IMG/VR virus record: IMGVR_UViG_3300021400_000136 | Coordinates: 16,152-80,151 of that record | Length of the DNA stretch: 64,000 nt | Source of the DNA: a virus | Taxonomy: Duplodnaviria; Caudoviricetes | Direction: 5' to 3' (one strand) | Shown here: piece by piece, positions 1 to 64,000 of the stretch | How positions within the stretch are numbered: position 1 is the stretch's first letter | Layout of the letters: each line of letters begins with the position of its first letter | Program-made: the position numbers and the translations under genes | The notes under the pieces: generated by a model | The model's input: only the letters and a program-made list of their open reading frames with translations | What the model was told of the DNA's origin: nothing | Databases searched by the model: none

Positions 1-2
1 GT

Positions 3-3000
3 GAAGAGAGCTATGATAAGCGCCAGTTTAAAGCGCCTCCGATACCTATCTTCAGCACTGAAGCAACCAGAGAGGAGCAGAGACTGGCTGACCTGCAGAT
101 CATGCGACAGGCCATCCAAGGGGCTCGTGATGCGGCTCAGTACAAGAACGATGAGATTATGTTTGGCCGTAAGTATATCGGGCAGGATAATACTATCGCA
201 GCTTGGGATGCAGCGGAAGCAGCACTCGAAGCTAATGCCCCGACAGCAGATTCTACTCCGGAAGAGAAGGCTGCATACAACCATGAGCGCCGGTATATTC
301 AGGAGAGAATTGATGCCTGCGAGTATAAGGCTTTCGTTGACGAGTATGCCGATGTAAGTGATTCAGATATTCGTCAAGAGCTTTTTGAAATGCGGTTTGG
401 TAATGGCGAAACTACGACAGAAGATAGCGCGGATACTAATGACACAGCGCATAATTTGTTGACGGCAAAATCTGCTTACGATGCAGCAGAAGAGGCCTTT
501 AATGAAATCGCCGAAACTGCCCGTCCTACATCGGCTGAGTACCTTGATGCATACCAGGCAATGAAAGAAGCGGAAGCTGCATACGCCGAAGCACTTCAGC
601 TCGCGAAGGATGAGTCAAAACTCGATGTCGGTGAGATCTTCGACTTTTCAGCCTTTGCAGATATCTTATCTGGGGCGCCAGAAGAAAATGAACTCAGCGC
701 CGAAGAGCAGAAAAGAGCTGAGTATCTCCAAAGATTGCTTCAGGATCGAGAGATATCGGCTATACAAGAAGAAATTAAGAGCTACGAAAAGGACTACCCA
801 GATGGGACTGCTATGCGGCATTGGGCAGAAGATATCGAGCTCGACGTAGAAAAGAAAGAAGCAGCACTTCTGGACGCGCAGACAGAAGCAGGTAAGCTGG
901 ATGCAGAGGCTTATCAATATGCTACTGTAGACGCGCATAGTACAGAAAATCATACGCCGGAAGAGGCGGCACAGAAGGCCCAAGAAGCAAAAGACGCGCA
1001 CAATAGAGCACTGATCGCGGAGCAGGAGCTTGCTGAGGCGAAAGGAAAACTCGCTCTTGTGCAGGCGCTGAACCAGACCAGTATCCGATCCGAAGCAGAC
1101 TATGCCGAGCAGGTTGCCAAAGGTAAAGAAATGGCTGGAGATATAGCCCAGTATAAAGAGGCTATCGATACGGCGATGGATGTTGGGCTCGATAGGAAGC
1201 CTGCGGTTGATGCTCTCGTCACTCAGTTCGGCCTTACCCAAGAGGACGCCGAGAAGTACGTGGATATGTACTTCACACTGGACGAAAAGGAGAGGGCAGT
1301 ACTTTTCCCAAATGTAGATGGAGTTGAGGAAGAGGAACAAGGCTGGCTCGGAAAATGGTGGGACAAAGTTACAAGGTCTCCGTACCTTGGTGAAAAAGAA
1401 GTAGGCAAATTTACTGACGAAGAACTGAATGACTTTTACTACCATCTTGCTAAGGAAGGTGCATCAGCTGCAGCTCAATATGCGATGGGTGTAAATAATG
1501 CCTATCGTAACGAGTACAACGATCTGGCGAAAGAGCGTTTCATGCAGTTGCAGAACTACAGGGCAGGTCATAATGGCAAGTTCCAGACTGCTGTAGAAGC
1601 GGCGATGATGCCTGTAGGTAACTTTGCGCTGAATCTCACAGCCCTTCCGGAAGCTATCAGTAATTTTATCCAGGCAGAAAAACTTGGAATGTCTGTAGCT
1701 CCTACCGATCCGACAAACAGCCAGTTGGCTGAATGGGCGCAGGAAAGTTCCAGTAGACAAGTTACGGCTATGCTGCCGAACTTCAAACCGGCAGAGTTCC
1801 TTTATAATACTTATAACAGTATCGTTAACAGTGCTCTGTCACTGGCAACATTCTCAGCTCTTGGTAGCGCACTTGGCTTAACAGATGATATCGTTATCGG
1901 TGGTAAAGGTGCTTTACAGGCATTCGTATCAGCAGCTACAGATCTTGAATTCTTCGGTTCAGCAGCAGCCAGTAGGTACAGAGAGTTGCTTGAGCAGGGA
2001 GTCGATCCGCAGAAAGCAGGATGGGCGTCAGTGTACTCCGGTCTTGCCGAGGCTATGTTCGAGCACTTCTCCATTGAGAACTTGTACCACGCAAAAGGTG
2101 TTGCTGATTGGCATAATGCACTGGATTGGGCGTGGCACACAGCGTGTTCTGCCGGTGTCGAAGGCTCTGAAGAATTGTTCACCAACTGGGCTAACCGACT
2201 TGGTGATGCCTTATACTTAAAAGAAGATAATCCTTTCAACGATAGTGTTGATGCCTATATAGCGCAGGGTTTTGAAGAAGATCAGGCTCTGCGTTTTGCT
2301 ATGCACGATCTGCTGAAAGAGGATGCTCTGTCCTTCCTTGGTGGTGCTATCTCCGGTGGTGTTAATGCCGGTAGTTCCAGCATGATGGAGTGGCAGATAG
2401 ACAAAAATAAACTTGCAGATTTCCGCGCATCCCAAGGTAAGAACTTCAACATTGATCTTCCAAACGGAAAGAAAGCCTCACAGGAACTGGGTACTTATCT
2501 GTGGAATCATGAGTTCATCAGACCCGGTGACGAACATCTCTTCAACGAGGGACAGCGCAATACTGTTGAAGAAATAAAAGATCTGGCGTGGAAAGCTAGT
2601 GAGGGTAAAGCTTCTGACGAAGAGATTGGCCGTTTGCAGTATCTCACGGCACAATTCGACAGTAAAGTACTTGATGATTTTGCTCTCGCTAACAAAGATT
2701 GGTATGGCCGTGTAGAACCGATGCGTCTGGTACAGGTATCCCAGGAAGCACTTAATAAGCTCCTTGGTCCTGAGAACGCGCAGAAATATCTTGAGGCAGT
2801 AAGAGCTAATCCGCATGCAAAAGTGGAGAACGACTTCTCCTTAGGACTTCAGCAGGCCGTTCCAAATATGGGCAGTAATGAAGCATCGGAAGTTGCTGGA
2901 TTCCTCGAAAGAATATTCACAGGCTCTGACAGAACAACACCTGAAGATATAGCAAAGGTATTAGACTCCGAATTGCTCAGTTCTCCAGAGGCTCAGATGT

Positions 3001-6000
3001 ATCTTTGGAATTATCTGAAGGATAAGGTACCGACAGATACTCCCGCTATTGAAGTGGCTGCCCCGGCAGAACCGAGTGGGCTGACTCCTTCTGCTGAATG
3101 GGCTGGCCAGAATGTAAAGAGAGAACCTTCTCCGATTAAACCTGCCAGCCAGATGGAAACTGACTCTGGAACAGAGGCCGCAGATAGAGAGCCTACTCCT
3201 ATTCCCTCTGCGGAACAGGCAGCGGAGAATGAGAAGAGTAGAGAAGAAGCTGAAGCCAAAGCACGGGAAGAAATACAGAATCCGTTTATTCCAATCATGC
3301 AGTCGATTGGCATGGATCCGAATATTACATCGGAGAATGTAGGCGAAGCCTTGAAGAACCTGCTCACAACAACCTGGGAGAGAGCAAAGGAAGCGGCATA
3401 TCAGAATCAGATACTGAAGAACGGCTTATCTGATACTAATCGTAAGTTGAACGATATGCAGCATGAAGCAGCTGAACAGCAGACGAGAGACAGGCTTAAC
3501 CGCGCCCCGAAAGGTATAAAGACCGATGCGTTGGCCCAGTACAGAGATGACTCCGACTCCATTACTTTTGGTAATAATACCACTACCCGTAAGGAGTTCG
3601 TTGAAGCCTATATGAAGGGCTATGACCCGTTCAACGATAAGGAGATAAAGGGGCCGAAAGACGAGAAGGCAGCAAACCGTGCCTTTGACCGTATCCTATT
3701 GAACAGCACCACAAAGGATGGACTTCCTCTTGAAGGTGTTAAAGCCTCCATGAAGAACTACGATCTTTCTTTGCGGAAGGCTATTGTTTCTGATACCAAA
3801 AAAGGAACTGGAGAGCCTAAAGACCTGGAACGCAATGGCGAACCAAAAGCGCAAGAGCCAGCATCCGGTAAGCTTAATGTTCAGACTCCAACAGATAATA
3901 GTGCTGATATGAAGGAAGGCACGGCCACCGGTACGGAAGTTACCAGAAATGGTGAGCCTGACCAGACAGAGCCTACTGATAGTAAGCTTAATGTTCAGAA
4001 TCCAACAGATGATAGTGCTGACATGAAGGACGGCACAGGTACTGGTACAGAAGTTACCAGAAAGGGTGAGCCCGAGCAGACAGAACCTACTGGCGGCAAG
4101 CTTAATGTCCAGACTCCGGCAGATACTAGCAGTGATACCACAACGGGCCAGACTTCTGTCGATGGCAGTGAGTTGTCCAGAACTGAAAAGCCTGCTGAAG
4201 AAACTCCGGTAGAAGATCAGACCACTGAAGAGGTAGCTCCAGATAAAGCGCAGCAGTTCCTTGACTATCTCCAAGTCATGATGCAGCAGACTGGCGAGAT
4301 GACCGATGAGGAATTCAATGCCCTGTTTGGTGGTGCTACTGACACAATACTCGACGCATTGGTTGGAAGAGAACCTGCTAATGATTTCGAGCGTAGAGTT
4401 ATTGATGCTGCTACGCGGGAGATGGACAGGCGCACATCCGAAGACCAGACTATGGCTCAACAGGACGAAGCTCCGGCATCAGCAGAAACTTCGGATTTCA
4501 AAACAGATGATAACCTCTTCGCAACTAATGGAAAAGAGGATAAGAGCTGGCGCAGCTGGGATGACACAATAAATAACCCCGACAGCAACGATGACGAGAT
4601 TATAACCAGAGCAGAGTTTGTTGAACGCGCTATGAATGGCGTTGGCAAGATTAAGCCGATGACTTTCGCCGAGGCAAATGACTTGTTCGATGACTTGGCT
4701 TATATCGACGAACATGATAGCGATACCAACACGGACTACGGTAAAAAAGGTAGCAACCCAATGTACTCTGCAGGTGGCGCATCCACTGGAGCATCTGTAG
4801 CTACTGGTAGTGAACTCAATATGAAGCCGGTTACGTACTCTGCTTCGGATGTTCCCGGCCTTGTCGAGCTTGGCAGGACGAGCTATTCCCCCTCTAACCG
4901 TACTATTAGTTCCTCTGACCGTAGCTGGGGTGATGCAATCAGCAATGAGTACGGCAAGACCATTACTCGTGCAGAGTTCGTTGCAGCTGCTATGTCTGGA
5001 CAGAATCTGTACTCCGGTACCAGGATGCCTACAATTTCCGGTGTTGCAGCTAACGATCTGTTCGATGATATTGTCGATAATAAGATTGCTTATGGCGGAT
5101 ATGCCGACAGAACCAATAACGGTTACAGTATAACAGACGCTACAGTTACAGCGGATATGCTGAACGCTCCTGGTTTTGTCGGAGCTATGGCTAACACACT
5201 GGCTATCCTCGAAGCGGAAATGAGGTCGGCATCTGATACGAGCAATCAAAAACTCGCTCCGTTCATGAAGCGAGTAGATTTAGCACGTAAGCAACTTGAG
5301 GGCCTGCTTGGACGGAGTGTATCCGACGCGGCAACCGAAGTTACTGACGTACGAAATCAGATCAACACAAGACTTGCGGAGATTAATAACAGGCTTGAAG
5401 TACTGATGAGCCGGTCGGATCAGAACAAGATCGGCTATCTGGTAGACCTTAAAGAAATGTCCCAGCTCAGAGCAGAGCGTCAGAAGCTAATGACTCAGAC
5501 GTTCAGACTTGGGCAGGCAGAAGCAAAGTACACGAAAGCTCTTGACCGTTTGAACTCGGCAAGAAACAGAATGTACTCTAATGATTATTATTCTTATATT
5601 GGAGGAAAATTATATGGCGGACCAGCGGGTACTCGTGGACTCACCGGCAGGAACAACGATGTGGCTCAGTCCAGAAGCGGCGGATCGGTTACAGGATCTG
5701 CCGGAGGATCAGCTCAGTCGGTACAAGGAAATGCAGGAACAGTCTCAGAGCAGACTTTTAAAACTGTTGAAGAAATACTATCCGCAGGAGGGCTGACACT
5801 CCGAGGCAAAGTACTATTCGATTCTGCCGGGATGTCCCCGCAGGAGATAGCAAATGCCAAGATCCCGTTGTCCCTTCGTAACAGCATACTCCACGCTATG
5901 CGTAATGGTGTTGGCCGTGTTGTACTTACTGACGGTGATCTGCTGAATGGTAAATCCTATATTAATGAAAAGGGTAAAGAAGTTGAGCAGACAGTCGGTG

Positions 6001-9000
6001 GATTCTATGACACTCTCATGGACGGTGGTACGGAAAGATCTGTTATTGTTCTGCACAAAGACAGCTTCACCGAAAAGAACATCCAACACGAATACATGCA
6101 CCATATGCTCCGAAAGATGTCTGAGCGTCAGAAGCGCGGATTTCTTACCAGCGCTATCCGGACAATGTTTGGATCACGCCAGGATCTCTTCGAAGAACTG
6201 TTTGACTCCTACAAGATCGACTATGCAATTGCTCATGGCAGAGTGATCGATGAGAACGGCAGAGTGGATGAAGATCTCGCATATATTATATATGAAGAGA
6301 TGGTCGCCGACTTCTATGCAGGACTCAATCGATTCAAGACCCCCGAGATGGCAGAAGCGATGGGGCCGCTCGTCAGGGAGATGCGTGTAAGCCTGTACAA
6401 TTACTGTGAGAGACTTGGACTTGAGGACTACGCCAGATCAAAATGGATTAACAGAGAGTATACTCCTAAAGAAGGAACTCTGGACATCCGGAGAACCGGT
6501 AGAGCCACTGCGCCGTATGAGCAGCAGTTCAAAGAAAGAACTGAATCAGACAACGAACTGGCAAAGGGCGAACACCGATTCAATCCAGAGCGAAATGCTT
6601 ATGAGGCGCGATTTAGTTTGGCCAATACTATGGGTGGAATCTACGACACATATGGTGTGGACATTAATACTGCCGAGGATAGCAGACTTGACGAACTGGC
6701 GAGGCAAATCGACGAGGAGTACGAGGCAGCGCAAAAAGAGCAGGCTGACATTCGAAGCACATGGACGGATAAGGACTACGCAGATCTCACTCCCGATGAA
6801 TATTGGGCCCGATATCATGAGTGGAATGAGCAGTCTGGCATTGACGCCGTAAAACGTCGCGTCGATACACTTGGGTCGTACAGTCGTGCAATCAGCAAAG
6901 AGAAAGCTTGGAGAGCGATAGACCCAGAGGCCCTTATTCAAAAGGCAAAAGATATCTACGGAACCACTGATGACTTCCGGAAATCTGGGTACATCCTGCC
7001 GGATGGAACGATGTTGGATATGTCCCAGGGTGCCAACAAGCGGACTCTGTTCCACCATGAGACCGCTCAAGAAGTTCTGTTCGCCTTGAAGTATCCGGCT
7101 TCAGACGCAATTGAAAAATTCGTAGGTCGTGGCGGGGCCATCAGAATCGATGTAGACTCCGATGGTATTGATATCCCGCAAAGTGGCATGACCCCGGCTC
7201 AGTACGAAACCCTGCGCGACTTTCTTTCTGACTTCATAGCTACTGAAGACTACGATAGAGCAGCATTCTATGTATCTACTTTTGGTAAGAACCTGGGAAC
7301 GTCGGAGAGATTTAATCCTTCCAATACCACACAGATCTTAAACGCAATTCGCCAGTACTACGATACAGGTTCCTTCCCGAAACAGTCAACCACACAGCAG
7401 TTCTACGGTAGATATAGCCTGGCCAACACAGAAGCTGTATCTCTTGACGAACTTCAGACAGCTCGTGATGAGATGCTTGATCTGCGTCAGCAGCTCAGAG
7501 ATCGTAAGGCTGATGTCGATGAGTGGAGCCGTAGAATTATGGCTGGTGAAGCTGAGATCGACGACTACAATAAGTGGCTGTCCGATAGCGGTTACAACAG
7601 ACTCTACATGCAGGAACGTGAGGCAAGCAAACGGTATAACGACCTCAACCGCGCTTATGACGAGCAGCAGGAGAGCGCGAATGCCGAAGCCGAGCAGAAC
7701 GCAATAGAACAGTCCGGCTTATCCGAAGCAGATTACTTTGGCAAAGAAGCCGTAAAGGTATTTGGTTATACACCGTACTTCTATGACGCTGGGTACATTA
7801 CTCCGAACGGACGGATGCTGAACTTCTCCGGTGAGAAAGGTAAGCACTATGGCTCTCGAGGCCAGGATCACCGGAGCATAGGCCAGATCTTTGCGGTAAC
7901 TTCCGGCACAGAAGCCATGAACAGGTTTATCAGCTATGGTAATATCCGCATTATGGCAGAGGCTCCAGGCCTGGATATCAGCGCGAATATCGAACCGACA
8001 GCAGAGCAGTACTCTAGGATCCGTGACTTCGCAAGGAGCGCACGGGATGAGGACTACTTCAGTATCGATATCACGGGCGAAGATGGTAGGGTCATTGATA
8101 CAATCGAGTACGAAAGCGTCAACCCAGCGAAGATAGTAAACGATCTGAAGAACTACTACCGTACTGGTGAAGTACCGCAGCAGTCTGTTACTGCGCAGTT
8201 CCATGCTAGCTTTAGCCTTGTTGGCGTTTCAGATGATGGTATGGAGGTATACGAAACCTCTCAAGCCGTAAAAGATATGACCAGGGAAGAACGTATGGAC
8301 GCTTTCGAAGCACGAATGGCTAACGAGTTCAGAGGCCGTACCGCTAGATTCGAAAGAAACGGTCATATCTACTATGCTAAGTTCGATAGTACTGGCGTTT
8401 CTAAAAATATCTATGGGGACGACAAGTCTGATCAGTCCGGATGGAGAGCCAAGATAAGAGCCGGAGCAGATGGCGATATCTTTGATCTGATAGAGAATTC
8501 TACTTATAATGGCAGCAGCGCAGAAAAGAGTGGAAAAAAAGGTAAGGCCCATAACAAGACCCAACGCTGGGACTACTTCATAAAGAAGGTCCAGATCGAT
8601 GGTATTGTGTATGACCTCACTGCAAATGTAAGACGTAAAAACGATGACTTCGTTTATAATATCCAGCTTAACCGGGATATTAATACAAAACCGGCGACGT
8701 CTTACAGCCCACTCCCGAAGGCGGGTTTTAACCAAGACATCGCCGGTACAGATAATGTATCACAAAACGGCTCAACTGTCAAGTACAGTAAGCAGGAACA
8801 TCCGAATGCTAGGTACAGCCTGTGCGCATTTGAAGACGGCACAAAGTTCGTAAACGTCGAAACAGATCAAGAACAGTTTGATGGACTAACGGATAAAGAA
8901 AAGCGCGACTTAGCAGAAAAAATAATAAAAGAGCGGTTCTCCGGGAGAATAATCGGTGAGACGAACAAAGCCTTCGTCAATAGCCAGACTGCAAGAGAGT

Positions 9001-12000
9001 ATGCTTATCCGTCAAAACGCCTTACAGATAGTGGGGTACTTGACGCTAAGATGAGGGCGTCAACCGAACTAGATAATCTACTGGAGGCCGGTAGTAATTT
9101 TAGGACGGCACCTGATGGGGCTGACGGGCATACACACCCAGACGCCGTAGGAGGATTCACTTATTTTGACACGCTGTTTAAAGTAGGTGAGGAATTCTAT
9201 AAAGGTCTTGTCAATATTAAGAATAATGCCAAGGGCGCTCTTCTAGTAGATATTACAAAAATAGAAAACGTCACTAAGGACACATACAACTCATACGGAA
9301 AAAATCCGAAGTTCGTATTCCTTAATGACGTTTCTAATGATATTAAATCACAGAATAACCCGAATGTCAAGAACCAAAATGAATCTGAGCCGAGCTACTC
9401 CATCGCTGTCTCCGATCCCGATACGTTGGACTTCCTTAACGACCAACTCGAGAACGGGGATGTAGTTTACACCTACAAATCCTTCCTTGAGTACGAAGAC
9501 GAGAATGGAGATCCGTATCTAATTGCTCCTATGGCTGGTGTGCAGAAAGACGAGACGGGCAAGAAGAGCCAGTCGCATGCCCTTCGTCCAGGTGTGTGGG
9601 AAGAGTCTGTTGGTAATCCCAACTCTAAGAGCCTCGGTAAGAAAGTCAATGACAAGACCGGTGAAGTATCCTGGACTTATGGACTTGAGAAGAGTGACGT
9701 AGATGGTTCTGTTGTACCGGCTGCATATAACCCGTATCAGCACTCCAGTGATGTAGTTCTCAATGACCAGTTCTCCATTGCGTACAAACGTCCAAACCTG
9801 GTAACGTATATGTGCGCTATTCCTAAGAGTGAACTGACCAGTGGCTATCACTTTGGTGTAACCGATCCTGAGAAGGCAACTCGTTCTGACGGCGATATTG
9901 TTACCGCAAAAGACGCGGTTGGTATGCACGACTGGAAGAGCGGTTCCCTAGCAAGCCAGTTAGAAAACACACAAAGACATGTGTATCTTTCTCGGTGGCT
10001 CATGCCGGTACGTAAGCTGTCCAACATAGAAGTTGCTCAGCAGTACAAGGAGATCCTCGATAGGGAAGCACCCGGTCTTGGTGTGCCATTCAATGTTGTA
10101 CCTTCCGGTTTGCTCTCAGCTCTTCAGGAAGTTGGCGTTCCAATTGACCTTACTGGTACAGGACTATCTGAAGCCAACTACAGAAAATATCTTTCTGAAG
10201 TAAACGCTGCTCGTGAAGAGGCAGGTCTTGAACCGTTCCCGTACTCTTATCAGACTAAAGCCGAAAGAGATGCCGCAAAGAAAGAACGGAAGAACGCTTC
10301 CAAACGGTTCTCGATCTCTGGAGACAACCTTGATAATCTTGACGATCTTCTGATGGATTATGATCTTTCGGATCTCGGAAGAATAGTTTCTGACACATTT
10401 GGTTCTACCTTTGAAACAGAAGAGGACGAAATGCCTCCTGAACTTCCGTACGAACAACAGCGTCCTAGAAGATCTGTAGAGAACCCGACTCACAATCCAA
10501 CTGCTTATCTGAAACCAGAAACACTAAATGCATGGCTGTCCGGAAGGGGCTTTGCCGATACAGGTAACCCGAACTATGCGCAGGCTTACATCGGATGGAT
10601 GAATCCAGAGGACTTCCTATACTTGACAACCTCTACCTATGATTACGAGGACAATAGAGTAAGGGCGGAAGGATACTACGGTGATCTGGAAGATATCTCT
10701 AGCAGGGCGCAACGTGGAAGAGAAGCCGATACAATTCATCTTTCAATTGATTCTGAAACAGGAAGAGTATACGGGCATGAAGGGCGCCATCGTATGGCCT
10801 ACCTGCAAAGCCTTGGTGTGGAGAGAGTCCCTGTTCTTTTCTTTGACAGCGGAAATAAGTATGATAAGGAAATAATGGAGGACTATACTCTATCTGGAGA
10901 GCAGAGGCCAGGGAAGAAAGTTACTCTCGATAATCCTCTGATCCCTCTCAGCAATGGGTACAGAGGGCTTGTCGAGAACGAGTTCGTTAAAGGCGAAGAG
11001 CAAGACAACGATCTTCAGACAGCGCGATTTTCCATCACGGACGATTCGAATGCCGATGGCTATACTCTGTCAGATATTGATTCCACAGGAAGAGAATTGA
11101 CGGACGAGCAGTATTACTACTTCCGCAATTCGAAAGTAGTGGACGAAGATGGGCATTTAATTCCGCTTTACCATGGAACGAATGCATTCGGCTTTACCGA
11201 GATAGACTTCGATAAAGCAGACGATGGAATATCCTTCTTCCTCACGGATAGTCCAGAAGTGGCCGGGTCCTATACAAGGAACAATACTGTCCGATCCTTA
11301 TTTGATAAGCAAAGACAGCGGCGGGCGATTGATGTATCAAAGCTTTCGGATGAAGATCTAGCTTCGCTGTTTTCCCAAGTTAGTATACCGTACTTCGAAT
11401 CAGCTACCGTATCGAAATTTGAGGATGTACTCAGAACCTTCACAGGCCCATTGAACGCCGCAAAAATGCGATACGCCAGTTTCTTTGAAGAAGAACTGTT
11501 ACCGTCCAGAGAAGATCTTGGCCTTACTGAAACGGACTTAGCCTTCTACGACGCGCTGAAAGGCAACAGCACTAGTGTCGAAAGCATCATAGATTTGCTT
11601 GATAGAGCAGATAAATTCTATTATAGCCTTCGCAAAAAGATATGGGATACCGACGAAAGCTATATTTGGGACGAAATGCGATCGCTGCAACCGCAATTAC
11701 AAACCGCAGCTTCTCAGGCACAAAGATTTCTGGCTGACCATAATTCTGCTGGAGTATCTTTGGAGGATAATGTTTTTATTACGGATCCAGGTAGCAAGAA
11801 TTTCTACACGAGAGAGCAAATCGAGAGACTTACTGGCAGAAGACAAGAGGAAGAAGAGCTCGGAAGGAACTCTGCCGGTATTTACAAGGGGTACGCAAAT
11901 CTAACAAATCCATTTATTGTTGATGCAAATGGAGCTGAATGGAATCAGATTCCGGTCGATCAAGAAGTAGTAGACTATCTAAAAGCACTTAATTCGCCAG

Positions 12001-15000
12001 AGTTCTACGTCTCAGAATGGGCAGAAGACGGAGAGGTTAAAACAAGGGGAATAGCTAAGTACGCAAAGGATCACGGATATGACGGCGCTATAATTAGAAA
12101 CTGTGTTGACATCGGAGAGTATAAGCGTTCCTACGACTACGAAGCGTATTCTACTCCGGCAACTCTGGTGCTATGCTTTGAACAGAATCAGTTCAAAGAC
12201 TATAGAAATACAGAACCTACTGATGGCATTGATTTAAGATTTTCTATTGCCGATACCTATGACGCCTTTGGAGATGAAATCGATGTCCAAGATGGAACAG
12301 TTCTGAATGCAACCAAGTCCACACTTTCTGATCAGCTTTTCTATTCTGAAGACGGTAATACCGCCTACTACCAGCTCGACTCTGGTGAGACGGTGGTTAT
12401 GGAGAACGTAGGGGAAGACTCTCCCGAAGCACGATACATTAATTTCTTGGAGGCAACGAACAATGCCAACAGTACTGACACAACCACAGCAAAACCTTAT
12501 ACGATACCTCCTGCAACTCGGTATGAATCTGATGGATATAATATCGGTGAATCGAATGATGGCCTACGACGAGGAGCGGAAGAAGTTCCTTCGGCGAATC
12601 AAGAAGGAACACTTCGACGTGCAGGAAGTAATGGAGAACGCAATGAACAGAGTCAACCGCAGAGTGAAGAGGCGGAAGGTGTAAGGTTCTCTGCCACTAT
12701 CCCGACAGCTGACGACCCGAACCATCCGACAGCCTTCGTCAACCAGAACGGCGATGTGGTTACCACTGCTGAAGCTTACCCGTACGGATCTATGGAGCGC
12801 ATGATCATCGAGGCATGGAACACTGGTGACTTCAGATCTATTGAGGACCAGATTAACGAAATGCTCGATATCGGCCACGCCAGAGATGAAGTCTTCGATA
12901 TGATGGAAGAGATCGCTGCACAGCCTCTGGGGCTTACTCCTCAGGAGCGCGACGCAGTCTACAGACAGATCGAAGAGATGCGTGTACGGTATGGAACGAT
13001 GCCGTCGGCGAATGTTACGAAGCGGGATGTACATTTCCCAGTAGCTACAGACGACGACACCAAACTGATGAAGGGCGCACAGACCCATGCACAGGAGGCC
13101 GAGACCGAGTGGCTGTCTGAAGAGATCATGGCAGAAGCACTCCGTAACGAGATTCTCTCCTATGTCCCTGCATCTAATAAGTCCTCCATCGAAAAAGCGG
13201 AAGACTATATCAAAGCGAAGAAAGGTAATTACGAAGAGATCGCAAGAGATGTCCACGCTTGGCTGGCATCCGGAGAGCGTGTCAAACCGTGGCAGGTAGC
13301 AGTCGGCGAACTCCTTCTTAAAGAGGTAGAAACCGAAGGCAGAGCAGACCTCGCTATGTCTCTCGTAATAGACCTTACTCTTATGGCCCATGAAACCGGA
13401 CAGGCTCTGCAAGCTTTCGCTATTCTCCGGAAGGCGACTCCGCGTGGACAGCTCTACTATCTGCAAGGTGTTGTTAACCAACTGAATAAAAAGTATGAGA
13501 AACAGATCCGAGAAGGGAAGATGGGCAAGATCGAACTTCCGCAGGATGCTGCGCAGAGAATGCTCGCATGCGAAACACGGCAGGAACTGAATGACGTAGT
13601 CGAGGAAATAAAGGACGAGATCGCGAAAAAGATTCCTGTATCATGGGCTGATCGCTGGAACGCATGGAGATACCTGGCTATGTTGGGTAACCCCAGAACA
13701 CACGTTCGTAACATGCTTGGTAACGGCCTGTTCCGTCCCGCCGTATTTATCAAAGACGTTATCTCCAGAAGACTGGAGGATATAGCAAGTAGGCACGGCA
13801 AGCTGGAAGGTAGGTCTCGTATAGCAGGAGCGAATCTGAAATCCGATACGGAATGGATGCGCTATGCCAACGAAGACTATGAGGAAATGTACAAGATCCT
13901 TGTAGGCGAGGCAACCGGTAATAAGTATGCTGATGCCAACGACATCCTCTCCAGACGAGATCTCTGGGGTAAAGACAAGTGGCTCGGTGGTAAGTTCCTT
14001 GCATGGGCAGACCGTAAGAACAGCGACTTACTTACTAAGGAAGATGCTACATTCCTAAAGAAGTACTACACCAGAGCGTTTGCAGAATTCCTGCAGGCGA
14101 GGGGTGTAACGGAAGAAGATCTCCGTGATAAGAAGTTTGGCGCTACCAAGGCAAATAAGAAGCTCATCAACGAAGCAAGAGCATGGGCAACAATCGAGGC
14201 TCAGAGGAATACCTACCGTGATGCCAATGCAGTAGCTTCCTGGCTTAACTCCATGAAGCGTCAGGGTACTGTTCCTTACACAATCCTCGAAGGTGTTGTT
14301 CCGTTCACCAAGACCCCGATGAACATCCTTGCCCGTGGTATTGAGTACTCTCCGATTGGACTGATTCAGAGCGTACGGCAACTGGCTAAAGATCTTCGTA
14401 GTCCGAGCGAGATGACCACCAGCCAAGCGCTGGATAGACTCGCTGCCGGTATGACCGGTACGATGATCGTTGGCCTCGGCCTGTTCCTCACTGCTATGGG
14501 CTGGCTCCGTGGAAGTGGTGGAGATGATGATAAGAAGAAAGAGTTCGAAGAGCTCATGGGTCATCAGGCATGGTCTCTTGAACTGTTTGGCTACAGCTAC
14601 ACCATCGACTGGATGGCACCGGCTGCACTGCCACTCTTCATTGGCTCCGCTATCTACGATATGCTGGCGACAGAAAGGGAAGAGGAGCTCGGCTTCGAAG
14701 ATATCGTCAAGGCACTGCTTGGTATAGCGGATCCTCTCAGCCAGTTGTCCATGCTGGATGGTATCTCTACTATGCTCTCCAACCTGGCGGATGCACAGGG
14801 GACGGAACAATTCTCCGTATTACTCTGGACTGCACTGACAAGCTATGTTGGACAGGGTATGCCTACACTCCTTGGGCAGGTAGCTAGAACATTCGATCCG
14901 GATAGACGGTCAACGTATATCCAGCCGGGTAGCAAAAACCCGATGCTGCAGCGGTTTATCCAGTCCTCCATACAGGCTAAGATCCCGGGTTGGGAGAACC

Positions 15001-17177
15001 AGAAGATGCGGTATGTGGATAACTGGGGTAGAACAGACTCAGCCAATACACCTTGGGAGAAATTCCTAAAGGGCGTTGAGAACTTCCTTTCACCGGGTTA
15101 TCTGAACAAGATCGAGACCTCCGCTGTTGAGGACGAGCTGATGAGGCTGTACGAAGCAACCGGAGATAAGAACATTCTGCCAGACAGAATGGGTAAGTAC
15201 TTCCAGGTTGACGGAGAACGGAAGAACCTCACAGCAGATGAGTACGAGCAATTGCTCACGGAAAAAGGACAGATGCACTATAACCTTCTGAACGAGGTTA
15301 TGTCCTCTGAGTATTACGCTTCTCTGACTGATGAACAAAAGGCAAAGCTGCTCCTCAACGCTGGAGAATTCTCAAAGAACTACGGCAAGCAGATGGTAGA
15401 TCCAGAGTTCGATATGGACAGCCACTGGATGGATGTAGCAAGGGCAATAGGCCCCGCCGATTATCTGATGATCCAGGATGATCTTTCCCACAACAGGACT
15501 CATGACCAGCTGTTCACCTACCTTGTATCCAATCCGAATCTCAGCTACGATCAGATCGCATATCTCATCGCTGATGAATATGCCGCTCCGGACAAGATTC
15601 CCAGTGTCGGTAACAACGGCTACAACTATGAGATCACTGAGGAAGATGAGGCAGCGATGCAGGAGATCTTCAAAGATCTGGTACATACGCGCCTTGCTGA
15701 ATTAGAGACTGATCCCAGGTATGTTGCAGGCGATGAGTACAAGAAGGGCGATATGATGGACAACCTCTATAATGAAATTAAAGAGGATGTCAAAACAATA
15801 TACGCCGAACAGCTCGATGCATCCGACCGTCCGATGGTACTTGGAAAGGCATCTTCTGTAGGAACCGAGTCCTTTAATATGGTACTCGATCTTACACGTA
15901 ACGAGATCGAAGGAGAGTACAGGGATGACATCGCAGCACAGGCTGGATGGTTAAGCCAGAAGTACCGGGCTGACTCCCAGATCAGTAACCCCGATAGAGA
16001 CGGCTGGGATATCAAGCTCAGTGCTGATGACAAGGACGAGCTGTATGATGAATTCCAGAAAGCTTGGGAGCCTGCATACAGAAAGATGCTTACTGAAGAT
16101 CCTGAGTTCCGCAACGCCACAAGCCGAGCATATCAGGATAAGATGATAGCATCCTTGTTCAATGAAGTTTCCCAGCAGGTAGAAGATGCATACGCTTCTA
16201 AACTGTACAAGTCCGGTAAGGCTGATGAAGTCATCGGCGATCCGAAGGGGACGGCAAAGAAAGACTGGCTGAAGAACTATGAGATTGCCAACGAAGCCTA
16301 CACCAATCCTAAGGATCAGGCAGCGTGGTTAGCAAAGAGATTTACCGGTGCTACCACTTTGGACAACCCCGACAGACCTGGGTACAATATCAAGACGAGC
16401 GATGCACAGCAGGCTCAACTTGCTCAGATCGAACAGGATAGATTCACTGCCGAATATGAAGCAATGAAGAAAGATCCGAAGTTCAAGAGCATGACACCGG
16501 AAGAGCAGGCTATCCAGACATACCAGCTGGCGCAGAACATCATGGATGTCGAAGAGGCCAAATACTCCAGATATCTGCTGGATAGAGGCGCAAAGATCGA
16601 ACAGGCAATCGATACTCAGTGCACGAATTCTGAATACTTCAATATGGTATTCTCAGAAGATCTCACTGATAGCGAACGGTACGACCTGATCGAACAACGC
16701 TATGACAGATATGTTGGTAAGAGTATTCTCAATAACTCCCTCGACTACCTCCAGCAGCACCAACGTGTCGGGTACTACATGGACTACGTACGTGAGAACA
16801 TGTATAAAGTCGCTGGACTTACCGGAGCAGAGGAAGCAGAAGCTTATATCAAGAAGATCCATGAACCGGCGATGAAGGCATCCGGAAATGCGATCAAGGC
16901 AGACTATAATTTAGCCAAGACCACGGCGGAGGCAGATGACGCGGCAAAGATAGCAGCCGGATATAACTACGGTATGCATCTCGGAACGGATCTGAATACT
17001 GTGGCGCCTAACACTACACCGGCGGAGGCTTCGGTAAGACCGAGGAACGGATATGTTATACCTCCTGCGGCTACAGAGAATACGCCAGAAACAAAACAAA
17101 GAACCAACTCTGGACTCGTGATCCCGACAGCTAACGAAGCTGTACAGGACGCATTCAAGTACAGAAGGTTCTGGTAA
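3..17177 (+). CDS. Giant polyvalent virion-associated protein (at least 5,724 aa, 5'-truncated by the window edge); contains an HExxH zincin, duplicated unknown domains, LPD3-like domains, ParB-like and ART-like domains, and a conserved internal-virion-type C-terminal region
   Basis: ORF track 102..17177; the same frame is open from position 3 (EESYDKRQFK...), so the true start lies upstream. Motifs: HEYMH (6087-6101), GHEGRHR (10773-10793), YHGT (11169-11180), and C-terminal WRYLAMLGNPRTHVRN / PFTKTPMNI / YTIDWMAP blocks typical of large phage polyvalent proteins. Confidence 0.9.
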   Translation, partial: EESYDKRQFKAPPIPIFSTEATREEQRLADLQIMRQAIQGARDAAQYKNDEIMFGRKYIGQDNTIAAWDAAEAALEANAPTADSTPEEKAAYNHERRYIQERIDACEYKAFVDEYADVSDSDIRQELFEMRFGNGETTTEDSADTNDTAHNLLTAKSAYDAAEEAFNEIAETARPTSAEYLDAYQAMKEAEAAYAEALQLAKDESKLDVGEIFDFSAFADILSGAPEENELSAEEQKRAEYLQRLLQDREISAIQEEIKSYEKDYPDGTAMRHWAEDIELDVEKKEAALLDAQTEAGKLDAEAYQYATVDAHSTENHTPEEAAQKAQEAKDAHNRALIAEQELAEAKGKLALVQALNQTSIRSEADYAEQVAKGKEMAGDIAQYKEAIDTAMDVGLDRKPAVDALVTQFGLTQEDAEKYVDMYFTLDEKERAVLFPNVDGVEEEEQGWLGKWWDKVTRSPYLGEKEVGKFTDEELNDFYYHLAKEGASAAAQYAMGVNNAYRNEYNDLAKERFMQLQNYRAGHNGKFQTAVEAAMMPVGNFALNLTALPEAISNFIQAEKLGMSVAPTDPTNSQLAEWAQESSSRQVTAMLPNFKPAEFLYNTYNSIVNSALSLATFSALGSALGLTDDIVIGGKGALQAFVSAATDLEFFGSAAASRYRELLEQGVDPQKAGWASVYSGLAEAMFEHFSIENLYHAKGVADWHNALDWAWHTACSAGVEGSEELFTNWANRLGDALYLKEDNPFNDSVDAYIAQGFEEDQALRFAMHDLLKEDALSFLGGAISGGVNAGSSSMMEWQIDKNKLADFRASQGKNFNIDLPNGKKASQELGTYLWNHEFIRPGDEHLFNEGQRNTVEEIKDLAWKASEGKASDEEIGRLQYLTAQFDSKVLDDFALANKDWYGRVEPMRLVQVSQEALNKLLGPENAQKYLEAVRANPHAKVENDFSLGLQQAVPNMGSNEASEVAGFLERIFTGSDRTTPEDIAKVLDSELLSSPEAQMYLWNYLKDKVPTDTPAIEVAAPAEPSGLTPSAEWAGQNVKREPSPIKPASQMETDSGTEAADREPTPIPSAEQAAENEKSREEAEAKAREEIQNPFIPIMQSIGMDPNITSENVGEALKNLLTTTWERAKEAAYQNQILKNGLSDTNRKLNDMQHEAAEQQTRDRLNRAPKGIKTDALAQYRDDSDSITFGNNTTTRKEFVEAYMKGYDPFNDKEIKGPKDEKAANRAFDRILLNSTTKDGLPLEGVKASMKNYDLSLRKAIVSDTKKGTGEPKDLERNGEPKAQEPASGKLNVQTPTDNSADMKEGTATGTEVTRNGEPDQTEPTDSKLNVQNPTDDSADMKDGTGTGTEVTRKGEPEQTEPTGGKLNVQTPADTSSDTTTGQTSVDGSELSRTEKPAEETPVEDQTTEEVAPDKAQQFLDYLQVMMQQTGEMTDEEFNALFGGATDTILDALVGREPANDFERRVIDAATREMDRRTSEDQTMAQQDEAPASAETSDFKTDDNLFATNGKEDKSWRSWDDTINNPDSNDDEIITRAEFVERAMNGVGKIKPMTFAEANDLFDDLAYIDEHDSDTNTDYGKKGSNPMYSAGGASTGASVATGSELNMKPVTYSASDVPGLVELGRTSYSPSNRTISSSDRSWGDAISNEYGKTITRAEFVAAAMSGQNLYSGTRMPTISGVAANDLFDDIVDNKIAYGGYADRTNNGYSITDATVTADMLNAPGFVGAMANTLAILEAEMRSASDTSNQKLAPFMKRVDLARKQLEGLLGRSVSDAATEVTDVRNQINTRLAEINNRLEVLMSRSDQNKIGYLVDLKEMSQLRAERQKLMTQTFRLGQAEAKYTKALDRLNSARNRMYSNDYYSYIGGKLYGGPAGTRGLTGRNNDVAQSRSGGSVTGSAGGSAQSVQGNAGTVSEQTFKTVEEILSAGGLTLRGKVLFDSAGMSPQEIANAKIPLSLRNSILHAMRNGVGRVVLTDGDLLNGKSYINEKGKEVEQTVGGFYDTLMDGGTERSVIVLHKDSFTEKNIQHEYMHHMLRKMSERQKRGFLTSAIRTMFGSRQDLFEELFDSYKIDYAIAHGRVIDENGRVDEDLAYIIYEEMVADFYAGLNRFKTPEMAEAMGPLVREMRVSLYNYCERLGLEDYARSKWINREYTPKEGTLDIRRTGRATAPYEQQFKERTESDNELAKGEHRFNPERNAYEARFSLANTMGGIYDTYGVDINTAEDSRLDELARQIDEEYEAAQKEQADIRSTWTDKDYADLTPDEYWARYHEWNEQSGIDAVKRRVDTLGSYSRAISKEKAWRAIDPEALIQKAKDIYGTTDDFRKSGYILPDGTMLDMSQGANKRTLFHHETAQEVLFALKYPASDAIEKFVGRGGAIRIDVDSDGIDIPQSGMTPAQYETLRDFLSDFIATEDYDRAAFYVSTFGKNLGTSERFNPSNTTQILNAIRQYYDTGSFPKQSTTQQFYGRYSLANTEAVSLDELQTARDEMLDLRQQLRDRKADVDEWSRRIMAGEAEIDDYNKWLSDSGYNRLYMQEREASKRYNDLNRAYDEQQESANAEAEQNAIEQSGLSEADYFGKEAVKVFGYTPYFYDAGYITPNGRMLNFSGEKGKHYGSRGQDHRSIGQIFAVTSGTEAMNRFISYGNIRIMAEAPGLDISANIEPTAEQYSRIRDFARSARDEDYFSIDITGEDGRVIDTIEYESVNPAKIVNDLKNYYRTGEVPQQSVTAQFHASFSLVGVSDDGMEVYETSQAVKDMTREERMDAFEARMANEFRGRTARFERNGHIYYAKFDSTGVSKNIYGDDKSDQSGWRAKIRAGADGDIFDLIENSTYNGSSAEKSGKKGKAHNKTQRWDYFIKKVQIDGIVYDLTANVRRKNDDFVYNIQLNRDINTKPATSYSPLPKAGFNQDIAGTDNVSQNGSTVKYSKQEHPNARYSLCAFEDGTKFVNVETDQEQFDGLTDKEKRDLAEKIIKERFSGRIIGETNKAFVNSQTAREYAYPSKRLTDSGVLDAKMRASTELDNLLEAGSNFRTAPDGADGHTHPDAVGGFTYFDTLFKVGEEFYKGLVNIKNNAKGALLVDITKIENVTKDTYNSYGKNPKFVFLNDVSNDIKSQNNPNVKNQNESEPSYSIAVSDPDTLDFLNDQLENGDVVYTYKSFLEYEDENGDPYLIAPMAGVQKDETGKKSQSHALRPGVWEESVGNPNSKSLGKKVNDKTGEVSWTYGLEKSDVDGSVVPAAYNPYQHSSDVVLNDQFSIAYKRPNLVTYMCAIPKSELTSGYHFGVTDPEKATRSDGDIVTAKDAVGMHDWKSGSLASQLENTQRHVYLSRWLMPVRKLSNIEVAQQYKEILDREAPGLGVPFNVVPSGLLSALQEVGVPIDLTGTGLSEANYRKYLSEVNAAREEAGLEPFPYSYQTKAERDAAKKERKNASKRFSISGDNLDNLDDLLMDYDLSDLGRIVSDTFGSTFETEEDEMPPELPYEQQRPRRSVENPTHNPTAYLKPETLNAWLSGRGFADTGNPNYAQAYIGWMNPEDFLYLTTSTYDYEDNRVRAEGYYGDLEDISSRAQRGREADTIHLSIDSETGRVYGHEGRHRMAYLQSLGVERVPVLFFDSGNKYDKEIMEDYTLSGEQRPGKKVTLDNPLIPLSNGYRGLVENEFVKGEEQDNDLQTARFSITDDSNADGYTLSDIDSTGRELTDEQYYYFRNSKVVDEDGHLIPLYHGTNAFGFTEIDFDKADDGISFFLTDSPEVAGSYTRNNTVRSLFDKQRQRRAIDVSKLSDEDLASLFSQVSIPYFESATVSKFEDVLRTFTGPLNAAKMRYASFFEEELLPSREDLGLTETDLAFYDALKGNSTSVESIIDLLDRADKFYYSLRKKIWDTDESYIWDEMRSLQPQLQTAASQAQRFLADHNSAGVSLEDNVFITDPGSKNFYTREQIERLTGRRQEEEELGRNSAGIYKGYANLTNPFIVDANGAEWNQIPVDQEVVDYLKALNSPEFYVSEWAEDGEVKTRGIAKYAKDHGYDGAIIRNCVDIGEYKRSYDYEAYSTPATLVLCFEQNQFKDYRNTEPTDGIDLRFSIADTYDAFGDEIDVQDGTVLNATKSTLSDQLFYSEDGNTAYYQLDSGETVVMENVGEDSPEARYINFLEATNNANSTDTTTAKPYTIPPATRYESDGYNIGESNDGLRRGAEEVPSANQEGTLRRAGSNGERNEQSQPQSEEAEGVRFSATIPTADDPNHPTAFVNQNGDVVTTAEAYPYGSMERMIIEAWNTGDFRSIEDQINEMLDIGHARDEVFDMMEEIAAQPLGLTPQERDAVYRQIEEMRVRYGTMPSANVTKRDVHFPVATDDDTKLMKGAQTHAQEAETEWLSEEIMAEALRNEILSYVPASNKSSIEKAEDYIKAKKGNYEEIARDVHAWLASGERVKPWQVAVGELLLKEVETEGRADLAMSLVIDLTLMAHETGQALQAFAILRKATPRGQLYYLQGVVNQLNKKYEKQIREGKMGKIELPQDAAQRMLACETRQELNDVVEEIKDEIAKKIPVSWADRWNAWRYLAMLGNPRTHVRNMLGNGLFRPAVFIKDVISRRLEDIASRHGKLEGRSRIAGANLKSDTEWMRYANEDYEEMYKILVGEATGNKYADANDILSRRDLWGKDKWLGGKFLAWADRKNSDLLTKEDATFLKKYYTRAFAEFLQARGVTEEDLRDKKFGATKANKKLINEARAWATIEAQRNTYRDANAVASWLNSMKRQGTVPYTILEGVVPFTKTPMNILARGIEYSPIGLIQSVRQLAKDLRSPSEMTTSQALDRLAAGMTGTMIVGLGLFLTAMGWLRGSGGDDDKKKEFEELMGHQAWSLELFGYSYTIDWMAPAALPLFIGSAIYDMLATEREEELGFEDIVKALLGIADPLSQLSMLDGISTMLSNLADAQGTEQFSVLLWTALTSYVGQGMPTLLGQVARTFDPDRRSTYIQPGSKNPMLQRFIQSSIQAKIPGWENQKMRYVDNWGRTDSANTPWEKFLKGVENFLSPGYLNKIETSAVEDELMRLYEATGDKNILPDRMGKYFQVDGERKNLTADEYEQLLTEKGQMHYNLLNEVMSSEYYASLTDEQKAKLLLNAGEFSKNYGKQMVDPEFDMDSHWMDVARAIGPADYLMIQDDLSHNRTHDQLFTYLVSNPNLSYDQIAYLIADEYAAPDKIPSVGNNGYNYEITEEDEAAMQEIFKDLVHTRLAELETDPRYVAGDEYKKGDMMDNLYNEIKEDVKTIYAEQLDASDRPMVLGKASSVGTESFNMVLDLTRNEIEGEYRDDIAAQAGWLSQKYRADSQISNPDRDGWDIKLSADDKDELYDEFQKAWEPAYRKMLTEDPEFRNATSRAYQDKMIASLFNEVSQQVEDAYASKLYKSGKADEVIGDPKGTAKKDWLKNYEIANEAYTNPKDQAAWLAKRFTGATTLDNPDRPGYNIKTSDAQQAQLAQIEQDRFTAEYEAMKKDPKFKSMTPEEQAIQTYQLAQNIMDVEEAKYSRYLLDRGAKIEQAIDTQCTNSEYFNMVFSEDLTDSERYDLIEQRYDRYVGKSILNNSLDYLQQHQRVGYYMDYVRENMYKVAGLTGAEEAEAYIKKIHEPAMKASGNAIKADYNLAKTTAEADDAAKIAAGYNYGMHLGTDLNTVAPNTTPAEASVRPRNGYVIPPAATENTPETKQRTNSGLVIPTANEAVQDAFKYRRFW
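3828..4128 (+). repeat. In-frame 114-bp (38-aa) tandem repeat, about 2.6 copies, inside the giant gene
   Basis: AAGCTTAATG recurs at 3870, 3984 and 4098; protein unit approximately EVTRxGEPxQTEPTxxKLNVQxPTDxSADMKxGTxTGT. Confidence 0.9.
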
Positions 17178-17183
17178 AACGAC

Positions 17184-17228
17184 AAAACCCCCTACTACCG
17201 TAATAAGTAGTAGGGGGTATCTTTTTTT
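17184..17228. terminator. Bidirectional intrinsic terminator between the convergent late (+) and early/middle (-) operons
   Basis: Stem ACCCCCTACTAC (17187-17198) / GTAGTAGGGGGT (17207-17218), A-run before and T7 run after. Confidence 0.85.
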
Positions 17229-17242
17229 AGGATAATCGCGCC

Positions 17243-17413
17243 TTAATGCCACTCCGCTCGGAGGAAGTTTCGCTGTGCAGAACGTATGTCTTCGACAAGG
17301 CATTCCAGCTCAGCTTTCTCATTGTAATCGGTTAACTTATTTCGAAGCGCATCTAATTTCTTTTCAGCTTTTTCCAAGGTTCTAAACAAAGTTAGTATAT
17401 CAAGAGTTGTCAT
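17243..17413 (-). CDS. Small hypothetical protein
   Basis: ORF track 17243..17440; start moved to MTTLDIL, which follows an AGAGGA RBS. Confidence 0.6.
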   Translation of the reverse strand: MTTLDILTLFRTLEKAEKKLDALRNKLTDYNEKAELECLVEDIRSAQRNFLRAEWH

Positions 17414-17625
17414 GTTTCCTCTCCTTGTTTCCACTCGCAATTCAGAAACTTATGTAATGCCTCAGCAGCGGCATCACTTCTATCTTGCGCGTCATATACT
17501 TGAAATTTATTTTCTGTTATGGGGTTCTCTCTGTATCTTTTGAAAGCCAATATAGCCTGACGGTCACTTATCTCTAACTCCTTATACAAGTGTTGCCATT
17601 TTCTTACTATATCTTTTGTCTTCAT
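17410..17625 (-). CDS. Small hypothetical protein
   Basis: ORF in operon orientation, coupled to its neighbours. Confidence 0.6.
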   Translation of the reverse strand: MKTKDIVRKWQHLYKELEISDRQAILAFKRYRENPITENKFQVYDAQDRSDAAAEALHKFLNCEWKQGEET

Positions 17626-17628
17626 TCT

Positions 17629-18249
17629 TTACTCCGTGATCAATTCAGAGGAGGGAAGTGTCTCTAATTTTGCACAGAACTTATGCCAATCACCGAGTTT
17701 GTGGTCCTTCCTTGCGTGGTAGATATGCCGTAGTACCTGGTAGTTTCCACTCCATGTACGGAGCTGCATAAAGGACTGGGGGAGAAACTCATTAGCTTCG
17801 GCAAAGATATCAGCCTTCTTATCCGGATCTTTCTCTGCTAAGTACTGGCCCCTTAATGTGTTCAGATGTGCCAGTATATTGTCCTGCACATACATAGGGG
17901 TGTGGTCGAAAGAGAAATCATCCACGGTAAACGGATCAGCAAGGAGTCTGTGCATGGTCGAAGTGGAGTCTGTTACCGTTCCTACCTTGTATTGGTCCAT
18001 TTGTTTCCACCAGTAGAGAGGCGCGGTTATATCCATGATAACCGGTAACATACGCATGAACTTGCCATGATCATCGCCAGCATGTGCTAGGCGTTTCATC
18101 AGTGTGTAATCTTGTTCACCTATGTAGTATTCGCTTTCTCCCCATTTGCTGTCGGACTTATGCCAGCTGTTGAACGGGTTTCTGCAGCCAGCAACAACTG
18201 TCGCCCATTGATACTGGCTCGGTGTTATTATGTTCTCAACTATTATCAT
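17629..18249 (-). CDS. ThyX (flavin-dependent thymidylate synthase)-like phage protein
   Basis: Motifs GCRNPFNSW, DHGKFMR, ITAPLYWWKQMDQYKVG, STSTMH and RKDHKLGDW, recognised from the divergent phage ThyX-like family. Confidence 0.55.
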   Translation of the reverse strand: MIIVENIITPSQYQWATVVAGCRNPFNSWHKSDSKWGESEYYIGEQDYTLMKRLAHAGDDHGKFMRMLPVIMDITAPLYWWKQMDQYKVGTVTDSTSTMHRLLADPFTVDDFSFDHTPMYVQDNILAHLNTLRGQYLAEKDPDKKADIFAEANEFLPQSFMQLRTWSGNYQVLRHIYHARKDHKLGDWHKFCAKLETLPSSELITE

Positions 18250-18261
18250 TTTTCTTTTACC

Positions 18262-18444
18262 TCAACCCCAATTCCCGCAATTATAGGCCTCGTCCTCTTT
18301 CTGCTGCAAATATACAATATGAAGGGTTTGGAGCGCCTTAACGAGACCTTCGTAATTCCACATAGATTCTTCTGGCTCCAATTCCATCTCTGCCAGATGA
18401 TCCACTACTCTCTCAATTTGTGTGTAAATCTTATCACTCAGCAT
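18262..18444 (-). CDS. Small hypothetical protein
   Basis: ORF in operon orientation. Confidence 0.55.
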   Translation of the reverse strand: MLSDKIYTQIERVVDHLAEMELEPEESMWNYEGLVKALQTLHIVYLQQKEDEAYNCGNWG

Positions 18445-18615
18445 TTTCTTTTACCTCTATCATTGAATTAGGATGCCTAGGGAAAAACATTTCTGTTTCT
18501 ACCCGTGGAATCTCATATATACGGACTTGGCATTCGCTCCACGGGTAGAACATCTCGTCTATTTCCGGATGGTCTTCCAGGATTTCTAAAAACTTCTCGT
18601 ATAAATTCTCCATAT

Positions 18616-18801
18616 CTACCTTGTGCCTAAATAGATTGCGATGCTAACCAGGATCAGAAGCAGGAGCGCAATCCAGATAGGGGAGAGCACCCAGACCCAT
18701 GACCAAGTGATTACGTTCATAAGTTTTAATGCAATAAATAAGAGGGTTAGTAGTCCAGCGAAGCCAACGCTGCCCCCAGTGTTTGAATTGTTATTGTTCA
18801 T
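18616..18801 (-). CDS. Small membrane protein (two hydrophobic segments)
   Basis: MNNNNSNTGGSVGFAGLLTLLFIALKL...WSWVWVLSPIWI; start placed after an AGAGGAG RBS. Confidence 0.65.
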   Translation of the reverse strand: MNNNNSNTGGSVGFAGLLTLLFIALKLMNVITWSWVWVLSPIWIALLLLILVSIAIYLGTR

Positions 18802-18985
18802 TTTCGTTCTCCTCTTCATTATCGATCCAACTCCATTCGCTTGAGTTATCACCTGTCCATATTGACATTTGTTGTTTCCTTTCAGATGAATTGCTCCAGT
18901 TAATCTGAAAGGAAATGTGCCAACAGCATAATCATTGCAGGCGATATAGCAAGCAAAATTGATTTAATGTTAATCATAACTGCTC

Positions 18986-19342
18986 CTAACAAAACCACCT
19001 ATCATCAAACCGATATCCGTTCACGTTCCTTACACCCTCCCGGAAGTTGTTTTGGTTTCCCAGATTGTACGGATCGTTCTGCTTCTCATCTACCAGATCG
19101 ATGAATTCATCGAGATTGACTATGTTATCGTACTCATCCATGATAACATAATCGTTTCTTTCAACTGTGTATTTCCGTAACCAATCCTTCACTTCGTCAT
19201 AGCTGTTCCATACAATGGGCGGATCATGGTATTGGTTGTCCTGTGCCTGGAACAGAAACAGCCAGCCCCATGAGGACTTACCGATATGAACAGGCTCCCC
19301 AACCGTAGGTCTGGTACGGACAGCGTAGTAATTAGTTCCCAT
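18986..19342 (-). CDS. Conserved phage hypothetical protein (MGTNYY...HIGKSSWGWLFLF)
   Basis: ORF with AGGAG RBS. Confidence 0.7.
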   Translation of the reverse strand: MGTNYYAVRTRPTVGEPVHIGKSSWGWLFLFQAQDNQYHDPPIVWNSYDEVKDWLRKYTVERNDYVIMDEYDNIVNLDEFIDLVDEKQNDPYNLGNQNNFREGVRNVNGYRFDDRWFC

Positions 19343-19353
19343 TTTAATTCTCC

Positions 19354-19587
19354 TTAACCAAACGCCATAGAGTCTGCTTCATTATCAAAGAAGCGGCAAG
19401 CCCACCAGGTGTTCTCTTTTTCATCATAATAATTATAATACACGGCTATATCACCGTTGGCTAAATCCCACGCTGCTTGTTTGCATGCTTCTTGAAATGT
19501 GTCCGCTTCATACCGCCCAACGAGTTTATGCTCGCCACTTTCTCCGGTAGAGGCATAGCCTTCCATCCATACTTCATATTCTTTCAC
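19354..19587 (-). CDS. Hypothetical protein
   Basis: GTG start overlaps the upstream TGA (GTGA); ORF track 19354..19620. Confidence 0.6.
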   Translation of the reverse strand: MKEYEVWMEGYASTGESGEHKLVGRYEADTFQEACKQAAWDLANGDIAVYYNYYDEKENTWWACRFFDNEADSMAFG

Positions 19588-20279
19588 TCTTCTGGCTCCT
19601 TGTATGGCTTGTCCATCCAAGAGTCCGGAATGAAGATGCCGTTGTCTCCGAAAGAAAAAACGCGAGATATATCATTAGGAGAATAAGGGAATACTTCTTC
19701 AAACTTATCCCGGTTAGTAGGCGCGGATTTCTTGGATTCTTCGTAGGCCTTGATCTTCTCGATAAATTCCTCTGGAGTAAACTTCCGTAGGACATCACTG
19801 ACTAGATCGAATTCTCCAAATATTTTAGCCATATCCGCAATTGTAAGCCCGCCTTCCGAAGTATCTAGATACAGCTTCTTTATTGCCCACCACAGTACAT
19901 AACGTGCATCATCAGCGCCTTTGTCGTAGCCATTCTGATAGATCTGATCTTGAGCTTCTTCCAGGCCGGTTGCATAACCTTTGTCGTAACCGTTCTGGTA
20001 GGCTTCACCTAATTTCGCCTTGCCTTCCTCAACAGTCCAGCCGGAGAGTTCCTTGTAGGCTACGTCCTTACCGCTATCATAGCCATGCTGATACCCAAGG
20101 TTGTACTGCATGTTAGTATCCACTTCATACTTGTCTTTGGCTTTTCTCTCAGCAGTTTCATAACCATGGTAATATCCGTTATTCCAGATACCGCTCAGCT
20201 CGGACCGGATCGCAGGGCCAAAAGGAGTATGCCGTTCGAGATAGTCGTTAATTACTTCGTCTTGTGTTTTCATATTCAT
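19584..20279 (-). CDS. Hypothetical protein with GYxxG repeats, paralog 1
   Basis: Nearly identical blocks shared with 20437..21036. Confidence 0.75.
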   Translation of the reverse strand: MNMKTQDEVINDYLERHTPFGPAIRSELSGIWNNGYYHGYETAERKAKDKYEVDTNMQYNLGYQHGYDSGKDVAYKELSGWTVEEGKAKLGEAYQNGYDKGYATGLEEAQDQIYQNGYDKGADDARYVLWWAIKKLYLDTSEGGLTIADMAKIFGEFDLVSDVLRKFTPEEFIEKIKAYEESKKSAPTNRDKFEEVFPYSPNDISRVFSFGDNGIFIPDSWMDKPYKEPEE

Positions 20280-20440
20280 TCCTCCCTATTCAGTAGATCA
20301 AGGATTTCTCCAAGATCAGTCAGGACCATATAGTCAATATGCGATATCATTGGCTGGCCCTTAATCAAGCCGACGACACCCTTTACTTTGGCTTTCACTT
20401 CTTCGATATCCTTTTGGCTAAATACCACTATTTGCTTCAT
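20276..20440 (-). CDS. Small hypothetical protein between the paralogs
   Basis: MKQIVVFSQ..., ATGA-coupled at both ends. Confidence 0.55.
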   Translation of the reverse strand: MKQIVVFSQKDIEEVKAKVKGVVGLIKGQPMISHIDYMVLTDLGEILDLLNREE

Positions 20441-21036
20441 TCTTTTTGCTCCTTGTATGGCGAATCTAACCACTCGGATTGTTTCTTCCTCCAGCTCTCA
20501 TCTTTTGACTGGATCGTAAAAGCGCGCCGGTCTCTATCAAGGTTAGTGTTGCACTCTATTGTCAGGCCGAACACTTCCTCAAACTTATCCCGGTTAGTAG
20601 GCGCAGATTTCTTTGGCCCTTCTTTGTAATCCTTTACCTTCTTAATAATCTCCTCTGGAGTAAAATTCATAAATATGTCTTCAAGGAAATAAGTGTTAAA
20701 TATCTTCTCAACAGCTATACCTCCAAGACCGCCACGATCAGGAGAGAGAATAACCTTCGACACCGCCCACCACAATACATAACGTGCATCATCAGCGCCT
20801 TTGTCGTAGCCATCTTGGTAGGCTTCTACGTCCTTGCCCGCATCGTATCCGTTGGCATAGCCTTTATTGTACTGACGGTGCAACTCTTCGGTTACGTCGA
20901 GCGCACCAAAATCTCGACGACCACGGATATACCCATTCTCCCAGATGTTCTCCAGCTCAGAGCGGATCGTCTGACCTTCTGGCGTGTGCCGTTCAAGATA
21001 GCCGTTAATTACTTCGTCTTTTGTTTTCATATTCAT
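20437..21036 (-). CDS. Hypothetical protein with GYxxG repeats, paralog 2
   Basis: MNMKTKDEVINGYLERHTP vs MNMKTQDEVINDYLERHTP; shared GYDKGADDARYVLWWA and SAPTNRDKFEEVF. Confidence 0.75.
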   Translation of the reverse strand: MNMKTKDEVINGYLERHTPEGQTIRSELENIWENGYIRGRRDFGALDVTEELHRQYNKGYANGYDAGKDVEAYQDGYDKGADDARYVLWWAVSKVILSPDRGGLGGIAVEKIFNTYFLEDIFMNFTPEEIIKKVKDYKEGPKKSAPTNRDKFEEVFGLTIECNTNLDRDRRAFTIQSKDESWRKKQSEWLDSPYKEQKE

Positions 21037-21039
21037 TCC

Positions 21040-23205
21040 TCACTTCGAATCTTGTCCGCACGTTATTTCGGTTCCATAGTAAACCGGAATTGTGGATGGC
21101 GTCGTCTTCTGCCACAGATCGTTAGAGATCAGTGATGACCTATTCTGAACGCTTGCTTTCCCATCCGCGACACCTTCGTTATATGCGTCTTCTACCATCT
21201 TCCGGATCTCATCCACTGTGATCAGAAGCTTTCCATCCTGGTCAGCTTTTAAAATTATAGGTCTCATATTTCTGCTCCTTTGTATGGTTCATCCCATTTG
21301 AGAACGGGTCCTTTTACAGCGTTTATAAAATAGTCTTTACTAAATATAACGTCTCCGTCTGGCAAGAAACCAAACACTTCTTTGAACTTCTGAGCATTGG
21401 TGATAATAGGATGCTCTTTGTTCCACTGTTCGGTAACTCTTATTATTTCTTGTAGTCTCTCCTCAGTAGAATCAGGTATATTACATCCTGTATTTTCTAA
21501 TGGGCAACCTATACAACCTGTGTGCGATTTACACATTCGCCTGTACTCTTTCAAAAATTCAATCGCTTCCATGCTCGTCCTCCTTTTCTTTGTAATGAGA
21601 GCAGTATTTGGGTGTGATATAAAACCACTTCCAAAGCTCTCTGCATCTACGTTTACCTTTCCAATCTTTAAAGGACATATATTTGCATTTATCGCACATG
21701 GAGTCACCTTTTATTAATTTGGGAATGACGCATAAAACGTATGCAAGCAAAGCACTAAAAAGCCCTACGGCTATGCCGATGTAGTATTCAATTGGCATTT
21801 TCTTTTACCTCCTTTTTCAGCCATTTAAGACAGCAATCAAGGCATGTAGTAGTCTGGCAGTTATCGTCGCACCAAGCAGGCCAGTATCTTTGATGAATAA
21901 GAAGAACCATCAGTTCCTCATCACTCATCTGTCGTATTTTTTCTCCGTTAGTCATGCGCTTATTATCTGTTTTTTCTCCTAACTTTCTTCCACACATTGG
22001 GCAATAATTAATTTTGCACTCACGATGTTCTTTGCCGAATCTTAGTATCAGTGCGTCCGGATAATGATAATATGCGTGTGCATTCTTATCCAACGGGCTA
22101 ATATATCCGTCTCTGTCTTCGTGACAGTATTCGCAACTCATGCTCATTCCTCCGCTTCGATGATGGTTGGTGCGCTATCAATATCATCCAAGCAAACCAC
22201 TTTTCTTACATCATCTTGTTGTAATGCAGCGGAAGCATAGTACCAATTATCTGCTAAAGCATCCGCATCAATCAATCTGCCGTGCGGTGTAGGAATATTA
22301 CTGATAGGGCAATCTGGATGTCTACTTGTAGCATAGTCATCGAATCCAATGTACAGCTCACATCCAATCTGTTTGCAGAATCCTACATGGCAAGCACCAC
22401 AATACTGCGGTACTTCCACATTCTTTATTATGACACTCATCTTTAGCCCTCCTGGTATATGATGTTGAGCATAAAGTGTTTTAGTTTTTCTATCATCTCA
22501 TTCACTATTATGGCTTTTGGCGGAGCAAGCCTATCTACTACGACACTGTAATCTGTGCGAACCGGATCTTCGATCTTATGTGCTTCTCCATTCTCATCGA
22601 TGTATTCATGGACGAGAGTAAGTCTGTATCTCTCAAAAGTCATGTTTCCTCCTCTGCCTTGTGCAAACGCTGATTCAACTCCATAACAAGTGCTGGAACT
22701 TCAATCGCCATCATGCGTTCGCCGCCAACGGCGAATGCGATGTCTGCACAGTTGCCAACGATGCACTTTACAAAGTCTTCCCATTCCTCGTCCCGCCAGT
22801 GAACGGCAGTGTAATAGATTGCCGCAAGCTGTTTGGCAATTTCGGCTTGCTTCTTTCTGGTGATTATTATCATGTCTCGCCCTCCTCCGCTTCGATGATT
22901 GTTGGTGCATTATCTATTGCTTCCTCTATTTCATCCAAAGAATAGCCGTACTGCCCTCCAATAAAAGCATTTCTTATCTCAGTATCCGCATCGATCAATC
23001 TGCCGTGCTGCGGGACTTCAATGAGAGGACACCAATCTGGCCTTCGCTCTTCACAATCGTTCTCTAATTGCTTGTAAAGATGCGCTGCTTTGCAAAGATA
23101 AAACCCATCATTGGTAAAGTCACAATCGTAACAGCTTTCCGGCATCTCCATGCCCTTAATGTAAACGCCCATCACTCGTTCCTCGCAATCGAAGCGTTCG
23201 CCCAC
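21040..23205 (-). other. Run of small translationally coupled accessory ORFs: 21040..21267, 21264..about 21572, 21559..21798, 21788..22147, 22144..22440, 22443..22643, 22640..22873, 22870..23205; several Cys-rich, two paralogous HGRLIDAD...APTIIEAEE proteins
   Basis: ORF track, same strand, overlapping start/stop codons and GGAG RBSs. Confidence 0.65.
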
Positions 23206-23381
23206 ATCACGGCCTCTTCAAGTCTGGTAAATGCGAGGGACTTTTCCCGGCTATCCGGACAATATTCATTGATATAGGCGGCAAGCATCTTCGCCTTATA
23301 GCGGATGCGCTCATACCTCTCAGGCTGTCCCTCTTTTGGTGCATGGTAGGTGTAGTTATTTTCGATCTCGCTGTTTTTCAT
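23172..23381 (-). CDS. Acb2/Tad1-hairpin-like small protein, candidate sponge for cyclic-nucleotide immune signals (69 aa)
   Basis: CPDSREKSLAFTRLEEAVMWANASIAR resembles the Tad1 C-terminal hairpin (recalled as SRENACALTHVEEALMWMN); start follows GGAGG with 7-nt spacing. Confidence 0.6.
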   Translation of the reverse strand: MKNSEIENNYTYHAPKEGQPERYERIRYKAKMLAAYINEYCPDSREKSLAFTRLEEAVMWANASIARNE

Positions 23382-23383
23382 GC

Positions 23384-23722
23384 TCATTCCTCCTTCGGTG
23401 GTTCTGGGAGCGGCATCCAAAACTTCACAAGCCAACTGTATATTTGCTGGCCTTTTTCATCATACCAATTATTCCCATTTCGGAATGAAACAGGAGCCGC
23501 CATCCCATACCTAAGCATTCTTATGGGGTTGTATGACGAGTCGGTATATACTATGTAGAATCCTGGTTCATCCGGCAACCGCTCTGTTACGGGAATCCAT
23601 TTCGGCTTGCTCAGTTTTTCAATGGCATCAGCGGCTTCATCCATGATGCAGTTTTCCATCTGGTTGATTTGCTTGAACAGACGCGCTCTCATTCTCAGCC
23701 GCTTTACCAGTTCGTCATACAT
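23384..23722 (-). CDS. DUF551-like protein
   Basis: KWIPVTERLP...VKFWMPLPEPPKEE motif. Confidence 0.65.
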   Translation of the reverse strand: MYDELVKRLRMRARLFKQINQMENCIMDEAADAIEKLSKPKWIPVTERLPDEPGFYIVYTDSSYNPIRMLRYGMAAPVSFRNGNNWYDEKGQQIYSWLVKFWMPLPEPPKEE

Positions 23723-24369
23723 CAGCTTTCCTCCTTTTCATTCAGCCAATCACAGTATTTCTTACATTCCTCTTCGTTTAAAAACACTGCTCTGTAGCAA
23801 TTAATTGATTCTAAGTTCTCCGGTAGTTCTTGATAGAAATCAGCTTGTGTTGACCAGATATCCCCATAACTGCCTTCATCAGCAAGTTCGAAGTTATAAC
23901 TGTCGATCGTATTATCAATGGAAAATCTTAAGCATTTCACCTCTTTTGGTGAATAACGGATTTTTTTCTTAGCACACTCGCACTCTTCTGTCATTTGCCT
24001 GCCCATTGGGGAAACATAATGAATACGCCTGTTTGCATCACACTTATCGCACTTTGGCAATTCTTCGTAGGTAATATGTGGTCTATATCCTTTTCCTGCG
24101 ATGCTTTTCAGAATATCTGCCGCTCTCTGTCTCTTGGCTTCTCTCTCTGCGTTTTCAGTTTTATAGCGCAATTCACGCATAGCACTGTCATGTTCTTTCT
24201 TGATTTGGCTCCAGTTCTTTTTGACTTCTTGAAGCTCCGCATTTTCCTCTTCCAATTTTCGAATGTGGTCTTTAATCTCTTGGCGTGTATTGTCGATAAT
24301 CGTTTGCTTGAATTCAGACATCATTACGTCAAATTCTGATGGTTCATAGTAATTATCCCAGTAATCCAT
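23722..24369 (-). CDS. Conserved hypothetical protein (coiled coil plus CxxC)
   Basis: ORF track; start/stop overlap with neighbour. Confidence 0.7.
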   Translation of the reverse strand: MDYWDNYYEPSEFDVMMSEFKQTIIDNTRQEIKDHIRKLEEENAELQEVKKNWSQIKKEHDSAMRELRYKTENAEREAKRQRAADILKSIAGKGYRPHITYEELPKCDKCDANRRIHYVSPMGRQMTEECECAKKKIRYSPKEVKCLRFSIDNTIDSYNFELADEGSYGDIWSTQADFYQELPENLESINCYRAVFLNEEECKKYCDWLNEKEES

Positions 24370-24663
24370 TCATGTTTCCTCCTTCAGCGGTTTATAAGGC
24401 TTTGGTTTCGGCATCCATGCCACTATGCCGTCCATATCTCCGTTATCTTCAAAATAGCAACCGTATTCTGGATCGTAATTAAAAGTATCAATTCTAACGT
24501 TCCCATATCTGTTGCAAGTCAGTACCTCTTCGCCATCATCTGGCATCTGCGATGTGAAGATTATTGCGTCTTCGTCTTCAATGTCATATCCGATTTTTGC
24601 TGACCACTCTGCGCGTTCTTCTTCATCCATTGGTCTTGATTTAATAGGAATCCACTCGCTCAT
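24370..24663 (-). CDS. DUF551-like protein
   Basis: EWIPIKSRP...IVAWMPKPKPYK. Confidence 0.6.
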   Translation of the reverse strand: MSEWIPIKSRPMDEEERAEWSAKIGYDIEDEDAIIFTSQMPDDGEEVLTCNRYGNVRIDTFNYDPEYGCYFEDNGDMDGIVAWMPKPKPYKPLKEET

Positions 24664-25774
24664 GTTTCACCTCTCATGTCAGCACCGCAGTTGGGGCAGA
24701 AATCGTACTTTGTCGTGATACCGATGTAGTGGAAATCGCCATCACATACGGAACAATGGAAACAATACGGTTTCCCATTCGGCTCATATTCCAACACCCA
24801 CTTCCCCCGCACCACAGGCCGCACATCAGCGGCTGGTTGTCTGTTAATTAAAGCATACACACCCCAGTTGTCCCAACCATCTCCTGTCATTGGGCCAGAT
24901 ATTCTTTTCGCCTCGGCAAGCAAAGCATCTCGATCAATGTACTCAGCCATTTTCTTTCTCCCATCGTGAGCAAAAATCATTCCACATAATACAGCCAATA
25001 TTTAAAAATGAGCATGGCGCACAGCCCTGGACATTATGTACTCCTTCATAGTATTTGCATGTATTGCACGATCTCCGCTCGACAAGATTCCCTGTTTCAT
25101 AAGCGTCCATGACAAGTGCCGCTTTCTGAAGAGCATATATCTCTCCTGTATCGAAAGGCTTTTCGATGCAGTTCTCTTCCAACTTAATTCGTTTCAGAAT
25201 CAGTTCTTTGGCATGTGAGATAGATTGTTTTGATGGGATATACTTATCCATCTTCCTCTACCTTCCTACTCTTCCAGTACTGGCCACCTGTGCAGAGTAC
25301 TACACTGTTGCACATCCAGTCCTTTTCCTTACCATCCCATGCCGCATACCGACAGGCCCAGCACTCTCCGTATCCTTCAGGCTTTGGCTTCTCCGGTTTT
25401 GGCTCTTCTTTCTTCTCAGGAAGCCACCACATCTTGCGGTCTGGCTTGATCAGCTTCGAACCGCACTTCGGACAGAAATTATCATAGAATACAGACTCAT
25501 GACATCTAGCGCATTCGCCGATCCAGTAATATTCTTCTTCCTCACAACCCGTCGGAATCCAATCAGCTTTGACTTGATTGGGTTTAGCATACTCCACGCC
25601 GTCCTGGTAGCCCTTCATGTACTGGTTACGATCATACTGAAGAGCTTTCATTAGTTCCTCTTTGTCAACGATGACATCCACTTTAGCGAGAACCTCTGTC
25701 ATGATTGCATCATCGTATCTCTGTACAGTCATCGGAGTAAATGAATTCACTAACTCTATCGGGCTTTTATACAT
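24660..25774 (-). other. Three Cys-rich/zinc-ribbon small ORFs (24660..about 24949, 24943..25251, 25244..25774)
   Basis: CxxC...FCPxCG motifs; coupled ORFs. Confidence 0.65.
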
Positions 25775-26173
25775 TTACGCAACATCCTCCACAAGTTCAA
25801 AGGTATATCCCTTCACCATTCGATTCGTTCCATCCTTACGCTTATGGTACACAGCGGTGCAGATAGAGTTGGCATAGCAGCTGGGAAGGCCAAGTCCTTC
25901 GCAAGTCTCTCTATAGCTGTAGTATATCTCGTCCGTTTCAATAACCCGGATCTTGGTTCGACCACGCGTCTCACTCGGATAGCCTTCGAAAGCTTTAAGG
26001 TACAAGCCATATACGCTCTTATCGACACGCGTGTCTCTACTGCCGGAGTACAGAACCACAGTTCCTTTTCCACTTGTCTTCAATATTCTTCCGGTCTCAT
26101 TGTTCCGAATTCTCAAGCCGTTACTAACAGAGTACTTCGGATACTCTTTTATTATGCGCCATTCTTCTTGCAT
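25775..26173 (-). CDS. NUMOD4-motif protein (homing-endonuclease-derived, no HNH core visible)
   Basis: EEWRIIKEYPKYSVSNGLRIRN...GRILK at the N-terminus; C-terminal helix-turn-helix-like YYSYRETCEGLGL segment. Confidence 0.6.
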   Translation of the reverse strand: MQEEWRIIKEYPKYSVSNGLRIRNNETGRILKTSGKGTVVLYSGSRDTRVDKSVYGLYLKAFEGYPSETRGRTKIRVIETDEIYYSYRETCEGLGLPSCYANSICTAVYHKRKDGTNRMVKGYTFELVEDVA

Positions 26174-26253
26174 AGCATTAGCTCCTCATTCATTTGTTTC
26201 GAATTGAATCATATCATAAGACTCAGAACGAGTCAATAAGAAAAATAAAAAAA

Positions 26254-26749
26254 CTACTCCTCGTCCTCGTCGTCACATCGCTCGTAGAAGTTCATCTCGA
26301 AATCATCTATTGGCATGAACACAACATCGTTTCTATTTGCCTGATTTGAATACGCTGCCCAGATGTAATTAATAATCCAGAGCTCCTCTTCCTGACTTAC
26401 CATCACTACATAGTTCTCGTCGATCAATGCCTTTACAATTGGCCAGACATTCTCCTCGTGATGTAAAGCTATCTCCTGTTTCGGTATACGATCAGCCATT
26501 CTTTTTACCTCTCTTTACTACCGGTTTCGCCTGTTCTTCCGTCGATTTTTTAGGGATGAATTCGTCGAAAAGCTCGTGAAAGAAATCTCCAATTGTTTCT
26601 TTTGAAGGAAATTCCTTATCAATCCAGGCTCTGTTTTTGCTTATCGACCCGTCGTTTGATTCAATTTTCGCAGTGGCATATGCTCCCGGAAGCCCTTCTA
26701 CGTTTGAATAAACTTGCATGGAAAGTGTATACTTCTTATCCGATTCCAT
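26254..26749 (-). other. Two small hypothetical ORFs (26254..26499, 26492..26749)
   Basis: ORF track; coupled. Confidence 0.6.
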
Positions 26750-26819
26750 TAGAATATTTCCTTTCTTCGAATATAAATACCGCGAGTAAAATTGAAATCA
26801 ATCCTCGGCTATGCCCGCC

Positions 26820-26848
26820 TTGACAATAATTAAAAATTGTGTTAAACT
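26820..26848 (+). promoter_or_regulatory. Sigma-70/SigA-type promoter pointing towards the attP core
   Basis: TTGACA (26820-25), 17 bp, TAAACT (26843-48). Confidence 0.5.
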
Positions 26849-26853
26849 TTTAT

Positions 26854-27210
26854 TGTGGTATTTGTGTGGTAATTACAAATTGTTACAGGCCCAAACCACC
26901 AGTGATTACTGGGCAGTTGGAGGTTTAGGACAGTATTCCTCTGACTCCGTATGTGAGGGTTCGAATCCTTCTCCCGCTGCCACTTCAAAAAGTTCTCAGA
27001 TTTGAGTAAATCGCTTGAATCTGGGAACTTTTTTTATTACTTTGATTTCACATTTGTTGCAAACATGAGTAAAAGTAATAAACAAATGTTGCGAATGTGT
27101 AGCAACTGTTGTTGTTTTTACGTGGTACTTACGGGGTACAAAGTCAAAGTCCGCATTTGTGTGGTGGTTATGTGGTAGTACTACCACATGAGTACCACAT
27201 TTATGTGGTA
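26854..27210. mobile_element. attP region: tRNA-derived core flanked by TGTGGTA/TACCACA integrase arm-type sites
   Basis: TGTGGTA at 26854, 26865, 27171, 27204 (CGTGGTA at 27121); TACCACA at 27182 and 27193; immediately downstream of the integrase stop. Confidence 0.75.
26939..26982 (+). pseudogene. 3' half of tRNA-Gln(CTG), the putative att core
   Basis: CT-CTG-AC loop, TCCGT, GAGGG-TTCGAAT-CCTTC T-arm, TCCCGCTG-CCA; the upstream sequence cannot form the 5' acceptor, D-arm or anticodon strand. Confidence 0.8.
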
Positions 27211-27219
27211 CAATTTTTA

Positions 27220-28323
27220 TTAGCCTAAAGCCAATCGGAGACTATCAGAATTAATTTTTTCTGCGGTTTTAGGCAATTCCTGTTCAGCCATATATTCTGC
27301 ATAAATAGCCATCGTGATATCCGGTGAAGAATGCCCCATCAGATACTGCGCTTCTTTAGGCTGCATCCCGCTGGCGATCCATCTCGTGCAGCAGGTGTGC
27401 CGCAGAACGTGTGGCGTAACGTGAAAGTCCAGCGTCGGCTTTAGATGATATCCAGTGCTCGGTCCGCCCACTGTCCGGTTCGTTACGAAACTCCACATGC
27501 TGCGGATGGATTCTGCTGTCATGAAGCTTCCAGACTTACAGGGGAACACGTACAGGGATTTGCTTCCAGACTTCAGTGGCTTCAGAACCTGGTAGATCTC
27601 CGGTGCCATCGGGATCTTCCTGTGGGCCGCATCGGATTTCATCATGGTGTTGATCTCGCCCTGCCGATTTGACTTCGGCCACACGATAGATCTTTCCACA
27701 CTGATCATCCGGTTCTCAAAATCCAGATCCTTCCACATCAAACCAGCAGCCTCGCCTTTACGCAGACCGCTGAATAGACAGGTGACGATGAACGGGTACA
27801 CCCTGGTCCCTTTGGTAGCTTTCAGTAAAGCCTCGCACTGTGCATCCGTCAGCGGCCTTACCTTCTCTGGTTTATCAGCCGTAGCTTTTTTATTGAAGGC
27901 AGGGGAGCGAGGGATGATATCATTCTCTACAGCTTTGTTGAAGATCTTGTTCGTGTACGTCAGCACCTTTTCCTGTGTGCTCTTCGACAGGTGGGAGATG
28001 TTCAGCAGCATACGATCTATGTTCGCTGGCTTAATGTCCTTAACCCTTCTGTTACCGAGCTCTGGGAGAATGTACCGCTTGACAATATCTTCTGTTGATT
28101 CCTTTGTCCGTACATGGAGTTTGCGCTGGGCCTTATACTCTTCGAGCCAGAGCTCGGCAAGTTCGCCAAACGTCGTGCTGTTACCGACGTCATATCCCAT
28201 AAGAAGTTTGCGCTTCGCTTCTTCTCTTTTCTGCTCAGCCTCCTTCTTTGTCTTGCCGTAAAAGTACTTCCTGCTCTTGTCCGGGAGCTGAAGAGATACT
28301 TTAACTAATTTTTTATTGGCCAT
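27220..28323 (-). CDS. int: Tyrosine recombinase/integrase
   Basis: SGLRKGE (R), HVLRHT (HxxR), MGHSSPDITMAIY (H/Y); N-terminal arm-binding and SAM-like domains. Confidence 0.95.
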   Translation of the reverse strand: MANKKLVKVSLQLPDKSRKYFYGKTKKEAEQKREEAKRKLLMGYDVGNSTTFGELAELWLEEYKAQRKLHVRTKESTEDIVKRYILPELGNRRVKDIKPANIDRMLLNISHLSKSTQEKVLTYTNKIFNKAVENDIIPRSPAFNKKATADKPEKVRPLTDAQCEALLKATKGTRVYPFIVTCLFSGLRKGEAAGLMWKDLDFENRMISVERSIVWPKSNRQGEINTMMKSDAAHRKIPMAPEIYQVLKPLKSGSKSLYVFPCKSGSFMTAESIRSMWSFVTNRTVGGPSTGYHLKPTLDFHVTPHVLRHTCCTRWIASGMQPKEAQYLMGHSSPDITMAIYAEYMAEQELPKTAEKINSDSLRLALG

Positions 28324-28376
28324 TTGTTTTTCCTCCTGTTAGCTTGCAGGCTTAGTGGAGGATTGATTTCCTCCAC

Positions 28377-28406
28377 ATTGTAACCTACACATACGGACAA
28401 AGTCAA
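28377..28406 (-). promoter_or_regulatory. Putative integrase promoter
   Basis: Minus strand TTGACT, 18 bp, TACAAT, followed by a GTGGAGG/CCTCCAC hairpin and an AGGAGG RBS. Confidence 0.5.
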
Positions 28407-28425
28407 CCAACTTTTGGTTGAAAAT

Positions 28426-30381
28426 TTATAATCGGTCTCTGGTAAAGGTGTAGTACCGACTATTCCGATCTCGGTCCTTAGTTACTTCAATCTCGTCCTT
28501 ATTCAAAAAAGAATCTGCCAGACTAAAGACCCTGAGTCCTAACTTCCTTGGGGAGTCGATCCCATCTCCTGCTGTCGAATAGGCCTTTATACAACCGTCG
28601 TACAAATCCTTCGCCGATACCTGCCATACTACAGGATCTTGATCTGTTTCCGCTTCCAACAGATTCATATGGTTCTTTACGTATTTCACCACCGGCTCGC
28701 CCTGGTACAACCTATCTTCCTCTGTCTCTCTGACTTCCTTCTCAGATCCAAGGTTCTCCCAGCGATAGGAGATCTGGTTGAAGGTCATCATGTACGTCTG
28801 CTTGTTTATGTCTCGGCCTGTGAGTTCCAGCTTCGCCTCGTCATCATCCCACTTCTTCTTGGACATACCGAACGCATAGTCGATAGCACCGGACAGACCA
28901 TTCGTACCACTGATGTTTCCGATCAGGTCGTTTGGATCTATGATCTTTCTCGTGTGATGGACAAGAAGAATCGAGATATCTCTCTTCAGGGCGAACTTCT
29001 GAATCTTACCTGCATCGTTGTAGTCGTTGGAGTACGCGCCCTCTGATCTTTTGGCAGGTGGCCTGACCTTCTGCAGAGTGTCGATTACGATGAACTTAAT
29101 CTCCGGGTACATCTTTAGATACGCATCGATCTCATCAAAGAGTCCTTCGTCCATAGTAGGGCAGTCTTCTTTATGATAGAACCACGCAAGCTCCTTATCC
29201 TTACCGGATACCTCATCCAGACGATTCTGGATTCGACGGTCGTTATCTTCCAGGGCATAGTACAGGACCCCGGACTTAACCGTCTTCTTCCCGAAGAACT
29301 CTCGGCCTGTCGCTATAGAGATAGCCAGGTCCAGCGCAAACCACGACTTACCAAACTTCGGAGGAGCTACCACCATACCGAGCCCCGTCGTCACCATGTC
29401 CTCCACGAGGAAGACAGCTGGCTTAATGTACCTGCTGAGAAGCTGGTTGCCGTTCTCCAGAGGAGGAGCGAGCTGCTTCTTGGACTCGCCCAGATCTTTG
29501 AAGACATCATCAGCCGTGTAAGCACTCTCCGGAATCATCTCACCTTTTTCGAATTTCTTCGCAGACGTAGCAATTGATCTCAGCTCGTCGTCCCTTAGAG
29601 GAGGATCACAATACTTATCATTGAACAGACGGATCGATTCAAGAATGATATCTGTATCTAGTCCAGCCCCGCGAAGCTTTGATGCGTACCGGAACACAGT
29701 GAGGTTCCGCATACCCTGTGGGATCTTCCCGTCGTCAGCAAAGGCTATCGTTGTATCCGATGAAGTTGTGGGGGAGTACTCGACAGGCTTCATCCCGCCT
29801 GGATCTATCTCGTCCAGAATTTCATCCGGATCAATAGGAGTATCCCCGCCTTCCCAGAATGCATAATGCGCATCCCATGAAACGGAAGGCCAGAACATCA
29901 GGCGCTCCGGTTGGTCGGTTGTTTCGTCTATAGTATTCGAACCGACCCATGATGCAACCACTCCTACCAAAGCTTTGTATTCCTCCGACGTTACAGGCCG
30001 GGTAAGTGGGAACAGCCAGCGGAGTCTTGGGTTCTCTTCGGTGCTGGTATGGGTGGAGTGACAGAAGAACATCACATGCTCGTTCAGAAACTGGAAGTCC
30101 TCTACGTCATGATTGGTTGCATCGTCCGCGTCAATGGTAAGAATGTATCTGCTCTTCAGCAGTTTCTTCTCGCGCTTGCCGCCCTCGAATTCTCCGGCCA
30201 CATAGCCACCAACATCTTTTGCTTCCGTGCGATCCTCGTTAGGCATCGCCCAGTATTCATCGATAGACTCTTCCGTATAGATCGGAGTCTTCAACCGCTT
30301 AACCAGATCGGACCAGGTGGTGTTCTTTATTATGCCGTTTGGGTTTCTCCTACTCGTGAATTCAGTTATTACTATATCCAC
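28426..30381 (-). CDS. Primase-helicase (AEP primase, PriCT-1, RecA-like AAA_25 helicase)
   Basis: TIDADD, HSTHT...PRLRWLFPL, DETTDQPERLMFWP; GMRNLTVFRYASKLRG; Walker A APPKFGKS, Walker B IVIDTLQ, LVHHTRK. Confidence 0.88.
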   Translation of the reverse strand: MDIVITEFTSRRNPNGIIKNTTWSDLVKRLKTPIYTEESIDEYWAMPNEDRTEAKDVGGYVAGEFEGGKREKKLLKSRYILTIDADDATNHDVEDFQFLNEHVMFFCHSTHTSTEENPRLRWLFPLTRPVTSEEYKALVGVVASWVGSNTIDETTDQPERLMFWPSVSWDAHYAFWEGGDTPIDPDEILDEIDPGGMKPVEYSPTTSSDTTIAFADDGKIPQGMRNLTVFRYASKLRGAGLDTDIILESIRLFNDKYCDPPLRDDELRSIATSAKKFEKGEMIPESAYTADDVFKDLGESKKQLAPPLENGNQLLSRYIKPAVFLVEDMVTTGLGMVVAPPKFGKSWFALDLAISIATGREFFGKKTVKSGVLYYALEDNDRRIQNRLDEVSGKDKELAWFYHKEDCPTMDEGLFDEIDAYLKMYPEIKFIVIDTLQKVRPPAKRSEGAYSNDYNDAGKIQKFALKRDISILLVHHTRKIIDPNDLIGNISGTNGLSGAIDYAFGMSKKKWDDDEAKLELTGRDINKQTYMMTFNQISYRWENLGSEKEVRETEEDRLYQGEPVVKYVKNHMNLLEAETDQDPVVWQVSAKDLYDGCIKAYSTAGDGIDSPRKLGLRVFSLADSFLNKDEIEVTKDRDRNSRYYTFTRDRL

Positions 30382-30391
30382 GGGGCCTCCT

Positions 30392-31510
30392 TCAGTCCGA
30401 CTGCATCGTCAAATAGTTTGCAGCGTCCTTGCCGTATTTTGTAGAGATACGGTACAGAGACACGAAAGGATTCCAACCACACTCTACACAGTCATGCTTA
30501 TAACAACCAACACAGCAATTATAAATACAATCTGGAGCGTCATCGTATGGACCGACCCACACTTCATCAGAAATATTCTGGTCCATGCGGTGCTCCTTTC
30601 CCGCCGGAGATCTCGATCCACTTCTGCATATTACGCAGACCTCGTTCCGCTTTCTCCGCTCGTTTTTTATATTCCATTAAGTCCTCACTTAGCATCTCTG
30701 ACAGCCGCCTCAGTCTCATAGCCTCACTCATCCACGCATAAATGTTATTGAGATCCGCTTGCCTGTGCTCTTTCTCTTTATCCTGCTGGGCCTTCAGCTC
30801 TGACTCGAGAGCAGCTATCTTTACTTCTCTGTTCCTTACTTGCTCTTCCAGTTTCTCGACCATCGGTTTGTACTCTTCGACGGTCAGGAACTCTTCGATC
30901 TCATCCTGTGTACTTCGGATCTTCGGCATCCCTCACCCTCCAGTACTCATCCAGCAGCTCTTGAAGATAATGTGCCGCCGTACCCGGAGCATAGGTAACT
31001 ATGTCAGCCAGATAACTCCCTCTGGGTATCCAGTGTATATCATCCCCGTCCTTTGAATAGATGTGCGCGCCAGCAATAAACGGATAGAACATAACCAGAT
31101 CGGAGGGCTTCTCAATTTGAACAGGACGATCATCCCCACCATACGAATAAAAGATCTCTGAGCCTAAACGCTTGTAGCATTCATACGGAGTCTCACCCGG
31201 CTCACAGGCGATCATACCGAACCAATCGTATAGATCACATTTTCCGGAAAACTTACTCATACTTCTCCAGCTCCTCTGCTATTGCTTTCGGCACATCCTT
31301 CCTACGGATTCCGCGCCGTACCTCTTTACCATCAATCAGTAGGCGGAACTTATCTCCAGGTTCTGGCAGAAGCTCCAGCTTACCGTAGCTCATGTAATGA
31401 GGCTCACTCATCGGCAGGAACCTCTTCTGTATTTTCCAGTGCACTGATCTCGATCTCCCCTCCGCAAGCTGCATACCCTGCGAGGTCAATCCAGTTGTCA
31501 GCTTTAGCAT
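30392..31510 (-). other. Four small hypothetical ORFs (30392..30586, 30567..30929 coiled coil, 30901..31260, 31253..31510)
   Basis: ORF track; overlapping couplings. Confidence 0.6.
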
Positions 31511-31715
31511 GGCCGGATGCGATACGGATGATCTTCAGCATGGCAAGCATGGCAGCAACGTCTTTAGCATCCAAAAGTCTATGCCCAGTTCTTGCAATGT
31601 AGATGTTCCACATAGCAGCGATGGAAAGAAAATTTGTTTCCGGAGTACCATAGTCTTGCTCACGATCACCGTTCACACACTGTAGTGCTCGGCCGAGTAT
31701 CTCTTGTCTTGTCAT
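31404..31715 (-). CDS. DUF6378-like (dNTP diphosphohydrolase-associated) protein
   Basis: GDREQDYGTP..NF..IAAMW, DVAAML..LKI.R, DNWIDLAGYAACGGEI. Confidence 0.75.
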   Translation of the reverse strand: MTRQEILGRALQCVNGDREQDYGTPETNFLSIAAMWNIYIARTGHRLLDAKDVAAMLAMLKIIRIASGHAKADNWIDLAGYAACGGEIEISALENTEEVPADE

Positions 31716-32179
31716 TTGTTCATTACCTCTTCTTTATATTTTCCAGTTTCATTCACCCAGGTAGCACATGCTTCGAGGGCTTTGTTATGGTCGTAGAATA
31801 ACTTCCGCTGGGAGAGTTCCTGCTTATCCCGCAGTATCAGAAGGATCATATCCCAGCTCGTACCCATGATGTATCTTCGCCAGAGGATGTCCTTATAATA
31901 CAGATCGATCTCCGCGTCTCTTATGAATGACTTAATTATTTCCCGTTTCTTCTCAACGATCTCTTCCCATCTATGAAGACTGGTCTCGGCATCCCCAAGA
32001 TTTGCGAGCGTCGCATTCCGATCAGATCCTCCACCACCCGGCATCCCTGTTATTGCGGTTGTGGTTTTCGTAGCAGCCTCATACATCGACAGGTATTTAT
32101 TCCGCTGGTCCTCCGAAAGGGAGGAGAAGAGAAGAGCGGATTCGAGGAAGGACTTTACAGCTTCTGTATTAACTCCCAT
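31712..32179 (-). CDS. Possible ArpU/RinA-like transcriptional activator
   Basis: C-terminal ILWRRYIMGTSWDMI...LSQRKLFYDHNKALE sigma-4-like pattern. Confidence 0.45.
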   Translation of the reverse strand: MGVNTEAVKSFLESALLFSSLSEDQRNKYLSMYEAATKTTTAITGMPGGGGSDRNATLANLGDAETSLHRWEEIVEKKREIIKSFIRDAEIDLYYKDILWRRYIMGTSWDMILLILRDKQELSQRKLFYDHNKALEACATWVNETGKYKEEVMNK

Positions 32180-32646
32180 AAATGGCGTTCTCCTTCTTCA
32201 CCCCAGAAATGAAATGCGCGGTCATCAATAAACAGATGGGCAATTACCTTGCGAGGATTCTGCCCCGTATTCTGTATAGTTTCCGGGACATTATCATTGA
32301 CTGCATCAAACTCAAGACCGTAGTCCTTGCACCACTCGACCGCCTCGTCAAGGTAGTGCCCCTCTCTACTTGTCCACAGGATAAGCTTGACCCCCATGGT
32401 GTGGGCCAACTTCAGCAGCTCAATTAGGTTGACATTCGGTTTCCCAATATTCGGCCAAACCCCTCCAGTAGTAAGCGTCCCGTCGAAGTCGATCGCCCAG
32501 ATCTGGGTTTTCTTCTCCACCTTTTTTTCCTTTTCTTTTTCGCGCTTTTCTTTTTGTTTCTGTGCCTGGGCCATTAGCTTTAGCCCCTGGATCACCGCTG
32601 GGTTCGTTGCATTTATCTGAATCTTCGGCTGCTTTATCTTTTGCAT
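32155..32646 (-). CDS. HAD-superfamily phosphatase
   Basis: AIDFDGT (DxD), ILWTSR, FIDDRA. Confidence 0.8.
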   Translation of the reverse strand: MQKIKQPKIQINATNPAVIQGLKLMAQAQKQKEKREKEKEKKVEKKTQIWAIDFDGTLTTGGVWPNIGKPNVNLIELLKLAHTMGVKLILWTSREGHYLDEAVEWCKDYGLEFDAVNDNVPETIQNTGQNPRKVIAHLFIDDRAFHFWGEEGERHLWELIQKL

Positions 32647-33219
32647 TCTGCGTCTCCTTATAGTCGTTGTGGTACCAGTCGAGGATATCCTTATCTTTCA
32701 GACTGTGGAACCAGTAAAGAACAGCTTCGTCTTCCGTATAGAACCTGGGGTAGTCGTCCATGTACATAGCCATTGCCACCCACTCGGGACCGAAGCCATA
32801 CTCTACCGGATTGGAGCCATTATGTTTCTCGTACAGCTTCAGATCTATCATGCGTCCACCTGCATCATCAGCTTGAGAAGATTGTCCTGCAGCTCTTGGA
32901 TCTCATCACGCATGTTGATCCAGCTATCAGAACGCTCATCATATCTGAGGCAGTCCCCGGGAATAAAGTAGCCTGGTGTATCATAGCCACCTTCCCTCTG
33001 TACATATTCAAAGTACTTCTCCGCTCTATCCGGATCACTGATGAACATATACGTCGCATGTTCAAATGCTTCGAGTCCACCCTGGTTACATTTTTCGAAT
33101 GTGTAGGTGAACATATCCACACCGTCGATGCATCTCAGCTGTTCCTCATATTCGAGGCATTCTTCCTCGGTCTCGAACTCTTCGCCGTCGTCTGCGATAT
33201 AAATGTTTTTAATCGTCAT
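32420..33219 (-). other. Small ORFs (N-terminal part of 32420..32851; 32848..33219 acidic)
   Basis: ORF track; 32420..32851 overlaps the HAD ORF, so the start of one of them is uncertain. Confidence 0.5.
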
Positions 33220-34591
33220 GTTTAATGTACCTCTTTAGCGCATCTAATAATGATTTCTGTGTTGCGTTCTTACTCTGTAGTACTTTCAGCACCTTCTCAT
33301 CCAGCGTACCCTCACAGATAATGTGATGGACAATAACCGGATGCTCCTGCCCCTGCCGATGCAGACGGGCGATAGACTGCTGATAATTTTCCAATGAATA
33401 GGGGAGGCCGAACCACACCATGATATGTGATCCTTCCTGCAGGTTGATACCATAACCTGCAGAAGCCGGATGGCAGAGTAACATTGGTATCTCTCCGTTG
33501 TTCCATCTCTGGATATCCGCGCTGTCTTTCAGCACAACTGCTTCCGGGTGTCGCGCCTTTATCCTGTCTACGTCATGCTTATAACTGTAGAACACAAGGA
33601 TCGGTTGCCCCTGGGAGGACTCGACTATTTCATCGAGCGCATCCAGCTTCTGATCGTGGAGGTGAAAGACCCCTCCGTTGTCATCGTAGACTGCTCCGTT
33701 TGCCATTTGTAATAACTTCCCGGAGAGCGTTGCTGCTGTCTCCCCAACAACTGCGGAGTCCATGGTATCAATTGATCCAAGCTTGCTTTCGAGAAGAGGC
33801 AGGACTTTATCAACTTCGAACTGCTCATATACTTTCCGTTCTTTCTTCGTCATCTTAACTCGGACTTCATTAAAGATAAGCGGTGGTATCTGCAGCCAAT
33901 CTTCTTTACTCATGGATAGACAGATGTCCGAGAGTCTTCTGTCTATCTTTTCTTTTGCTCCGGTTCTCAACTTGTACTCGTATACGATGAACCCGTTGTG
34001 AGCACCGGCATAAAAGAACTCCTGCCGATACGAACCGATAAACTTACCCAGTCGCTCGCCATTATCGATCAGATAAATCTGAGCCCATAGGTCCATATAT
34101 CCGTTCGATGCCGGTGTACCGGTCAGACCCCAGACGTAATCGCACTGCTTGATCACTCGCTTGAGCATCTTGAATCTCTTGGCTTGTGGGGATTTGAAAC
34201 TGGACAGCTCATCTATGATAACCATATCGAATGGCCAGATCCCGTTCGTATATTCCACAAGCCACTGGACATTCTCCCGGTTGATAACATAGATATCTGC
34301 TTCAGCCTCCAGGGCTGCTATCCTGTCTGACTTGGAACCGAGTACTTTGCTTACCCGGAGGTCATGTAGGTGATCCCATTTTTTCTGTTCAGCTGACCAA
34401 GTGGACTCGGCCACTCGCTTCGGAGCTATGACCAGAACCTTTTCAACTCTGTAGTCATCGATCAGTTCCTTCGCTACAGTTAATGAAGTGACCGTCTTCC
34501 CCAGTCCCATGTCCAGGAAGAGAGCACAGTGGGAATGGGTACGGAGGAAGTCCATTGCTATGATCTGGTATGGCTTAGGCTTGAATTCCAT
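33209..34591 (-). CDS. SNF2-family helicase
   Basis: DMGLGKT, IIDELSSFK, GLTGTP, HPASAGYGINLQ, QSIARLHRQGQ. Confidence 0.93.
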   Translation of the reverse strand: MEFKPKPYQIIAMDFLRTHSHCALFLDMGLGKTVTSLTVAKELIDDYRVEKVLVIAPKRVAESTWSAEQKKWDHLHDLRVSKVLGSKSDRIAALEAEADIYVINRENVQWLVEYTNGIWPFDMVIIDELSSFKSPQAKRFKMLKRVIKQCDYVWGLTGTPASNGYMDLWAQIYLIDNGERLGKFIGSYRQEFFYAGAHNGFIVYEYKLRTGAKEKIDRRLSDICLSMSKEDWLQIPPLIFNEVRVKMTKKERKVYEQFEVDKVLPLLESKLGSIDTMDSAVVGETAATLSGKLLQMANGAVYDDNGGVFHLHDQKLDALDEIVESSQGQPILVFYSYKHDVDRIKARHPEAVVLKDSADIQRWNNGEIPMLLCHPASAGYGINLQEGSHIMVWFGLPYSLENYQQSIARLHRQGQEHPVIVHHIICEGTLDEKVLKVLQSKNATQKSLLDALKRYIKHDD

Positions 34592-34976
34592 ACAGCTTAT
34601 TCATTCTTTCCTTTACCTCGGCCACAAGTTGCTCCCGGATAGGTATAGGAGTTCTCCGCAAAACAGGGAGGCCTAACCTTATTCTGGCTTGACATACTGA
34701 GTGAGGATGATATTTCGAGTGACTTGCTATGTCGTCATCGTCCTTCGACGTAACATAGTACTGCAGTACTACATTCTCCACACCGGATAGTCCCTTCTTC
34801 GGTCTGCCTCCATGGTTCTGCCTCGTCGTCCTCTCACCGCTAGGAGTGCTGCGTTTGCCCTTGCTGTCAATGCAGTTAACACAACGGGGGAACGGACAAT
34901 TCAGACACATGTTGATCATGTTCAGATCGTCTCCAACAAGTTCCTGATGAAACGCAGAACTTTTTTTCTTTTTCAT
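34575..34976 (-). CDS. Hypothetical protein (Cys cluster plus possible HTH)
   Basis: ORF track. Confidence 0.6.
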   Translation of the reverse strand: MKKKKSSAFHQELVGDDLNMINMCLNCPFPRCVNCIDSKGKRSTPSGERTTRQNHGGRPKKGLSGVENVVLQYYVTSKDDDDIASHSKYHPHSVCQARIRLGLPVLRRTPIPIREQLVAEVKERMNKLYGIQA

Positions 34977-35144
34977 TTAGTCGTCTCCTCTTACCTTATA
35001 AACATCCATCGCATACAACAGACAAAGATCAGAGCAGTAATAAACATTGTTATCCATCTCGTAGCGATCATCGTAGGACCAGATCTCCTGGCCGCATACG
35101 TCGCAATGTCCTACAAGATAGGGACCTTCTGGATCTATTGTCAT
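34977..35144 (-). CDS. 55-aa Cys-rich protein (MTIDPEGPYLVGHCDVCG...YCSDLC), below the ORF-track cutoff
   Basis: Manual translation; ATGA overlap with the HNH gene stop; fills the gap exactly. Confidence 0.6.
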   Translation of the reverse strand: MTIDPEGPYLVGHCDVCGQEIWSYDDRYEMDNNVYYCSDLCLLYAMDVYKVRGDD

Positions 35145-35851
35145 GGCTCTAACCCTCTATTACATAAGCTGTTTGTTTTGTTTTTCATCTGGTCCTTTAG
35201 AGGTATCCAAGTACAATTCTCTGGGCAGTAATTTCCATAGACATTTAGGCGCTCAATTGTCAGTCCTTTACGATAACCGTTATTCAACGCCCACTCTCTG
35301 AAGGCCGGATAATCCAGCCACTCTTCGCATACCGTTATTCCTTTTGCACCGTACCATTTATAATCGCGGCTGTTTGAGTTCAAGCACCGCTGCTTCAATG
35401 TTCTATGAACGTTGTATAAGTCCTCTCCGCAGAAGCCGTGCTTGGTTGCTTTCTCTCTATTCACATCGGCCGATAAACATCCGCAGCTCTGCGTAGTTTC
35501 TTCGCGCAGCCCTCGGTAAGGAATCCATTTCTCTTTCCCGCAATCGCAATGACAAAAGCATCGAATGGATTTGCCCTTATATTCTTGGGATAAAACAGTA
35601 AGCCGACCTATCTTCTTCCCTACAAGGTTCTGTGCTTTAGCGTGTAGTTCGTCAATATGCAGACAGCCACAACTGCGAGTATCCCCGCTTAACAAATTTC
35701 CACTCGTAATAACTTTCTGATTTCCACAATCACACTGGCAAAGCCACCTAGCCTTTCCGGCTTTTGTGTTTTCAGCTGGAGCAATTACTACAAGCCTACC
35801 GAACCTTTGTCCCATTAAGTTCTTTCTGTTCCAAGCAGCCATATAAATCAA
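35141..35851 (-). CDS. Free-standing HNH-type homing endonuclease
   Basis: Two GxxFGRLxV...CxCDCG...SCGC zinc repeats plus C-terminal YGAKGITVCEEW...TIERLNVYGNYCPENCTW. Confidence 0.75.
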   Translation of the reverse strand: MIYMAAWNRKNLMGQRFGRLVVIAPAENTKAGKARWLCQCDCGNQKVITSGNLLSGDTRSCGCLHIDELHAKAQNLVGKKIGRLTVLSQEYKGKSIRCFCHCDCGKEKWIPYRGLREETTQSCGCLSADVNREKATKHGFCGEDLYNVHRTLKQRCLNSNSRDYKWYGAKGITVCEEWLDYPAFREWALNNGYRKGLTIERLNVYGNYCPENCTWIPLKDQMKNKTNSLCNRGLEP

Positions 35852-38184
35852 TCCTTTTTATAGAACATAGTTTCAAAACCATCGGCATTAAGCGGGAGGC
35901 CTTCCATCCACGGAGCGCCTTTGCACATCAACCGGATGGCTTCTTCCAAAGAGCCATGGTCAAAGGGATCTGTGATAATAACCTCATCATGTACAGTAGC
36001 CCGGACATCGTATCCGGCTTTGTCCAGATTGAAGAGTGCTTCCTTGAGGCAGTCTCTTGCGGTGGCCTGGATGAGATTTTCTGTCAGTTTCCCGCCGAAT
36101 GTCTCTGTACGCTCCCACTTACGTGTCGTCTGGTTCATACTCATGTAGGTCATCGACGGACGGCCCCATCGGTCCTGGCCCATAGCCGCTCCCCAATAGG
36201 CTATCCGTCTTCCAGATGGGAGAGTCATCCACATCACCCCGTCTTCCATGTCAAATCGGATGTGACCGACAGTGGAGATCGTAGGTCTACCTTTTTTAAT
36301 ACACCGGATGGCAGCGTCCTCTAAGGATTTCCATAGTGCGGTAATATGCGGTGAAGCTTCTCTCCACTTGGATACCAGATCGGACATTTCTTCTTCGGAC
36401 ATGCCCATGCGGTCTGCCCCAAAATTCTTCATCGCTCCTACGCCACCGCCGTATCCGCAATTGTGGACGAGCTTTCCAGATACAGTGTAACGATGGTTCG
36501 GTCCGGCATTTAAGATGTCATACACCTTTACTTTGTTCTCAAGACACCGAACTTCCGGACCACGAGCCGCTGGGTACTTACCATCTCGTAAAACCCAACC
36601 GCCTATTGCCGCCCAACCAAATGGGGCTGCCTCGTCTGTAGCAGTAAGAAATACTGGATGATCTGGCGTTGCCATTAATCCTTGATACGCAATAACGAAC
36701 TTCTCGCCTTGAAACACAACCCCATCATGGCTTACAAAGGACTCACCATCCCAGACTTTCATCTCGGTAGTAACATCTTGAATAGGAACGAGGCCATGAT
36801 CGGTAAGAACAAGCTGGTCTTCAGCTATACAAGCAAGTTCAATGATCTTACCCTTTGCTCTGAGTTCGCCGTTCACACCATGCTTCACAACGGGAACTTT
36901 AAATGCACGGCTGGCTGACGCGCAGTAGATATCCTCGCCATTGGCAAAAGCTTTGATCCGCCACTCCTCATTAGCTATCCAGGCGATAACTCTCGCTTCG
37001 ATAGCACTGAAGTCCGCCACAATCAATCGGCTATTCTCTTCCGGTATTATCATGGTACGGATCAATGCGCTCAACGCACTCTGGACTTTCGGATACATAC
37101 ATTCAAAGTCTTCCTCATCTCCGAGCATCGCCCACATCCGGGCATCATCCAGATCCGGAAGAGAGTCATGCGGTAGGTTCTGAAGCTGCACTAATCTTCC
37201 TGCCCACCGCCCAGTTGACGCTCCATAGAATTGGAATGTTCCGCGGACATGATTATCTTTACAGCACGAACGGAGGAAGGCCTCATACTTTTTATTACTA
37301 CTCTTGGAAAACTCTTCCCTTAATTTGAGGACTTCCTTTGTCTGGTCATCAGACAGGGAAGCGTACACATCAGCAATGGCTTTCTTATTTAAGGAAAGAA
37401 CTTCGATCCCTTCCTGCTCTTCCAACCAGGATTTAATTTGTGCGGTAGAGTTAGGATTCTCCAGTCCGGTCAGTTGTTTGCAATGTTCAATCAACTCCTC
37501 ACGATACTGGTTGCCAATCTTGATAGCGTTCTCGGCTAACCTCGGTTCGATGCGGACACCCTTGTCGTTCATCCGCTGATCGAGACACCAGAGCTTTTGT
37601 TCTGAGAAGTCCGGCCTCCATTTCAACAGACGCTGGCGGATTGTATTCTCCGTCTCGACATCTCGTCTGTTGTACTCGATGAATGTTGCCCACTTCTCTG
37701 GTGCATCCTCCGGTCGGTTCCGAGTTCTGCCACCATTAGTTTTAGTAGGACGGCATGGCTGACAGAAGTACCGAATAAGCTCTTTGCCTTCCTTCATCTT
37801 CGCCTTGTCTTCTGGAAGCTCCAGTGCTGCACCGACTCCGGCGAGGGAGAGGGGAAGACCACAGGACGCAGAGAGGATCATGGTGCAGCTCCATTGCTCC
37901 GGTTCACAGTACCGACCGAACCACTTAGTCAGACATGTCCTCTCAAAATTCGCATTGAACGCTGTCTTCTCGACAGCAGGATCATAAAGCCAGTCAACTA
38001 TCTCAGTAGGGATCTCCTCACCCTGGGCCAGATCGATTACTTCTACCGGGCCATAGTCCAGACTGTAGGCAAAGAGCAGGATCTCGAAGTCGTCGGATTC
38101 GGTGTAGCGATATACACCGCACTTACCAATGTCCACGGAGGAGTAGGTTTCGAGGTCCGCTGAAAGAGTATGTGGCTTATTCAT
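35848..38184 (-). CDS. polA: Family A DNA polymerase (phage type) containing a mini-intein
   Basis: Exonuclease DLETY; motif A IVADFSAIEAR; motif B KIIELA|CGYGGG split by the intein; motif C VHDEV. Confidence 0.93.
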   Translation of the reverse strand: MNKPHTLSADLETYSSVDIGKCGVYRYTESDDFEILLFAYSLDYGPVEVIDLAQGEEIPTEIVDWLYDPAVEKTAFNANFERTCLTKWFGRYCEPEQWSCTMILSASCGLPLSLAGVGAALELPEDKAKMKEGKELIRYFCQPCRPTKTNGGRTRNRPEDAPEKWATFIEYNRRDVETENTIRQRLLKWRPDFSEQKLWCLDQRMNDKGVRIEPRLAENAIKIGNQYREELIEHCKQLTGLENPNSTAQIKSWLEEQEGIEVLSLNKKAIADVYASLSDDQTKEVLKLREEFSKSSNKKYEAFLRSCCKDNHVRGTFQFYGASTGRWAGRLVQLQNLPHDSLPDLDDARMWAMLGDEEDFECMYPKVQSALSALIRTMIIPEENSRLIVADFSAIEARVIAWIANEEWRIKAFANGEDIYCASASRAFKVPVVKHGVNGELRAKGKIIELACIAEDQLVLTDHGLVPIQDVTTEMKVWDGESFVSHDGVVFQGEKFVIAYQGLMATPDHPVFLTATDEAAPFGWAAIGGWVLRDGKYPAARGPEVRCLENKVKVYDILNAGPNHRYTVSGKLVHNCGYGGGVGAMKNFGADRMGMSEEEMSDLVSKWREASPHITALWKSLEDAAIRCIKKGRPTISTVGHIRFDMEDGVMWMTLPSGRRIAYWGAAMGQDRWGRPSMTYMSMNQTTRKWERTETFGGKLTENLIQATARDCLKEALFNLDKAGYDVRATVHDEVIITDPFDHGSLEEAIRLMCKGAPWMEGLPLNADGFETMFYKKD
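36460..36831 (-). mobile_element. Mini-intein (124 aa, no endonuclease) in polymerase motif B
   Basis: Starts CIAEDQLVLTDHGLVPIQDV (block A), contains TPDHPV (block B), ends VYDI...YTVSGKLVHN followed by Cys +1. Confidence 0.92.
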
Positions 38185-38639
38185 ATCGCCTCTGCCTTCT
38201 TGAAGACTTCCAACATCTTCGGAAACTGGAGAGCGACCCAGTCTATCTCGGCCTCATCATGACCGTAGGAAGTGTGATACATACTCTGAGCTAAGCCACT
38301 CTCATAGAGGAAAGCGTGAATGATCTCATGCCGCTTAACCTCTTTCAAATAGGAACTGTAGTCCTTCAGATCATCGACCTCACCGAAAGCATCATCGGGG
38401 ATAAAGATCGTCTTGATAGATCTGTCAGTGTACCCATCCACCTGCTCAAACATCGGATCGGATAGCCTGGGGACTATCTTCATCTTCCACTTGCTGCCTA
38501 AGATATTCAGATTGTAGGTCTTCAACTTCTTCTTCCTCCACGTCAATAGAAATGTAGTACTCGATCTGCGCGCCACAGTTAGTGCAATGACAGAAATGTA
38601 CGATGCCTTCTCCCTCCAGCCCGACATCCGAGAAATCAA
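38181..38639 (-). CDS. HExxH metallopeptidase-like protein
   Basis: KRHEIIHAFLYESGL...EAEIDW; true start probably downstream of the ORF-track start. Confidence 0.6.
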   Translation of the reverse strand: MISRMSGWREKASYISVIALTVARRSSTTFLLTWRKKKLKTYNLNILGSKWKMKIVPRLSDPMFEQVDGYTDRSIKTIFIPDDAFGEVDDLKDYSSYLKEVKRHEIIHAFLYESGLAQSMYHTSYGHDEAEIDWVALQFPKMLEVFKKAEAI

Positions 38640-38691
38640 AGTCGCTGTCCCAGATCACCGCCCTGGCCAGACAATGGAAGCACTCATACAT
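38446..38691 (-). CDS. Small zinc-finger protein
   Basis: CFHC...CHCTNCG; overlaps the extended 5' part of 38181..38639. Confidence 0.5.
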   Translation of the reverse strand: MYECFHCLARAVIWDSDFDFSDVGLEGEGIVHFCHCTNCGAQIEYYISIDVEEEEVEDLQSEYLRQQVEDEDSPQAIRSDV

Positions 38692-38871
38692 CCTTGGCTG
38701 CCTCCTTGTTATTTCGGAGATACTGCATGACGGCCTGCCATTCTTCCTTCAACGTAGGCATCATGACTATGCCGTCATTGCGATACTGTTTTTGTCGCCA
38801 CTCGTTTTTCCTCATGGCATCTCTGTTCCGCTGTTTCTTTTTCATGCTTACCTACCTTTTAAATAGAGTAG

Positions 38872-38953
38872 TGCCGGAGAGGGGACTTGAACCCCTACGG
38901 ATTTCTCCCTCAGATTTTAAGTCTGATACGTCTACCGATTACGCCACTCCGGC
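38872..38953 (-). tRNA. tRNA-Leu(TAA)
   Basis: Full cloverleaf GCCGGAG.../TCAGA-CTTAAAA-TCTGA/variable arm/AGGGG-TTCAAGT-CCCCT/CTCCGGC-A. Confidence 0.93.
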
Positions 38954-38959
38954 ATATAA

Positions 38960-39024
38960 AGCCACCGGCTGGACTCGAACCAGCGACAACCATTACGGGC
39001 TCTAGCCATCTGAGCTACGGTGGC
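38960..39024 (-). ncRNA. tRNA-like RNA with a truncated anticodon arm
   Basis: Perfect acceptor GCCACCG/CGGTGGC, D-arm GCTC/GAGC and T-arm GCTGG-TTCGAGT-CCAGC, but only CCGTAATGGTTGTC between the D- and T-arms. Confidence 0.7.
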
Positions 39025-39041
39025 ATAGTGAATTTTAATAG

Positions 39042-39128
39042 GACCAGGGGTGGGATTCGAACCCACATGGATATTCTCCAACGGTATGCACACTACCGAT
39101 ACGCGCCTACCAATTGCGCCGCCCTGGC
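39042..39128 (-). tRNA. Atypical class II tRNA with an elongated anticodon arm (loop GT-GTG-CA)
   Basis: GCCAGGG/CCCTGGT acceptor, GCGC D-stem, Leu-like variable arm GGA-GAATA-TCC, canonical T-arm; anticodon region about 4-5 nt longer than in the adjacent tRNA-Leu. Confidence 0.7.
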
Positions 39129-39138
39129 TTGTGCGATC

Positions 39139-39212
39139 TGGTACTCCGGGAAAGAATTGAACTTTCGTTAAGGCCTTATAAGGACCCTACTCTGCCATTG
39201 AGTTACCGGAGC
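39139..39212 (-). tRNA. tRNA-Ile(TAT) with encoded CCA
   Basis: GCTCCGG/CCGGAGT-A-CCA; anticodon arm GGGTC-CTTATAA-GGCCT. Confidence 0.85.
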
Positions 39213-39405
39213 GGGTGTGTGGGATTTCCACCCACGCGGCTTGGTTTCAACCTGCGACCCTACTGGTGGGCCAGCTGCCATGAGGTAGATGAAAGGAGGT
39301 GGGTGTTCGCGACCACCGACACAGGTAGCATAGCCAGTTGCTGCATGTGCCTAAAACGCATATCAGAAATCCGTTCGTGCCATTGGACTCCGCGACAAGT
39401 CCGGC
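39213..39405 (-). ncRNA. Unidentified structured RNA inside the tRNA cluster
   Basis: Several hairpins, a T-arm-like GTGGG-TGGAAAT-CCCAC at the 3' end, and an internal CACCTCCTTTC; boundaries inferred from the flanking tRNAs. Confidence 0.5.
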
Positions 39406-39418
39406 ATAGATACGTAAG

Positions 39419-39492
39419 CAGAGCCGACAGGATTCGAACCTGTGAATACGTGGTTCAAAGCCACGCGTGATAGACCGCTACACCACGGCTCT
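39419..39492 (-). tRNA. tRNA-Gln(TTG)
   Basis: AGAGCCG/CGGCTCT-G; CGTGG-CTTTGAA-CCACG; ACAGG-TTCGAAT-CCTGT. Confidence 0.9.
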
Positions 39493-39527
39493 ATATACGG
39501 ATGGGGGAAGTACCCCATCCATGGAAC

Positions 39528-39773
39528 TTAGATATCGATGACTACATTCTCGAACTTCTTATATGCGTCGAGGAAAGCTATATGCTTATCTCCGCTATAG
39601 GTCAGCTCGTAGTACATACCATCGTGGAGAGTAGTACTCAGCAAGTACTTACAGTTCTGTAGGACCTTACACTTCCACACAATGAAGACATCGTAGTGCG
39701 GAGCGGGATCTGATGCATCGAGATGTTTGCCCACATACTCCCGGACGATCAGCTTTGCTTGAACATCGTTCAT
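39528..39773 (-). CDS. DUF6275-like conserved phage protein
   Basis: VFIVWKCKVLQNCKYLLST...DGMYYELTY.G.K...LDAYKKFEN. Confidence 0.6.
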   Translation of the reverse strand: MNDVQAKLIVREYVGKHLDASDPAPHYDVFIVWKCKVLQNCKYLLSTTLHDGMYYELTYSGDKHIAFLDAYKKFENVVIDI

Positions 39774-40342
39774 CCAAGATCACCAAAGTCTTCGTCGGAG
39801 GATGCGCCACCACCGGAGAGTCGCTCGCCATCTCTGGTCTTGATGCAGTTGCCAAGGCTCACGGCCACACCTTTGTTCCCGTTCTTATTGAACGGATAGA
39901 ACTCCAGAGTGACACCACCGTAGCACCCAGCGTAGAAATCTTCCGGTCCATTGGCATCGTACCGGATACCTTCCTCCAGTACCTGCACCCCTGGCTTGCG
40001 TCTGTTGGATGCGTTGAGGAACATCATACCTTCATAGGCAGGATCGTCTTCACGTTCCTCGCCATCGCGAAGGGGCTTCTTCAGTGTGGCAGGGATCTTG
40101 CCGTTCCAGTACTTCTCCGCACCCAGCTTTGCCGCAGCAGCGATGCCGTTGTTGACAAGCTTCAGTGCCTCTTCGTTATCCTTCGGGATCAGAATAGATA
40201 CCGAGTACTTTTCATACTCACTGCCTTCTGGCTTGTATGCTTCGAAGACATGCGGGAAAGAGAAGCGGACCTCGCCGATTCGAATAGCTGTACCAGATTC
40301 ATTTCTTTTCATGTTAAGATTCATGTTCATTACCTCATACAA
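39770..40342 (-). CDS. DUF2815 single-stranded DNA-binding protein
   Basis: VRFSFPHVFE, KYSVSILIPK, PLRDGEE, FYAGCYG, GVAVSLGNCIKTRDGERLSG and an acidic tail. Confidence 0.9.
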   Translation of the reverse strand: MYEVMNMNLNMKRNESGTAIRIGEVRFSFPHVFEAYKPEGSEYEKYSVSILIPKDNEEALKLVNNGIAAAAKLGAEKYWNGKIPATLKKPLRDGEEREDDPAYEGMMFLNASNRRKPGVQVLEEGIRYDANGPEDFYAGCYGGVTLEFYPFNKNGNKGVAVSLGNCIKTRDGERLSGGGASSDEDFGDLG

Positions 40343-40362
40343 AATAACTGTTTTTGTTTAAA

Positions 40363-41550
40363 CTAATTGACGTTATTGTTTGACTCGCCGAGATCCGCAA
40401 AGTCAAGTTCAACTGGGCGGTACTCTTCACGCTTGTCGGACACCGGGACAAGAGTGAGAGCACCTTTACCCTGGTAGACATAGCCCCCAACCAGAGCATC
40501 GAATGCTGAGTGCTTTAATGCCTTTTCTAATTCAGCCGGAGACTTGAGCTTTGGCTCAGTAAAGATCTGTTCCTTTGAATACCCCGCCCGCGAAAGCTGG
40601 TCGATAACTGTGGACTCATCCTTCCACACTCGACCCGGGCGTCTCCCCTCAACTAACTTGTACCCCGGAATGTGTTCACCGGCGAGAGCTCTGTTATAGA
40701 CGTAAGCTCTTACATCCTTTATCCATTGCTCCGCTGATTCCAGATAGGGGAGCATCTTCTCTAGCCTCTCGTCTGGGATTACGTCAGGCGAGTCAAACAT
40801 ATTTTGAATGACGGACAGGGAGTTCAGAACATTCTCCCTACAGATTGCTTTTACGTTGCAGAATTGGCAATGCTCACCGCTCTTAAATTCTCCTTGTCCA
40901 GTCCATGCCAATTGTGCAGCGGGTCTGATTACCTCGTCCGCCCAGCTGAGAAGGTCTTCTATCGGAAGTATTTCCTCCGTTACCGAGTCAAGCCTCGGCT
41001 GAATTATCATTTCCTTTACGTGCTTAATATCGTAGATCTCCCGGAACGCTGCGTAAGCACCTAACGCATAGATCCTAGCCTGATAGTTTCCAACCGCAGA
41101 TACGGGGACACCTTTGCCGTATTTTAGATCTTGTACGATCAGTCCACCTTCGAACACGATCACCGCGTCCGATGTGCCAAAGCATTCCGGTATCCACTCA
41201 GACATATCCAGCCGCTGCTCTACAAAAAGTTGGGCGGTCGGATCAATCTTTCGTACGGCATACAGTTCCGACATGACCACATCAACGTAGTCATCTGTCG
41301 CACGATCCATGTCGCGAGGTATATCACCAAGCGACTTGACCTGTTCAGTGTAGCTGAAGTCATTGATTTCTCCATTCTCTCTACGGAGTTTTAACTCCGC
41401 CAGACTATGGGCCAACGTACCTTCTTCCGCATATTCACTCGACTTATCACCGAATAGTTCTCTGTACTTCTGGTTCAGCCTCCCGGATGGCGGACATGTA
41501 ATCCACCGCTTCGCCGCACTCGGTGATAAAGCCGCATGCATAGTAGGCAT
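40363..41550 (-). CDS. DUF2800 PD-(D/E)XK (Cas4-like) nuclease
   Basis: HAALSPSAAKRWITCPPS, EGTLAH, FGTSD, DLKYGKG, HCQFC. Confidence 0.88.
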   Translation of the reverse strand: MPTMHAALSPSAAKRWITCPPSGRLNQKYRELFGDKSSEYAEEGTLAHSLAELKLRRENGEINDFSYTEQVKSLGDIPRDMDRATDDYVDVVMSELYAVRKIDPTAQLFVEQRLDMSEWIPECFGTSDAVIVFEGGLIVQDLKYGKGVPVSAVGNYQARIYALGAYAAFREIYDIKHVKEMIIQPRLDSVTEEILPIEDLLSWADEVIRPAAQLAWTGQGEFKSGEHCQFCNVKAICRENVLNSLSVIQNMFDSPDVIPDERLEKMLPYLESAEQWIKDVRAYVYNRALAGEHIPGYKLVEGRRPGRVWKDESTVIDQLSRAGYSKEQIFTEPKLKSPAELEKALKHSAFDALVGGYVYQGKGALTLVPVSDKREEYRPVELDFADLGESNNNVN

Positions 41551-42041
41551 TACAGCAGCCCCTTCAGCTTAGAGATTACTTCGCCATACTTGCTGGCAGG
41601 GATTGCTTCGAGTCCATCACATCCCGCGTTGTCGCGTATCCACTGCTTCGGACTACCGATCTTCCCGGCTGCCTTCGCTGCAGACAGAGCGGCTTTCACA
41701 TCAGCGAGTTTGAACTCTTCCGCCACTTCAGTTTCCTCCGGCTCCACAGGAATGGGATCACCAACCACAGCAGGGGAGAACTTCTCTGCCTCGGACGTGG
41801 GCGGATTGAACGGGACGATATTTGCATCGGCCTCTGTCACCTGCCCAACCTCTGGCGGCTGGGGTTTCGGGTATCCAATACGGAGAACCCAGTCAACATT
41901 GTCTATCGATGCAGCGAACCGCTCGAGGTTCTCCAGAAGAACACCATACGCAAGGGATGTCGGATCAGTCTGCGGGATCAGTTCAACAAGTCTCTTCAGT
42001 TCGTCAGCAGAGAATTGTGTCATAGTCAATTCATTATCCAT
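41550..42041 (-). CDS. Hypothetical protein upstream of DUF2800
   Basis: ORF track; usual position in this replication module. Confidence 0.7.
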   Translation of the reverse strand: MDNELTMTQFSADELKRLVELIPQTDPTSLAYGVLLENLERFAASIDNVDWVLRIGYPKPQPPEVGQVTEADANIVPFNPPTSEAEKFSPAVVGDPIPVEPEETEVAEEFKLADVKAALSAAKAAGKIGSPKQWIRDNAGCDGLEAIPASKYGEVISKLKGLL

Positions 42042-42057
42042 AGATACTCCTTAAAGC

Positions 42058-42249
42058 TTATTCCATATTCAGACCAAGGTAGGCCATGATAACACAGCCG
42101 AAGGTTATTACTATCTCGATAGCACACCAGGCCATACCCTCCAGCCTCTTGAATCCATCAGCAGACTTCAGTCCATTACGCAGGGAAACTACACCGGATA
42201 CCATGGAGACAAGTCCTGCTGCCGTTAATATATAAGGTAGATAACTCAT
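42058..42249 (-). CDS. Small membrane protein
   Basis: Two hydrophobic segments; GGAG RBS. Confidence 0.6.
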   Translation of the reverse strand: MSYLPYILTAAGLVSMVSGVVSLRNGLKSADGFKRLEGMAWCAIEIVITFGCVIMAYLGLNME

Positions 42250-42336
42250 ACTGTTTTCTCCTACATTCCTAACAGGGATGTAGGGAATTTCCGCATCTCT
42301 GTACGGTTATTAAATTCCCTACTCCTGTGAGTGGAC

Positions 42337-44535
42337 TTACTTCTTCAGTCTATCCATCCCGTCCTCATTCGCCTTGTCGATAAGAAAGTACTTCAGATCG
42401 ACGAGAAACTCGGGCGGATCGAGCAGGATCTTCAGCGCATCGTTGTATGCCTTGACATCCTTGTCTCGGATTGGAAGCTTCTCCCTGATGGCCTGCTCGA
42501 GGGTGGCCTCGGCTGCGGAGATCTTCAGCAGGGCATCAGCTTTCTCCGGCCCATCCTTTTTAACAGACTCGAGGTATGCCTTCTTCGCACTGTCCTCGTA
42601 CTCCTCCAGCTCTGCCTCTTCATCATCCTCATCTTTCTCCCCATCGTCATCGATGGAGGTAAGGAAGTCGATGAATTCTTTGAAGTCTTTAAACTCCTTC
42701 TCTTCCAGTGGTGTGTCATCGATATCATCAATATCGATAGGGCAGGTGTCCTTACCTTCACAGGTGGACTCGTCCTCGTCGTCCGGTACGGTACGCTTGA
42801 TGGTGATCTCCACATCGTCGTCGCCATTGATAACTTCATTCAACAGATCTTTGATGGTCATGTTAATAATCCTCCAAATTTATATCTACATCAGAGCTGT
42901 TGTCCCTGTTGTAGTCGTAGTCAATCGCACAGTCACTCGGTGCTCCCCAGTGTTTGCACCAATCATGGTTGCGAATGTTGTCGATCCTGTGCCCATCACA
43001 CAAACATTCTCCGGTGTACCAGTCGTCCTCACTATGCAGCATCTTGTTACAGTTAAGGCAGTACCTTATCTTCTGCTTCTTCATCCCGCCCTCCTAGGTA
43101 CAAGCTCTCGGTACAGTTCTCCGATGTACTCGTATCCTTTCGGACAAGTCCGCGCCTTGGTCGTACGATACTTTACCCGCTTGCCCGTCTCTTTGTTCTT
43201 ACAGAGGATGATGTAGTTCCAGACAATATCCTCTATGCCGAACCTCCTGCAGAGAGTGCAAATGGAGTTGATCGCCGTCACAGCAGCAGCAGCCTGGAGT
43301 TTGTAGTAGCCTGTGCGGATCGGCTGAACTACTTTCCTCGCATCGACACCGTGCTCCAGCAGCAGCTTGATATGTTCCTCGATCCAGTCCAGTTGCCATT
43401 GCTCCGGCGGCTTCCTTTCCGGAACAGCCTGCGGATAGCATGTATCCCCACGGAGACCTTTGATCTTGTTATTAAGCTTTTCGTGGTTATACTTCGTGCT
43501 CATCGTCGGCATCCTCCTTAAACCATTCCTCAATCGGTACTGTCGTGCACCGGAGAGGTAAGATGCATTGATCACACCAGGGGCTTATCCATCCTGTACT
43601 GATCCGTGTAGCAGGAGCACCACAGTTGATGCATGTCCTTTTTGACAGCTCCTCGTACTTCGGGATGATCTCCCGGAAGATCTTGTCCGTGCCACCAAAG
43701 TCGCACCATCTCAGCTCGCCGTACTTCTCTTTGATCTGCGTGACCCTGTACTTGTCCACACAGTTGTGCTCGACCAGCTCCTGCATGATCTCCTCGCACA
43801 TCTGTTCGCCGAATGCTTTACGCCATCCCTCTGGCATATCATCCAGCTTGGTGTACTCCCAGTCGTAATCGGGGTGATGGTCTGGTGATCCCGGCCAGTA
43901 GCCTTCTTCACCGTCTGGACCACAGCAATCCGTGATCCGCTTACCGCTCCACTCATTAGTAGGAATGAGGAATGGGAACCGCTTGCACAATTTTTTGTTC
44001 CGCTTCTTTACAGACTTCGGAACCTCCGGAGAAGTAGCCTCGACAATTACGCTGTTCTCCATGTCCTGATAGCTATCACTCATCGTCGGCCTCCGTGGAT
44101 ACAATATCGAAGGCCTCACCAAGCTGCGCCAAACAGTCGGCCAGGTGAAACACCATGTCCTTCAGACTTCCAAGGGTGTAGCCCTCAAGACACTTCTCCT
44201 GCTCCTCGTGAGTCAGATCAGAGAAACATCTATCCTCCCACCTGCCATTCCGCAGGACTCTAAAGTAGATCCCATCCAGATCTCTCTTAACAGGGATCTC
44301 TTCCTTATTACTCATCGTCTTTCTCCGTTTCGTTCAAGTCATAGTCATCGCCGAGTCTCATTATCGTATCGGTCATGATGTTCAGCATGGTGTATAGCCA
44401 CTCTCGATCCCGTCCATTCATCTGGATCTTCCGCTCTTCTTCAGTGAGATCGGAGAAGCATACGTTCTGCATTCTTCCATTCCGGCCTACTCTAAATCTG
44501 ACCGGATCTAAACTTCTTTGTTCTGGGTATACCAT
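42337..44535 (-). other. Accessory ORFs: 42337..42861 (very acidic), 42863..43084 (Cys-rich), 43081..about 43510, 43487..about 44083 (QIKEKYGELRW family), 44076..44315 and 44308..44535 (paralogous FRVxRNGR...CFSDLT)
   Basis: ORF track, same strand, coupled. Confidence 0.65.
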
Positions 44536-44661
44536 ATGTTGTGTTTCCTTAATTCGCTATGCATGAATAAATATGCATTTATTCATTTTAAACTTTTCCG
44601 CGCCTCATAACCTGCGCATCCCGATAGTGTATAATAGGGTATAAATTCTTTTCCACATTTT

Positions 44662-44873
44662 ATCCTGGCCTCTGCCCCTTCTCGCTGCCCTTCTGCATAT
44701 CAAAGTCTGTTGAGGTAGAGTCAGAAAGGAATGTATATGAAGGCAACATATTTAAAAAGGAAAGAAGTGATGCTCAGGAGGTAGGGTTAAATGATCGACC
44801 GGCCAAAGTCAATCTCGCTCTATTGAGCAACGAACTACGAAGGGCAGGGAGAAAAAGCAGAGGCCTGTAGGAT
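44662..44873 (-). ncRNA. Putative structured ncRNA of about 210 nt with a long closing stem and pyrimidine-rich anti-SD loops
   Basis: Arms 44662-44693 and 44839-44873 form about 31 bp; G-U pairs are possible only on the - strand; no ORF. Confidence 0.65.
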
Positions 44874-44903
44874 CAAACGTAGGAGGAAAGGAATAGAAGA
44901 AAC

Positions 44904-45398
44904 TTATTCACCGATTGGCTTTTCTATCTCGGACCAGTAGAGTACATGGCCATTGAATCGGTCATCTGTTTTCCCGCCAGCACCATCGAGGTATCGCCAC
45001 TCGCCATTCACTGCGTCAAAGAACAGGGTCAAATACCGGAGTGCTGAGCTGTACTTCAGCTTGAATGCGGCAAGGTAGAAACCGTCACGCTTCGGAAGAT
45101 AGAAGTTGGAGTCAACCCAAGGTGTGTCCTGTTCCACTCCGAGGATCTCAGGCACCGATGTTTTCAGCACAAGGGCTATAGCCTTAATGATCTGCATGTC
45201 ACGGGGTCTGTTTCCTTTCCGCTCCAGACTTGCTATCCCGCATCTCGACAGCCCAACCATGTTCGCCAGCTGCTGCTGTGACAGTCCTGCTTTCAATCTG
45301 TACTTCCGTATCTGGTTAGGGGGAGTGGTGTAGTCATGTGCTGGCTTGTAATTCGCGGCTGTAATTGGTCTGCCTGGTTTATTCATCGGATTATCCAT
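44904..45398 (-). CDS. XRE/Cro-like HTH protein with a C-terminal extra domain
   Basis: IRKYRLKAGLSQQQLANMVGLSRCGIASLE. Confidence 0.8.
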   Translation of the reverse strand: MDNPMNKPGRPITAANYKPAHDYTTPPNQIRKYRLKAGLSQQQLANMVGLSRCGIASLERKGNRPRDMQIIKAIALVLKTSVPEILGVEQDTPWVDSNFYLPKRDGFYLAAFKLKYSSALRYLTLFFDAVNGEWRYLDGAGGKTDDRFNGHVLYWSEIEKPIGE

Positions 45399-45401
45399 AC
45401 A

Positions 45402-45623
45402 CTACCCCCATTCCACTTCACTCGGATCGATGTACTCGATCTGCGTCTTATGGTACTTGAACAATCTCTCATCGCTCATCTCTGGTTCCGTCTTGTACCA
45501 GTCATTCCGTTCCCAGTACTTGTCATTGCTCATGTACTCATAGGTTCTTCTGTACTGACTGGCAAGAATCGCTGCGGCTGCGAAACCAAGTGCTGCAAAT
45601 ATGATCGCCTGTAATACTGTCAT
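45402..45623 (-). CDS. Small protein with an N-terminal transmembrane segment
   Basis: First gene after the - strand promoter; AAAGGA RBS. Confidence 0.6.
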   Translation of the reverse strand: MTVLQAIIFAALGFAAAAILASQYRRTYEYMSNDKYWERNDWYKTEPEMSDERLFKYHKTQIEYIDPSEVEWG

Positions 45624-45667
45624 TGTGTTGTCCTTTCTTGCTGATCGTCTCGGTTTGAAACAGCTTC

Positions 45668-45810
45668 TCGACTCGATGTGAGTCTACTATAGCACACGTC
45701 GACTCAGAATGCAACATATTTTTTGACTCGAAACGCGACTTTCTTTTTTAAATTTTTTGTAATTTGTTGTTGCTTTTTGAGTCAACGTATGCTACACTAA
45801 ACGAGTCAAT
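45668..45810. promoter_or_regulatory. Divergent promoter pair with GACTC/GAGTC operator half-sites (switch 1)
   Basis: Minus: TTGCAT-17-TATAGT (45714..45686). Plus: TTGCTT-17-TACACT (45770..45798). Six GACTC/GAGTC copies overlap both promoters. Confidence 0.7.
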
Positions 45811-45849
45811 AATGCTACGATTATATTCTAAGAAAGGGAGGAACCGGGA

Positions 45850-46194
45850 ATGTCAACCACGGAACTGTCCAGAAGATTAAATGCTTTAAGAACATACCTA
45901 GGCCTGTCACAGGAGCGAGCGGCTAAGCAGCTTGGCATCCCACGGACTACCCTGTCGGGCTGGGAGAGGGGAGCAAGAGAGCCAGATGCTGAGTCACTGA
46001 AGAAGCTTGCCGACCTCTACCATTGTACGATTGATTACATCCTCGGCTATGCAGAGGACGGAGTTGATGAAGAGCTGTCTCCCAACCAGAAGGTGCTGTT
46101 CAACAAACTCCGTGGCTGCACAGATGAGGAGGCTAAGCAGGTACTGGATATCCTTGCTGTGGTCCAGAGGAATAAGAACCCGTCGGATTACTGA
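45850..46194 (+). CDS. XRE-family repressor (CI/ImmR-like)
   Basis: LRTYLGLSQERAAKQLGIPRTTLSGWERGAREP...IDYILG. Confidence 0.85.
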   Translation: MSTTELSRRLNALRTYLGLSQERAAKQLGIPRTTLSGWERGAREPDAESLKKLADLYHCTIDYILGYAEDGVDEELSPNQKVLFNKLRGCTDEEAKQVLDILAVVQRNKNPSDY

Positions 46195-46985
46195 TGCTTC
46201 CTGTTCTGTACCTCAGTAATGATCTGGGTCATTGCATCGCACAGAGCCTTACCCAGTGCATTCGTTACTGCCGTCTTGATCAGCTCGTTGAACTCTTCCA
46301 TCGTGAAGGGGATCTGTTCAACTGACACATTGTTAACAGGATAATCGCGCCTCTCAACCGGGAGCAGGTCATTACGAACTGAGGTAACGTAGCTGCGACC
46401 TGGGGTTGAGGTAACCCGGGGAAGAGCCGCATCCGGAAGAGACATAAGATAATTGTAAACTCGTACCCGCTTGGCCTTACCTACACAGAATTTCTTATCC
46501 TTGCCCCGTTCAAATCCTGCGAGGTTATAGTAGTTAACCCCAGTCGCTTTGGATACATCTACTATCGTCAGCCCCTTTCTCTCCCGCAGCTGCCGGAGAT
46601 AAGGACCGGAGATCTCTACTGCATCAGACACTGACTGCTTCACTTCATACTTACCAGTCCGTCTGATAGCGGGGATGATCTCGTCTGCTACCTTCGCCTG
46701 GAACGCTTCTGCTGTAGCGTTCTTTGCCTTCATTGCCAAACGATAGAAGATGTTCTCGGGGATGAACGTGTCTTTCGCAACTTCCTGCGAAAAGCCCATG
46801 TCCTTTAGATACTGCTTCACGGTATTCCAACGGACATACTCAACACCTTTGCTCTGATCTACAAACCCAAGACCACGAGCTGCTGTCTCGAGATTGAGAT
46901 AAGCTACCCCATTTCTTTCATAGCAATCAACACCTTGGATCGTAGTGATAGCGATGTCGTTGCTTGCTGCCGTTTCTTTTTTCAT
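46188..46985 (-). CDS. Phage antirepressor (BRO-like N-terminus plus HTH)
   Basis: AYLNLETAARGLGF...YVRW...FIPENIFYRLAMKAKNATAEAFQAKVADEIIPAIRRTGKY. Confidence 0.8.
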   Translation of the reverse strand: MKKETAASNDIAITTIQGVDCYERNGVAYLNLETAARGLGFVDQSKGVEYVRWNTVKQYLKDMGFSQEVAKDTFIPENIFYRLAMKAKNATAEAFQAKVADEIIPAIRRTGKYEVKQSVSDAVEISGPYLRQLRERKGLTIVDVSKATGVNYYNLAGFERGKDKKFCVGKAKRVRVYNYLMSLPDAALPRVTSTPGRSYVTSVRNDLLPVERRDYPVNNVSVEQIPFTMEEFNELIKTAVTNALGKALCDAMTQIITEVQNRKHQ

Positions 46986-47004
46986 ACTACGTTTCCTTTC
47001 TAAT

Positions 47005-47120
47005 TGATGTTCAATACTGAACTCGGCGGTTCATATTGTGACAATACATTACCACCGCTTTGTTCGGCATGCAACAACAATTCAGTTACAATTTGAACTT
47101 TATAGTTACAGCGTGAACAT
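47005..47120. promoter_or_regulatory. Divergent promoter region with GTTCA/TGAAC operator half-sites (switch 2)
   Basis: Minus: TTGCAT-17-TAATGT (47074..47046). Several GTTCA/TGAAC copies lie between the antirepressor and the second XRE gene. Confidence 0.55.
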
Positions 47121-47148
47121 TATTGTCTGGCATAGAACAGGAGCTGCT

Positions 47149-47502
47149 ATGAACGCTGAAGATTTTGCAATAAGAATTAAGGAACTCCGCGCAAATAAAC
47201 ACGTCACCCAATCTGATGTCGCTGAGGCTACAGGAATACCTAGGAGCACAATTGCGCATTACGAACTAGGAAAAAGGCTCCCAGACTACGAGTCAATCGT
47301 AGCCCTCTGTTCTTACTATTCAGTGAGCGCGGATTATCTTATCGATCCTTTCCCCAGAAGTGGGGAAAACTCTTTTGCAACTTCCTGCAAAAAAGAATCT
47401 TCTCCTGCCACCACCCGGCTGATGAACACAGTACGAGGCATGGAGGAGAAGGACATAGACACCCTGGCTGACATCGCAGAGGTACTGAAGAGACACAGAT
47501 AA
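47149..47502 (+). CDS. Second XRE-family repressor
   Basis: IKELRANKHVTQSDVAEATGIPRSTIAHYELGKRLP...SADYLI; start at the ATG after CAGGAG. Confidence 0.85.
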   Translation: MNAEDFAIRIKELRANKHVTQSDVAEATGIPRSTIAHYELGKRLPDYESIVALCSYYSVSADYLIDPFPRSGENSFATSCKKESSPATTRLMNTVRGMEEKDIDTLADIAEVLKRHR

Positions 47503-48004
47503 ATATTGACTAACTGCTTTCGCTGTGGTATATTTACCGCAGATAGCTTCTATGTGAACAGTATGGAGCATATGCAAAAAGAAAAGCAGCAGTGTCGAGA
47601 CCACTACTGCTTTCCGCTATTTAAAGCATAGCTGCTGTGTGTTGCGTACTGTGGTTACATCTTGTCCAACACATGGCTGAGAATGTAGAGGAGGATTCCT
47701 GCTACGACATCTACAGCAACAAGATACATGAAATTGTGAACAGTATTTTGCATATGCTCTCACCTCCTTCTCTGGGGAGGTATGGGTTACCCACAGCATG
47801 GATCAGTATACCACACCCCCGGCCAGACAATAAACTTTTCCGCGCCTCTGAAACCCGCACTATTATTTGTACCTACAGAAGGAAAAAACAGCGCTATTAT
47901 TGCACCTCACTTAATCCCCAGTTAAGCAGGTATCCTTGGCCATAGCCCACCAAACTTACCCCCTTAACCCGCCATTTACTAAGGACAAAGGAGATGACCA
48001 CGCT

Positions 48005-48292
48005 ATGACGATTTGCTCCCTCGTCTGGGGCAGAGACTATTTCGTCCGATATATTCCCATGGGTATGCACATCGGCGGGGTCTCTACTTCCAACCATGAC
48101 GGGACTTACAATATCTATATCAACGCAAACCTGTACGCTACCCAGCAGTGGGATGCATTCTTACATGAGCTTGCCCATTGCGCACTGGGTCACTTTGATG
48201 AGCGGTCCTACCTTACCGAGGACCAGATGGAGGCAGAGGCTGAACTGTATAAGGAAAGAGTGCCAGTCATCATCCCACCAGACGCAGCTTGA
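48005..48292 (+). CDS. ImmA/IrrE-like metallopeptidase
   Basis: YNIYINANL...LHELAHCALGHF...MEAEA; start after AAGGAG. Confidence 0.75.
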   Translation: MTICSLVWGRDYFVRYIPMGMHIGGVSTSNHDGTYNIYINANLYATQQWDAFLHELAHCALGHFDERSYLTEDQMEAEAELYKERVPVIIPPDAA

Positions 48293-48482
48293 CTTGAGCA
48301 TGAGGCTGAGTTACAATAAGGAATAGAATATAAGAGATGAAGGATGTTACCTTGGTTAGGCTAGGGTGGCGTCCTTTTTTTAGCAGGCGGGGTGCTGAGT
48401 TCTGGACAATGACTGTTCGGATCGCAACAATTCTGTCCAGATCTGGACAAAATCGACGTTCACAATTTCGTAACAAGTAGTT

Positions 48483-48921
48483 TGTCACACTTGTCACGCT
48501 TGTCACATTGTCACGCGGAACCTGTTATTTAATCAACTGTAGTTGGGAAGTGTGACAAACTGTGACAAACTCAAGGGGGTAGTTTGTCACGTTTTTGTTA
48601 GCAAGTTTACAACAAATCACTACCGTGACAAACCCCAAAAACACGTTTCTTAAAAAAGTTTGTCACGTTAGTCACGCTTCATAAATCCATCCAGAAAGTA
48701 CTCTAAAACATATAAAATAATAATAATAATAATATATTTATGTGTTATATGTTATGGATTGGTGTGACAAACGTATGGTATAGTTTGTCACGTTTTGGGG
48801 GGTAGTTTGTCACGGAGGGCTTTAGTTTGTCACACTTATCAACTGTAGTTGCTTTGTGTGACTAACGTGACAAACTATTTAGAGGTATACGTTTGTCACG
48901 CTTTTTCCTATAGTTTGTCAC
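48483..48921. repeat. Iteron-like array around an AT-rich core (putative replication origin)
   Basis: 16 exact TGTCAC/GTGACA copies (mostly AGTTTGTCAC or GTGACAAAC) plus 2 variants, AT-rich stretch at about 48705-48755, and two copies of ATCAACTGTAGTTG. Confidence 0.8.
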
Positions 48922-48931
48922 AGGATGGAAG

Positions 48932-49249
48932 GTGATTTTTATTTCAGTTCAAGTTCGTGAGCGTGATGTGGAATCATACCTGGTTGGTTGTTGCAATCGT
49001 AACAACTTACCTTGTTTGAAGTTTTCATCAGCATATAAGACAGGTATGCCGGATCGTATTATTCTCCTGCCGGATCAGCGTTGTGTCTGGGTGGAAACCA
49101 AAACGGATACTGGTGAGTTGTCCGAGATCCAGAAGTTGCAGCACCATAAGCTCAGACAGGCGGGTCACAAAGTCTATGTCCCGTGGACTAAGAAAGATGT
49201 GGACAGGCTGATGCAGGATCTCGTTCCGGAAGAGGAGAGTGCAGGATAA
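48932..49249 (+). CDS. VRR-NUC domain nuclease
   Basis: ERDVESYL...GMPDRIILLP...WVETK...LSEIQKLQHHKL. Confidence 0.85.
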   Translation: MIFISVQVRERDVESYLVGCCNRNNLPCLKFSSAYKTGMPDRIILLPDQRCVWVETKTDTGELSEIQKLQHHKLRQAGHKVYVPWTKKDVDRLMQDLVPEEESAG

Positions 49250-49276
49250 ACCTACTAATTAGATAGGAATATAAAA

Positions 49277-49307
49277 CAAAAAAAGCCCGCTATCACTAGC
49301 GGGTTTT
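49277..49307. terminator. Intrinsic terminator ending the - strand early operon (bidirectional)
   Basis: AGCCCGCTA-TCAC-TAGCGGGTT with an A-run upstream and T-run downstream. Confidence 0.8.
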
Positions 49308-49308
49308 G

Positions 49309-49802
49309 TCATGCGTACCTTGCGTCCATCTTCCGGTGCTTCTCCTCCTGCGCATGGAGGTAGAACCGGACTGCGTTCTTTATGAACTCTGCCTTGTTCT
49401 CTTCCGATTCCATAGCGGCAATGATATCAAAGTCTTTCTTCCGGTTCATCCTCAGTGTGAAGTTGAACGTGCCGCCTTCTTGGTTCGGTTTGTATACGTA
49501 CTTTGATTTCCTCATTCGGATTCCTCTTGAGTATAGGTGAAGCCTACGGATGACATGTGGCTTCTCAGTAACTCTTTAATCAGTCCCTGTTTGTTAGGTA
49601 CTGTGTCTAAGTAGGCGAGGATGTCGGCATCTGTTTTGTTGTTGAGTCTAACGAATACTCTTGTTGTGTTGTTGGCGTCATAGGCAATGTTTCTGTCTTT
49701 CTTTTTCTGGTATGCCTCTACGGAAAGCTTAACTGCCATTACTTTATCCTCCCTGGGTGTTGGTCTTACGGTATTATACATTGCTTTGTTCTCCGGTGTC
49801 AA
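49309..49802 (-). other. Two ribbon-helix-helix-like small DNA-binding proteins (49309..49515, 49512..49802)
   Basis: FTLRMNRKKDFDII...NKAEFIKNAVR and VFVRLNNKTDADIL...NKQGLIKELLR. Confidence 0.6.
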
Positions 49803-52800
49803 TTGGTTTTGATGGGGAGATCGAGCGAGTCCATCATCTCATGGTACAGCATACGCTCGATCTCTCGGTAGTCTTTGATCAGTTCATCTGCTTTGAACTT
49901 ATCAGAGGGAGTGGTGTAGAATTCCTTCTCCCTCTCGGCATACTTGCATCCGGTAGCGAGTGCAAGTCGGATAAGCTGCAGCTGTCTTACTGTCAGTGTT
50001 ACGTTCACGGTCTTGTCATTAGTCATCGTCATCCGCTCCATAGTCTCTGATTATTTCTTCTGCGATAAGGTCGAGCCATTCATCTGCTGTCATTATATCA
50101 TATCCTCCTTAGTCTGTCACATGGAAGTAGAAGTCCAGTGCTTCTCCTTCGAGGTTGTTGTATGCCCAGTCGTTTGTGTCGATGTAAAGATCTGAGTAGA
50201 GTTCCGAGAGTCCGGTGTTTCCTTTGCTGTAGTGGTGCCATGCTTTGTGGTTGAGAACCATCACCAGTTCGGTGAGATACTTGTAGTCGGACCGCCATTC
50301 TTTGAAGGCGCGGTTATAGGTGTCGAGTACTGCCTTTGGTCCGAATGCATCAGCGATGGAGAAGTCGTTCCAGAAGGTGGTCTGGACTCGTTGTGCTTCG
50401 TATTCTGGGTACATTTGTTATTCCTCCTTTAATGTGAGCGTTAAGGTGTAGTTGTTTTCGAGATTGCATTTCTTGTTGAGGTCACAAAGCAGATTGTCTA
50501 GGTGGTCATATTCCTCGAAAGGAATGTGGGCATCAGTGCATATGAGGGCAAGAATAAGATACTGGATGTCCTCTGTTGTCAGTTTGATTTCCATGGTTCA
50601 GTCCTCCTTATTAATCTATGTTGTATGCTACCAGTACTTCTTCCGGTGTCATGGTTGGGTACTTGTCGTAGTTGGGCGCTCCGTCAATCCAGTCTGGTTC
50701 TTCCTGTTCTGCTCTGCGTTCGAGGTATTCTTCTTCTGTGATTTCGTTTATCTCATATCCGTCGATGTAATACTCATCGAGCCATGTTTCAAAGTCCATG
50801 TCCTTGTACTCTGGGTCTTCTACGTATCCCATGAATGCCTTGTAGTCATAGTAGGCATCGTCTTGTGTGAAGACGTTATCTATACTGGCGAAGTATCTCA
50901 TCTTATCTTATTCCTCTCTCCTGCATTCTAGCAGGGTTGTATTCTTTAATGAGTTCCTGTTCGATGTACTCATCCCAGTTTCCGAATTCATTCTCTTCCA
51001 TATATTTCTTGAATCCCTTACTCATCTTGAGTGCATACTCGGCGAGCTCAACATCGCCTTCGATCCCTGGCGGAAGGATGATGTATCCTGCGTTGTCGAG
51101 GTACGTGGCTGCCATGCCGATGGTTACAAGGTCATAGGCCTTGGCGATCTGTGCTTCTTTTCTAGTCATTTTTATTTCTCCTCCTTTGTAAATCTCTTGA
51201 TCGTAAAGTCGTGCGTGCTATAGCCTTTTTCGGCATCGGCATAGACATACACGTTGAAATCGTCAAGCCATGTGCGGTTCCAGTCAGCGTCCATGTGGTG
51301 TGCGGGTCTGATCGTGGCAAGGTCTTGGGAGACGTTCCCGCTTGGGTCTGTTACGAAGACACAGATCTCGTTCGTGCCGTCGTATGTGTTTGTTTCGGCT
51401 ACGATTTTGTAGCTATGTGGTGCAGGGATTTCAATTCTCATTTCGGCATCCTCGCTTTCGGTGTTGTAGTCTTGGCTTTTATTTCTTCTAGTGTGTCTTT
51501 GAGGTCTCTTATCCATTGGTTGGTGATATCGTTGAGGCAGTCCTCAGCGATCTGCATGTCGATCATCTCTACTCCGTCATTATTCTCTGAGAGGTACAGC
51601 CAGTCCATATCTGCGAGCTTTTCCATGAGTGCGTCCGTGCTTGCGGGTATTCCAGTCTGGTATTCGATTTCTCCGGCGGCAGTCTCAATCCACCAGTTGA
51701 TCGTTTCTTCTGCATCTGCTGCAGGGATGGGTGCGTCAAAGATTGTGTCGACGTATATCATTTTAGTTCCTCCTATTACTTGTTGAGAATAAGTATCTTC
51801 CAGTCTTTTGATGGAAGGTCGAGTCCGGTTTCGTCAAGGGCATCGATCTTTGCAAGGGTGAAGTCTCTGATGACGTCAAGGTAGATGTGGTCCTGTCCTG
51901 CTGCTTCTTCCGCATCCCACCATTCAAGGAATTCGACCGCCCACATAGTGATGGTTGCGTTGAAGTCTCTGGAATCCTCAAAGCCGAGGCGGAATTCCTT
52001 CCGTTCCCAGTCGATTACGTCCACGATTTCGATCACTGCTTCCGCAAGGAAGTATTCCTGCTGTGTAGGTTTTCTCATTTCTATATCCTCCTGTTAGTAG
52101 TTTTTGGGGTCGAGTTCGTGTAGTCTTTCTTCCAGTTTGTTCACGATTGGCTCAAAGAGGTCATGCATATCTGTGTCTTCCAATGCAGCCAGTGCTACGT
52201 CCTCTGCTTCTTTGAGTTGCTCTTTGGTATAGTCACTTCTGAATTTTCTGCCGTAGTGTTCATGGAGGTAGTTCCATAGTACTGTGTCGAATAAGGAATT
52301 ACGCAGGTTTAAGTATCTTGCTGTCAGTCTATCTGTTTTCAGAGGGACGACGGTCATTGCTATTGCGTAGGGGAAGAGAGTCTTCTCGTCGATTGCTTTA
52401 CGTGCTCTTTCCATATAGTCGTTGTTCATTTCTATATCCTCCTTATCTCTGATACCGAGTCATGAATGTTCTCGCTGTCTGGTCGAGGTGGCACATGTGC
52501 ATTGTGGTTGTGATGCCCCAGCGTCTACTTGATTCCGCATCCCATGAATTCTTTATCCCTTCTGCCCACTCGGCTGCCTTGTGGGAGATGCGTCCATCCC
52601 ATGCACTCTGATTGATAAGGGAAGCGATGATGATTTCCGCAAAGCTTTCGCCGCACATTTCTGCGAAGGCATCCACGACGGACTCCGGTGTATCGTTGTC
52701 GTAGACGGCATCTGTATGAAGCTTGTCGAGCAGGGCGCAAGCATCACGGCATTTCTTTCTGTACTCACGATAGATATCCGCACCGATATCCTGTACCTTC

Positions 52801-55093
52801 TGCAGGGTTTCCATTGTTCTCATTCTTATATCCTCCATAATTACATTTTATTTTGAGACCGGACAGGATGTAGAGTCCTGCCCACGCACCATGCCTGACT
52901 CCTGTTTATACTCGCATGGTCGAGTGTGGTATCAATCCTCTTCTATGCAACCATCGTCTTCTGTAGATGACTCATCCCAATCGATGTCCATGTCTTCAGC
53001 GAGTTCTTCTGCTTCTTCAAGGGATTCGGCTTGTACTGTGATTGTGCCAAGCATGCTGTACAGGAATGTGTATGTTTTCATTGTTCAATCCTCCTCTGTC
53101 TCCGGCAGGTATCCAAATCTCTGCCCATCTGATATTGTTTGGTAGATTACAGCCCATCCGGCTTCAATCATTTTCTCTTGCAGGTGCTCCCAATTGATTG
53201 CTCCGAGTACGCTCTGTATCCGTTCATCTGTTGCTTTGATTCCGTCGTAGCTTTCCAGTGCTTCCGCAATATCTGCTTCTGTCCAGTAGGTTTCTGCATA
53301 TCTTTCCATTGTTCAATCCTCCTTAACAGCTTTGTTATAGATCTCAACAGCTTTCATTAATGCAGTGCCGCAGTACAGCCAATTGTCTTCGCCCTTCCAC
53401 ACATGGTACATCGGCTGACGTCCATGCATGTCGTCGTTTGGTTTGTCCTTACTGATAAACAGTGCCGTGTCTCCGTGTTCTTCTAGTAACCACAATTCTT
53501 TTTCATTAGGGCGGAAGGACTCTGCCCATCTTTCACGCATGGTCTTCTTTGCCATTGTTATATCCTCCTGTTAGATGTAGTTCTTTACGACACGTTCTTT
53601 GTTGTCGCTGTCGTAGCGCGTAATGTAGAGGTATTCTATATCCTGCGGCCTATGGTTCCTGTAGATGTCGCCCGCAATGAATACAGCTTGATCTATGTTG
53701 TGACATGCCTGCCGTACCTCTTTGTATCCGTTCACATGTTTGAAGTGTACATATCTGAGATTGCTTTCCATTATTCAATCCTCCTGTTATCGTGTGTATT
53801 CCACAAGATACTTTCCGTGTTCACGGAATCCGAAACGCTGGTGCTGTGCTGTTTCGTATGCTGTGTTGTATTGATCAATTTCATATACTCTCCATCTGTC
53901 TTCCGGAGAATCCCACTTGTACATTTCACGGTTCAGAATCTCCGCAATCTGTTCGGCCTTGACTCGTCTCTGTGGTACTCTATGCGCATGCTTTATGCTG
54001 AACATGAAGTCTTTTCCGAATCTTGTTTTAGATACGATAAGCATTATTCAATCCTCCTGTTATTATCCGTATATCCGGACGATTCTGTTTGTTAGTCTGG
54101 TAATTTCTCTTTTCGTTTTTGTCCAAGCTTCTTTCGACGTTCTTCCTTTATATACTTTCGTTTCTTGTGCTCCGGTGATGCAGTTTAGAAATTCCGTTTC
54201 GACTGCATAGTATCCATCTGCTGTTCTGTATTCTTTGTATTTCATTTCAAGAAGTTTTCTAAGCATTGCTTTATCCTCCATCATATTTCTTTTTCCATGA
54301 TGCTGCATTTGCCGTACCAAAAAGTATCTGTGTAATTCTCAAGTGCATATTCTGCATCAGCCCGTTTAGTGAATGGGCCGCAAAGTGTTTTTCCGTTTTC
54401 GCTTTTCACAAAGTATATTGTCATTGTGCTATCCCTCCATTAGATCTTTTTTCTTCCGGGCCAGCCATAAACTCTGGCGACAAAAGGCCGGATGCTTTTT
54501 GTGTACTTCTTTATATCGTTTTCAGATACTTCACCATAAACTAATTTATTCAGAAAAGTATCTTTCTGACTTTCGCTTATTCCCTTTCTCCATGTTCTGT
54601 AGCGATAATAGTTTGTGCCGTCATGATGTATTCCTGTATATCTCATGTCCTTATCATCGCAATACCATTCACAATAATCGCAATCGTTATATAGGCAGTC
54701 CTTAATGTTTCCTGACTTAATGATCTTGTATCCATTTCGTCTACCATTCCACAATCCTAAGTCTCCAATTACAATAATTTCGTCACCGACATTTACATTC
54801 AGATTGTACCGTTCATCATCAAGAGAGATAGCATTCTGCTCATCAATCCATTCATAGAGCTGATCATCAGTCTCACAGCTCGTCATTTCATTATCCAATA
54901 TGTCACAGCACTCTTGATAGTATTCACGCCAGGCGTCTATATTAATATCGATGTTTTGCCAGATTATCATTTTGTTTTCTTTCATTGTTATATCCTCCAT
55001 CATATTTCTTTCGGCATGCATGCCGTGTAATTGTTTCGTTTCTGCTGTGGCTTTTCTTCCTGTGCAGCGTATCCAATTAAAGACACGCTGCAC
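49799..55093 (-). other. Early-gene cluster of small, mostly acidic proteins: 49799..50041, 50109..50414, 50611..50901, 50903..51169, 51172..about 51440, 51438..51761, 51776..52078, 52094..52429, 52443..about 52823, 52932..53081, 53085..53309, 53313..53555, 53571..53771, 53787..54044, 54063..54266, 54440..54985
   Basis: ORF track plus manual translation; most starts are preceded by (A/T)GGAGGAT(A/T)N5ATG. Confidence 0.7.
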
Positions 55094-55130
55094 ATCACGG
55101 CTCCAATTGCCAGTGCTAAAATCCCTATGC

Positions 55131-55832
55131 TCATTTCAGCTGCTCCCGTACATCGGACTCTGTATCCTTGCGATAGCATCTGCCACATGTGGCACAGCAG
55201 CGAGCTCCGCAATTAATATCGAGATTGTTTTCTATAATGTATTCCTTGCTGTAGACGGTGAAGACTTTGTCAACATAGTGTGAGCTTGCAGTCTTCTTTT
55301 CGTTTACTTTGGGGGAGGACTCTATTAGAATTACATTTTTCGGCTTGCCAACCATGTCGAAAGCTTTGGCAATGATTGCGACGTTTTTGCTCCACCATGC
55401 GAAAGTTACAAGCGGATTGACTTTGCACAGATTGCAATAGTTAATTGCCTGTGTTACATTTGCGACGTCTCCGAAAGATTCAATCCGGACAATCCGCACA
55501 TTGGGAAACTTAGGAAGCAAATCCAAGTCAAGGATTGATTCAGTCAGCAGGTACGTGTTAGAGAGCATATTCTTTCCGCAATCCTTATAACGATTCAGTG
55601 TTGTTTCTGCAAAGCAGTGAGCACAAATGCTGTCGCCGTCTTTCATACGCTGAAGGCAGAAGGGATTTGCAAGGCAAGAAGTGCTGATGCTCGGAATGCT
55701 TTCCATCTTTCCGCTCATGTTATCGGATACACAAATAGGAGAGTAATTGCTAGCGTATTTTGATTTACGCATTGCATATCGTCTTCCAAGAATCTCAATA
55801 AATTCCTTGACATTTGACTTGACTTTTGACAT
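55131..55832 (-). CDS. Gp88-like Cys-rich protein (first early gene)
   Basis: SISTSCLANPFC...CAHCFA...RIESFGDV...CGARCCATCGRCY. Confidence 0.5.
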   Translation of the reverse strand: MSKVKSNVKEFIEILGRRYAMRKSKYASNYSPICVSDNMSGKMESIPSISTSCLANPFCLQRMKDGDSICAHCFAETTLNRYKDCGKNMLSNTYLLTESILDLDLLPKFPNVRIVRIESFGDVANVTQAINYCNLCKVNPLVTFAWWSKNVAIIAKAFDMVGKPKNVILIESSPKVNEKKTASSHYVDKVFTVYSKEYIIENNLDINCGARCCATCGRCYRKDTESDVREQLK

Positions 55833-56183
55833 AATAGATGTACCATCCTTTCAGATTTTTGGTTTGATTTGTTTGGTTTGGTGTTGATAGCTGATTGAGT
55901 GCCAGTCAATCAGCTATCGTTTTTTGGATAATTCCAAAAACCTAAACAAGCTTCAGCTTGTTCACGTTTTCAGAATCATCATTGCATGGTGTTGTAGTCA
56001 TCGCATGTCCATGCCTACATGCTCTAGTTGATACTGTCAGCCTTAATCGGTTCAGCGAAAACCATTGAATTGTCAAAGTGCACTATCCTCTTGCAATCTT
56101 CTTTGTGCGCATCCTCCATTGCGCATCCGCTTGCATTTGAACTCGTTCCATCATTTGGTGCTGTGGTTTGCTAGGGTACTTGT

Positions 56184-56240
56184 CAATGCGCCTTGTCTCT
56201 TGACAATGCGTACTATAGCAGAAACAATGCGCCTTGTCAA
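56184..56240 (-). promoter_or_regulatory. Strong early promoter overlapped by three CAATGCG repeats
   Basis: Minus: TTGACA (56240-35), 17 bp, TATAGT (56217-12); CAATGCG at 56184, 56204 and 56225. Confidence 0.8.
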
Positions 56241-56919
56241 CACTTTTTTCAAAAAAATTTTAATTAGTTTTTTCACAAAGTTTGACCATGCATTTTCAAA
56301 ATTCCTATTAAATAGGTAGAGACACGGAAAGCAAAAACATTTTTGACATATGCCAGAAACACAAAAGGAAAACGTCAAGTGGAATCACTTGACAGCATAG
56401 CAGTGCATACCTGTATCCGTGCATCAAAGTATTAGAGGATACATGTATTCATGTATACAATTAGTATGCAATGCCTAACTAAACCTGCAGCACAATCGTG
56501 TTGCATCAAACTGAATGTGATCATAGTTAGATAAATTGTACGGGGTATCCGTGTGGTACTGCTATCAGATATAGAAAGCACAAGCCCATTGCTGCAGGGC
56601 TTCCGGCCGAACGTATACATACGGAGAGGAAGGCAGGACGTGTGCACACTGCAAGCACTGGGCGCCCACTACATAAAGGAAACAAAAAAATTTTTTGGTG
56701 CAGTTTAAAAGGAATGGGCTGCATCGTGTGCATCCGCAGAAAAATTTTTTCAGCTCTGCTGAAAAAATTCTGAATCGCCGGAAAACCGGAAGCCGCCTCT
56801 TTCGGGCCGAAGGCCCCCCATGCCCGCCCGCAGGGGGTGGGGGTTATTATATATATAATATATATAACTTTTTTCGCATATTACTGACGCTCGAAAAACC
56901 AAGTTAAACCCAACTAACT

Positions 56920-57087
56920 GTTTAAGCTCCGTCTCCTAATAAACTCAAAGTGACAATCTTAGTTTAAGCCCCGTCACCTGATAAACTCAAAGTGACAATC
57001 TCAGTTTGATCTCCGTCACCTGATAAGCCCAAAGTGCCAATCCAAGTTCGAGCCCTGTCACTTTAAATACTCAAAGTGCCAATCCCA
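56920..57087 (+). repeat. Four tandem 42-bp imperfect repeats
   Basis: Units start at 56920, 56962, 57004 and 57046; consensus approximately GTTTAAGCYCCGTCACCTRATAAACTCAAAGTGMCAATCYCA. Confidence 0.9.
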
Positions 57088-57108
57088 ACATCTCCTCGCC
57101 TCTTCATC

Positions 57109-57151
57109 TGACCCCCTATGCCTCTAACAGGGTATAGGGGGTCTTTTTTTT
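57109..57151 (+). terminator. Intrinsic terminator just after the 42-bp repeats
   Basis: GACCCCCTAT...ATAGGGGGTC followed by T8. Confidence 0.8.
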
Positions 57152-57247
57152 GTTTCTGACCTGGTGGCTCTACTTTTCCAAAATTCAAATTATGAACAAA
57201 CTATTACGGTTGTCATCAAGTTTACCACAATATGTTGTACCACAAAC

Positions 57248-57276
57248 TTGACTTGCAGTTGAAAATACGATATAAT
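57248..57276 (+). promoter_or_regulatory. Promoter for terS and the packaging operon
   Basis: TTGACT-17-TATAAT. Confidence 0.7.
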
Positions 57277-57278
57277 GT

Positions 57279-57794
57279 ATGTTAGAAATTACTGGGTACT
57301 CCAGGAAGGAAGTGAGTCCGGTGGGCTTAACACCCGAAGAGAAGCGGGCGTTGGACGAGGAACGCACAGCCCGTATAACTGACCCTGTCAATCAAGCCAA
57401 AGCGGCTGAACGGCGAAGAAGCCCTGAGTCTATCGAGAAGCAGAAGGCGACATGTCGGGCGAACAAGAACTTCAACAAGCTGGCCAGGTACATGATGGAA
57501 GCTGAGATACCGACCGAGGACGAAGCTTTGGAAGAGCTCAGGTCCCACGGTTTCGAATCAGGTGACTATCAGACTGCAGTGTTCTGGGGCCAGATGAAGA
57601 AGGCCATTTACAATCTTGATACGGAAGCGGCCAAGTATGTAAGGGACACAGCAGGCTACAAACCCACTGAGAATCTGAATATCGGCAATGCTGATGACAA
57701 ACCCTTTGAGACGCTTGATCTGTCGAAGCTATCGACGGAAGAGCTACAGGCTATGGTTGCAGCCAGAAAGCCTTTGGAAGCTACGGAAGAATAA
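57279..57794 (+). CDS. terS: Putative terminase small subunit (real start probably GTG at 57312 or 57321)
   Basis: Directly upstream of terL; AAKYVRDTAGYKP and DLSKLSTEEL motifs. Confidence 0.6.
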   Translation: MLEITGYSRKEVSPVGLTPEEKRALDEERTARITDPVNQAKAAERRRSPESIEKQKATCRANKNFNKLARYMMEAEIPTEDEALEELRSHGFESGDYQTAVFWGQMKKAIYNLDTEAAKYVRDTAGYKPTENLNIGNADDKPFETLDLSKLSTEELQAMVAARKPLEATEE

Positions 57795-57798
57795 TACG

Positions 57799-57836
57799 AG
57801 CCCATTGCTTGGATAAAGCAGTGGGCTTTTACTTTT
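57799..57836 (+). terminator. Terminator-like hairpin between terS and terL
   Basis: AGCCCATTGCTT-GGATA-AAGCAGTGGGCT then TTTACTTTT. Confidence 0.6.
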
Positions 57837-57897
57837 GAAAGAGGCGCGATTATCCTGATTTTTCAAAGCGTGGTCCTGCTTTAGTGGACGATTTAGA

Positions 57898-59412
57898 ATG
57901 AATGATGAATTAAGAAATCTATACGCTGAGCTGGCGATACGTGAACTGGCCAAGAGATCCTTTGCGGAGTATCTGGCTATGGCTCAGGGGCCTACGTGGA
58001 AACGCACCAGACTGAGTGAGTATCTCGCGGATGAGGTACAGAAATTTGTTGAGACACCGACTGACAATGCCTATGACATACTGGTTGTGGAGTGTCCGCC
58101 TCAGCACGGGAAGAGTACCACGATCACAGAGTCGTTTCCTTCCTGGTATCTTGGTCGGTATCCTACGAACAATGTGATCCTGGCCAGCTATAATAAGGAC
58201 TTCGCTGAGAAGTTCTGCAGGAGAAATAAAGAGAAGATCCGTGCATTAGGCTCGGATCTTTTTAATATATCCATTGGCGCTATAGACAGGGCCGACGAGT
58301 TTGAGCTGGACAATGCGAAGGGCAGACTGATCTCCCGTGGTATCATGTCCGGTATCACTGGTAACCCGGCCAACCTGATCATTATTGACGACCCGGTAAA
58401 GAATATGCAGGAGGCCGACTCTCCTACGTACAGATCGAATGTATGGGAAGAGTGGCAGGCATCACTGAAGACCCGTCTCGCGGCTAAGGCGAAGATTGTT
58501 ATTATTATGACGCCTTGGCACTATGATGACCTTGCAGCCAGAGTACTGACCAACGAACCTAATAGCAGGCTTATCAGACTACCGGTCGAAGCGGAAGAAG
58601 ATGACTTGCTTGGTAGGTCAGTGGGTGACGCTCTTTGCCCGGAGCTTGGGAAAGATAAGGCTTGGCTGCGCGACTTCAAGGAGTCGTACATACATGATGC
58701 CCAGGGTGGCATGCGTTCGTGGACTGCTCTGTACCAATGCTCCCCGCGAGTGGAAGCCGGTAACCTGGTCCAGAGAGACTGGTGGCGGTTCTACGATCCG
58801 GATGACAAGGAGCTTATGTTTGGCTCAGAGCTGATCTCCGTTGACGCTACATTCAAAGGCGCTGATACAAATGACTACGTCGCTATACAGGTGTGGGGTA
58901 AGCGTAAAGGCGATTACTACCTGAGAGCGAGTTTTAATAAACATCTGGACTTCCCGCAGACGATACAGATGCTGCGAACGGTCAAGGCTATGTACCCGAA
59001 CGCGAGAACGATCCTGATGGAAGACAAGGCGAATGGTCCTGCTATTGTTAGTACCCTGCAGCACGAACCGGATATGTTCGTCGTACCGGTCAATCCAGCC
59101 GGTGGTAAAGTCGCACGAGTTAATGCAGTAAGTGCGGCCATAGAATCTGGGCATGTATTCTTACCTACACCTGAGAAAGCTGTGTGGGTAAATGAGTTCG
59201 TGGACCAGTTTACATCCTTCCCGAATGGGGCACACGACGATATGGTCGATGCTGCGTCCCAGGCTTTACATAGAATGATTTATTCAAGCGGTGAGTATGA
59301 AGAGTATAAACCCACCGAGATGGAGATCGCGGTTAAGAAGGAAGAAGAGGATTTTAATAATCCGGATGTATTATTCAGCCCGTATGGAAGTACGGATCAA
59401 TTCTTTAGCTAA
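57898..59412 (+). CDS. terL: Terminase large subunit
   Basis: Walker A PPQHGKST, Walker B IIIDDPVK, nuclease ISVDATFKG, EDKANG, HDDMVDA. Confidence 0.95.
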   Translation: MNDELRNLYAELAIRELAKRSFAEYLAMAQGPTWKRTRLSEYLADEVQKFVETPTDNAYDILVVECPPQHGKSTTITESFPSWYLGRYPTNNVILASYNKDFAEKFCRRNKEKIRALGSDLFNISIGAIDRADEFELDNAKGRLISRGIMSGITGNPANLIIIDDPVKNMQEADSPTYRSNVWEEWQASLKTRLAAKAKIVIIMTPWHYDDLAARVLTNEPNSRLIRLPVEAEEDDLLGRSVGDALCPELGKDKAWLRDFKESYIHDAQGGMRSWTALYQCSPRVEAGNLVQRDWWRFYDPDDKELMFGSELISVDATFKGADTNDYVAIQVWGKRKGDYYLRASFNKHLDFPQTIQMLRTVKAMYPNARTILMEDKANGPAIVSTLQHEPDMFVVPVNPAGGKVARVNAVSAAIESGHVFLPTPEKAVWVNEFVDQFTSFPNGAHDDMVDAASQALHRMIYSSGEYEEYKPTEMEIAVKKEEEDFNNPDVLFSPYGSTDQFFS

Positions 59413-59427
59413 GGAGATTTAGATATT

Positions 59428-60015
59428 ATGGATGAAGAGAATAAGGGGTTCGCGATCCCTGCAAATAGACCGATGTTTGGTGGGGAGGGCGACCTTTCTG
59501 TAGAGGTTACTCCGCTTCCCGAGAGTGAGTACTTTATGGCCTTTGCAAATGAGGCCGGTGACAAAGCTGTTATCGTAACGCCTATCGAGACTGTTGGCGG
59601 TGAGATCCTGGAGCGGCATGGCTACCCCGAGATGGAAGAGTATGCCAAGACTCTGATGGATACCGGCGATGATCCGATGGAGCTCCAGATCGGTACGACC
59701 TATGAAGGCGAGACCGCTGAAGCAGATGCAAAGGCAGAGGCATTCAGACTGGATGAAGAGTTCGCTCCTGAGGAAGGCGCTTCTGATGAAGAGATTGTTG
59801 CAGCTCTGGATAACGCAAGGGCCGATGCCGGTGCTGAGGCTGCTCCTGTAGAGGAGGAACCGGAAGAAGTACCCTTTCCTCTTAATGGGCCTCTGGGCGT
59901 GGACGAAGCTGGCAATGAACCGGGAGAAGATGTTGGTGAGGAAGACGAGACTGAGGAACCTGAGGATGTTGGAGAGGAACCGATGCTCGACCAGTTGAAG
60001 AAAGCGAAGAAATGA
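59428..60015 (+). CDS. Acidic hypothetical protein
   Basis: ORF track; AAGGAG RBS. Confidence 0.7.
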   Translation: MDEENKGFAIPANRPMFGGEGDLSVEVTPLPESEYFMAFANEAGDKAVIVTPIETVGGEILERHGYPEMEEYAKTLMDTGDDPMELQIGTTYEGETAEADAKAEAFRLDEEFAPEEGASDEEIVAALDNARADAGAEAAPVEEEPEEVPFPLNGPLGVDEAGNEPGEDVGEEDETEEPEDVGEEPMLDQLKKAKK

Positions 60016-60272
60016 GTGTAATAGTAGGTTTGCTCAGTGCTGTATTAGGCGTTGGGCTTTTCTTGTCGGGCTTCTGGTTTGGCAAGGTAGTGTTCGAATC
60101 GAAACAGCCGGTGGTCAGCGTATCGGAACCTTCGGAAGAAGAGATGCGCGAAATCCGCGAAGAACGTGAGAGACTGATTGCGGAGCATAACGCATTCAAG
60201 GATCTGATGTCTTATGGCGCGGAACAGGCATACGGTAGCGGTTCCGTAAAGGAGCAGGTGATGCATGATTGA
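60012..60272 (+). CDS. Small protein with an N-terminal transmembrane segment
   Basis: ATGA-coupled; hydrophobic N-terminus. Confidence 0.65.
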   Translation: MSVIVGLLSAVLGVGLFLSGFWFGKVVFESKQPVVSVSEPSEEEMREIREERERLIAEHNAFKDLMSYGAEQAYGSGSVKEQVMHD

Positions 60273-62377
60273 GAGATGAGAAAAATAATATAACCTCTGT
60301 ATGGCGATATTATGAGAGCGGAAGGTCATATAACAATCAGCTTGTTCCCAATCAGTACAACCTGGTAAACACGAACACAGAGTTCTTTGCCGGTAACCAG
60401 TGGCTCCATATAAACGAGACCCCGGCCATGCAGAAACTTGCGCGGCCTACGTTCAATATCATAAAGCGTGTTACTTCTCTGTTCGTGGCGTCGTTAACGA
60501 GTTCCAACACCACGATCAACTTTGAGTCGCTGGCTTATGCCGACGGGGATAACATGAAGGATCCGGAGTCCAATGCGGCAGTCATTGCTACAGCGGAGGT
60601 CCGGAATCTTTTTGACAAGTTCAAGATGCAGTACCGGATACGTGAGGCGTTATTCGATGGCGCTGTTACCGGTGACTATTGTGCACACTTCTATTGGAAT
60701 CCTGATGCTACTCCCTATGGCGGGGCGTTTGGTGCATACAAGGGCGAAATAGAGATGGAACTTGTGGATGGGATCAATGTCATGTTTGGTAACCCCAATA
60801 CACCAGACGTTGAGTCCCAGCCCTATATTCTGATCCTCGGTAGAGACACGGTGGAGAATCTGAAATGGGAAGCCAAGCAGTTTGCCAAGTCCGATGAGAA
60901 GCACGGTGGAAAAGCAGAGGACGATATTGTAATCGACAGTATGTTATCCGACTCGGAATGGCAGTGGCAGATTGGCGTAGGTGGACGAACCGAGATCTCC
61001 CGTACCGATGATAAGACAGGGAAGGCTTTATATGGAATTCTCTATACCAAAGTTACGACGGAAGAGAAGGTTATCAACGAGGAAACCGGATTGCCGGAAC
61101 AAGTCGAAGTACTCGATGATAATGGCGAACCTATCCAGGAGACTACGGAGGATGGGATTCCGGTAATTGATGCAGAAGGAAATCCTGTATATAAAAAGAA
61201 AGACGCTACCAGACTGGTAACGTCAGTACATGTAACGAAAGCCACGAAGACCAGGATCATCTATGAAGATGTAGACACTGGTCTTTCTCGTTATCCGATA
61301 GCATGGGGCAACTGGGAAAAGCAGAAGAACCAGTACCATGGCAGAGCTCTGGTAACGGGCATTGTTCCGAATCAGATTTTCATTAATAGTATGATGGCCA
61401 TGATCTTCCGTCATCTGCAGCTCCAGAGCTTCCCGAAGACAGTGTACAACGCTGATCTGATTGGGCAGTGGAATAACGAAGTAGGCGCGGCTATTGGTGT
61501 TCACAACTTGCAGCCGGGTACGTCCTTGCGTGACGTGGCTACCGTGTTGCAGCCTGCGGACATGTCGAACCAGATCGTGATGTGTATTGACCGGGTTATG
61601 CAGTATACGAGGGATTGCCTCGGTGCTACGGACGCCCAGATGGGTAATGTCCGTCCGGATAATACGTCAGCGTTGATGGTTCTGCAGTCATCCGCAGAAG
61701 TGCCTCTGGAGAACACAAGAGCTGGCCTGCATGAGTGGATTGAGAATATAGGCGCGATTTTGCTGGATATGATGGGAACTTACTACGGTGAGCGTCCGAT
61801 TGTGAGGGAGCGTACATTCGATGATATCTCTCTCGATGGTGGGAATGCTCCGAGAATTGATCCTGTCACCGGCCAGATGATGACACAGTCTGTTACCCGC
61901 AGAGTTGTTGAGAAATTTGATTTCACACAGCTGAAGCGCCTCTGGTTCAACATTGTTGCTCAGGTTGGTGCTACTACGTACTACTCCGAGATTGCTATGG
62001 TTCAGACTCTGGATAACCTCCGTCGCGATGGTACGCTGGAGATTATTGATTACCTTGAGCGTATACCGGATAAGCTGATAACGCGGAAGCAGGAGCTGAT
62101 TGATAGCATCAAGAAGCGTACGGCAGAAGTGGCGCAGCAGACAGCAGCGATGCAGCAGGCAGATCTCGCCCAGCAGGGGGAGATGATGCCGGGGCAGCAG
62201 GGGCCTCAGATTTCTAAGACTCCGCCCGTTCCGCTCCAGAATGCAGGATTCCCCGCGATGGGTGGTGTAGTGTCAGCGGATAAGGCTATAAGCCAGCTGC
62301 CTACATCAATCCAGGCTAAATATAATGACCTTCCGAAGTCAGCGCAGAAAGCGTTGGTACAGAAGGGATCCATGTAG
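60269..62377 (+). CDS. Portal protein
   Basis: Position between terL and the scaffold; FFAGNQW...PTFNIIKR, YHGRALV..IVPNQIFIN and LGATDAQMG patterns of P22-like/podoviral portals. Confidence 0.8.
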   Translation: MRDEKNNITSVWRYYESGRSYNNQLVPNQYNLVNTNTEFFAGNQWLHINETPAMQKLARPTFNIIKRVTSLFVASLTSSNTTINFESLAYADGDNMKDPESNAAVIATAEVRNLFDKFKMQYRIREALFDGAVTGDYCAHFYWNPDATPYGGAFGAYKGEIEMELVDGINVMFGNPNTPDVESQPYILILGRDTVENLKWEAKQFAKSDEKHGGKAEDDIVIDSMLSDSEWQWQIGVGGRTEISRTDDKTGKALYGILYTKVTTEEKVINEETGLPEQVEVLDDNGEPIQETTEDGIPVIDAEGNPVYKKKDATRLVTSVHVTKATKTRIIYEDVDTGLSRYPIAWGNWEKQKNQYHGRALVTGIVPNQIFINSMMAMIFRHLQLQSFPKTVYNADLIGQWNNEVGAAIGVHNLQPGTSLRDVATVLQPADMSNQIVMCIDRVMQYTRDCLGATDAQMGNVRPDNTSALMVLQSSAEVPLENTRAGLHEWIENIGAILLDMMGTYYGERPIVRERTFDDISLDGGNAPRIDPVTGQMMTQSVTRRVVEKFDFTQLKRLWFNIVAQVGATTYYSEIAMVQTLDNLRRDGTLEIIDYLERIPDKLITRKQELIDSIKKRTAEVAQQTAAMQQADLAQQGEMMPGQQGPQISKTPPVPLQNAGFPAMGGVVSADKAISQLPTSIQAKYNDLPKSAQKALVQKGSM

Positions 62378-62389
62378 GAGGATATATAA

Positions 62390-62548
62390 ATGGCTAGAAA
62401 AAAGAAAGAAGAACCGGTCGAGGAAATCATTCAGGAAGAAGTAATTGCTGAAGAGATTCCGGCAGAAGAAGTCGAAGTCGAGAAAGGCCGCTGGGTTGAG
62501 ACTGTTGGCCCCCACGGCAAGTATATGATCTTCGTAAAAGACGAATAA
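62390..62548 (+). CDS. 52-aa acidic protein (MARKKKEEPVEE...), below the ORF-track cutoff
   Basis: Manual translation; AGGAGG RBS. Confidence 0.6.
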   Translation: MARKKKEEPVEEIIQEEVIAEEIPAEEVEVEKGRWVETVGPHGKYMIFVKDE

Positions 62549-62625
62549 GATCGATTAAGGGGAAGTCCCTTTTCGATAAATATCACAAAGGCAGTGAGTG
62601 GCAACCAGCTCACTGCCTTACTTAT

Positions 62626-62700
62626 TGCGGGTTAGAGGAGTCAGTCAATCTCGCCGGTCCCATAAACCGGAGTGCGCTAGGGCAGAGCTAGCACCCGCAA
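62626..62700 (+). tRNA. Degenerate tRNA-Met(CAT)-like gene
   Basis: TGCGGGT/ACCCGCA-A acceptor, GAGG/TCTC D-stem, CCGGT-CCCATAA-ACCGG, GCTAG-GGCAGAG-CTAGC; C33 and the T-loop are non-canonical. Confidence 0.6.
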
Positions 62701-62858
62701 CTTAGAAACTGATGCGGCTCAGTTGTTTTGGACACGGGGTAACTCCTGCGATCAATCGTTTATAACCGCAACTTATTAGCTATATCCCGGCTCACCATGC
62801 CGGACAAGATATAAATTTTCTCCCTCACCATGGGAGGTATACAAAGGAATTTTTGTTT

Positions 62859-63821
62859 ATGGAAAACGAAAACGAACAGGTTCAATCCACGACTACTCAG
62901 GACGACGTCATCCTTCCGGACGGCTGGGATGGTACGACGGACTTCTTTACCTGGGCTTCTGGCACAGGGGCTGACGAGCCTTCGACCTTAGAACAGGCAT
63001 TTGAGGAAAGCGGAACGGAAGAATCAGAAGAGGCCCCCGCCACGGGCAATGAAGCTGAAGAGAACGGAGAATCTGTGGCTGAGACGGAAGAGACTCCCAC
63101 CACGGAGGAACAACCGGAACCACAGCCAACCAAGATCAAGTTCGATGCAACAGTTAACCACAAGGTTCAGAGTGTCGAGATTGATCAATCAGAACTGCCG
63201 GATCTGTATCAGAAAGCATACGCTGCGGATAAATACCGCAATAAGCTGAATGCTAAGAATGCTGAACTGGAACAGGCTGAAGTAGTAGCCAAGATCCTTG
63301 GCTATGACAGCGTGAAAGCTATGCTGGACGCGGCGAAGAAGAGTTATGAAGACACTGAAATCGAACGACTGACTCAGGAGAAAGTACATCCGACCATCGC
63401 GAAGGATACAGTTTCCCGGAAGATCAAAGAAGTAGAGGACAGCGTTCTGAAGAACCGAAAGCCCGTTCAAGAGGAACAGGAAGAAGCACCTGCGGGTAAG
63501 ACACCCACACAGGCTGGGCAACGAGACTTCGCACCTGAGGTAGCTGATCTCCTGGAGGCTTACCCCGAGCTACGAGGAAAGACGCTTCCTAAGGAGGTAG
63601 TGGACGCAACTCTGAAGGGCCAGAACCTCACTGTGGCTTACACAAAGTACATTCAGAGGCAGACTAAAGCCGACAACGACCGTCTCAATAAAGAGAATAA
63701 GACATTAAAACAAAATGCGGAGGCGGCCAAACGCGCACCTGTCAGAGGCGTCGCTAAAGGCGGCGCTACAGGAATTACAGCGGAGGATGCGTTCCTTTCC
63801 GGCTTTAACTCCTTCAATTAA
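62859..63821 (+). CDS. Head scaffolding protein
   Basis: Acidic N-terminus, coiled coil, C-terminal DAFLSGF; directly before the capsid gene. Confidence 0.75.
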   Translation: MENENEQVQSTTTQDDVILPDGWDGTTDFFTWASGTGADEPSTLEQAFEESGTEESEEAPATGNEAEENGESVAETEETPTTEEQPEPQPTKIKFDATVNHKVQSVEIDQSELPDLYQKAYAADKYRNKLNAKNAELEQAEVVAKILGYDSVKAMLDAAKKSYEDTEIERLTQEKVHPTIAKDTVSRKIKEVEDSVLKNRKPVQEEQEEAPAGKTPTQAGQRDFAPEVADLLEAYPELRGKTLPKEVVDATLKGQNLTVAYTKYIQRQTKADNDRLNKENKTLKQNAEAAKRAPVRGVAKGGATGITAEDAFLSGFNSFN

Positions 63822-63884
63822 TTTTTAACTGACAGTCGCGTGACTGTCGCAGCCGCAAGACCATAAAAAGGAGAAATATAAATT

Positions 63885-63939
63885 ATGGCTGGTGGCATTA
63901 ATCTTGCGCTGAAGTATGCGCAGCAAATTGACGAAAGAT
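63885..63939 (+). CDS. Major capsid protein, exon 1 (MAGGINLALKYAQQIDER)
   Basis: AAGGAG RBS; N-terminus resembles the (A/I)NLAxKYxxxxDERF start of Bacillota phage capsid proteins; frame stops at a TAA that spans the predicted splice site. Confidence 0.7.
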
Positions 63940-64000
63940 AAACAAACTGTCTGCTGTAGCAGTAATGCTACAGGCAAAATCGACCGAAAACGGTAAAAGC
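63940..64000 (+). mobile_element. 5' end of a putative group I intron
   Basis: P1: exon AGAU pairs with GUCU (63949-52), placing U-G at the splice site; P2: CTGTAGCA-GTAA-TGCTACAG; then AAATCGACCGAAAACGGTAAAAGC, resembling P3/P4. Confidence 0.75.

Follow-up and report, generated by a model that had tools for sequence, protein, structure and literature searches.

Sequence comparison indicates that a giant phage polyvalent protein carries a short peptide signal, R/K-F/Y-S-L/I/V/A, which is maintained at the protein level and lies at the end of each hydrophilic linker and the start of each effector cassette, in the variable middle of the protein. The signal has a flavour particular to each protein, and this looks like the pattern expected of a virus-specific recognition code. 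The explanation favoured here, to which we give a probability of roughly 45%, is that the junction motif is a polyprotein processing site and that cutting at every junction would divide the giant protein into separate effectors.

The giant gene and its phage

The giant gene occupies positions 1-17177 on the plus strand of the window (the whole 64,000-nucleotide stretch of DNA that was analysed), where its reading frame is truncated by the 5' end; all features described below lie on the same strand. The whole gene, which starts 1,209 nt upstream of the window, is 18,387 nt long and encodes 6,128 amino acids, and the number of a residue in the full protein is its number in the window plus 404. 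The source is an uncultivated phage represented by an 80,151-bp virus record with 107-bp terminal repeats, and a blastn search of its DNA against 50,697 GenBank phages gave no matches. Genes for the large terminase, portal, major head protein, tail fibres and endolysin are found upstream on the same strand, and the giant gene stands at the end of this structural block.

The original prediction that this is a phage polyvalent protein was borne out, both by a match of its seventh cassette to ART-PolyVal at 50.3 bits, above the Pfam gathering cut-off of 31.2, and by the terminase, portal and head genes of the phage. Several distinct effector or enzymatic domains are carried on the one polypeptide (ART-PolyVal, LPD3-like, ParB-like, HExxH and at least six unrelated cassette families), and its origin is a virus record with structural genes. 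The giant protein is probably carried in the virion and passed into the host cell, as suggested by the position of its gene, by a relative in which the giant gene adjoins a P22-type portal gene and by proteomics of phi24B gp47; phi24B virions package a 2,811-aa polyvalent protein that has been proposed to be an ejection protein (bioRxiv 10.64898/2026.04.10.717836).

Occurrence of the junction motif

Nine tripeptides were recovered in the frame of the giant ORF exactly where they had been predicted, and each is followed by L, I or A, giving RFSL (6609-6620), RYSL (7410-7421), SFSL (8208-8219), RYSL (8811-8822), SYSI (9393-9404), RFSI (10305-10316), RFSI (11025-11036), RFSI (12237-12248), which opens the conserved C-terminal module, and RFSA (12684-12695). 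The predicted spacings of 801, 798, 603, 582, 912, 720, 1212 and 447 nt are likewise correct. The pattern [RS][FY]S[LIA] would be expected 0.8 times in the 6,128-aa protein from its composition and occurs nine times (Poisson P = 2e-7), with all nine copies inside one central region of 2,150 aa in which 0.4 would be expected, but since the pattern was defined post hoc these values are generous. The original prediction had passed over four looser occurrences of [RS][FY]S (window nt 4881, 6876, 8700 and 8934), which are without L, I or A at the fourth position and lie inside domains, away from their borders.

The enrichment is seen again in related proteins. RFS and RYS are 2.8-fold enriched in 82 non-redundant related giant proteins, and in a set of 144 independent representatives RFS is enriched 2.5-fold and RYS 4.4-fold, the reversed tripeptides SFR and SYR being present at 0.5 times expectation. 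The motif is kept at aligned junctions of relatives. Chance, or selective listing of a common tripeptide, could draw on the post hoc definition and the four omitted matches, but it is refuted by the count of nine against 0.8, by the replication in the 82 and 144 relatives and by conservation at aligned junctions, and its probability is negligible. Two of the nine copies have S at the first position, and relatives have Q or M there, which counts against a processing site. Across junctions hydrophobicity is low from -32 to -1 and returns to background level from the motif onwards; as the dip is only shallow, the linkers must be short on average. The other ORFs of the phage (16,612 aa) contain only four scattered matches to the motif, none at a propeptide-like position, and its use as a general prohead-protease site was rejected, the other ORFs showing no sign of it. 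A search of the full-text literature found no paper describing this junction motif.

Selection on the peptide and its protein-specific flavour

Among the nine copies arginine is encoded by CGA, AGA, AGG and CGG and serine by AGT, AGC, TCC, TCG and TCT, and because the codons differ between copies selection on the motif must act at the level of the protein. At [RK][FY]S sites the junctions of one protein agree at positions 4, 5 and 6 more than permuted data do (z = 10.1, 11.9 and 4.8 respectively), whilst 14 of 15 flanking offsets tested gave z below 2.5 and position 7 gave 3.1. Identity within a protein at positions 4-6 is about twice the permuted value, even before unrelated domains. The effect persists after the removal of pairs with similar flanks and was replicated in the 144-representative set. 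At position 5 identity is 0.210 for junctions of the same protein with unrelated downstream domains and 0.206 for junctions of different proteins with homologous domains, against a baseline of 0.079. The flavours include R-F-S-I/L in this phage and, in two related phages designated G003 and G001, K/R-F/Y-S-A and Q-Y-S-L/I/V respectively. To our knowledge the protein-specific flavour is the first sequence-level sign that the junctions of polyvalent proteins are read.

Cassettes and their exchange

The original prediction of one domain-sized unit per interval holds in so far as blocks of homology start and end at motifs, but the sixth and seventh cassettes (C6 and C7) each contain long extra segments. 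Adjacent units had also been held to be pairwise paralogs, and profile-profile comparison (hhalign) supports this for C1/C2, at 100% probability, and for C3/C4, which align along their whole length at 96% (E 4e-9), whereas C5/C6, C7/C8 and every other pair scored at most 2.4% and are unrelated. The motifs thus delimit at least six mutually unrelated domain families.

C1 (6609-7409) and C2 (7410-8207) are copies of an unknown domain, 29% identical in blastp (E 2e-18), and C2 is 87-91% identical at the nucleotide level to DNA of phages G002 and G003. C3 (8208-8810) is LPD3-like, with a Pfam LPD3 (PF18798) score of 22.9 bits that is under the cut-off of 27, and the precomputed annotation of the collection assigns PF18798 to the giant protein as a whole; C4 (8811-9392) is its distant paralog. 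C5 (9393-10304) is without a clear solved relative and has different neighbours in nine other phage contigs. In its AlphaFold2 (AF2) model the S-I-A of the motif forms the first beta strand, in a 10-residue block of mean pLDDT 83 that follows a disordered linker, and all 11 homologs compared keep the motif serine. When the C5 model was used to search with Foldseek and VIA there was no match at E <=0.001, and VIA Z scores did not exceed 4.4, the many ART-fold chains at Z 3-4 being under the noise level. The modelled strand and the invariant serine suggest that the motif may be partly structural and not freely accessible, which speaks against cleavage.

In C6 (10305-11024) a ParB-like domain, with HEGRH at 10776-10790, comes after a long hydrophilic stretch; the cassette has no Pfam match, but its nearest Atlas clusters carry ParB_N (scores 0.91 and 0.90), and tripeptides of its GHEGRHRM are enriched 3-8-fold across giant proteins. 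C7 (11025-12236) is an ART-PolyVal ADP-ribosyltransferase (PF18760, E 5.5e-13) with LYHGT at 11166-11180, matched in two stretches separated by an insert. C8 (12237-12683) is 83-86% identical at the nucleotide level to DNA of three other phages that do not share its flanks. The conserved C-terminal module of about 1,500 aa (12684-17174) is 36-46% identical in many relatives and has one strongly hydrophobic segment (14439-14495). Pfam and PHROGs searches of the individual cassettes returned only ART-PolyVal, the weak LPD3 match and two unnamed PHROGs. Matches in a search for shorter homologs of the cassettes were almost all 2,000-3,100 aa long, a range uninformative on stand-alone forms.

That effectors are swapped at the motif, as the original prediction proposed, is supported by gain and loss breakpoints both in protein alignments and, at nucleotide level, in three related phage genomes, and homologs of the giant protein are not colinear. 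The prediction thus withstood the pattern named in advance as refuting it, in which homologs would be colinear and their breakpoints would bear no relation to RFS. The edges of BLAST homology blocks come to lie no more than 10 aa from a motif 3-4 times more often than expected. The DNA blocks shared with G001, G002 and G003 are 83-93% identical, and all six of their 3' ends in the cassette region fall at -4 to +16 nt from a motif: at the third motif the blocks of G002 and G003 stop at -4 and +16 nt, a 93%-identical G001 block begins 6 nt upstream of the fifth and ends at +10 nt from the sixth, and three blocks end at -1, +1 and +2 nt from the ninth. Since the shared blocks stop so close to the junctions, these comparisons indicate that phages exchange cassettes of unrelated fold as whole units, with the motif at their borders.

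A candidate processing peptidase

An HExxH zincin-like domain, a candidate processing peptidase, is encoded directly upstream of the first motif (5568-6539), with HEYMH at 6087-6101 and a Glu-helix, EEMVADF, at 6294-6314. The H, E and H and the downstream E and D are invariant in five relatives. The AF2 model of the domain has a zincin-like topology, in which a beta sheet is accompanied by one helix with the HExxH and another with the Glu, at a mean pLDDT of only 56; the best Foldseek match is weak, a zincin with probability 0.72 and E 0.1, and there was no Pfam match at E up to 1. The motifs and this low-confidence model make the domain a candidate peptidase. When the first motif was included in cis its RFSL tail was modelled at pLDDT ~31-36, too low to judge docking. 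Among 13 relatives with the same HExxH family 58 motifs lie downstream of the domain and five upstream, at five times the density (P = 9e-6). Such a bias is also to be expected if the N-terminal third is merely a conserved non-cassette module. Motif density is equal in giants with and without this HExxH family (0.79 and 0.70 per 1,000 aa respectively). Some HExxH, partly the ParB HEGRH motif, is present in 81 of 82 giants, and since it is nearly universal its co-occurrence with the motif cannot discriminate.

What might read the junctions

All junctions of a given protein have the same flavour, whereas other proteins have other flavours, which suggests that one common reader would recognise every junction of a protein. 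The most likely such reader would be a protease, and the best candidate the HExxH domain. For cleavage or release after injection, which the original prediction also proposed, the backing is indirect and consists of the protein-specific flavour and of the placement of the motif downstream of an HExxH domain. The parts released would be the two copies of the unknown domain, the two LPD3-like domains, C5, the ParB-like domain, the ADP-ribosyltransferase and the C-terminal module. A zincin whose S1' pocket is hydrophobic would be well served by a primed side that runs from an aromatic through a small to an aliphatic residue, with the cut placed before the F/Y and occurring either in the capsid or after ejection, both position and timing being guesses. 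In an elaboration that we consider improbable, the motif would serve as a phage-specific cleavage code that carries its own timer. In the bacterial N-end rule (ClpS/ClpAP) Phe and Tyr count as primary destabilising residues and R and K as secondary ones, and if the zincin cut between R/K and F/Y each freed effector would start with Phe or Tyr and be destroyed by the host protease. The ADP-ribosyltransferase, the nuclease-like modules and the others would, once injected, have only a short time to act and be degraded before harming phage replication, and in each phage the site flavour would stay fitted to that phage's protease.

The motif might instead be purely structural, F/Y-S-L/I forming a first beta strand or a cap that insulates neighbouring folds and is neither read nor cut. 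The C5 model, with S-I-A in a short strand (pLDDT ~83) right after a disordered linker, is consistent with this, as are the invariant serine of the C5 homologs, the return of hydrophobicity at the motif and the D-G turn pattern that follows it in C3, C4 and the ADP-ribosyltransferase, which suggests a hairpin. However, six unrelated folds would hardly need the same four residues, and the flavour at positions 4-6 tracks the host protein about as strongly as it does the downstream family, which is not what a fold-intrinsic strand predicts. Furthermore, ART domains at the N-terminus of proteins lack the motif and evidently manage without it, and one relative has two copies 12 residues apart within a single linker; we regard a purely structural role as possible but unlikely. 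A slightly more doubtful proposition is that the motif docks a reader that is not a protease, such as a packaging or capsid-targeting receptor, or a chaperone, unfoldase or ejection channel gripping the chain at regular intervals. The evidence for a common reader (protein-specific flavour, protein-level selection and linker position) serves this equally, and the phi24B protein offers a packaged polyvalent protein of proposed ejection function, but no candidate partner was identified and the motif is without pattern in the other ORFs of this phage. We know of no system that uses such a repeated handle.

The suggestion in the original prediction of a recombination junction is not supported as far as a DNA-level site is concerned. 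Motif nucleotides supplying the homology or the site for cassette exchange would explain why mosaic DNA blocks end a few nucleotides from the motif, but the nine copies have no nucleotide consensus, using different Arg and Ser codons (for Ser AGY as against TCN), the motif codons differ between the two phages at breakpoints, and 12 variable bases are too few for homologous recombination. A DNA-level signal, largely refuted by these sequences, is very improbable.

Significance and relation to known systems

Polyvalent proteins are weapons of phages and plasmids, and form a large class that has hardly been put to the test. In 2017 Iyer, Burroughs, Anand, de Souza and Aravind (PMC5512222) described such proteins from phages and conjugative elements, like the present one with many effector domains on one polypeptide (ART-PolyVal, LPD3-like, ParB-like and HExxH zincin domains) encoded in phages near structural genes, and predicted that the class is processed by a zincin-like peptidase, without naming the site. 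Their paper names no junction or cleavage motif, and the words 'linker', 'boundary', 'interdomain' and 'spacer' each occur in it 0 times. What is added here is the R-F/Y-S-L/I junction signal, its protein-specific flavour and the nucleotide-level breakpoints of cassettes. Because the junction signal is well defined, occurs widely and is under selection as protein, it makes the 2017 prediction of processing directly testable, gives a rule for dividing the giants into domains for work on structure and function and shows where new effectors plug in.

Confirmed cleavage would mean that dsDNA phages, too, can follow a true polyprotein strategy. Polyproteins of RNA viruses (e.g. the sites of potyvirus NIa and picornavirus 3C) have a short consensus at every domain border and a protease in the same chain, and the consensus is uniform within a virus but differs between viruses. 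The giant protein resembles them in its conserved short motif at each domain border, in its in-chain candidate protease and in a site consensus uniform within the virus and divergent between viruses. It differs in belonging to a dsDNA phage, in that its candidate protease is a metallopeptidase and not of the Cys or Ser type, in that cleavage is here an inference and in carrying swapped accessory effectors instead of a fixed replicase set.

Prohead proteases likewise cut internal and ejected phage proteins at short consensus sites, reported as L/I-x-E for T4 gp21 and S/A/G-x-E for phiKZ and SPN3US (PMC10052503). The present motif is different and shows no sign of use in the other virion proteins of this phage, in which no prohead protease was identified.

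A further comparison is with polymorphic toxins, in which VENN (CdiA) and DPxGL (Rhs) mark the exchange point of toxin modules, the Rhs motif being also a cleavage site, and in which there is one junction before a single C-terminal tip, together with an immunity gene. The giant protein, in contrast, has up to nine internal junctions rather than a single one before a variable tip, its C-terminal 1,500 aa are the conserved part, the motif is unrelated, and the differing codons leave no conserved junction DNA for homologous exchange. What the two have in common is a short conserved peptide at the exchange point of variable modules.

Motif at the cassette junctions

Nine copies of a short motif mark the junctions between eight cassettes (C1-C8) in the variable middle of a giant phage polyvalent protein; the motif is selected at the protein level, cassettes are exchanged at it, and the residues surrounding it take a form peculiar to each protein. 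The original prediction that nine R/S-F/Y-S tripeptides recur between window nt 6609 and 12692 was borne out, all being in frame at the positions claimed and correctly spaced, with L, I or A as the next residue in every case. This four-residue pattern occurs nine times compared to 0.8 expected from composition, with every copy lying within residues 2607-4632 of the full protein, and four looser matches lacking L/I/A, absent from the original prediction, fall inside domains. Hydrophobicity is low over a stretch of some 30 residues leading up to the motif, and from the motif on it is normal. Aligned junctions of homologs retain R/K/Q-F/Y-S/A-L/I/V, and at many of them there is a longer upstream tail, N-x-x-P-T-x-x-x-D-I-R-F/Y-S. 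Many relatives also carry N-x-N-P-T-x-D-P-D-I-R-F/Y-S at junctions, and in the relative at locus L010 (also L005:2666-15226, protein P0020) a single linker contains two copies, R-F-S-I-Q and R-Y-S-I-Q, spaced 12 residues apart. No published description of the motif was found in the searchable literature.

The window covers bases 16152-80151 of an IMG/VR virus record that comprises 80,151 bp with 107-bp direct terminal repeats. The giant ORF is truncated at the 5' end of the window, and the complete gene in the whole genome has 6,128 codons, accounts for 23% of the genome and starts at an ATG preceded by a GGAGG box (full-protein residue = window residue + 404). Upstream genes on the same strand encode the large terminase, the portal and the major head protein, and also two tail-fibre proteins and an endolysin-like protein; the ORFs scanned yielded neither a tail tube nor a sheath gene. 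A P22-type portal gene precedes the giant gene in one relative, and in that of L010 (and of L005:2666-15226) the giant gene is adjoined by an integrase gene, so that the L010 phage is temperate. At L002:12940-14922 a 660-aa ORF without a PHROG match lies immediately 5' of the giant gene. In L005 this place is taken by an ORF of 640 aa, and a conserved partner may be encoded here.

Exchange of cassettes

Relatives have in common, at 25-46% identity, the first third of the protein and its last 1,500 residues, and the middle cassettes vary among them in number, kind and order. The test put forward with the original prediction gave the outcome it anticipated, in that homologs are not colinear and breakpoints are located at RFS. 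A motif is found no more than 10 residues from the starts and ends of alignment blocks at frequencies of 25% and 37%, compared to 8% expected, and the neighbours of C5 differ in nine other phage contigs, with a motif nearly always at the border. Isolated DNA blocks 83-93% identical occur in three related phage genomes, consisting of C5 alone in G001, C1-C2 in G002, C2 in G003 and C8 in each of the three. Relative to a motif, the six 3' block ends are all positioned between -4 and +16 nt, and the 5' ends between -6 and +121 nt. C8 (window 12237-12683) has 83-86% DNA identity to G001-G003, whereas the sequence after motif 9 reaches only about 36-46% as protein, which suggests, from sequence comparison, that C8 is either a recently exchanged or a strongly conserved small module heading the C-terminal region.

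It had also been claimed that adjacent units are pairwise paralogs. This holds for C1/C2 (29% identity; hhalign 100%) and C3/C4 (hhalign 96%, E 4e-9), but all other pairs are unrelated, and the motif therefore joins at least six unrelated families.

A proposed reader of the junctions

A signal for DNA recombination is nearly excluded, as the nine copies share no DNA word: their Arg codons are CGA, AGA, AGG and CGG and their Ser codons both AGY and TCN. Both RFS and RYS are enriched 2.8-fold in a set of 108 giant homologs, of which 82 are non-redundant, and they rank alongside catalytic motifs, for example YHGT and GHEGRHRM. In 144 further representatives, gathered with the ART N-terminal segment, RYS was enriched 4.4-fold and RFS 2.5-fold, with the reversed SFR and SYR at 0.5-fold. 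Giants bearing an ART domain number roughly 1,900.

The residues around R-F/Y-S tend to be common to the junctions of one protein, being R-F-S-I/L in the giant protein, K/R-F/Y-S-A in G003, Q-Y-S-L/I/V in G001, and D-I-R-Y-S-D-R, R-Y-S-L-P or R-Y-S-V-A in other giants. At 411 [RK][FY]S sites, identity within a protein at positions 4, 5 and 6 was about twice the permuted value (z = 10.1, 11.9 and 4.8), with z = 4.2 at position -1; of 15 control offsets between -20 and +31, 14 gave z below 2.5, and position 7 gave 3.1. The effect persisted after pairs with similar flanks were dropped, and the second set reproduced it (z = 10.1, 21.6 and 10.1). Identity at position 5 was 0.210 between junctions preceding unrelated domains of the same protein, 0.206 between junctions preceding homologous domains of different proteins and 0.079 at baseline. 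The homology filter used is crude and may let through remote paralogs, such as several ART copies in one protein.

By analogy with virus polyproteins, a common reader co-evolving with its sites would be expected to produce such a protein-specific form. Cleavage at the motif is the best-supported mechanism on sequence grounds and is given a probability of roughly 45%. Zincin peptidases have been proposed to process polyvalent proteins, with no site named (Iyer et al. 2017, PMC5512222). Directly 5' of motif 1 is a zincin-like candidate peptidase (window 5568-6539). Five relatives all keep the H, E and H of its HExxH as well as an E and a D further on; the domain was modelled with a sheet, an HExxH helix and a Glu helix, at a pLDDT of only 56 and with weak fold matches. 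Across the 13 relatives that possess this HExxH family, 58 motif copies lie downstream of the domain compared to five upstream (a 5-fold higher density, P = 9e-6), although this placement could merely mirror the overall architecture. The absence of the motif from ART copies at the protein N-terminus was also counted for a protease. Counted against it, or as neutral, were the independence of motif density from this particular HExxH family, the presence of some HExxH in almost all giants, and the C5 model, in which the motif is predicted to form an ordered first strand and its Ser is invariant. A purely structural cap is nevertheless rather unlikely, a fold-intrinsic strand not predicting a protein-specific form, and a non-proteolytic docking signal is a little less likely again. 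The other ORFs gave no sign of the motif as a general prohead-protease site. Virions of phi24B have been found to contain a polyvalent protein of 2,811 aa, a proposed ejection protein (bioRxiv 10.64898/2026.04.10.717836), which supports a virion location for the giant protein only by analogy.

Cassettes and other parts of the protein

C7 is an ART-PolyVal domain (Pfam match), C3 has a weak Pfam match to LPD3, and C6 carries the ParB-like GHEGRHRM motif, its nearest Atlas clusters being ParB_N. The AF2 model of C5 (window 9393-10304) is fair (pLDDT 77) and has no clearly related solved structure; no PDB match was found at E 0.001 or better. Many chains of ART fold came up at Z 3-4 in a wide structure search (PARPs, Arr, ParT, DarT, Rhs tips), a lead only, and on the strength of this model C5 might be another NAD-using domain, of divergent type.

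The N-P-T-H tetrapeptide is the autocleavage motif of export switch proteins of the FlhB/YscU type, and one copy occurs at window 10482-10493, within the hydrophilic stretch that follows motif 6. In the N-terminal region of the giant protein, a 114-nt tandem repeat (window 3868-4129; 2.3 copies, 84% match) encodes a Pro/Thr/Glu-rich unit of 38 aa, containing K-L-N-V-Q, three times. A longer protein repeat lies at window ~4560-5000, 5' of the HExxH domain, its two copies ending in I-T-R-A-E-F-V (4602 and 4962). The giant protein has just one strongly hydrophobic segment of transmembrane type, at window 14439-14495; it belongs to the conserved C-terminal module and could have a role in inserting into the membrane during ejection.

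Follow-up and report, generated by a model that had tools for sequence, protein, structure and literature searches.

The tRNA array of this phage very probably contains a real, structured RNA gene under selection, located at 39213-39417 on the minus strand, and the RNA is a new family when judged against Rfam, tRNA, and tmRNA models. It bears an exact copy of the 3' tail of 16S rRNA, and the reading we place first, with a probability of roughly 0.4, is that the RNA plausibly mimics this tail or masks ribosome-binding sites.

Genomic context of the element

The window, that is, the whole 64,000-nt stretch of DNA analysed here, corresponds to positions 16152-80151 of a complete 80,151-bp IMG/VR record with direct terminal repeats. 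A single ORF of 5,691 codons occupies 102-17177 on the plus strand. The tRNA array is surrounded by a minus-strand block of replication genes, and the main features of this region are as follows.

40363-41550, minus-strand replication block: exonuclease (DUF2800/PD-(D/E)XK)
39770-40342, minus-strand replication block: Gp2.5-like ssDNA-binding protein
39528-39773, minus-strand replication block: DUF6275 protein, upstream of the array
39418-39492, minus strand: tRNA-Gln(UUG) (ARAGORN; Rfam 64.3 bits), CCA not encoded
39213-39417, minus strand: structured non-coding RNA gene, 205 nt (covariance model R1; homologues in the identical slot)
39139-39212, minus strand: tRNA-Ile(UAU) (ARAGORN; Rfam 62.2 bits)
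39041-39128, minus strand: tRNA-like gene, 88 nt (tRNA-His(GUG) by ARAGORN; weak tRNA-Sec-like score of 22 bits by Rfam)
38960-39024, minus strand: tRNA without an anticodon arm (Rfam tRNA 42.7 bits; no ARAGORN call)
35848-38184, minus-strand block: family A DNA polymerase, with two small ORFs between the array and the polymerase

In the direction of transcription, the array thus reads tRNA-Gln, the 205-nt element, tRNA-Ile, the 88-nt tRNA-like gene, the tRNA without an anticodon arm, and tRNA-Leu(UAA). The sequence-only reading had described a stretch of about 190 nt between tRNA-Gln and tRNA-Ile; its position is confirmed by ARAGORN and Rfam, but its length is 205 nt. Since the RNA is flush with both tRNAs, cuts by RNase Z and RNase P would release it. 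Promoter-like sites and credible terminators were looked for on the minus strand inside the array and none were found, so that co-transcription followed by excision by tRNA-processing enzymes is the natural reading.

Distribution and conservation

Homologues were sought by pattern scans of IMG/VR and of JGI/ENA metagenomes, and six were found, 71-97% identical to the window element and present in one copy per genome.

L002: 81-kb phage, 97% identical
L036 and L035 (clade B): 82% and 78% identical
G001/L029: 85-kb phage, 73% identical
L045 and L050: 74% and 71% identical

Together with the window, these seven sequences fall into three clades, and three come from complete genomes of 80-85 kb that have terminal repeats. 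All seven copies, which are about 205-222 nt long, lie directly after tRNA-Gln(UUG) and are followed by tRNA-Ile(UAU), with a degenerate tRNA-Ile-like copy intervening in G001 and L050. Model R1, built from the homologues, scores 208-238 bits and recovers exactly one copy per genome. Compared with the flanking coding DNA, identity in the element is 97% versus about 92% in L002, 78-82% versus 72-78% in clade B, and 73% versus 70-75% in G001; the element is therefore at least as conserved as its coding flanks, which argues for purifying selection.

The distribution is narrow, the family having been found so far only in a small phage clade represented by these seven sequences. A distant search of GenBank phages for the element matched only tRNA, and a pattern scan of GTDB species genomes gave 6 chance matches and zero homologues, hence no prophage copy and no host clue. 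In related phages found via their SSB protein (40-52% identity), the tRNA array is absent near the SSB gene. Scanning IMG/VR with a 17-mer hairpin gave 12 matches, approximately the chance level by our own estimate of the collection size, and all but the L002 contig have the hairpin alone in common; the R1 scores of 24-26 bits obtained in L015, L018, and L022 are biased by selection on this 17-mer.

The constant slot bears on an explanation in which the element acts only in cis, as a spacer that would govern how the tRNA precursor is processed, stabilised, or folded, be it by offering sites to RNases or by keeping neighbouring tRNAs apart, and is degraded once excised. The element invariably abuts the same two tRNAs, conservation extends to the 9 nt that follow tRNA-Gln, and other array spacers are conserved among the relatives as well. 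However, mere tRNA separators need neither ten helices nor invariant blocks of 13-15 nt, and the spacing at the tRNA-Ile/tRNA-'His' junction and at other junctions of the array is just 6-12 nt by ARAGORN, so processing does not call for a spacer of 205 nt. We regard a purely cis-acting spacer as unlikely.

Several other features were noted in and around the array. In the tRNA gene at 38960-39024 the acceptor, D, and T arms are all intact, and 9 nt stand where the Rfam model has 18 positions; L002 carries a complete tRNA-Thr(CGU) in the equivalent place, compared with which 9 nt of the anticodon arm are missing. The 88-nt tRNA-like gene at 39041-39128 is absent from L002, where an element of ~130 nt takes its place. 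A GC-rich hairpin, GGAUGGGG-UACUU-CCCCAUCC (39499-39520, minus strand), lies between the DUF6275 stop and tRNA-Gln; it is conserved, with compensatory changes, in L002, L045, and L050, has no U-tail, and may be a processing or stability signal heading the array. The degenerate tRNA-Ile copy that separates the element from the true tRNA-Ile(UAU) in G001 and L050 (L029:1452-1524 and L050:~425-499, both minus strand) has recognisable acceptor, D, and T arms and an altered anticodon arm, and is not called by ARAGORN.

The ~130-nt element is a second conserved non-tRNA element, present in the tRNA arrays of all relatives and absent from the window. Its copies are 80-90% identical, start right after a tRNA 3' end, and open with the hairpin GCCGGG-UCGCG-CCCGG, the loop of which resembles the P1 loop of the 205-nt RNA (described below); an Rfam match was looked for and none was found. 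The copies are located as follows.

L002:5201-5328 and 5406-5540: two paralogous copies
L036:225-357: one copy
L035:7872-7999: one copy
L029:1085-1274: first ~60 nt only
L045:1-161: first ~60 nt only

Relation to known RNA families

The suggestion that the RNA belongs to no known family was borne out by an Rfam 15 search of 39213-39417 with permissive filters, which returned zero matches at E<=10, just as a search at gathering thresholds had. The set searched includes 6S, SRP, RNase P, ROOL, GOLLD, HEARO, ribozymes, and riboswitches, none of which matches at E<=10, and the L002 copy likewise has no match. Specific candidates were rejected on similar grounds. The Y RNA/YrlA family (RF02553) is absent from 39213-39417 at E<=10, its sole weak match lying elsewhere, at 38999-39067, and a gene for its TROVE partner was sought in G000, G001, and G002 and not found; tmRNA is not detected by ARAGORN, nor does any tmRNA family match at E<=10. 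A resemblance to the CR-I/CR-IV regions of RNase P, one to 16S h45 past the 11-mer shared with the 16S tail, and an origin as a captured rrn 16S-ITS-tRNA-Ile fragment were weighed by eye and discarded, given that no model matches and that any likeness stops at the 11-mer.

Degenerate tRNAs do exist in these arrays, both at 38960-39024 and as the tRNA-Ile-like copy of G001 and L050, and the element could accordingly be pictured as one or more decayed tRNA genes, or as neutral, functionless leftover DNA. Yet no tRNA model matches within it at E<=10, even partially, its conservation equals or exceeds that of the coding flanks, and it contains compensatory changes. A tRNA remnant is rejected as its identity, and we consider decay or neutrality very improbable.

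Secondary structure, strand, and coding status

Single-sequence folding reveals no excess stability (MFE -62.4 kcal/mol; z = +0.44 versus dinucleotide shuffles), so hairpins alone would mean little, and the support for the fold is comparative. RNAalifold, combined with our own reading of the three clades, gives about ten helices. In the seven-sequence alignment, a 46-pair model has 95.9% of cells paired, versus 36-48% with slid partners; 8 pairs are changed on both sides, and the covariation score was not equalled by any of 500 shuffles, although with just 7 related sequences these statistics are soft and indicative rather than proof. The several hairpins first read from the window alone thereby gain comparative support from seven homologous copies. 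Covariation is seen in P3, P3a, P6, and P9, whereas P1, P4, P7, and P8 are invariant and only predicted. The helices are arranged as follows, from the 5' end of the RNA.

39385-39402, minus strand: P1 hairpin, GGACUU/GAGUCC, with invariant loop GUCGCG; 100% paired, one-sided changes only (U-G to U-A)
39318-39352, minus strand: P3/P3a hairpin with a conserved 8-nt loop, ACUGGCUM; 4 + 2 pairs with both-sided changes
39298-39317, minus strand: P4 hairpin, GGUGG(G)/CCCACC, with CGCGA in the loop; invariant, one G-A mismatch in L050
39247-39292, minus strand: 3' domain with P5 (UCR/UGA), P6 (CCY/RGG), P7 (UGGC/GUCG), and the P8 hairpin (GCUGG/CCAGU)
39219-39235, minus strand: P9 terminal hairpin, GUGGG-UGGAAAU-CCCAC; U-A to C-G in L036 and L035

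At P1 there is an invariant block, GCCGGACUUGUCGCG, and the outer stems of P3/P3a, compared by eye, read GGCACA/UGUGUC, GGCAUA/UAUGUC, and AGCGAGA/UUUCGCU according to clade. The 3' domain carries a conserved UGAAAC, and its pairs are invariant except for one U-A/C-G pair in P6, which changes on both sides in 3 of the 7 copies. This pair is U-A in the window, L036, and L035 and C-G in L002 and clade C; since the window and L002 are sisters and differ here, at least two events are implied. The terminal hairpin P9 had been interpreted as a mimic of a T-arm. The sequence is present and its stem covaries, yet among the homologues the loop varies between UGGAAAU, UGAAACU, and an 18-nt form; being either 7 or 18 nt long, it is not a conserved T-loop. 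For the ACACCC tail at the 3' end of the RNA, a complementary 5' strand is absent (by eye).

The strand of the tRNAs is favoured by the pairing itself, as 44 G-U cells become A-C mismatches on the plus strand, where pairing drops to 83.4%. This preference for a minus-strand RNA also counts against a protein-coding explanation, which would invoke either the minus-strand ORF at 39260-39361 (33 aa) or a plus-strand gene with GAAAGGAGGTG as its Shine-Dalgarno sequence (SD). Both ORFs exist, and the plus strand does read as a perfect SD; however, 1- and 2-nt indels in conserved blocks shift the frame of the sole minus-strand ORF between clades and its ATG is not conserved, while on the plus strand the nearest start is a GTG just 3 nt after the SD, in a frame that runs antisense through tRNA-Gln. 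Coding was rejected and is the least probable of the explanations that we weighed.

Part of the RNA also invites comparison with published type I-C CRISPR repeats (PMC4645204, PMC9504256), and thereby an explanation in which the RNA is an anti-CRISPR that would trap Cas proteins by posing as a solitary repeat of a type I-C-like kind. GCGUGGGUGGAAAU agrees with the repeat tail of Roseburia hominis type I-C at 12 of 14 positions (PMC4645204), with GUCGC 16 nt upstream of it and another ..GG(U/A)UGAAAC also present. Against this, local alignment gives marginal p values (0.04-0.08 for the window; 0.007 for clade C, in a different register), the repeat comparison was picked after the fact, the covarying P6 pair conflicts with a repeat-like hairpin, and only 35 of the 205 nt would be explained. 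Moreover, among 401 sampled Lachnospiraceae genomes, no array with this tail was found, with at most 1 match per genome. We regard a repeat mimic as very improbable.

A copy of the 16S rRNA tail

The feature on which the preferred reading turns is an anti-Shine-Dalgarno (anti-SD) sequence, which is accompanied by a second, similar motif.

39291-39301, minus strand: CACCUCCUUUC, which matches the usual 16S 3' tail of bacteria exactly; AU and CUACCUCA come next
39281-39288, minus strand: CUACCUCA, second anti-SD-like motif

Both motifs, as well as GUGGG-UGGAAAU-CCCAC, lie where the sequence-only reading had placed them. That reading had tied the 11-mer to Bacillota; it is the 16S tail commonly found in bacteria, not one particular to that group. 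CACCUCCUUUC has a single occurrence in the window, both strands considered, and the number of chance copies expected for an 11-mer is about 0.03 per window (128 kb) and about 8e-5 per element. Among the homologues, CCCACCUCCUUUC is invariant in 6 of the 7 copies, L050 having one C-to-A change. For L045 and L050, which were retrieved with a pattern holding part of the anti-SD, conservation of this sequence is by construction; in all five copies retrieved without using it, by patterns from the terminal hairpin, the tRNA-Gln 3' end, or the P1 hairpin, the anti-SD is unchanged. The presence and conservation of the 16S-like 11-mer are thus confirmed, with its UCCUUUC 3' portion predicted to be unpaired. 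The second motif did not hold up: CUACCUCA is not conserved, being GCGCCCCA in L002 and GCCCC in clade C, and the CCU within it contributes a strand to helix P6.

The 5' half of the anti-SD forms the 3' strand of P4, both in the consensus fold and in each partition function, and the unpaired probability of CCACC is mostly <0.15 in 6 of the 7 copies. For UCCUUUC (39291-39297), the unpaired probability is 0.6-0.99 in 6 of the 7 and lower in L050, the copy with the P4 mismatch. The linker after UCCUUUC is the most variable part of the 3' half, with 3-nt indels. Because UCCUUUC is predicted to be unpaired and adjoins this hypervariable linker, its strict conservation is not explained by a local helix. 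Pairing of the anti-SD with the 5' strand of P9 was considered and rejected, as clade B (GCGGGUG) cannot form such pairs.

With respect to possible targets, AAGGAGG occurs 16 times on the gene strand versus 2 on the other, typically 6-9 nt before ATG, and such strong SDs in phage genes indicate that the host is very probably an SD-dependent bacterium. Elsewhere in the window, a pistol ribozyme match (52854-52925, minus strand; 52.5 bits, gathering threshold 34.5) is located within a series of small genes whose ribosome-binding sites, GGAGGAUAUAnnAAUG, are nearly identical. A pyrimidine-rich intergenic stretch at 44662-44893 (minus strand) contains a long inverted repeat, CCUCUGCUUUUUCUCCCUGCCCUUC ... 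GAAGGGCAGCGAGAAGGGGCAGAGG, which encloses several CCUCC / CUACCUC motifs; the stretch is 90% conserved in G002, represented by short pieces in G003, and not found in G001, and the CUACCUC motif shared between the two is not kept across the tRNA-array RNA family.

Proposed action and its main alternative

Mimicry of the 16S tail is ranked first on the grounds that an exact, invariant, and partly exposed copy of this tail lies in a selected RNA of an SD-using system. According to this proposal, host tRNA-processing enzymes would excise the RNA from the polycistron of the minus-strand replication-module operon, the 5' end being set by 3' processing of tRNA-Gln (RNase Z or exonucleases) and the 3' end by RNase P cleavage at the tRNA-Ile 5' end. 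P4 ends in CCCACC and is directly adjoined by the invariant UCCUUUC, predicted to be unpaired, the two spelling out the 16S rRNA 3' tail. The exposed pyrimidine tract could then pair in trans with purine-rich ribosome-binding sites of the GAAAGGAGG type, which are the rule in this phage and presumably in its host, much as the sequence-only reading had suggested, and this pairing would be extended if P4 opens. By competing with 30S subunits, it would damp or re-time translation initiation; in a minor, less likely form of the proposal, the RNA would titrate a factor that recognises the 16S tail. The Bacillota sRNA RsaE, proposed to block initiation via UCCC motifs, may be counted as a precedent (PMC9266662). 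A fuller version, in which a stable 16S-tail mimic from the tRNA array would either compete with 30S subunits for SDs or lure away a factor or toxin directed at the anti-SD, whether by recognition or by cleavage, is more doubtful.

Several considerations weigh against mimicry. With CCACC in a stem predicted to be stable, UCC would be the only free part of CCUCC, and UUUC may pair internally with a conserved GAAA, either in the UGAAAC of P5 or in the P9 loop; the possible internal partners of UCCUUUC (the GAAA of UGAAAC, and GAAA or GAAGG in the P9 loop) are all invariant. Additionally, an abundant anti-SD RNA would also strike the phage's own strong-SD genes. Finally, the blocks GCCGGACUUGUCGCG and CAUGGCAGCUGGC are as invariant as the anti-SD, a pattern more in keeping with a protein-binding RNA or one with a tertiary fold than with an sRNA that pairs by a simple seed.

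This last point leads to the main alternative, namely that the element is a compact, tertiary-folded RNA acting via a protein or another RNA, for instance as a scaffold, or by drawing off, as a decoy or sponge, some host nuclease, defence sensor, or RNA-binding protein, and that the match to the 16S tail is incidental or structural. Long invariant blocks in loops and junctions across the 3' two-thirds, the recurrence of GUCGCG-type motifs, the fourfold occurrence of UGGC, and the sequestration of CCACC in P4 are all consistent with such a fold, and a kissing contact is possible between the P1 loop UCGCG and the P4 loop CGCGA, which are complementary by eye. The odd tRNA-like genes in the neighbouring array would fit a counter-defence role of the array as a whole. 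However, an exact and invariant anti-SD 11-mer is improbable by chance, and the RNA matches no known protein-binding RNA family. Nor is there a linked partner protein: the DUF6275 gene upstream of the array is missing from clade B, searches of G000, G001, and G002 for a TROVE domain found none, and an S21 gene, likewise sought as a partner, was not found. We consider this alternative possible but doubtful.

Implications and comparison with known systems

The tRNA arrays of phages are commonly interpreted as devices for codon supply or against nucleases. The present array also holds at least one conserved non-tRNA structured RNA, and those of its relatives hold a second. If the 16S-tail copy is functional, as the mimicry proposal has it, the RNA would become the first known from a phage to target the SD/anti-SD interaction itself, and it would provide a compact tool for damping SD-led translation; a true mimic or decoy would represent an RNA-only route to take over or protect translation initiation. 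Should the copy prove non-functional, the family, with its multiple helices and long invariant loops, would still offer structural and functional studies a clean new object.

By context, the nearest system is that of the small stable RNAs rnaC and rnaD of phage T4 (species 1 and 2 RNAs; NC_000866 70908-71171), which, like this RNA, are non-tRNA genes inside a phage tRNA cluster and on the same strand. At 139 and 119 nt, the T4 RNAs occupy the end of their cluster, whereas this RNA measures 205 nt and lies between tRNAs; furthermore, rnaC ends in a canonical T-arm, CCGGG-UUCGAAU-CCCGG, and the 205-nt RNA is without one. We know of no anti-SD copy in rnaC or rnaD. A search of the T4 cluster (NC_000866 69500-73500) with model R1, filters off, gave a best score of 2.7 bits (E 0.67) and hence no homology in sequence or structure. 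The function of rnaC and rnaD is still not known (PMC9697503), and the present family revives a question about RNAs of this type that has gone unanswered for 50 years. A similar setting is that of ROOL and GOLLD, ornate structured RNAs borne by phages or prophages, often near tRNAs and with functions not known (PMC12286853); they are 3-4 times larger than the 205-nt RNA, and neither matches it in Rfam at E<=10. More broadly, structured RNAs without a name have been predicted by the thousand in IMG/VR, in a survey from 2023 (PMC10690425).

In terms of proposed action, the closest analogues would be sRNAs with C-rich seeds, such as RsaE, and the 3'ETS-leuZ sponge. The latter is a by-product of tRNA-operon processing in E. 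coli that acts in trans by base pairing. Its likeness to the 205-nt RNA, to which it is not homologous, would consist in an origin from a tRNA spacer; 3'ETS-leuZ is short, bacterial, and Hfq-dependent and sponges sRNAs, whereas the RNA described here is 205 nt long, phage-borne, and richly folded, with a candidate anti-SD seed. In Bacillota sRNAs of the RsaE/RoxS type, unpaired C/U-rich motifs (UCCC) pair with SDs and block initiation (PMC9266662). These sRNAs show no homology to the 205-nt RNA by Rfam and have their own promoters, terminators, and several short C-rich loops, in contrast to the phage RNA, which presents one 11-mer of the 16S tail, half of it in a stem.

Follow-up and report, generated by a model that had tools for sequence, protein, structure and literature searches.

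Introduction

RNase III hairpins lie between early cistrons at the R sites of phage T7 and at the sites of phage SP82, and in pre-16S rRNA a stem joins distant strands. The c4 RNA of P1/P7 and the CI RNA of P4, each ~77–80 nt long, depend on RNase P for their processing, and their targets in the same operon are exactly complementary to them. In lambda, the nut signal is a short boxA/boxB element and tR1 is a Rho terminator, with no long-range helix there, and the stem of Y RNA is the docking site for Ro60. We know of almost no regulatory RNAs in phages of anaerobic gut Bacillota. In RsaE/RoxS, C-rich motifs bind Shine–Dalgarno (SD) sequences and the resulting duplexes are then cut by RNase III (PMC6158497). 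An anti-SD motif is likewise held by the 3′ untranslated region (UTR) of the icaR repressor gene (PMC3868564).

Here a covariation-supported RNA family is described that is in no database and that lies in the immunity/early-control region of temperate phages, where small changes decide between lysis and lysogeny. The stretch analysed (the window, 64 000 nucleotides) corresponds to bases 16152–80151 of IMGVR_UViG_3300021400_000136, an 80,151-bp phage record of IMG/VR with direct terminal repeats. The public sequencing runs holding this stretch are DNA runs from ruminant-gut samples (contigs), with no RNA run among the holders, and the carriers of the element are a small clade of uncultured temperate ruminant-gut phages. 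The record encodes a tyrosine integrase, a family A DNA polymerase, a DUF2800 nuclease, an Enc34-type SSB, an SNF2 helicase, a primase-helicase, a terminase and a P22-type portal. A giant ORF (102–17177, +), open from the window start, encodes a putative protein of 5,691 aa.

Genomic context of the element

The immunity region contains a CI-like XRE gene (45850–46194, +; Pfam, PHROG) that faces a − strand operon. The first genes of this operon encode a 73-aa membrane protein and then a 164-aa XRE-type HTH protein (44904–45398, −), which matches Pfam HTH_3 and is a transcriptional repressor or regulator by PHROG; its stop codon is at 44904–44906. A likely early promoter, TTGCAT-17 nt-TATAGT (45714–45686, −), was read from the sequence at a place where a consensus scan raised no flag, and it would likely drive a single RNA that spans the element together with the 73-aa and HTH genes. 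The HTH gene is followed by a gap of 368 nt and then by small genes and replication genes. The element lies inside this gap, starting 24 nt past the HTH stop codon, and all of the genes flanking it are on the − strand, downstream of the promoter-like site. It is the 3′ UTR of the XRE-HTH gene and is part of the predicted − strand polycistronic RNA of the early (Cro-side) operon, right after the XRE-HTH gene. Neither a promoter-like site nor a U-tailed terminator of its own was found flanking the element, which therefore may never exist as a free RNA.

Alignments also identified conserved boxes beyond the element, UAUACCCUAU...CGGGA at 44620–44645 (−) and GGCGCGG at 44598–44604 (−). In the window (44598–44645) and in relatives L100, L101, L102 and L105, the boxes UAUACCCUAUCGGGA and GGCGCGGAUAU stand upstream of the next gene. 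The second of these is present in helix-less relatives too, and the GGCGCGGAUA box is also found in L101 and L102, both of which are without the helix. The window has a 10-nt insertion between CCCUAU and CGGGA. The boxes probably lie outside the RNA fold and serve to control the next genes as a site of their own; they may represent an operator or promoter of the delayed-early genes. As a promoter, the UAUACCC box gave no convincing hexamer pair on either strand.

Two observations were made on the genes that follow. Downstream of the element, two genes of 75 and 79 aa (44076–44535, −) are paralogues, being ~40–44 % identical in cross-matches. An AT-rich palindrome (44563–44586) with 10-bp arms, ATGAATAAAT and ATTTATTCAT, closely precedes the 75-aa gene's ribosome-binding site and looks like an operator.

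A long-range helix with compensatory changes

A first-pass annotation of the window had described a closing stem of about 31 bp. This stem is real and recurs in six lineages, and the minimum free energy fold of the − strand (44655–44880) extends it to ~40 pairs, G·U pairs and outer extensions included (−87 kcal/mol, z = −6.42, with none of 200 shuffles as good). The + strand of the same stretch folds at −80.4 kcal/mol (z = −3.5). An inverted-repeat search placed the arms at 44667–44693 and 44839–44865, with 145 nt between them. Both arms are delimited by the fold, the inverted repeat, the register table and covariation.

The 5′ flank, from the HTH stop codon to the helix (44881–44903, −), is C/U-rich and carries CCUCC at 44886–44882. 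All of the motifs quoted in the first-pass annotation, including this one just 5′ of the stem, are where it had placed them. The flanking CCUCC is shared by the window clade, the G004 clade and G005; L100 and L105 have CUCC only. The 5′ arm (44839–44880, −) is pyrimidine-rich and reads, from the outside inwards, ACGUUU, G, AUCCU, an ACA bulge, the H2 segment (44865–44849), a mismatched C (44848) and the H1 segment (CUGCCCUUC, 44847–44839). The 3′ arm (44655–44693, −) is purine-rich; it begins with its side of H1 (GAAGGGCAG, 44693–44685) and continues outwards through a mismatched C (44684), H2 (44683–44667), AGGAU (44666–44662) and AAAUGU (44660–44655). A 20-mer of this arm, AGGGCAGCGAGAAGGGGCAG, is identical in three viral records. 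G·U pairs on the − strand, where the + strand would have C·A mismatches, had been reported at several places in the stem, and this asymmetry is present where UUU (44856–44854) stands opposite GGG (44678–44676), with more wobbles in the inner GUA/UGC and the outer ACGUUU/AAAUGU segments. The two inner hairpins that had been drawn within the stem do form in the window (44815–44830 and 44792–44813) and are restricted to its own clade.

Covariation was assessed in 11 sequences with a register anchored on the invariant arm cores, comprising nine inner pairs, a conserved C·C mismatch and 16 outer pairs. This anchored register was used instead of a MAFFT alignment, in which the 5′ arm of L105 and L107 was misaligned. 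Of the cells of the 25-pair register, 98.9 % pair, and 13 of the 25 pairs have compensatory double changes. Among 1000 column shuffles, one reached the compensatory count of 13 and none reached the level of pairing, and registers slid against each other paired at 47–60 % only. An independent MAFFT alignment, evaluated with RNAalifold and a pair count, yielded 23 pairs with 98.6 % paired, a result reached by none of 500 shuffles. Beyond the register, the outer helix consists of lineage-specific, unrelated sequence that still pairs in each lineage. Contigs from other animals contained both one-sided and paired changes, with the helix kept or extended.

Across lineages the closing helix measures 25–45 bp, and in each of them the 9 + 16 registered pairs plus the outer extensions provide the 20 bp or more (about two turns) of largely Watson–Crick duplex that an RNase III site requires. 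Wobble cells comprised 23 G·U against one A·C on the − strand, or 13 against none with one representative per lineage, and hairpins made of the arms only were more stable on the − strand in five of six sequences. A wobble bias of 23 : 1 would be absent from a DNA repeat or a + strand RNA, and the folded molecule is therefore the − strand RNA, in agreement with the strand originally proposed. The structure is almost certainly real and under selection, and very probably the element is a − strand RNA, in the sense orientation of the operon. Sequence as well as pairing is kept in the inner helix and its C·C mismatch, which suggests a specific protein or a determinant of cleavage.

Distribution among related phages

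Protein-anchored and pattern searches found the element in six diverged phage lineages. Among their members are the window, L003 and L098 (window clade), G004, G003 and L042 (G004 clade), L015 (G005 lineage), L100 (L100 lineage), and L105, L106 and L107 (L105 clade). Every copy directly follows, on the 3′ side, an orthologue of this XRE-HTH gene, and the gene order is constant (CI-like gene, 73-aa gene, HTH gene, element, small genes, 211-aa gene). Identity of the HTH protein between clades is only about 28–48 %, whereas the arm cores of the element are nearly identical, with CCCUGCCCUY and AGGGCAGCGA in the helix arms almost invariant across lineages. Other HTH orthologues are without the element and run into the next gene after a gap of 76 nt (L101), 14 nt (L109) or 26 nt (P0088 contig); the element is therefore an optional module. 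It is also absent from the related phages G001 and L011. In G001, a 107-kb relative, the element's place (L010:2080-2376, +) is taken by a canonical TTGACT-17-TATAAT promoter and then a leader of ~230 nt, which precedes the 211-aa gene's homologue. In L102, a C/U-rich gap was considered as a homologue of the element's interior and did not score above shuffles.

Database searches returned syntenic copies only. In the viral and metagenome collections and in 185,579 species genomes, every true match lies after the HTH gene, and the GenBank phage collection contained no match to window positions 44300–45400. A BLAST search for a second copy in the same phage genome found none, the only matches being of 10–15 nt with chance E-values. 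A metagenome pattern scan with the 3′ arm gave 22 matches, 20 of them attributable to chance, and a scan of the genome collection with the 5′ arm gave 48, all chance, with no prophage copy. A word-indexed protein search returned one near-identical HTH protein only. With a single copy per phage genome, syntenic matches only and no dispersed copies, a miniature inverted-repeat transposable element was rejected; a retron ncRNA (msr-msd) was also rejected, as the neighbouring ORFs encode 73–211 aa and contain no RT domain in Pfam or PHROGs.

At the gathering threshold, Rfam 15 identified only three tRNAs and a Pistol ribozyme in the whole window. The latter is a full-length match to RF02679 at 52854–52925 (−), with 52.5 bits against a gathering score of 34.5. 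For window positions 44500–44950, lowering stringency to E up to 10 added noise of 11–14 bits only, with no 6S RNA, RsaE, Y RNA or phage pRNA. The earlier remark that no described family is known to match the element holds for Rfam.

A pyrimidine-rich interior with anti-SD boxes

The helix encloses an interior of 145 nt in the window (44694–44838, −) that is 62 % pyrimidine and 15 % G, with a mean unpaired probability of 0.58. Across lineages the interior is 94–151 nt long and contains 62–65 % pyrimidine (U ~35–38 %, C ~25–28 %) and 7–16 % G, against 44 % pyrimidine in the surrounding sense strand, with mean unpaired probabilities of 0.56–0.76. Between clades, the interiors could be aligned neither by BLAST nor by MAFFT. 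In the window the interior carries, on the − strand, a CCUCC(U) box (44781–44776) and the boxes CUUCUUUCCUUUUU (44767–44754), UCCUUUCU (44730–44723) and CUACCUCA (44718–44711).

The motif UCCUUUC occurs in all six lineages, with an unpaired probability of 0.71–0.99. Exact CCUCC is found zero to two times per interior, usually unpaired, and is missing from the interior of L100; taken together, the UCCUUUC and CCUCC boxes have unpaired probabilities mostly of 0.7–0.99 in all lineages. Individual boxes differ between close relatives. The window has CCUCC at 44781–44777 with CACUUC beside it and L003 has both boxes, while in L098 and in the contig of run X12 the CCUCC at 44781–44777 is lost and a neighbouring CCCUCC is present. 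Six-mers of the 16S 3′ tail, the part of the rRNA by which ribosome-binding sites are recognized, were enriched over dinucleotide shuffles in the six lineages (p 0.001–0.013), the lineages being related and the tests not independent, and the tail used being the general Bacillota sequence rather than the host's own. On its own, CCUCC was weakly enriched (p 0.02–0.19). The longest strings common to the interiors and the 16S tail are of 8–10 nt. The multiple anti-SD loops reported in the first-pass annotation were therefore retained as a class of boxes, conserved and enriched in every lineage, and not as a fixed architecture, since individual boxes come and go.

Neither of two coding candidates was conserved, these being the + strand mini-ORFs behind GGAGG and a 30-aa ORF without an SD on the sense strand.

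Targets of the boxes were sought within the phages. An RNAduplex scan of the element's neighbourhood did not single out translation starts. Comparison of the interiors with ribosome-binding sites showed that sites of a phage's own operon paired no better than those of other lineages, with Watson–Crick runs of 5–9 nt in both cognate and non-cognate pairs, and no co-varying cognate ribosome-binding site was found. The first-pass annotation had suggested that the boxes would sequester strong SD sequences, to shut off host translation or to silence early genes of the phage itself. Rather than a single cognate gene, the putative targets seem to be strong GGAGG/AAAGGA sites in general; AAAGGAGG is an example of a strong SD sequence.

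A second structured RNA in the tRNA cluster

Between tRNA-Gln and tRNA-Ile, a 205-nt spacer (39213–39417, −) forms a structured RNA whose conservation extends over four phage lineages. In it, 52 pairs were predicted by RNAalifold, six of them with compensatory changes; CCCACCUCCUUUC is invariant and the 3′ hairpin is T-arm-like. Folded alone, the spacer RNA had a z-score of +0.44, and Rfam returned no match to it up to E = 10. According to the prediction, its CCACC is base-paired. The first-pass annotation had linked this RNA to the helix element through a shared 9-mer, TGAGGTAGA. The 9-mer is indeed identical at 39281 and 44711; the link itself fails, since 608 of 5000 shuffles (12 %) share a 9-mer too and the closest relative's copy of the 39.3-kb RNA is without it, that stretch reading differently. 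The spacer RNA and the helix element are separate objects. ARAGORN also called an 88-nt tRNA-His (GUG) at 39041–39128 (−) that was not reported by the Rfam tRNA model and that may be aberrant or intron-bearing.

Discussion

The reading preferred here, put forward tentatively, takes the element for an optional RNA module lying within the operon, with a helix that is probably cut by RNase III and C/U boxes that pair with SD-type sequences. A helix of this length would be a natural substrate for the host RNase III, and cleavage would excise the module from the operon RNA, leaving a discrete RNA of ~150–200 nt with paired ends. The cut would release the interior and part the cistrons on either side of it, in the manner of pre-rRNA and of the early RNAs of T7 and SP82. 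The exposed C/U boxes would then pair with purine-rich SD regions and damp translation initiation, and the duplexes between box and SD may add further RNase III sites, as with the C-rich motifs of RsaE/RoxS, RNAIII and the icaR 3′ UTR. Processing by RNase III is probable, given the established specificity of the enzyme. That the boxes act as anti-SD sequences, whether in trans or in cis, is suggested more hesitantly, by analogy with the same three RNAs. The strict sequence conservation of the inner helix exceeds the need of RNase III and points to another, putative partner.

An alternative that is not very likely, and that deserves weighing, is that the element serves only processing or stability, as an intercistronic RNase III site or a 3′-end protector with the interior as spacer. 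The helix would then part the immediate-early unit (the 73-aa and HTH genes) from the later genes, with a purine-free interior that lets the arms meet. Its length, its conservation and its place between cistrons of one operon fit this account, as do the conserved control box that follows the helix and exists without it too, the impossibility of aligning the interior between lineages and the failure to find a specific target. A spacer, however, would not keep UCCUUUC in all six lineages or an enrichment of 16S-tail words over dinucleotide shuffles, nor would it swap one CCUCC for a neighbouring one, and the 94–151 enclosed nucleotides are not needed by a simple RNase III site.

A more novel reading, for which the chances are rather low, would make the element a miniature 'pre-rRNA', an early RNA excised by RNase III and showing several copies of the 16S 3′ tail. 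Such a free anti-SD would compete with ribosomes for strongly SD-led messages or would act as a decoy for a factor of the 16S tail. If this were true, it would amount to global, sequence-class-specific control of translation during the lysis–lysogeny decision.

Action in cis, in the manner of the icaR 3′ UTR, is doubtful. The boxes would fold back on SDs of the same operon RNA, so that the HTH regulator or the 73-aa gene is throttled and RNase III decay closes an autoregulatory loop in the lysis–lysogeny switch. Like the icaR 3′ UTR (PMC3868564), the element immediately follows a regulator gene. CUACCUCC has a complement in the window in GGGGGUAG of the HTH gene (with one G·U) and in L003 in GGAGGUAG, and UCCUUUCU is complementary to AGAAAGGA in the initiation region of the 73-aa gene. 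Such cognate pairs are nevertheless no longer than non-cognate ones (5–9 nt Watson–Crick runs in both), the first-gene initiation regions of G004 and L105 are without a strong SD, and once the helix were cut, the boxes would no longer be attached to the cistrons upstream.

The map position after the Cro-side regulator and before the replication genes is that of lambda nutR-tR1 and raises the idea, improbable on balance, of a termination/antitermination site in which the interior loads Rho and a phage or host factor on the helix decides on read-through into the delayed-early genes. An interior with 7–16 % G and 62–65 % pyrimidine that is mostly unpaired would suit Rho, and an inner helix with its C·C mismatch conserved in sequence, not in pairing alone, would suit a factor that reads it. 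Rho-loading sites are typically C-rich and G-poor, with some 80 nt of unstructured RNA, however, whereas in the interior U exceeds C (about 37 % against 26 %); moreover, no known antiterminator gene was recognized nearby (Pfam, PHROG), and in relatives that lack the element the same genes follow each other directly.

Conservation of the inner helix beyond the needs of pairing would be expected as well if the helix with its C·C mismatch docked a protein, or if a mimic of the 16S tail diverted a factor or nuclease whose usual substrate is the 16S rRNA 3′ end. The layout, with paired ends and a pyrimidine-rich internal region, is that of Y RNA, and the 8–10-nt identities with the 16S tail would fit a decoy. 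This account is entirely speculative and very improbable: there is no Rfam match to Y RNA or another family and no candidate partner gene co-occurs with the element, the HTH gene existing without it too. Finally, a purine-rich + strand RNA (a GGA/GGAGG-rich sponge or the leader of a mini-ORF) or a DNA-level inverted repeat (paired operators, a cruciform or a miniature transposable element) is scarcely credible, for although the + strand also folds and has SD-plus-ATG combinations and the arms resemble terminal inverted repeats, the − strand has 23 G·U cells against one A·C, which would not pair on the + strand or within a DNA site that is symmetric, the + strand starts and peptides are not conserved (ATG is ACG in L003 and L098, and the ORFs of 3–11 codons are unrelated), and there are no copies elsewhere in the phage genome and only syntenic ones in the species genomes and the viral and metagenome collections.

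Should the boxes of the preferred RNase III-excised module act on SD sites, these phages would be using the 'C-rich seed' logic of RsaE/RoxS and RNAIII, delivered by a phage RNA as an operon-excised cassette that copies the 16S tail. As a tool, the module would then be compact and transplantable and would damp translation class-wide. If the interior is functionless, the element still shows clearly that a temperate phage operon can carry a long-range processing helix.

Among described systems, the T7 and SP82 sites share with the element a long helix between early cistrons, and pre-rRNA shares the enclosure of an RNA by distant strands, with its predicted release. The T7 and SP82 sites differ in being local hairpins of ~50–60 nt that enclose nothing, and the rRNA stems in enclosing 1.5 kb. 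The P1/P7 c4 and P4 CI RNAs are also small RNAs cut from a phage immunity or early transcript and act on ribosome-binding or leader regions of their own phage, whereas for the element no exact target sites were found by the duplex scan or the comparison of ribosome-binding sites. The element has its map place in common with lambda nutR-tR1, between the Cro-side regulator and the delayed-early and replication genes, but no N-like gene was recognized.

The icaR mRNA of Staphylococcus aureus offers a further parallel, with an anti-SD motif 3′ of a regulator gene and an SD pairing that is an RNase III substrate (PMC3868564); unlike the element, it has a single UCCCCUG motif whose cognate SD in that mRNA is defined, and it is not enclosed by a helix. 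Among the C-rich small RNAs of Bacillota, RsaE/RoxS, RNAIII and others resemble the element in having several unpaired C/U-rich boxes complementary to SDs, and their partner nuclease is RNase III (PMC6158497). They are stand-alone genes of ~100–500 nt with UCCC/CCCC boxes and with a promoter and terminator of their own, whereas the element lies inside a phage operon, has a closing helix of 25–45 bp and boxes of the 16S-tail type (UCCUUUC, CCUCC), and shows no sequence match to them. Of the features that define C-rich SD-targeting small RNAs, it has the unpaired SD-complementary boxes and is without the independent promoter and intrinsic terminator. In its presumed working, the element most resembles a C-rich SD-targeting RNA joined to the kind of processing helix that phages have between cistrons, and it is a member of the families of neither.
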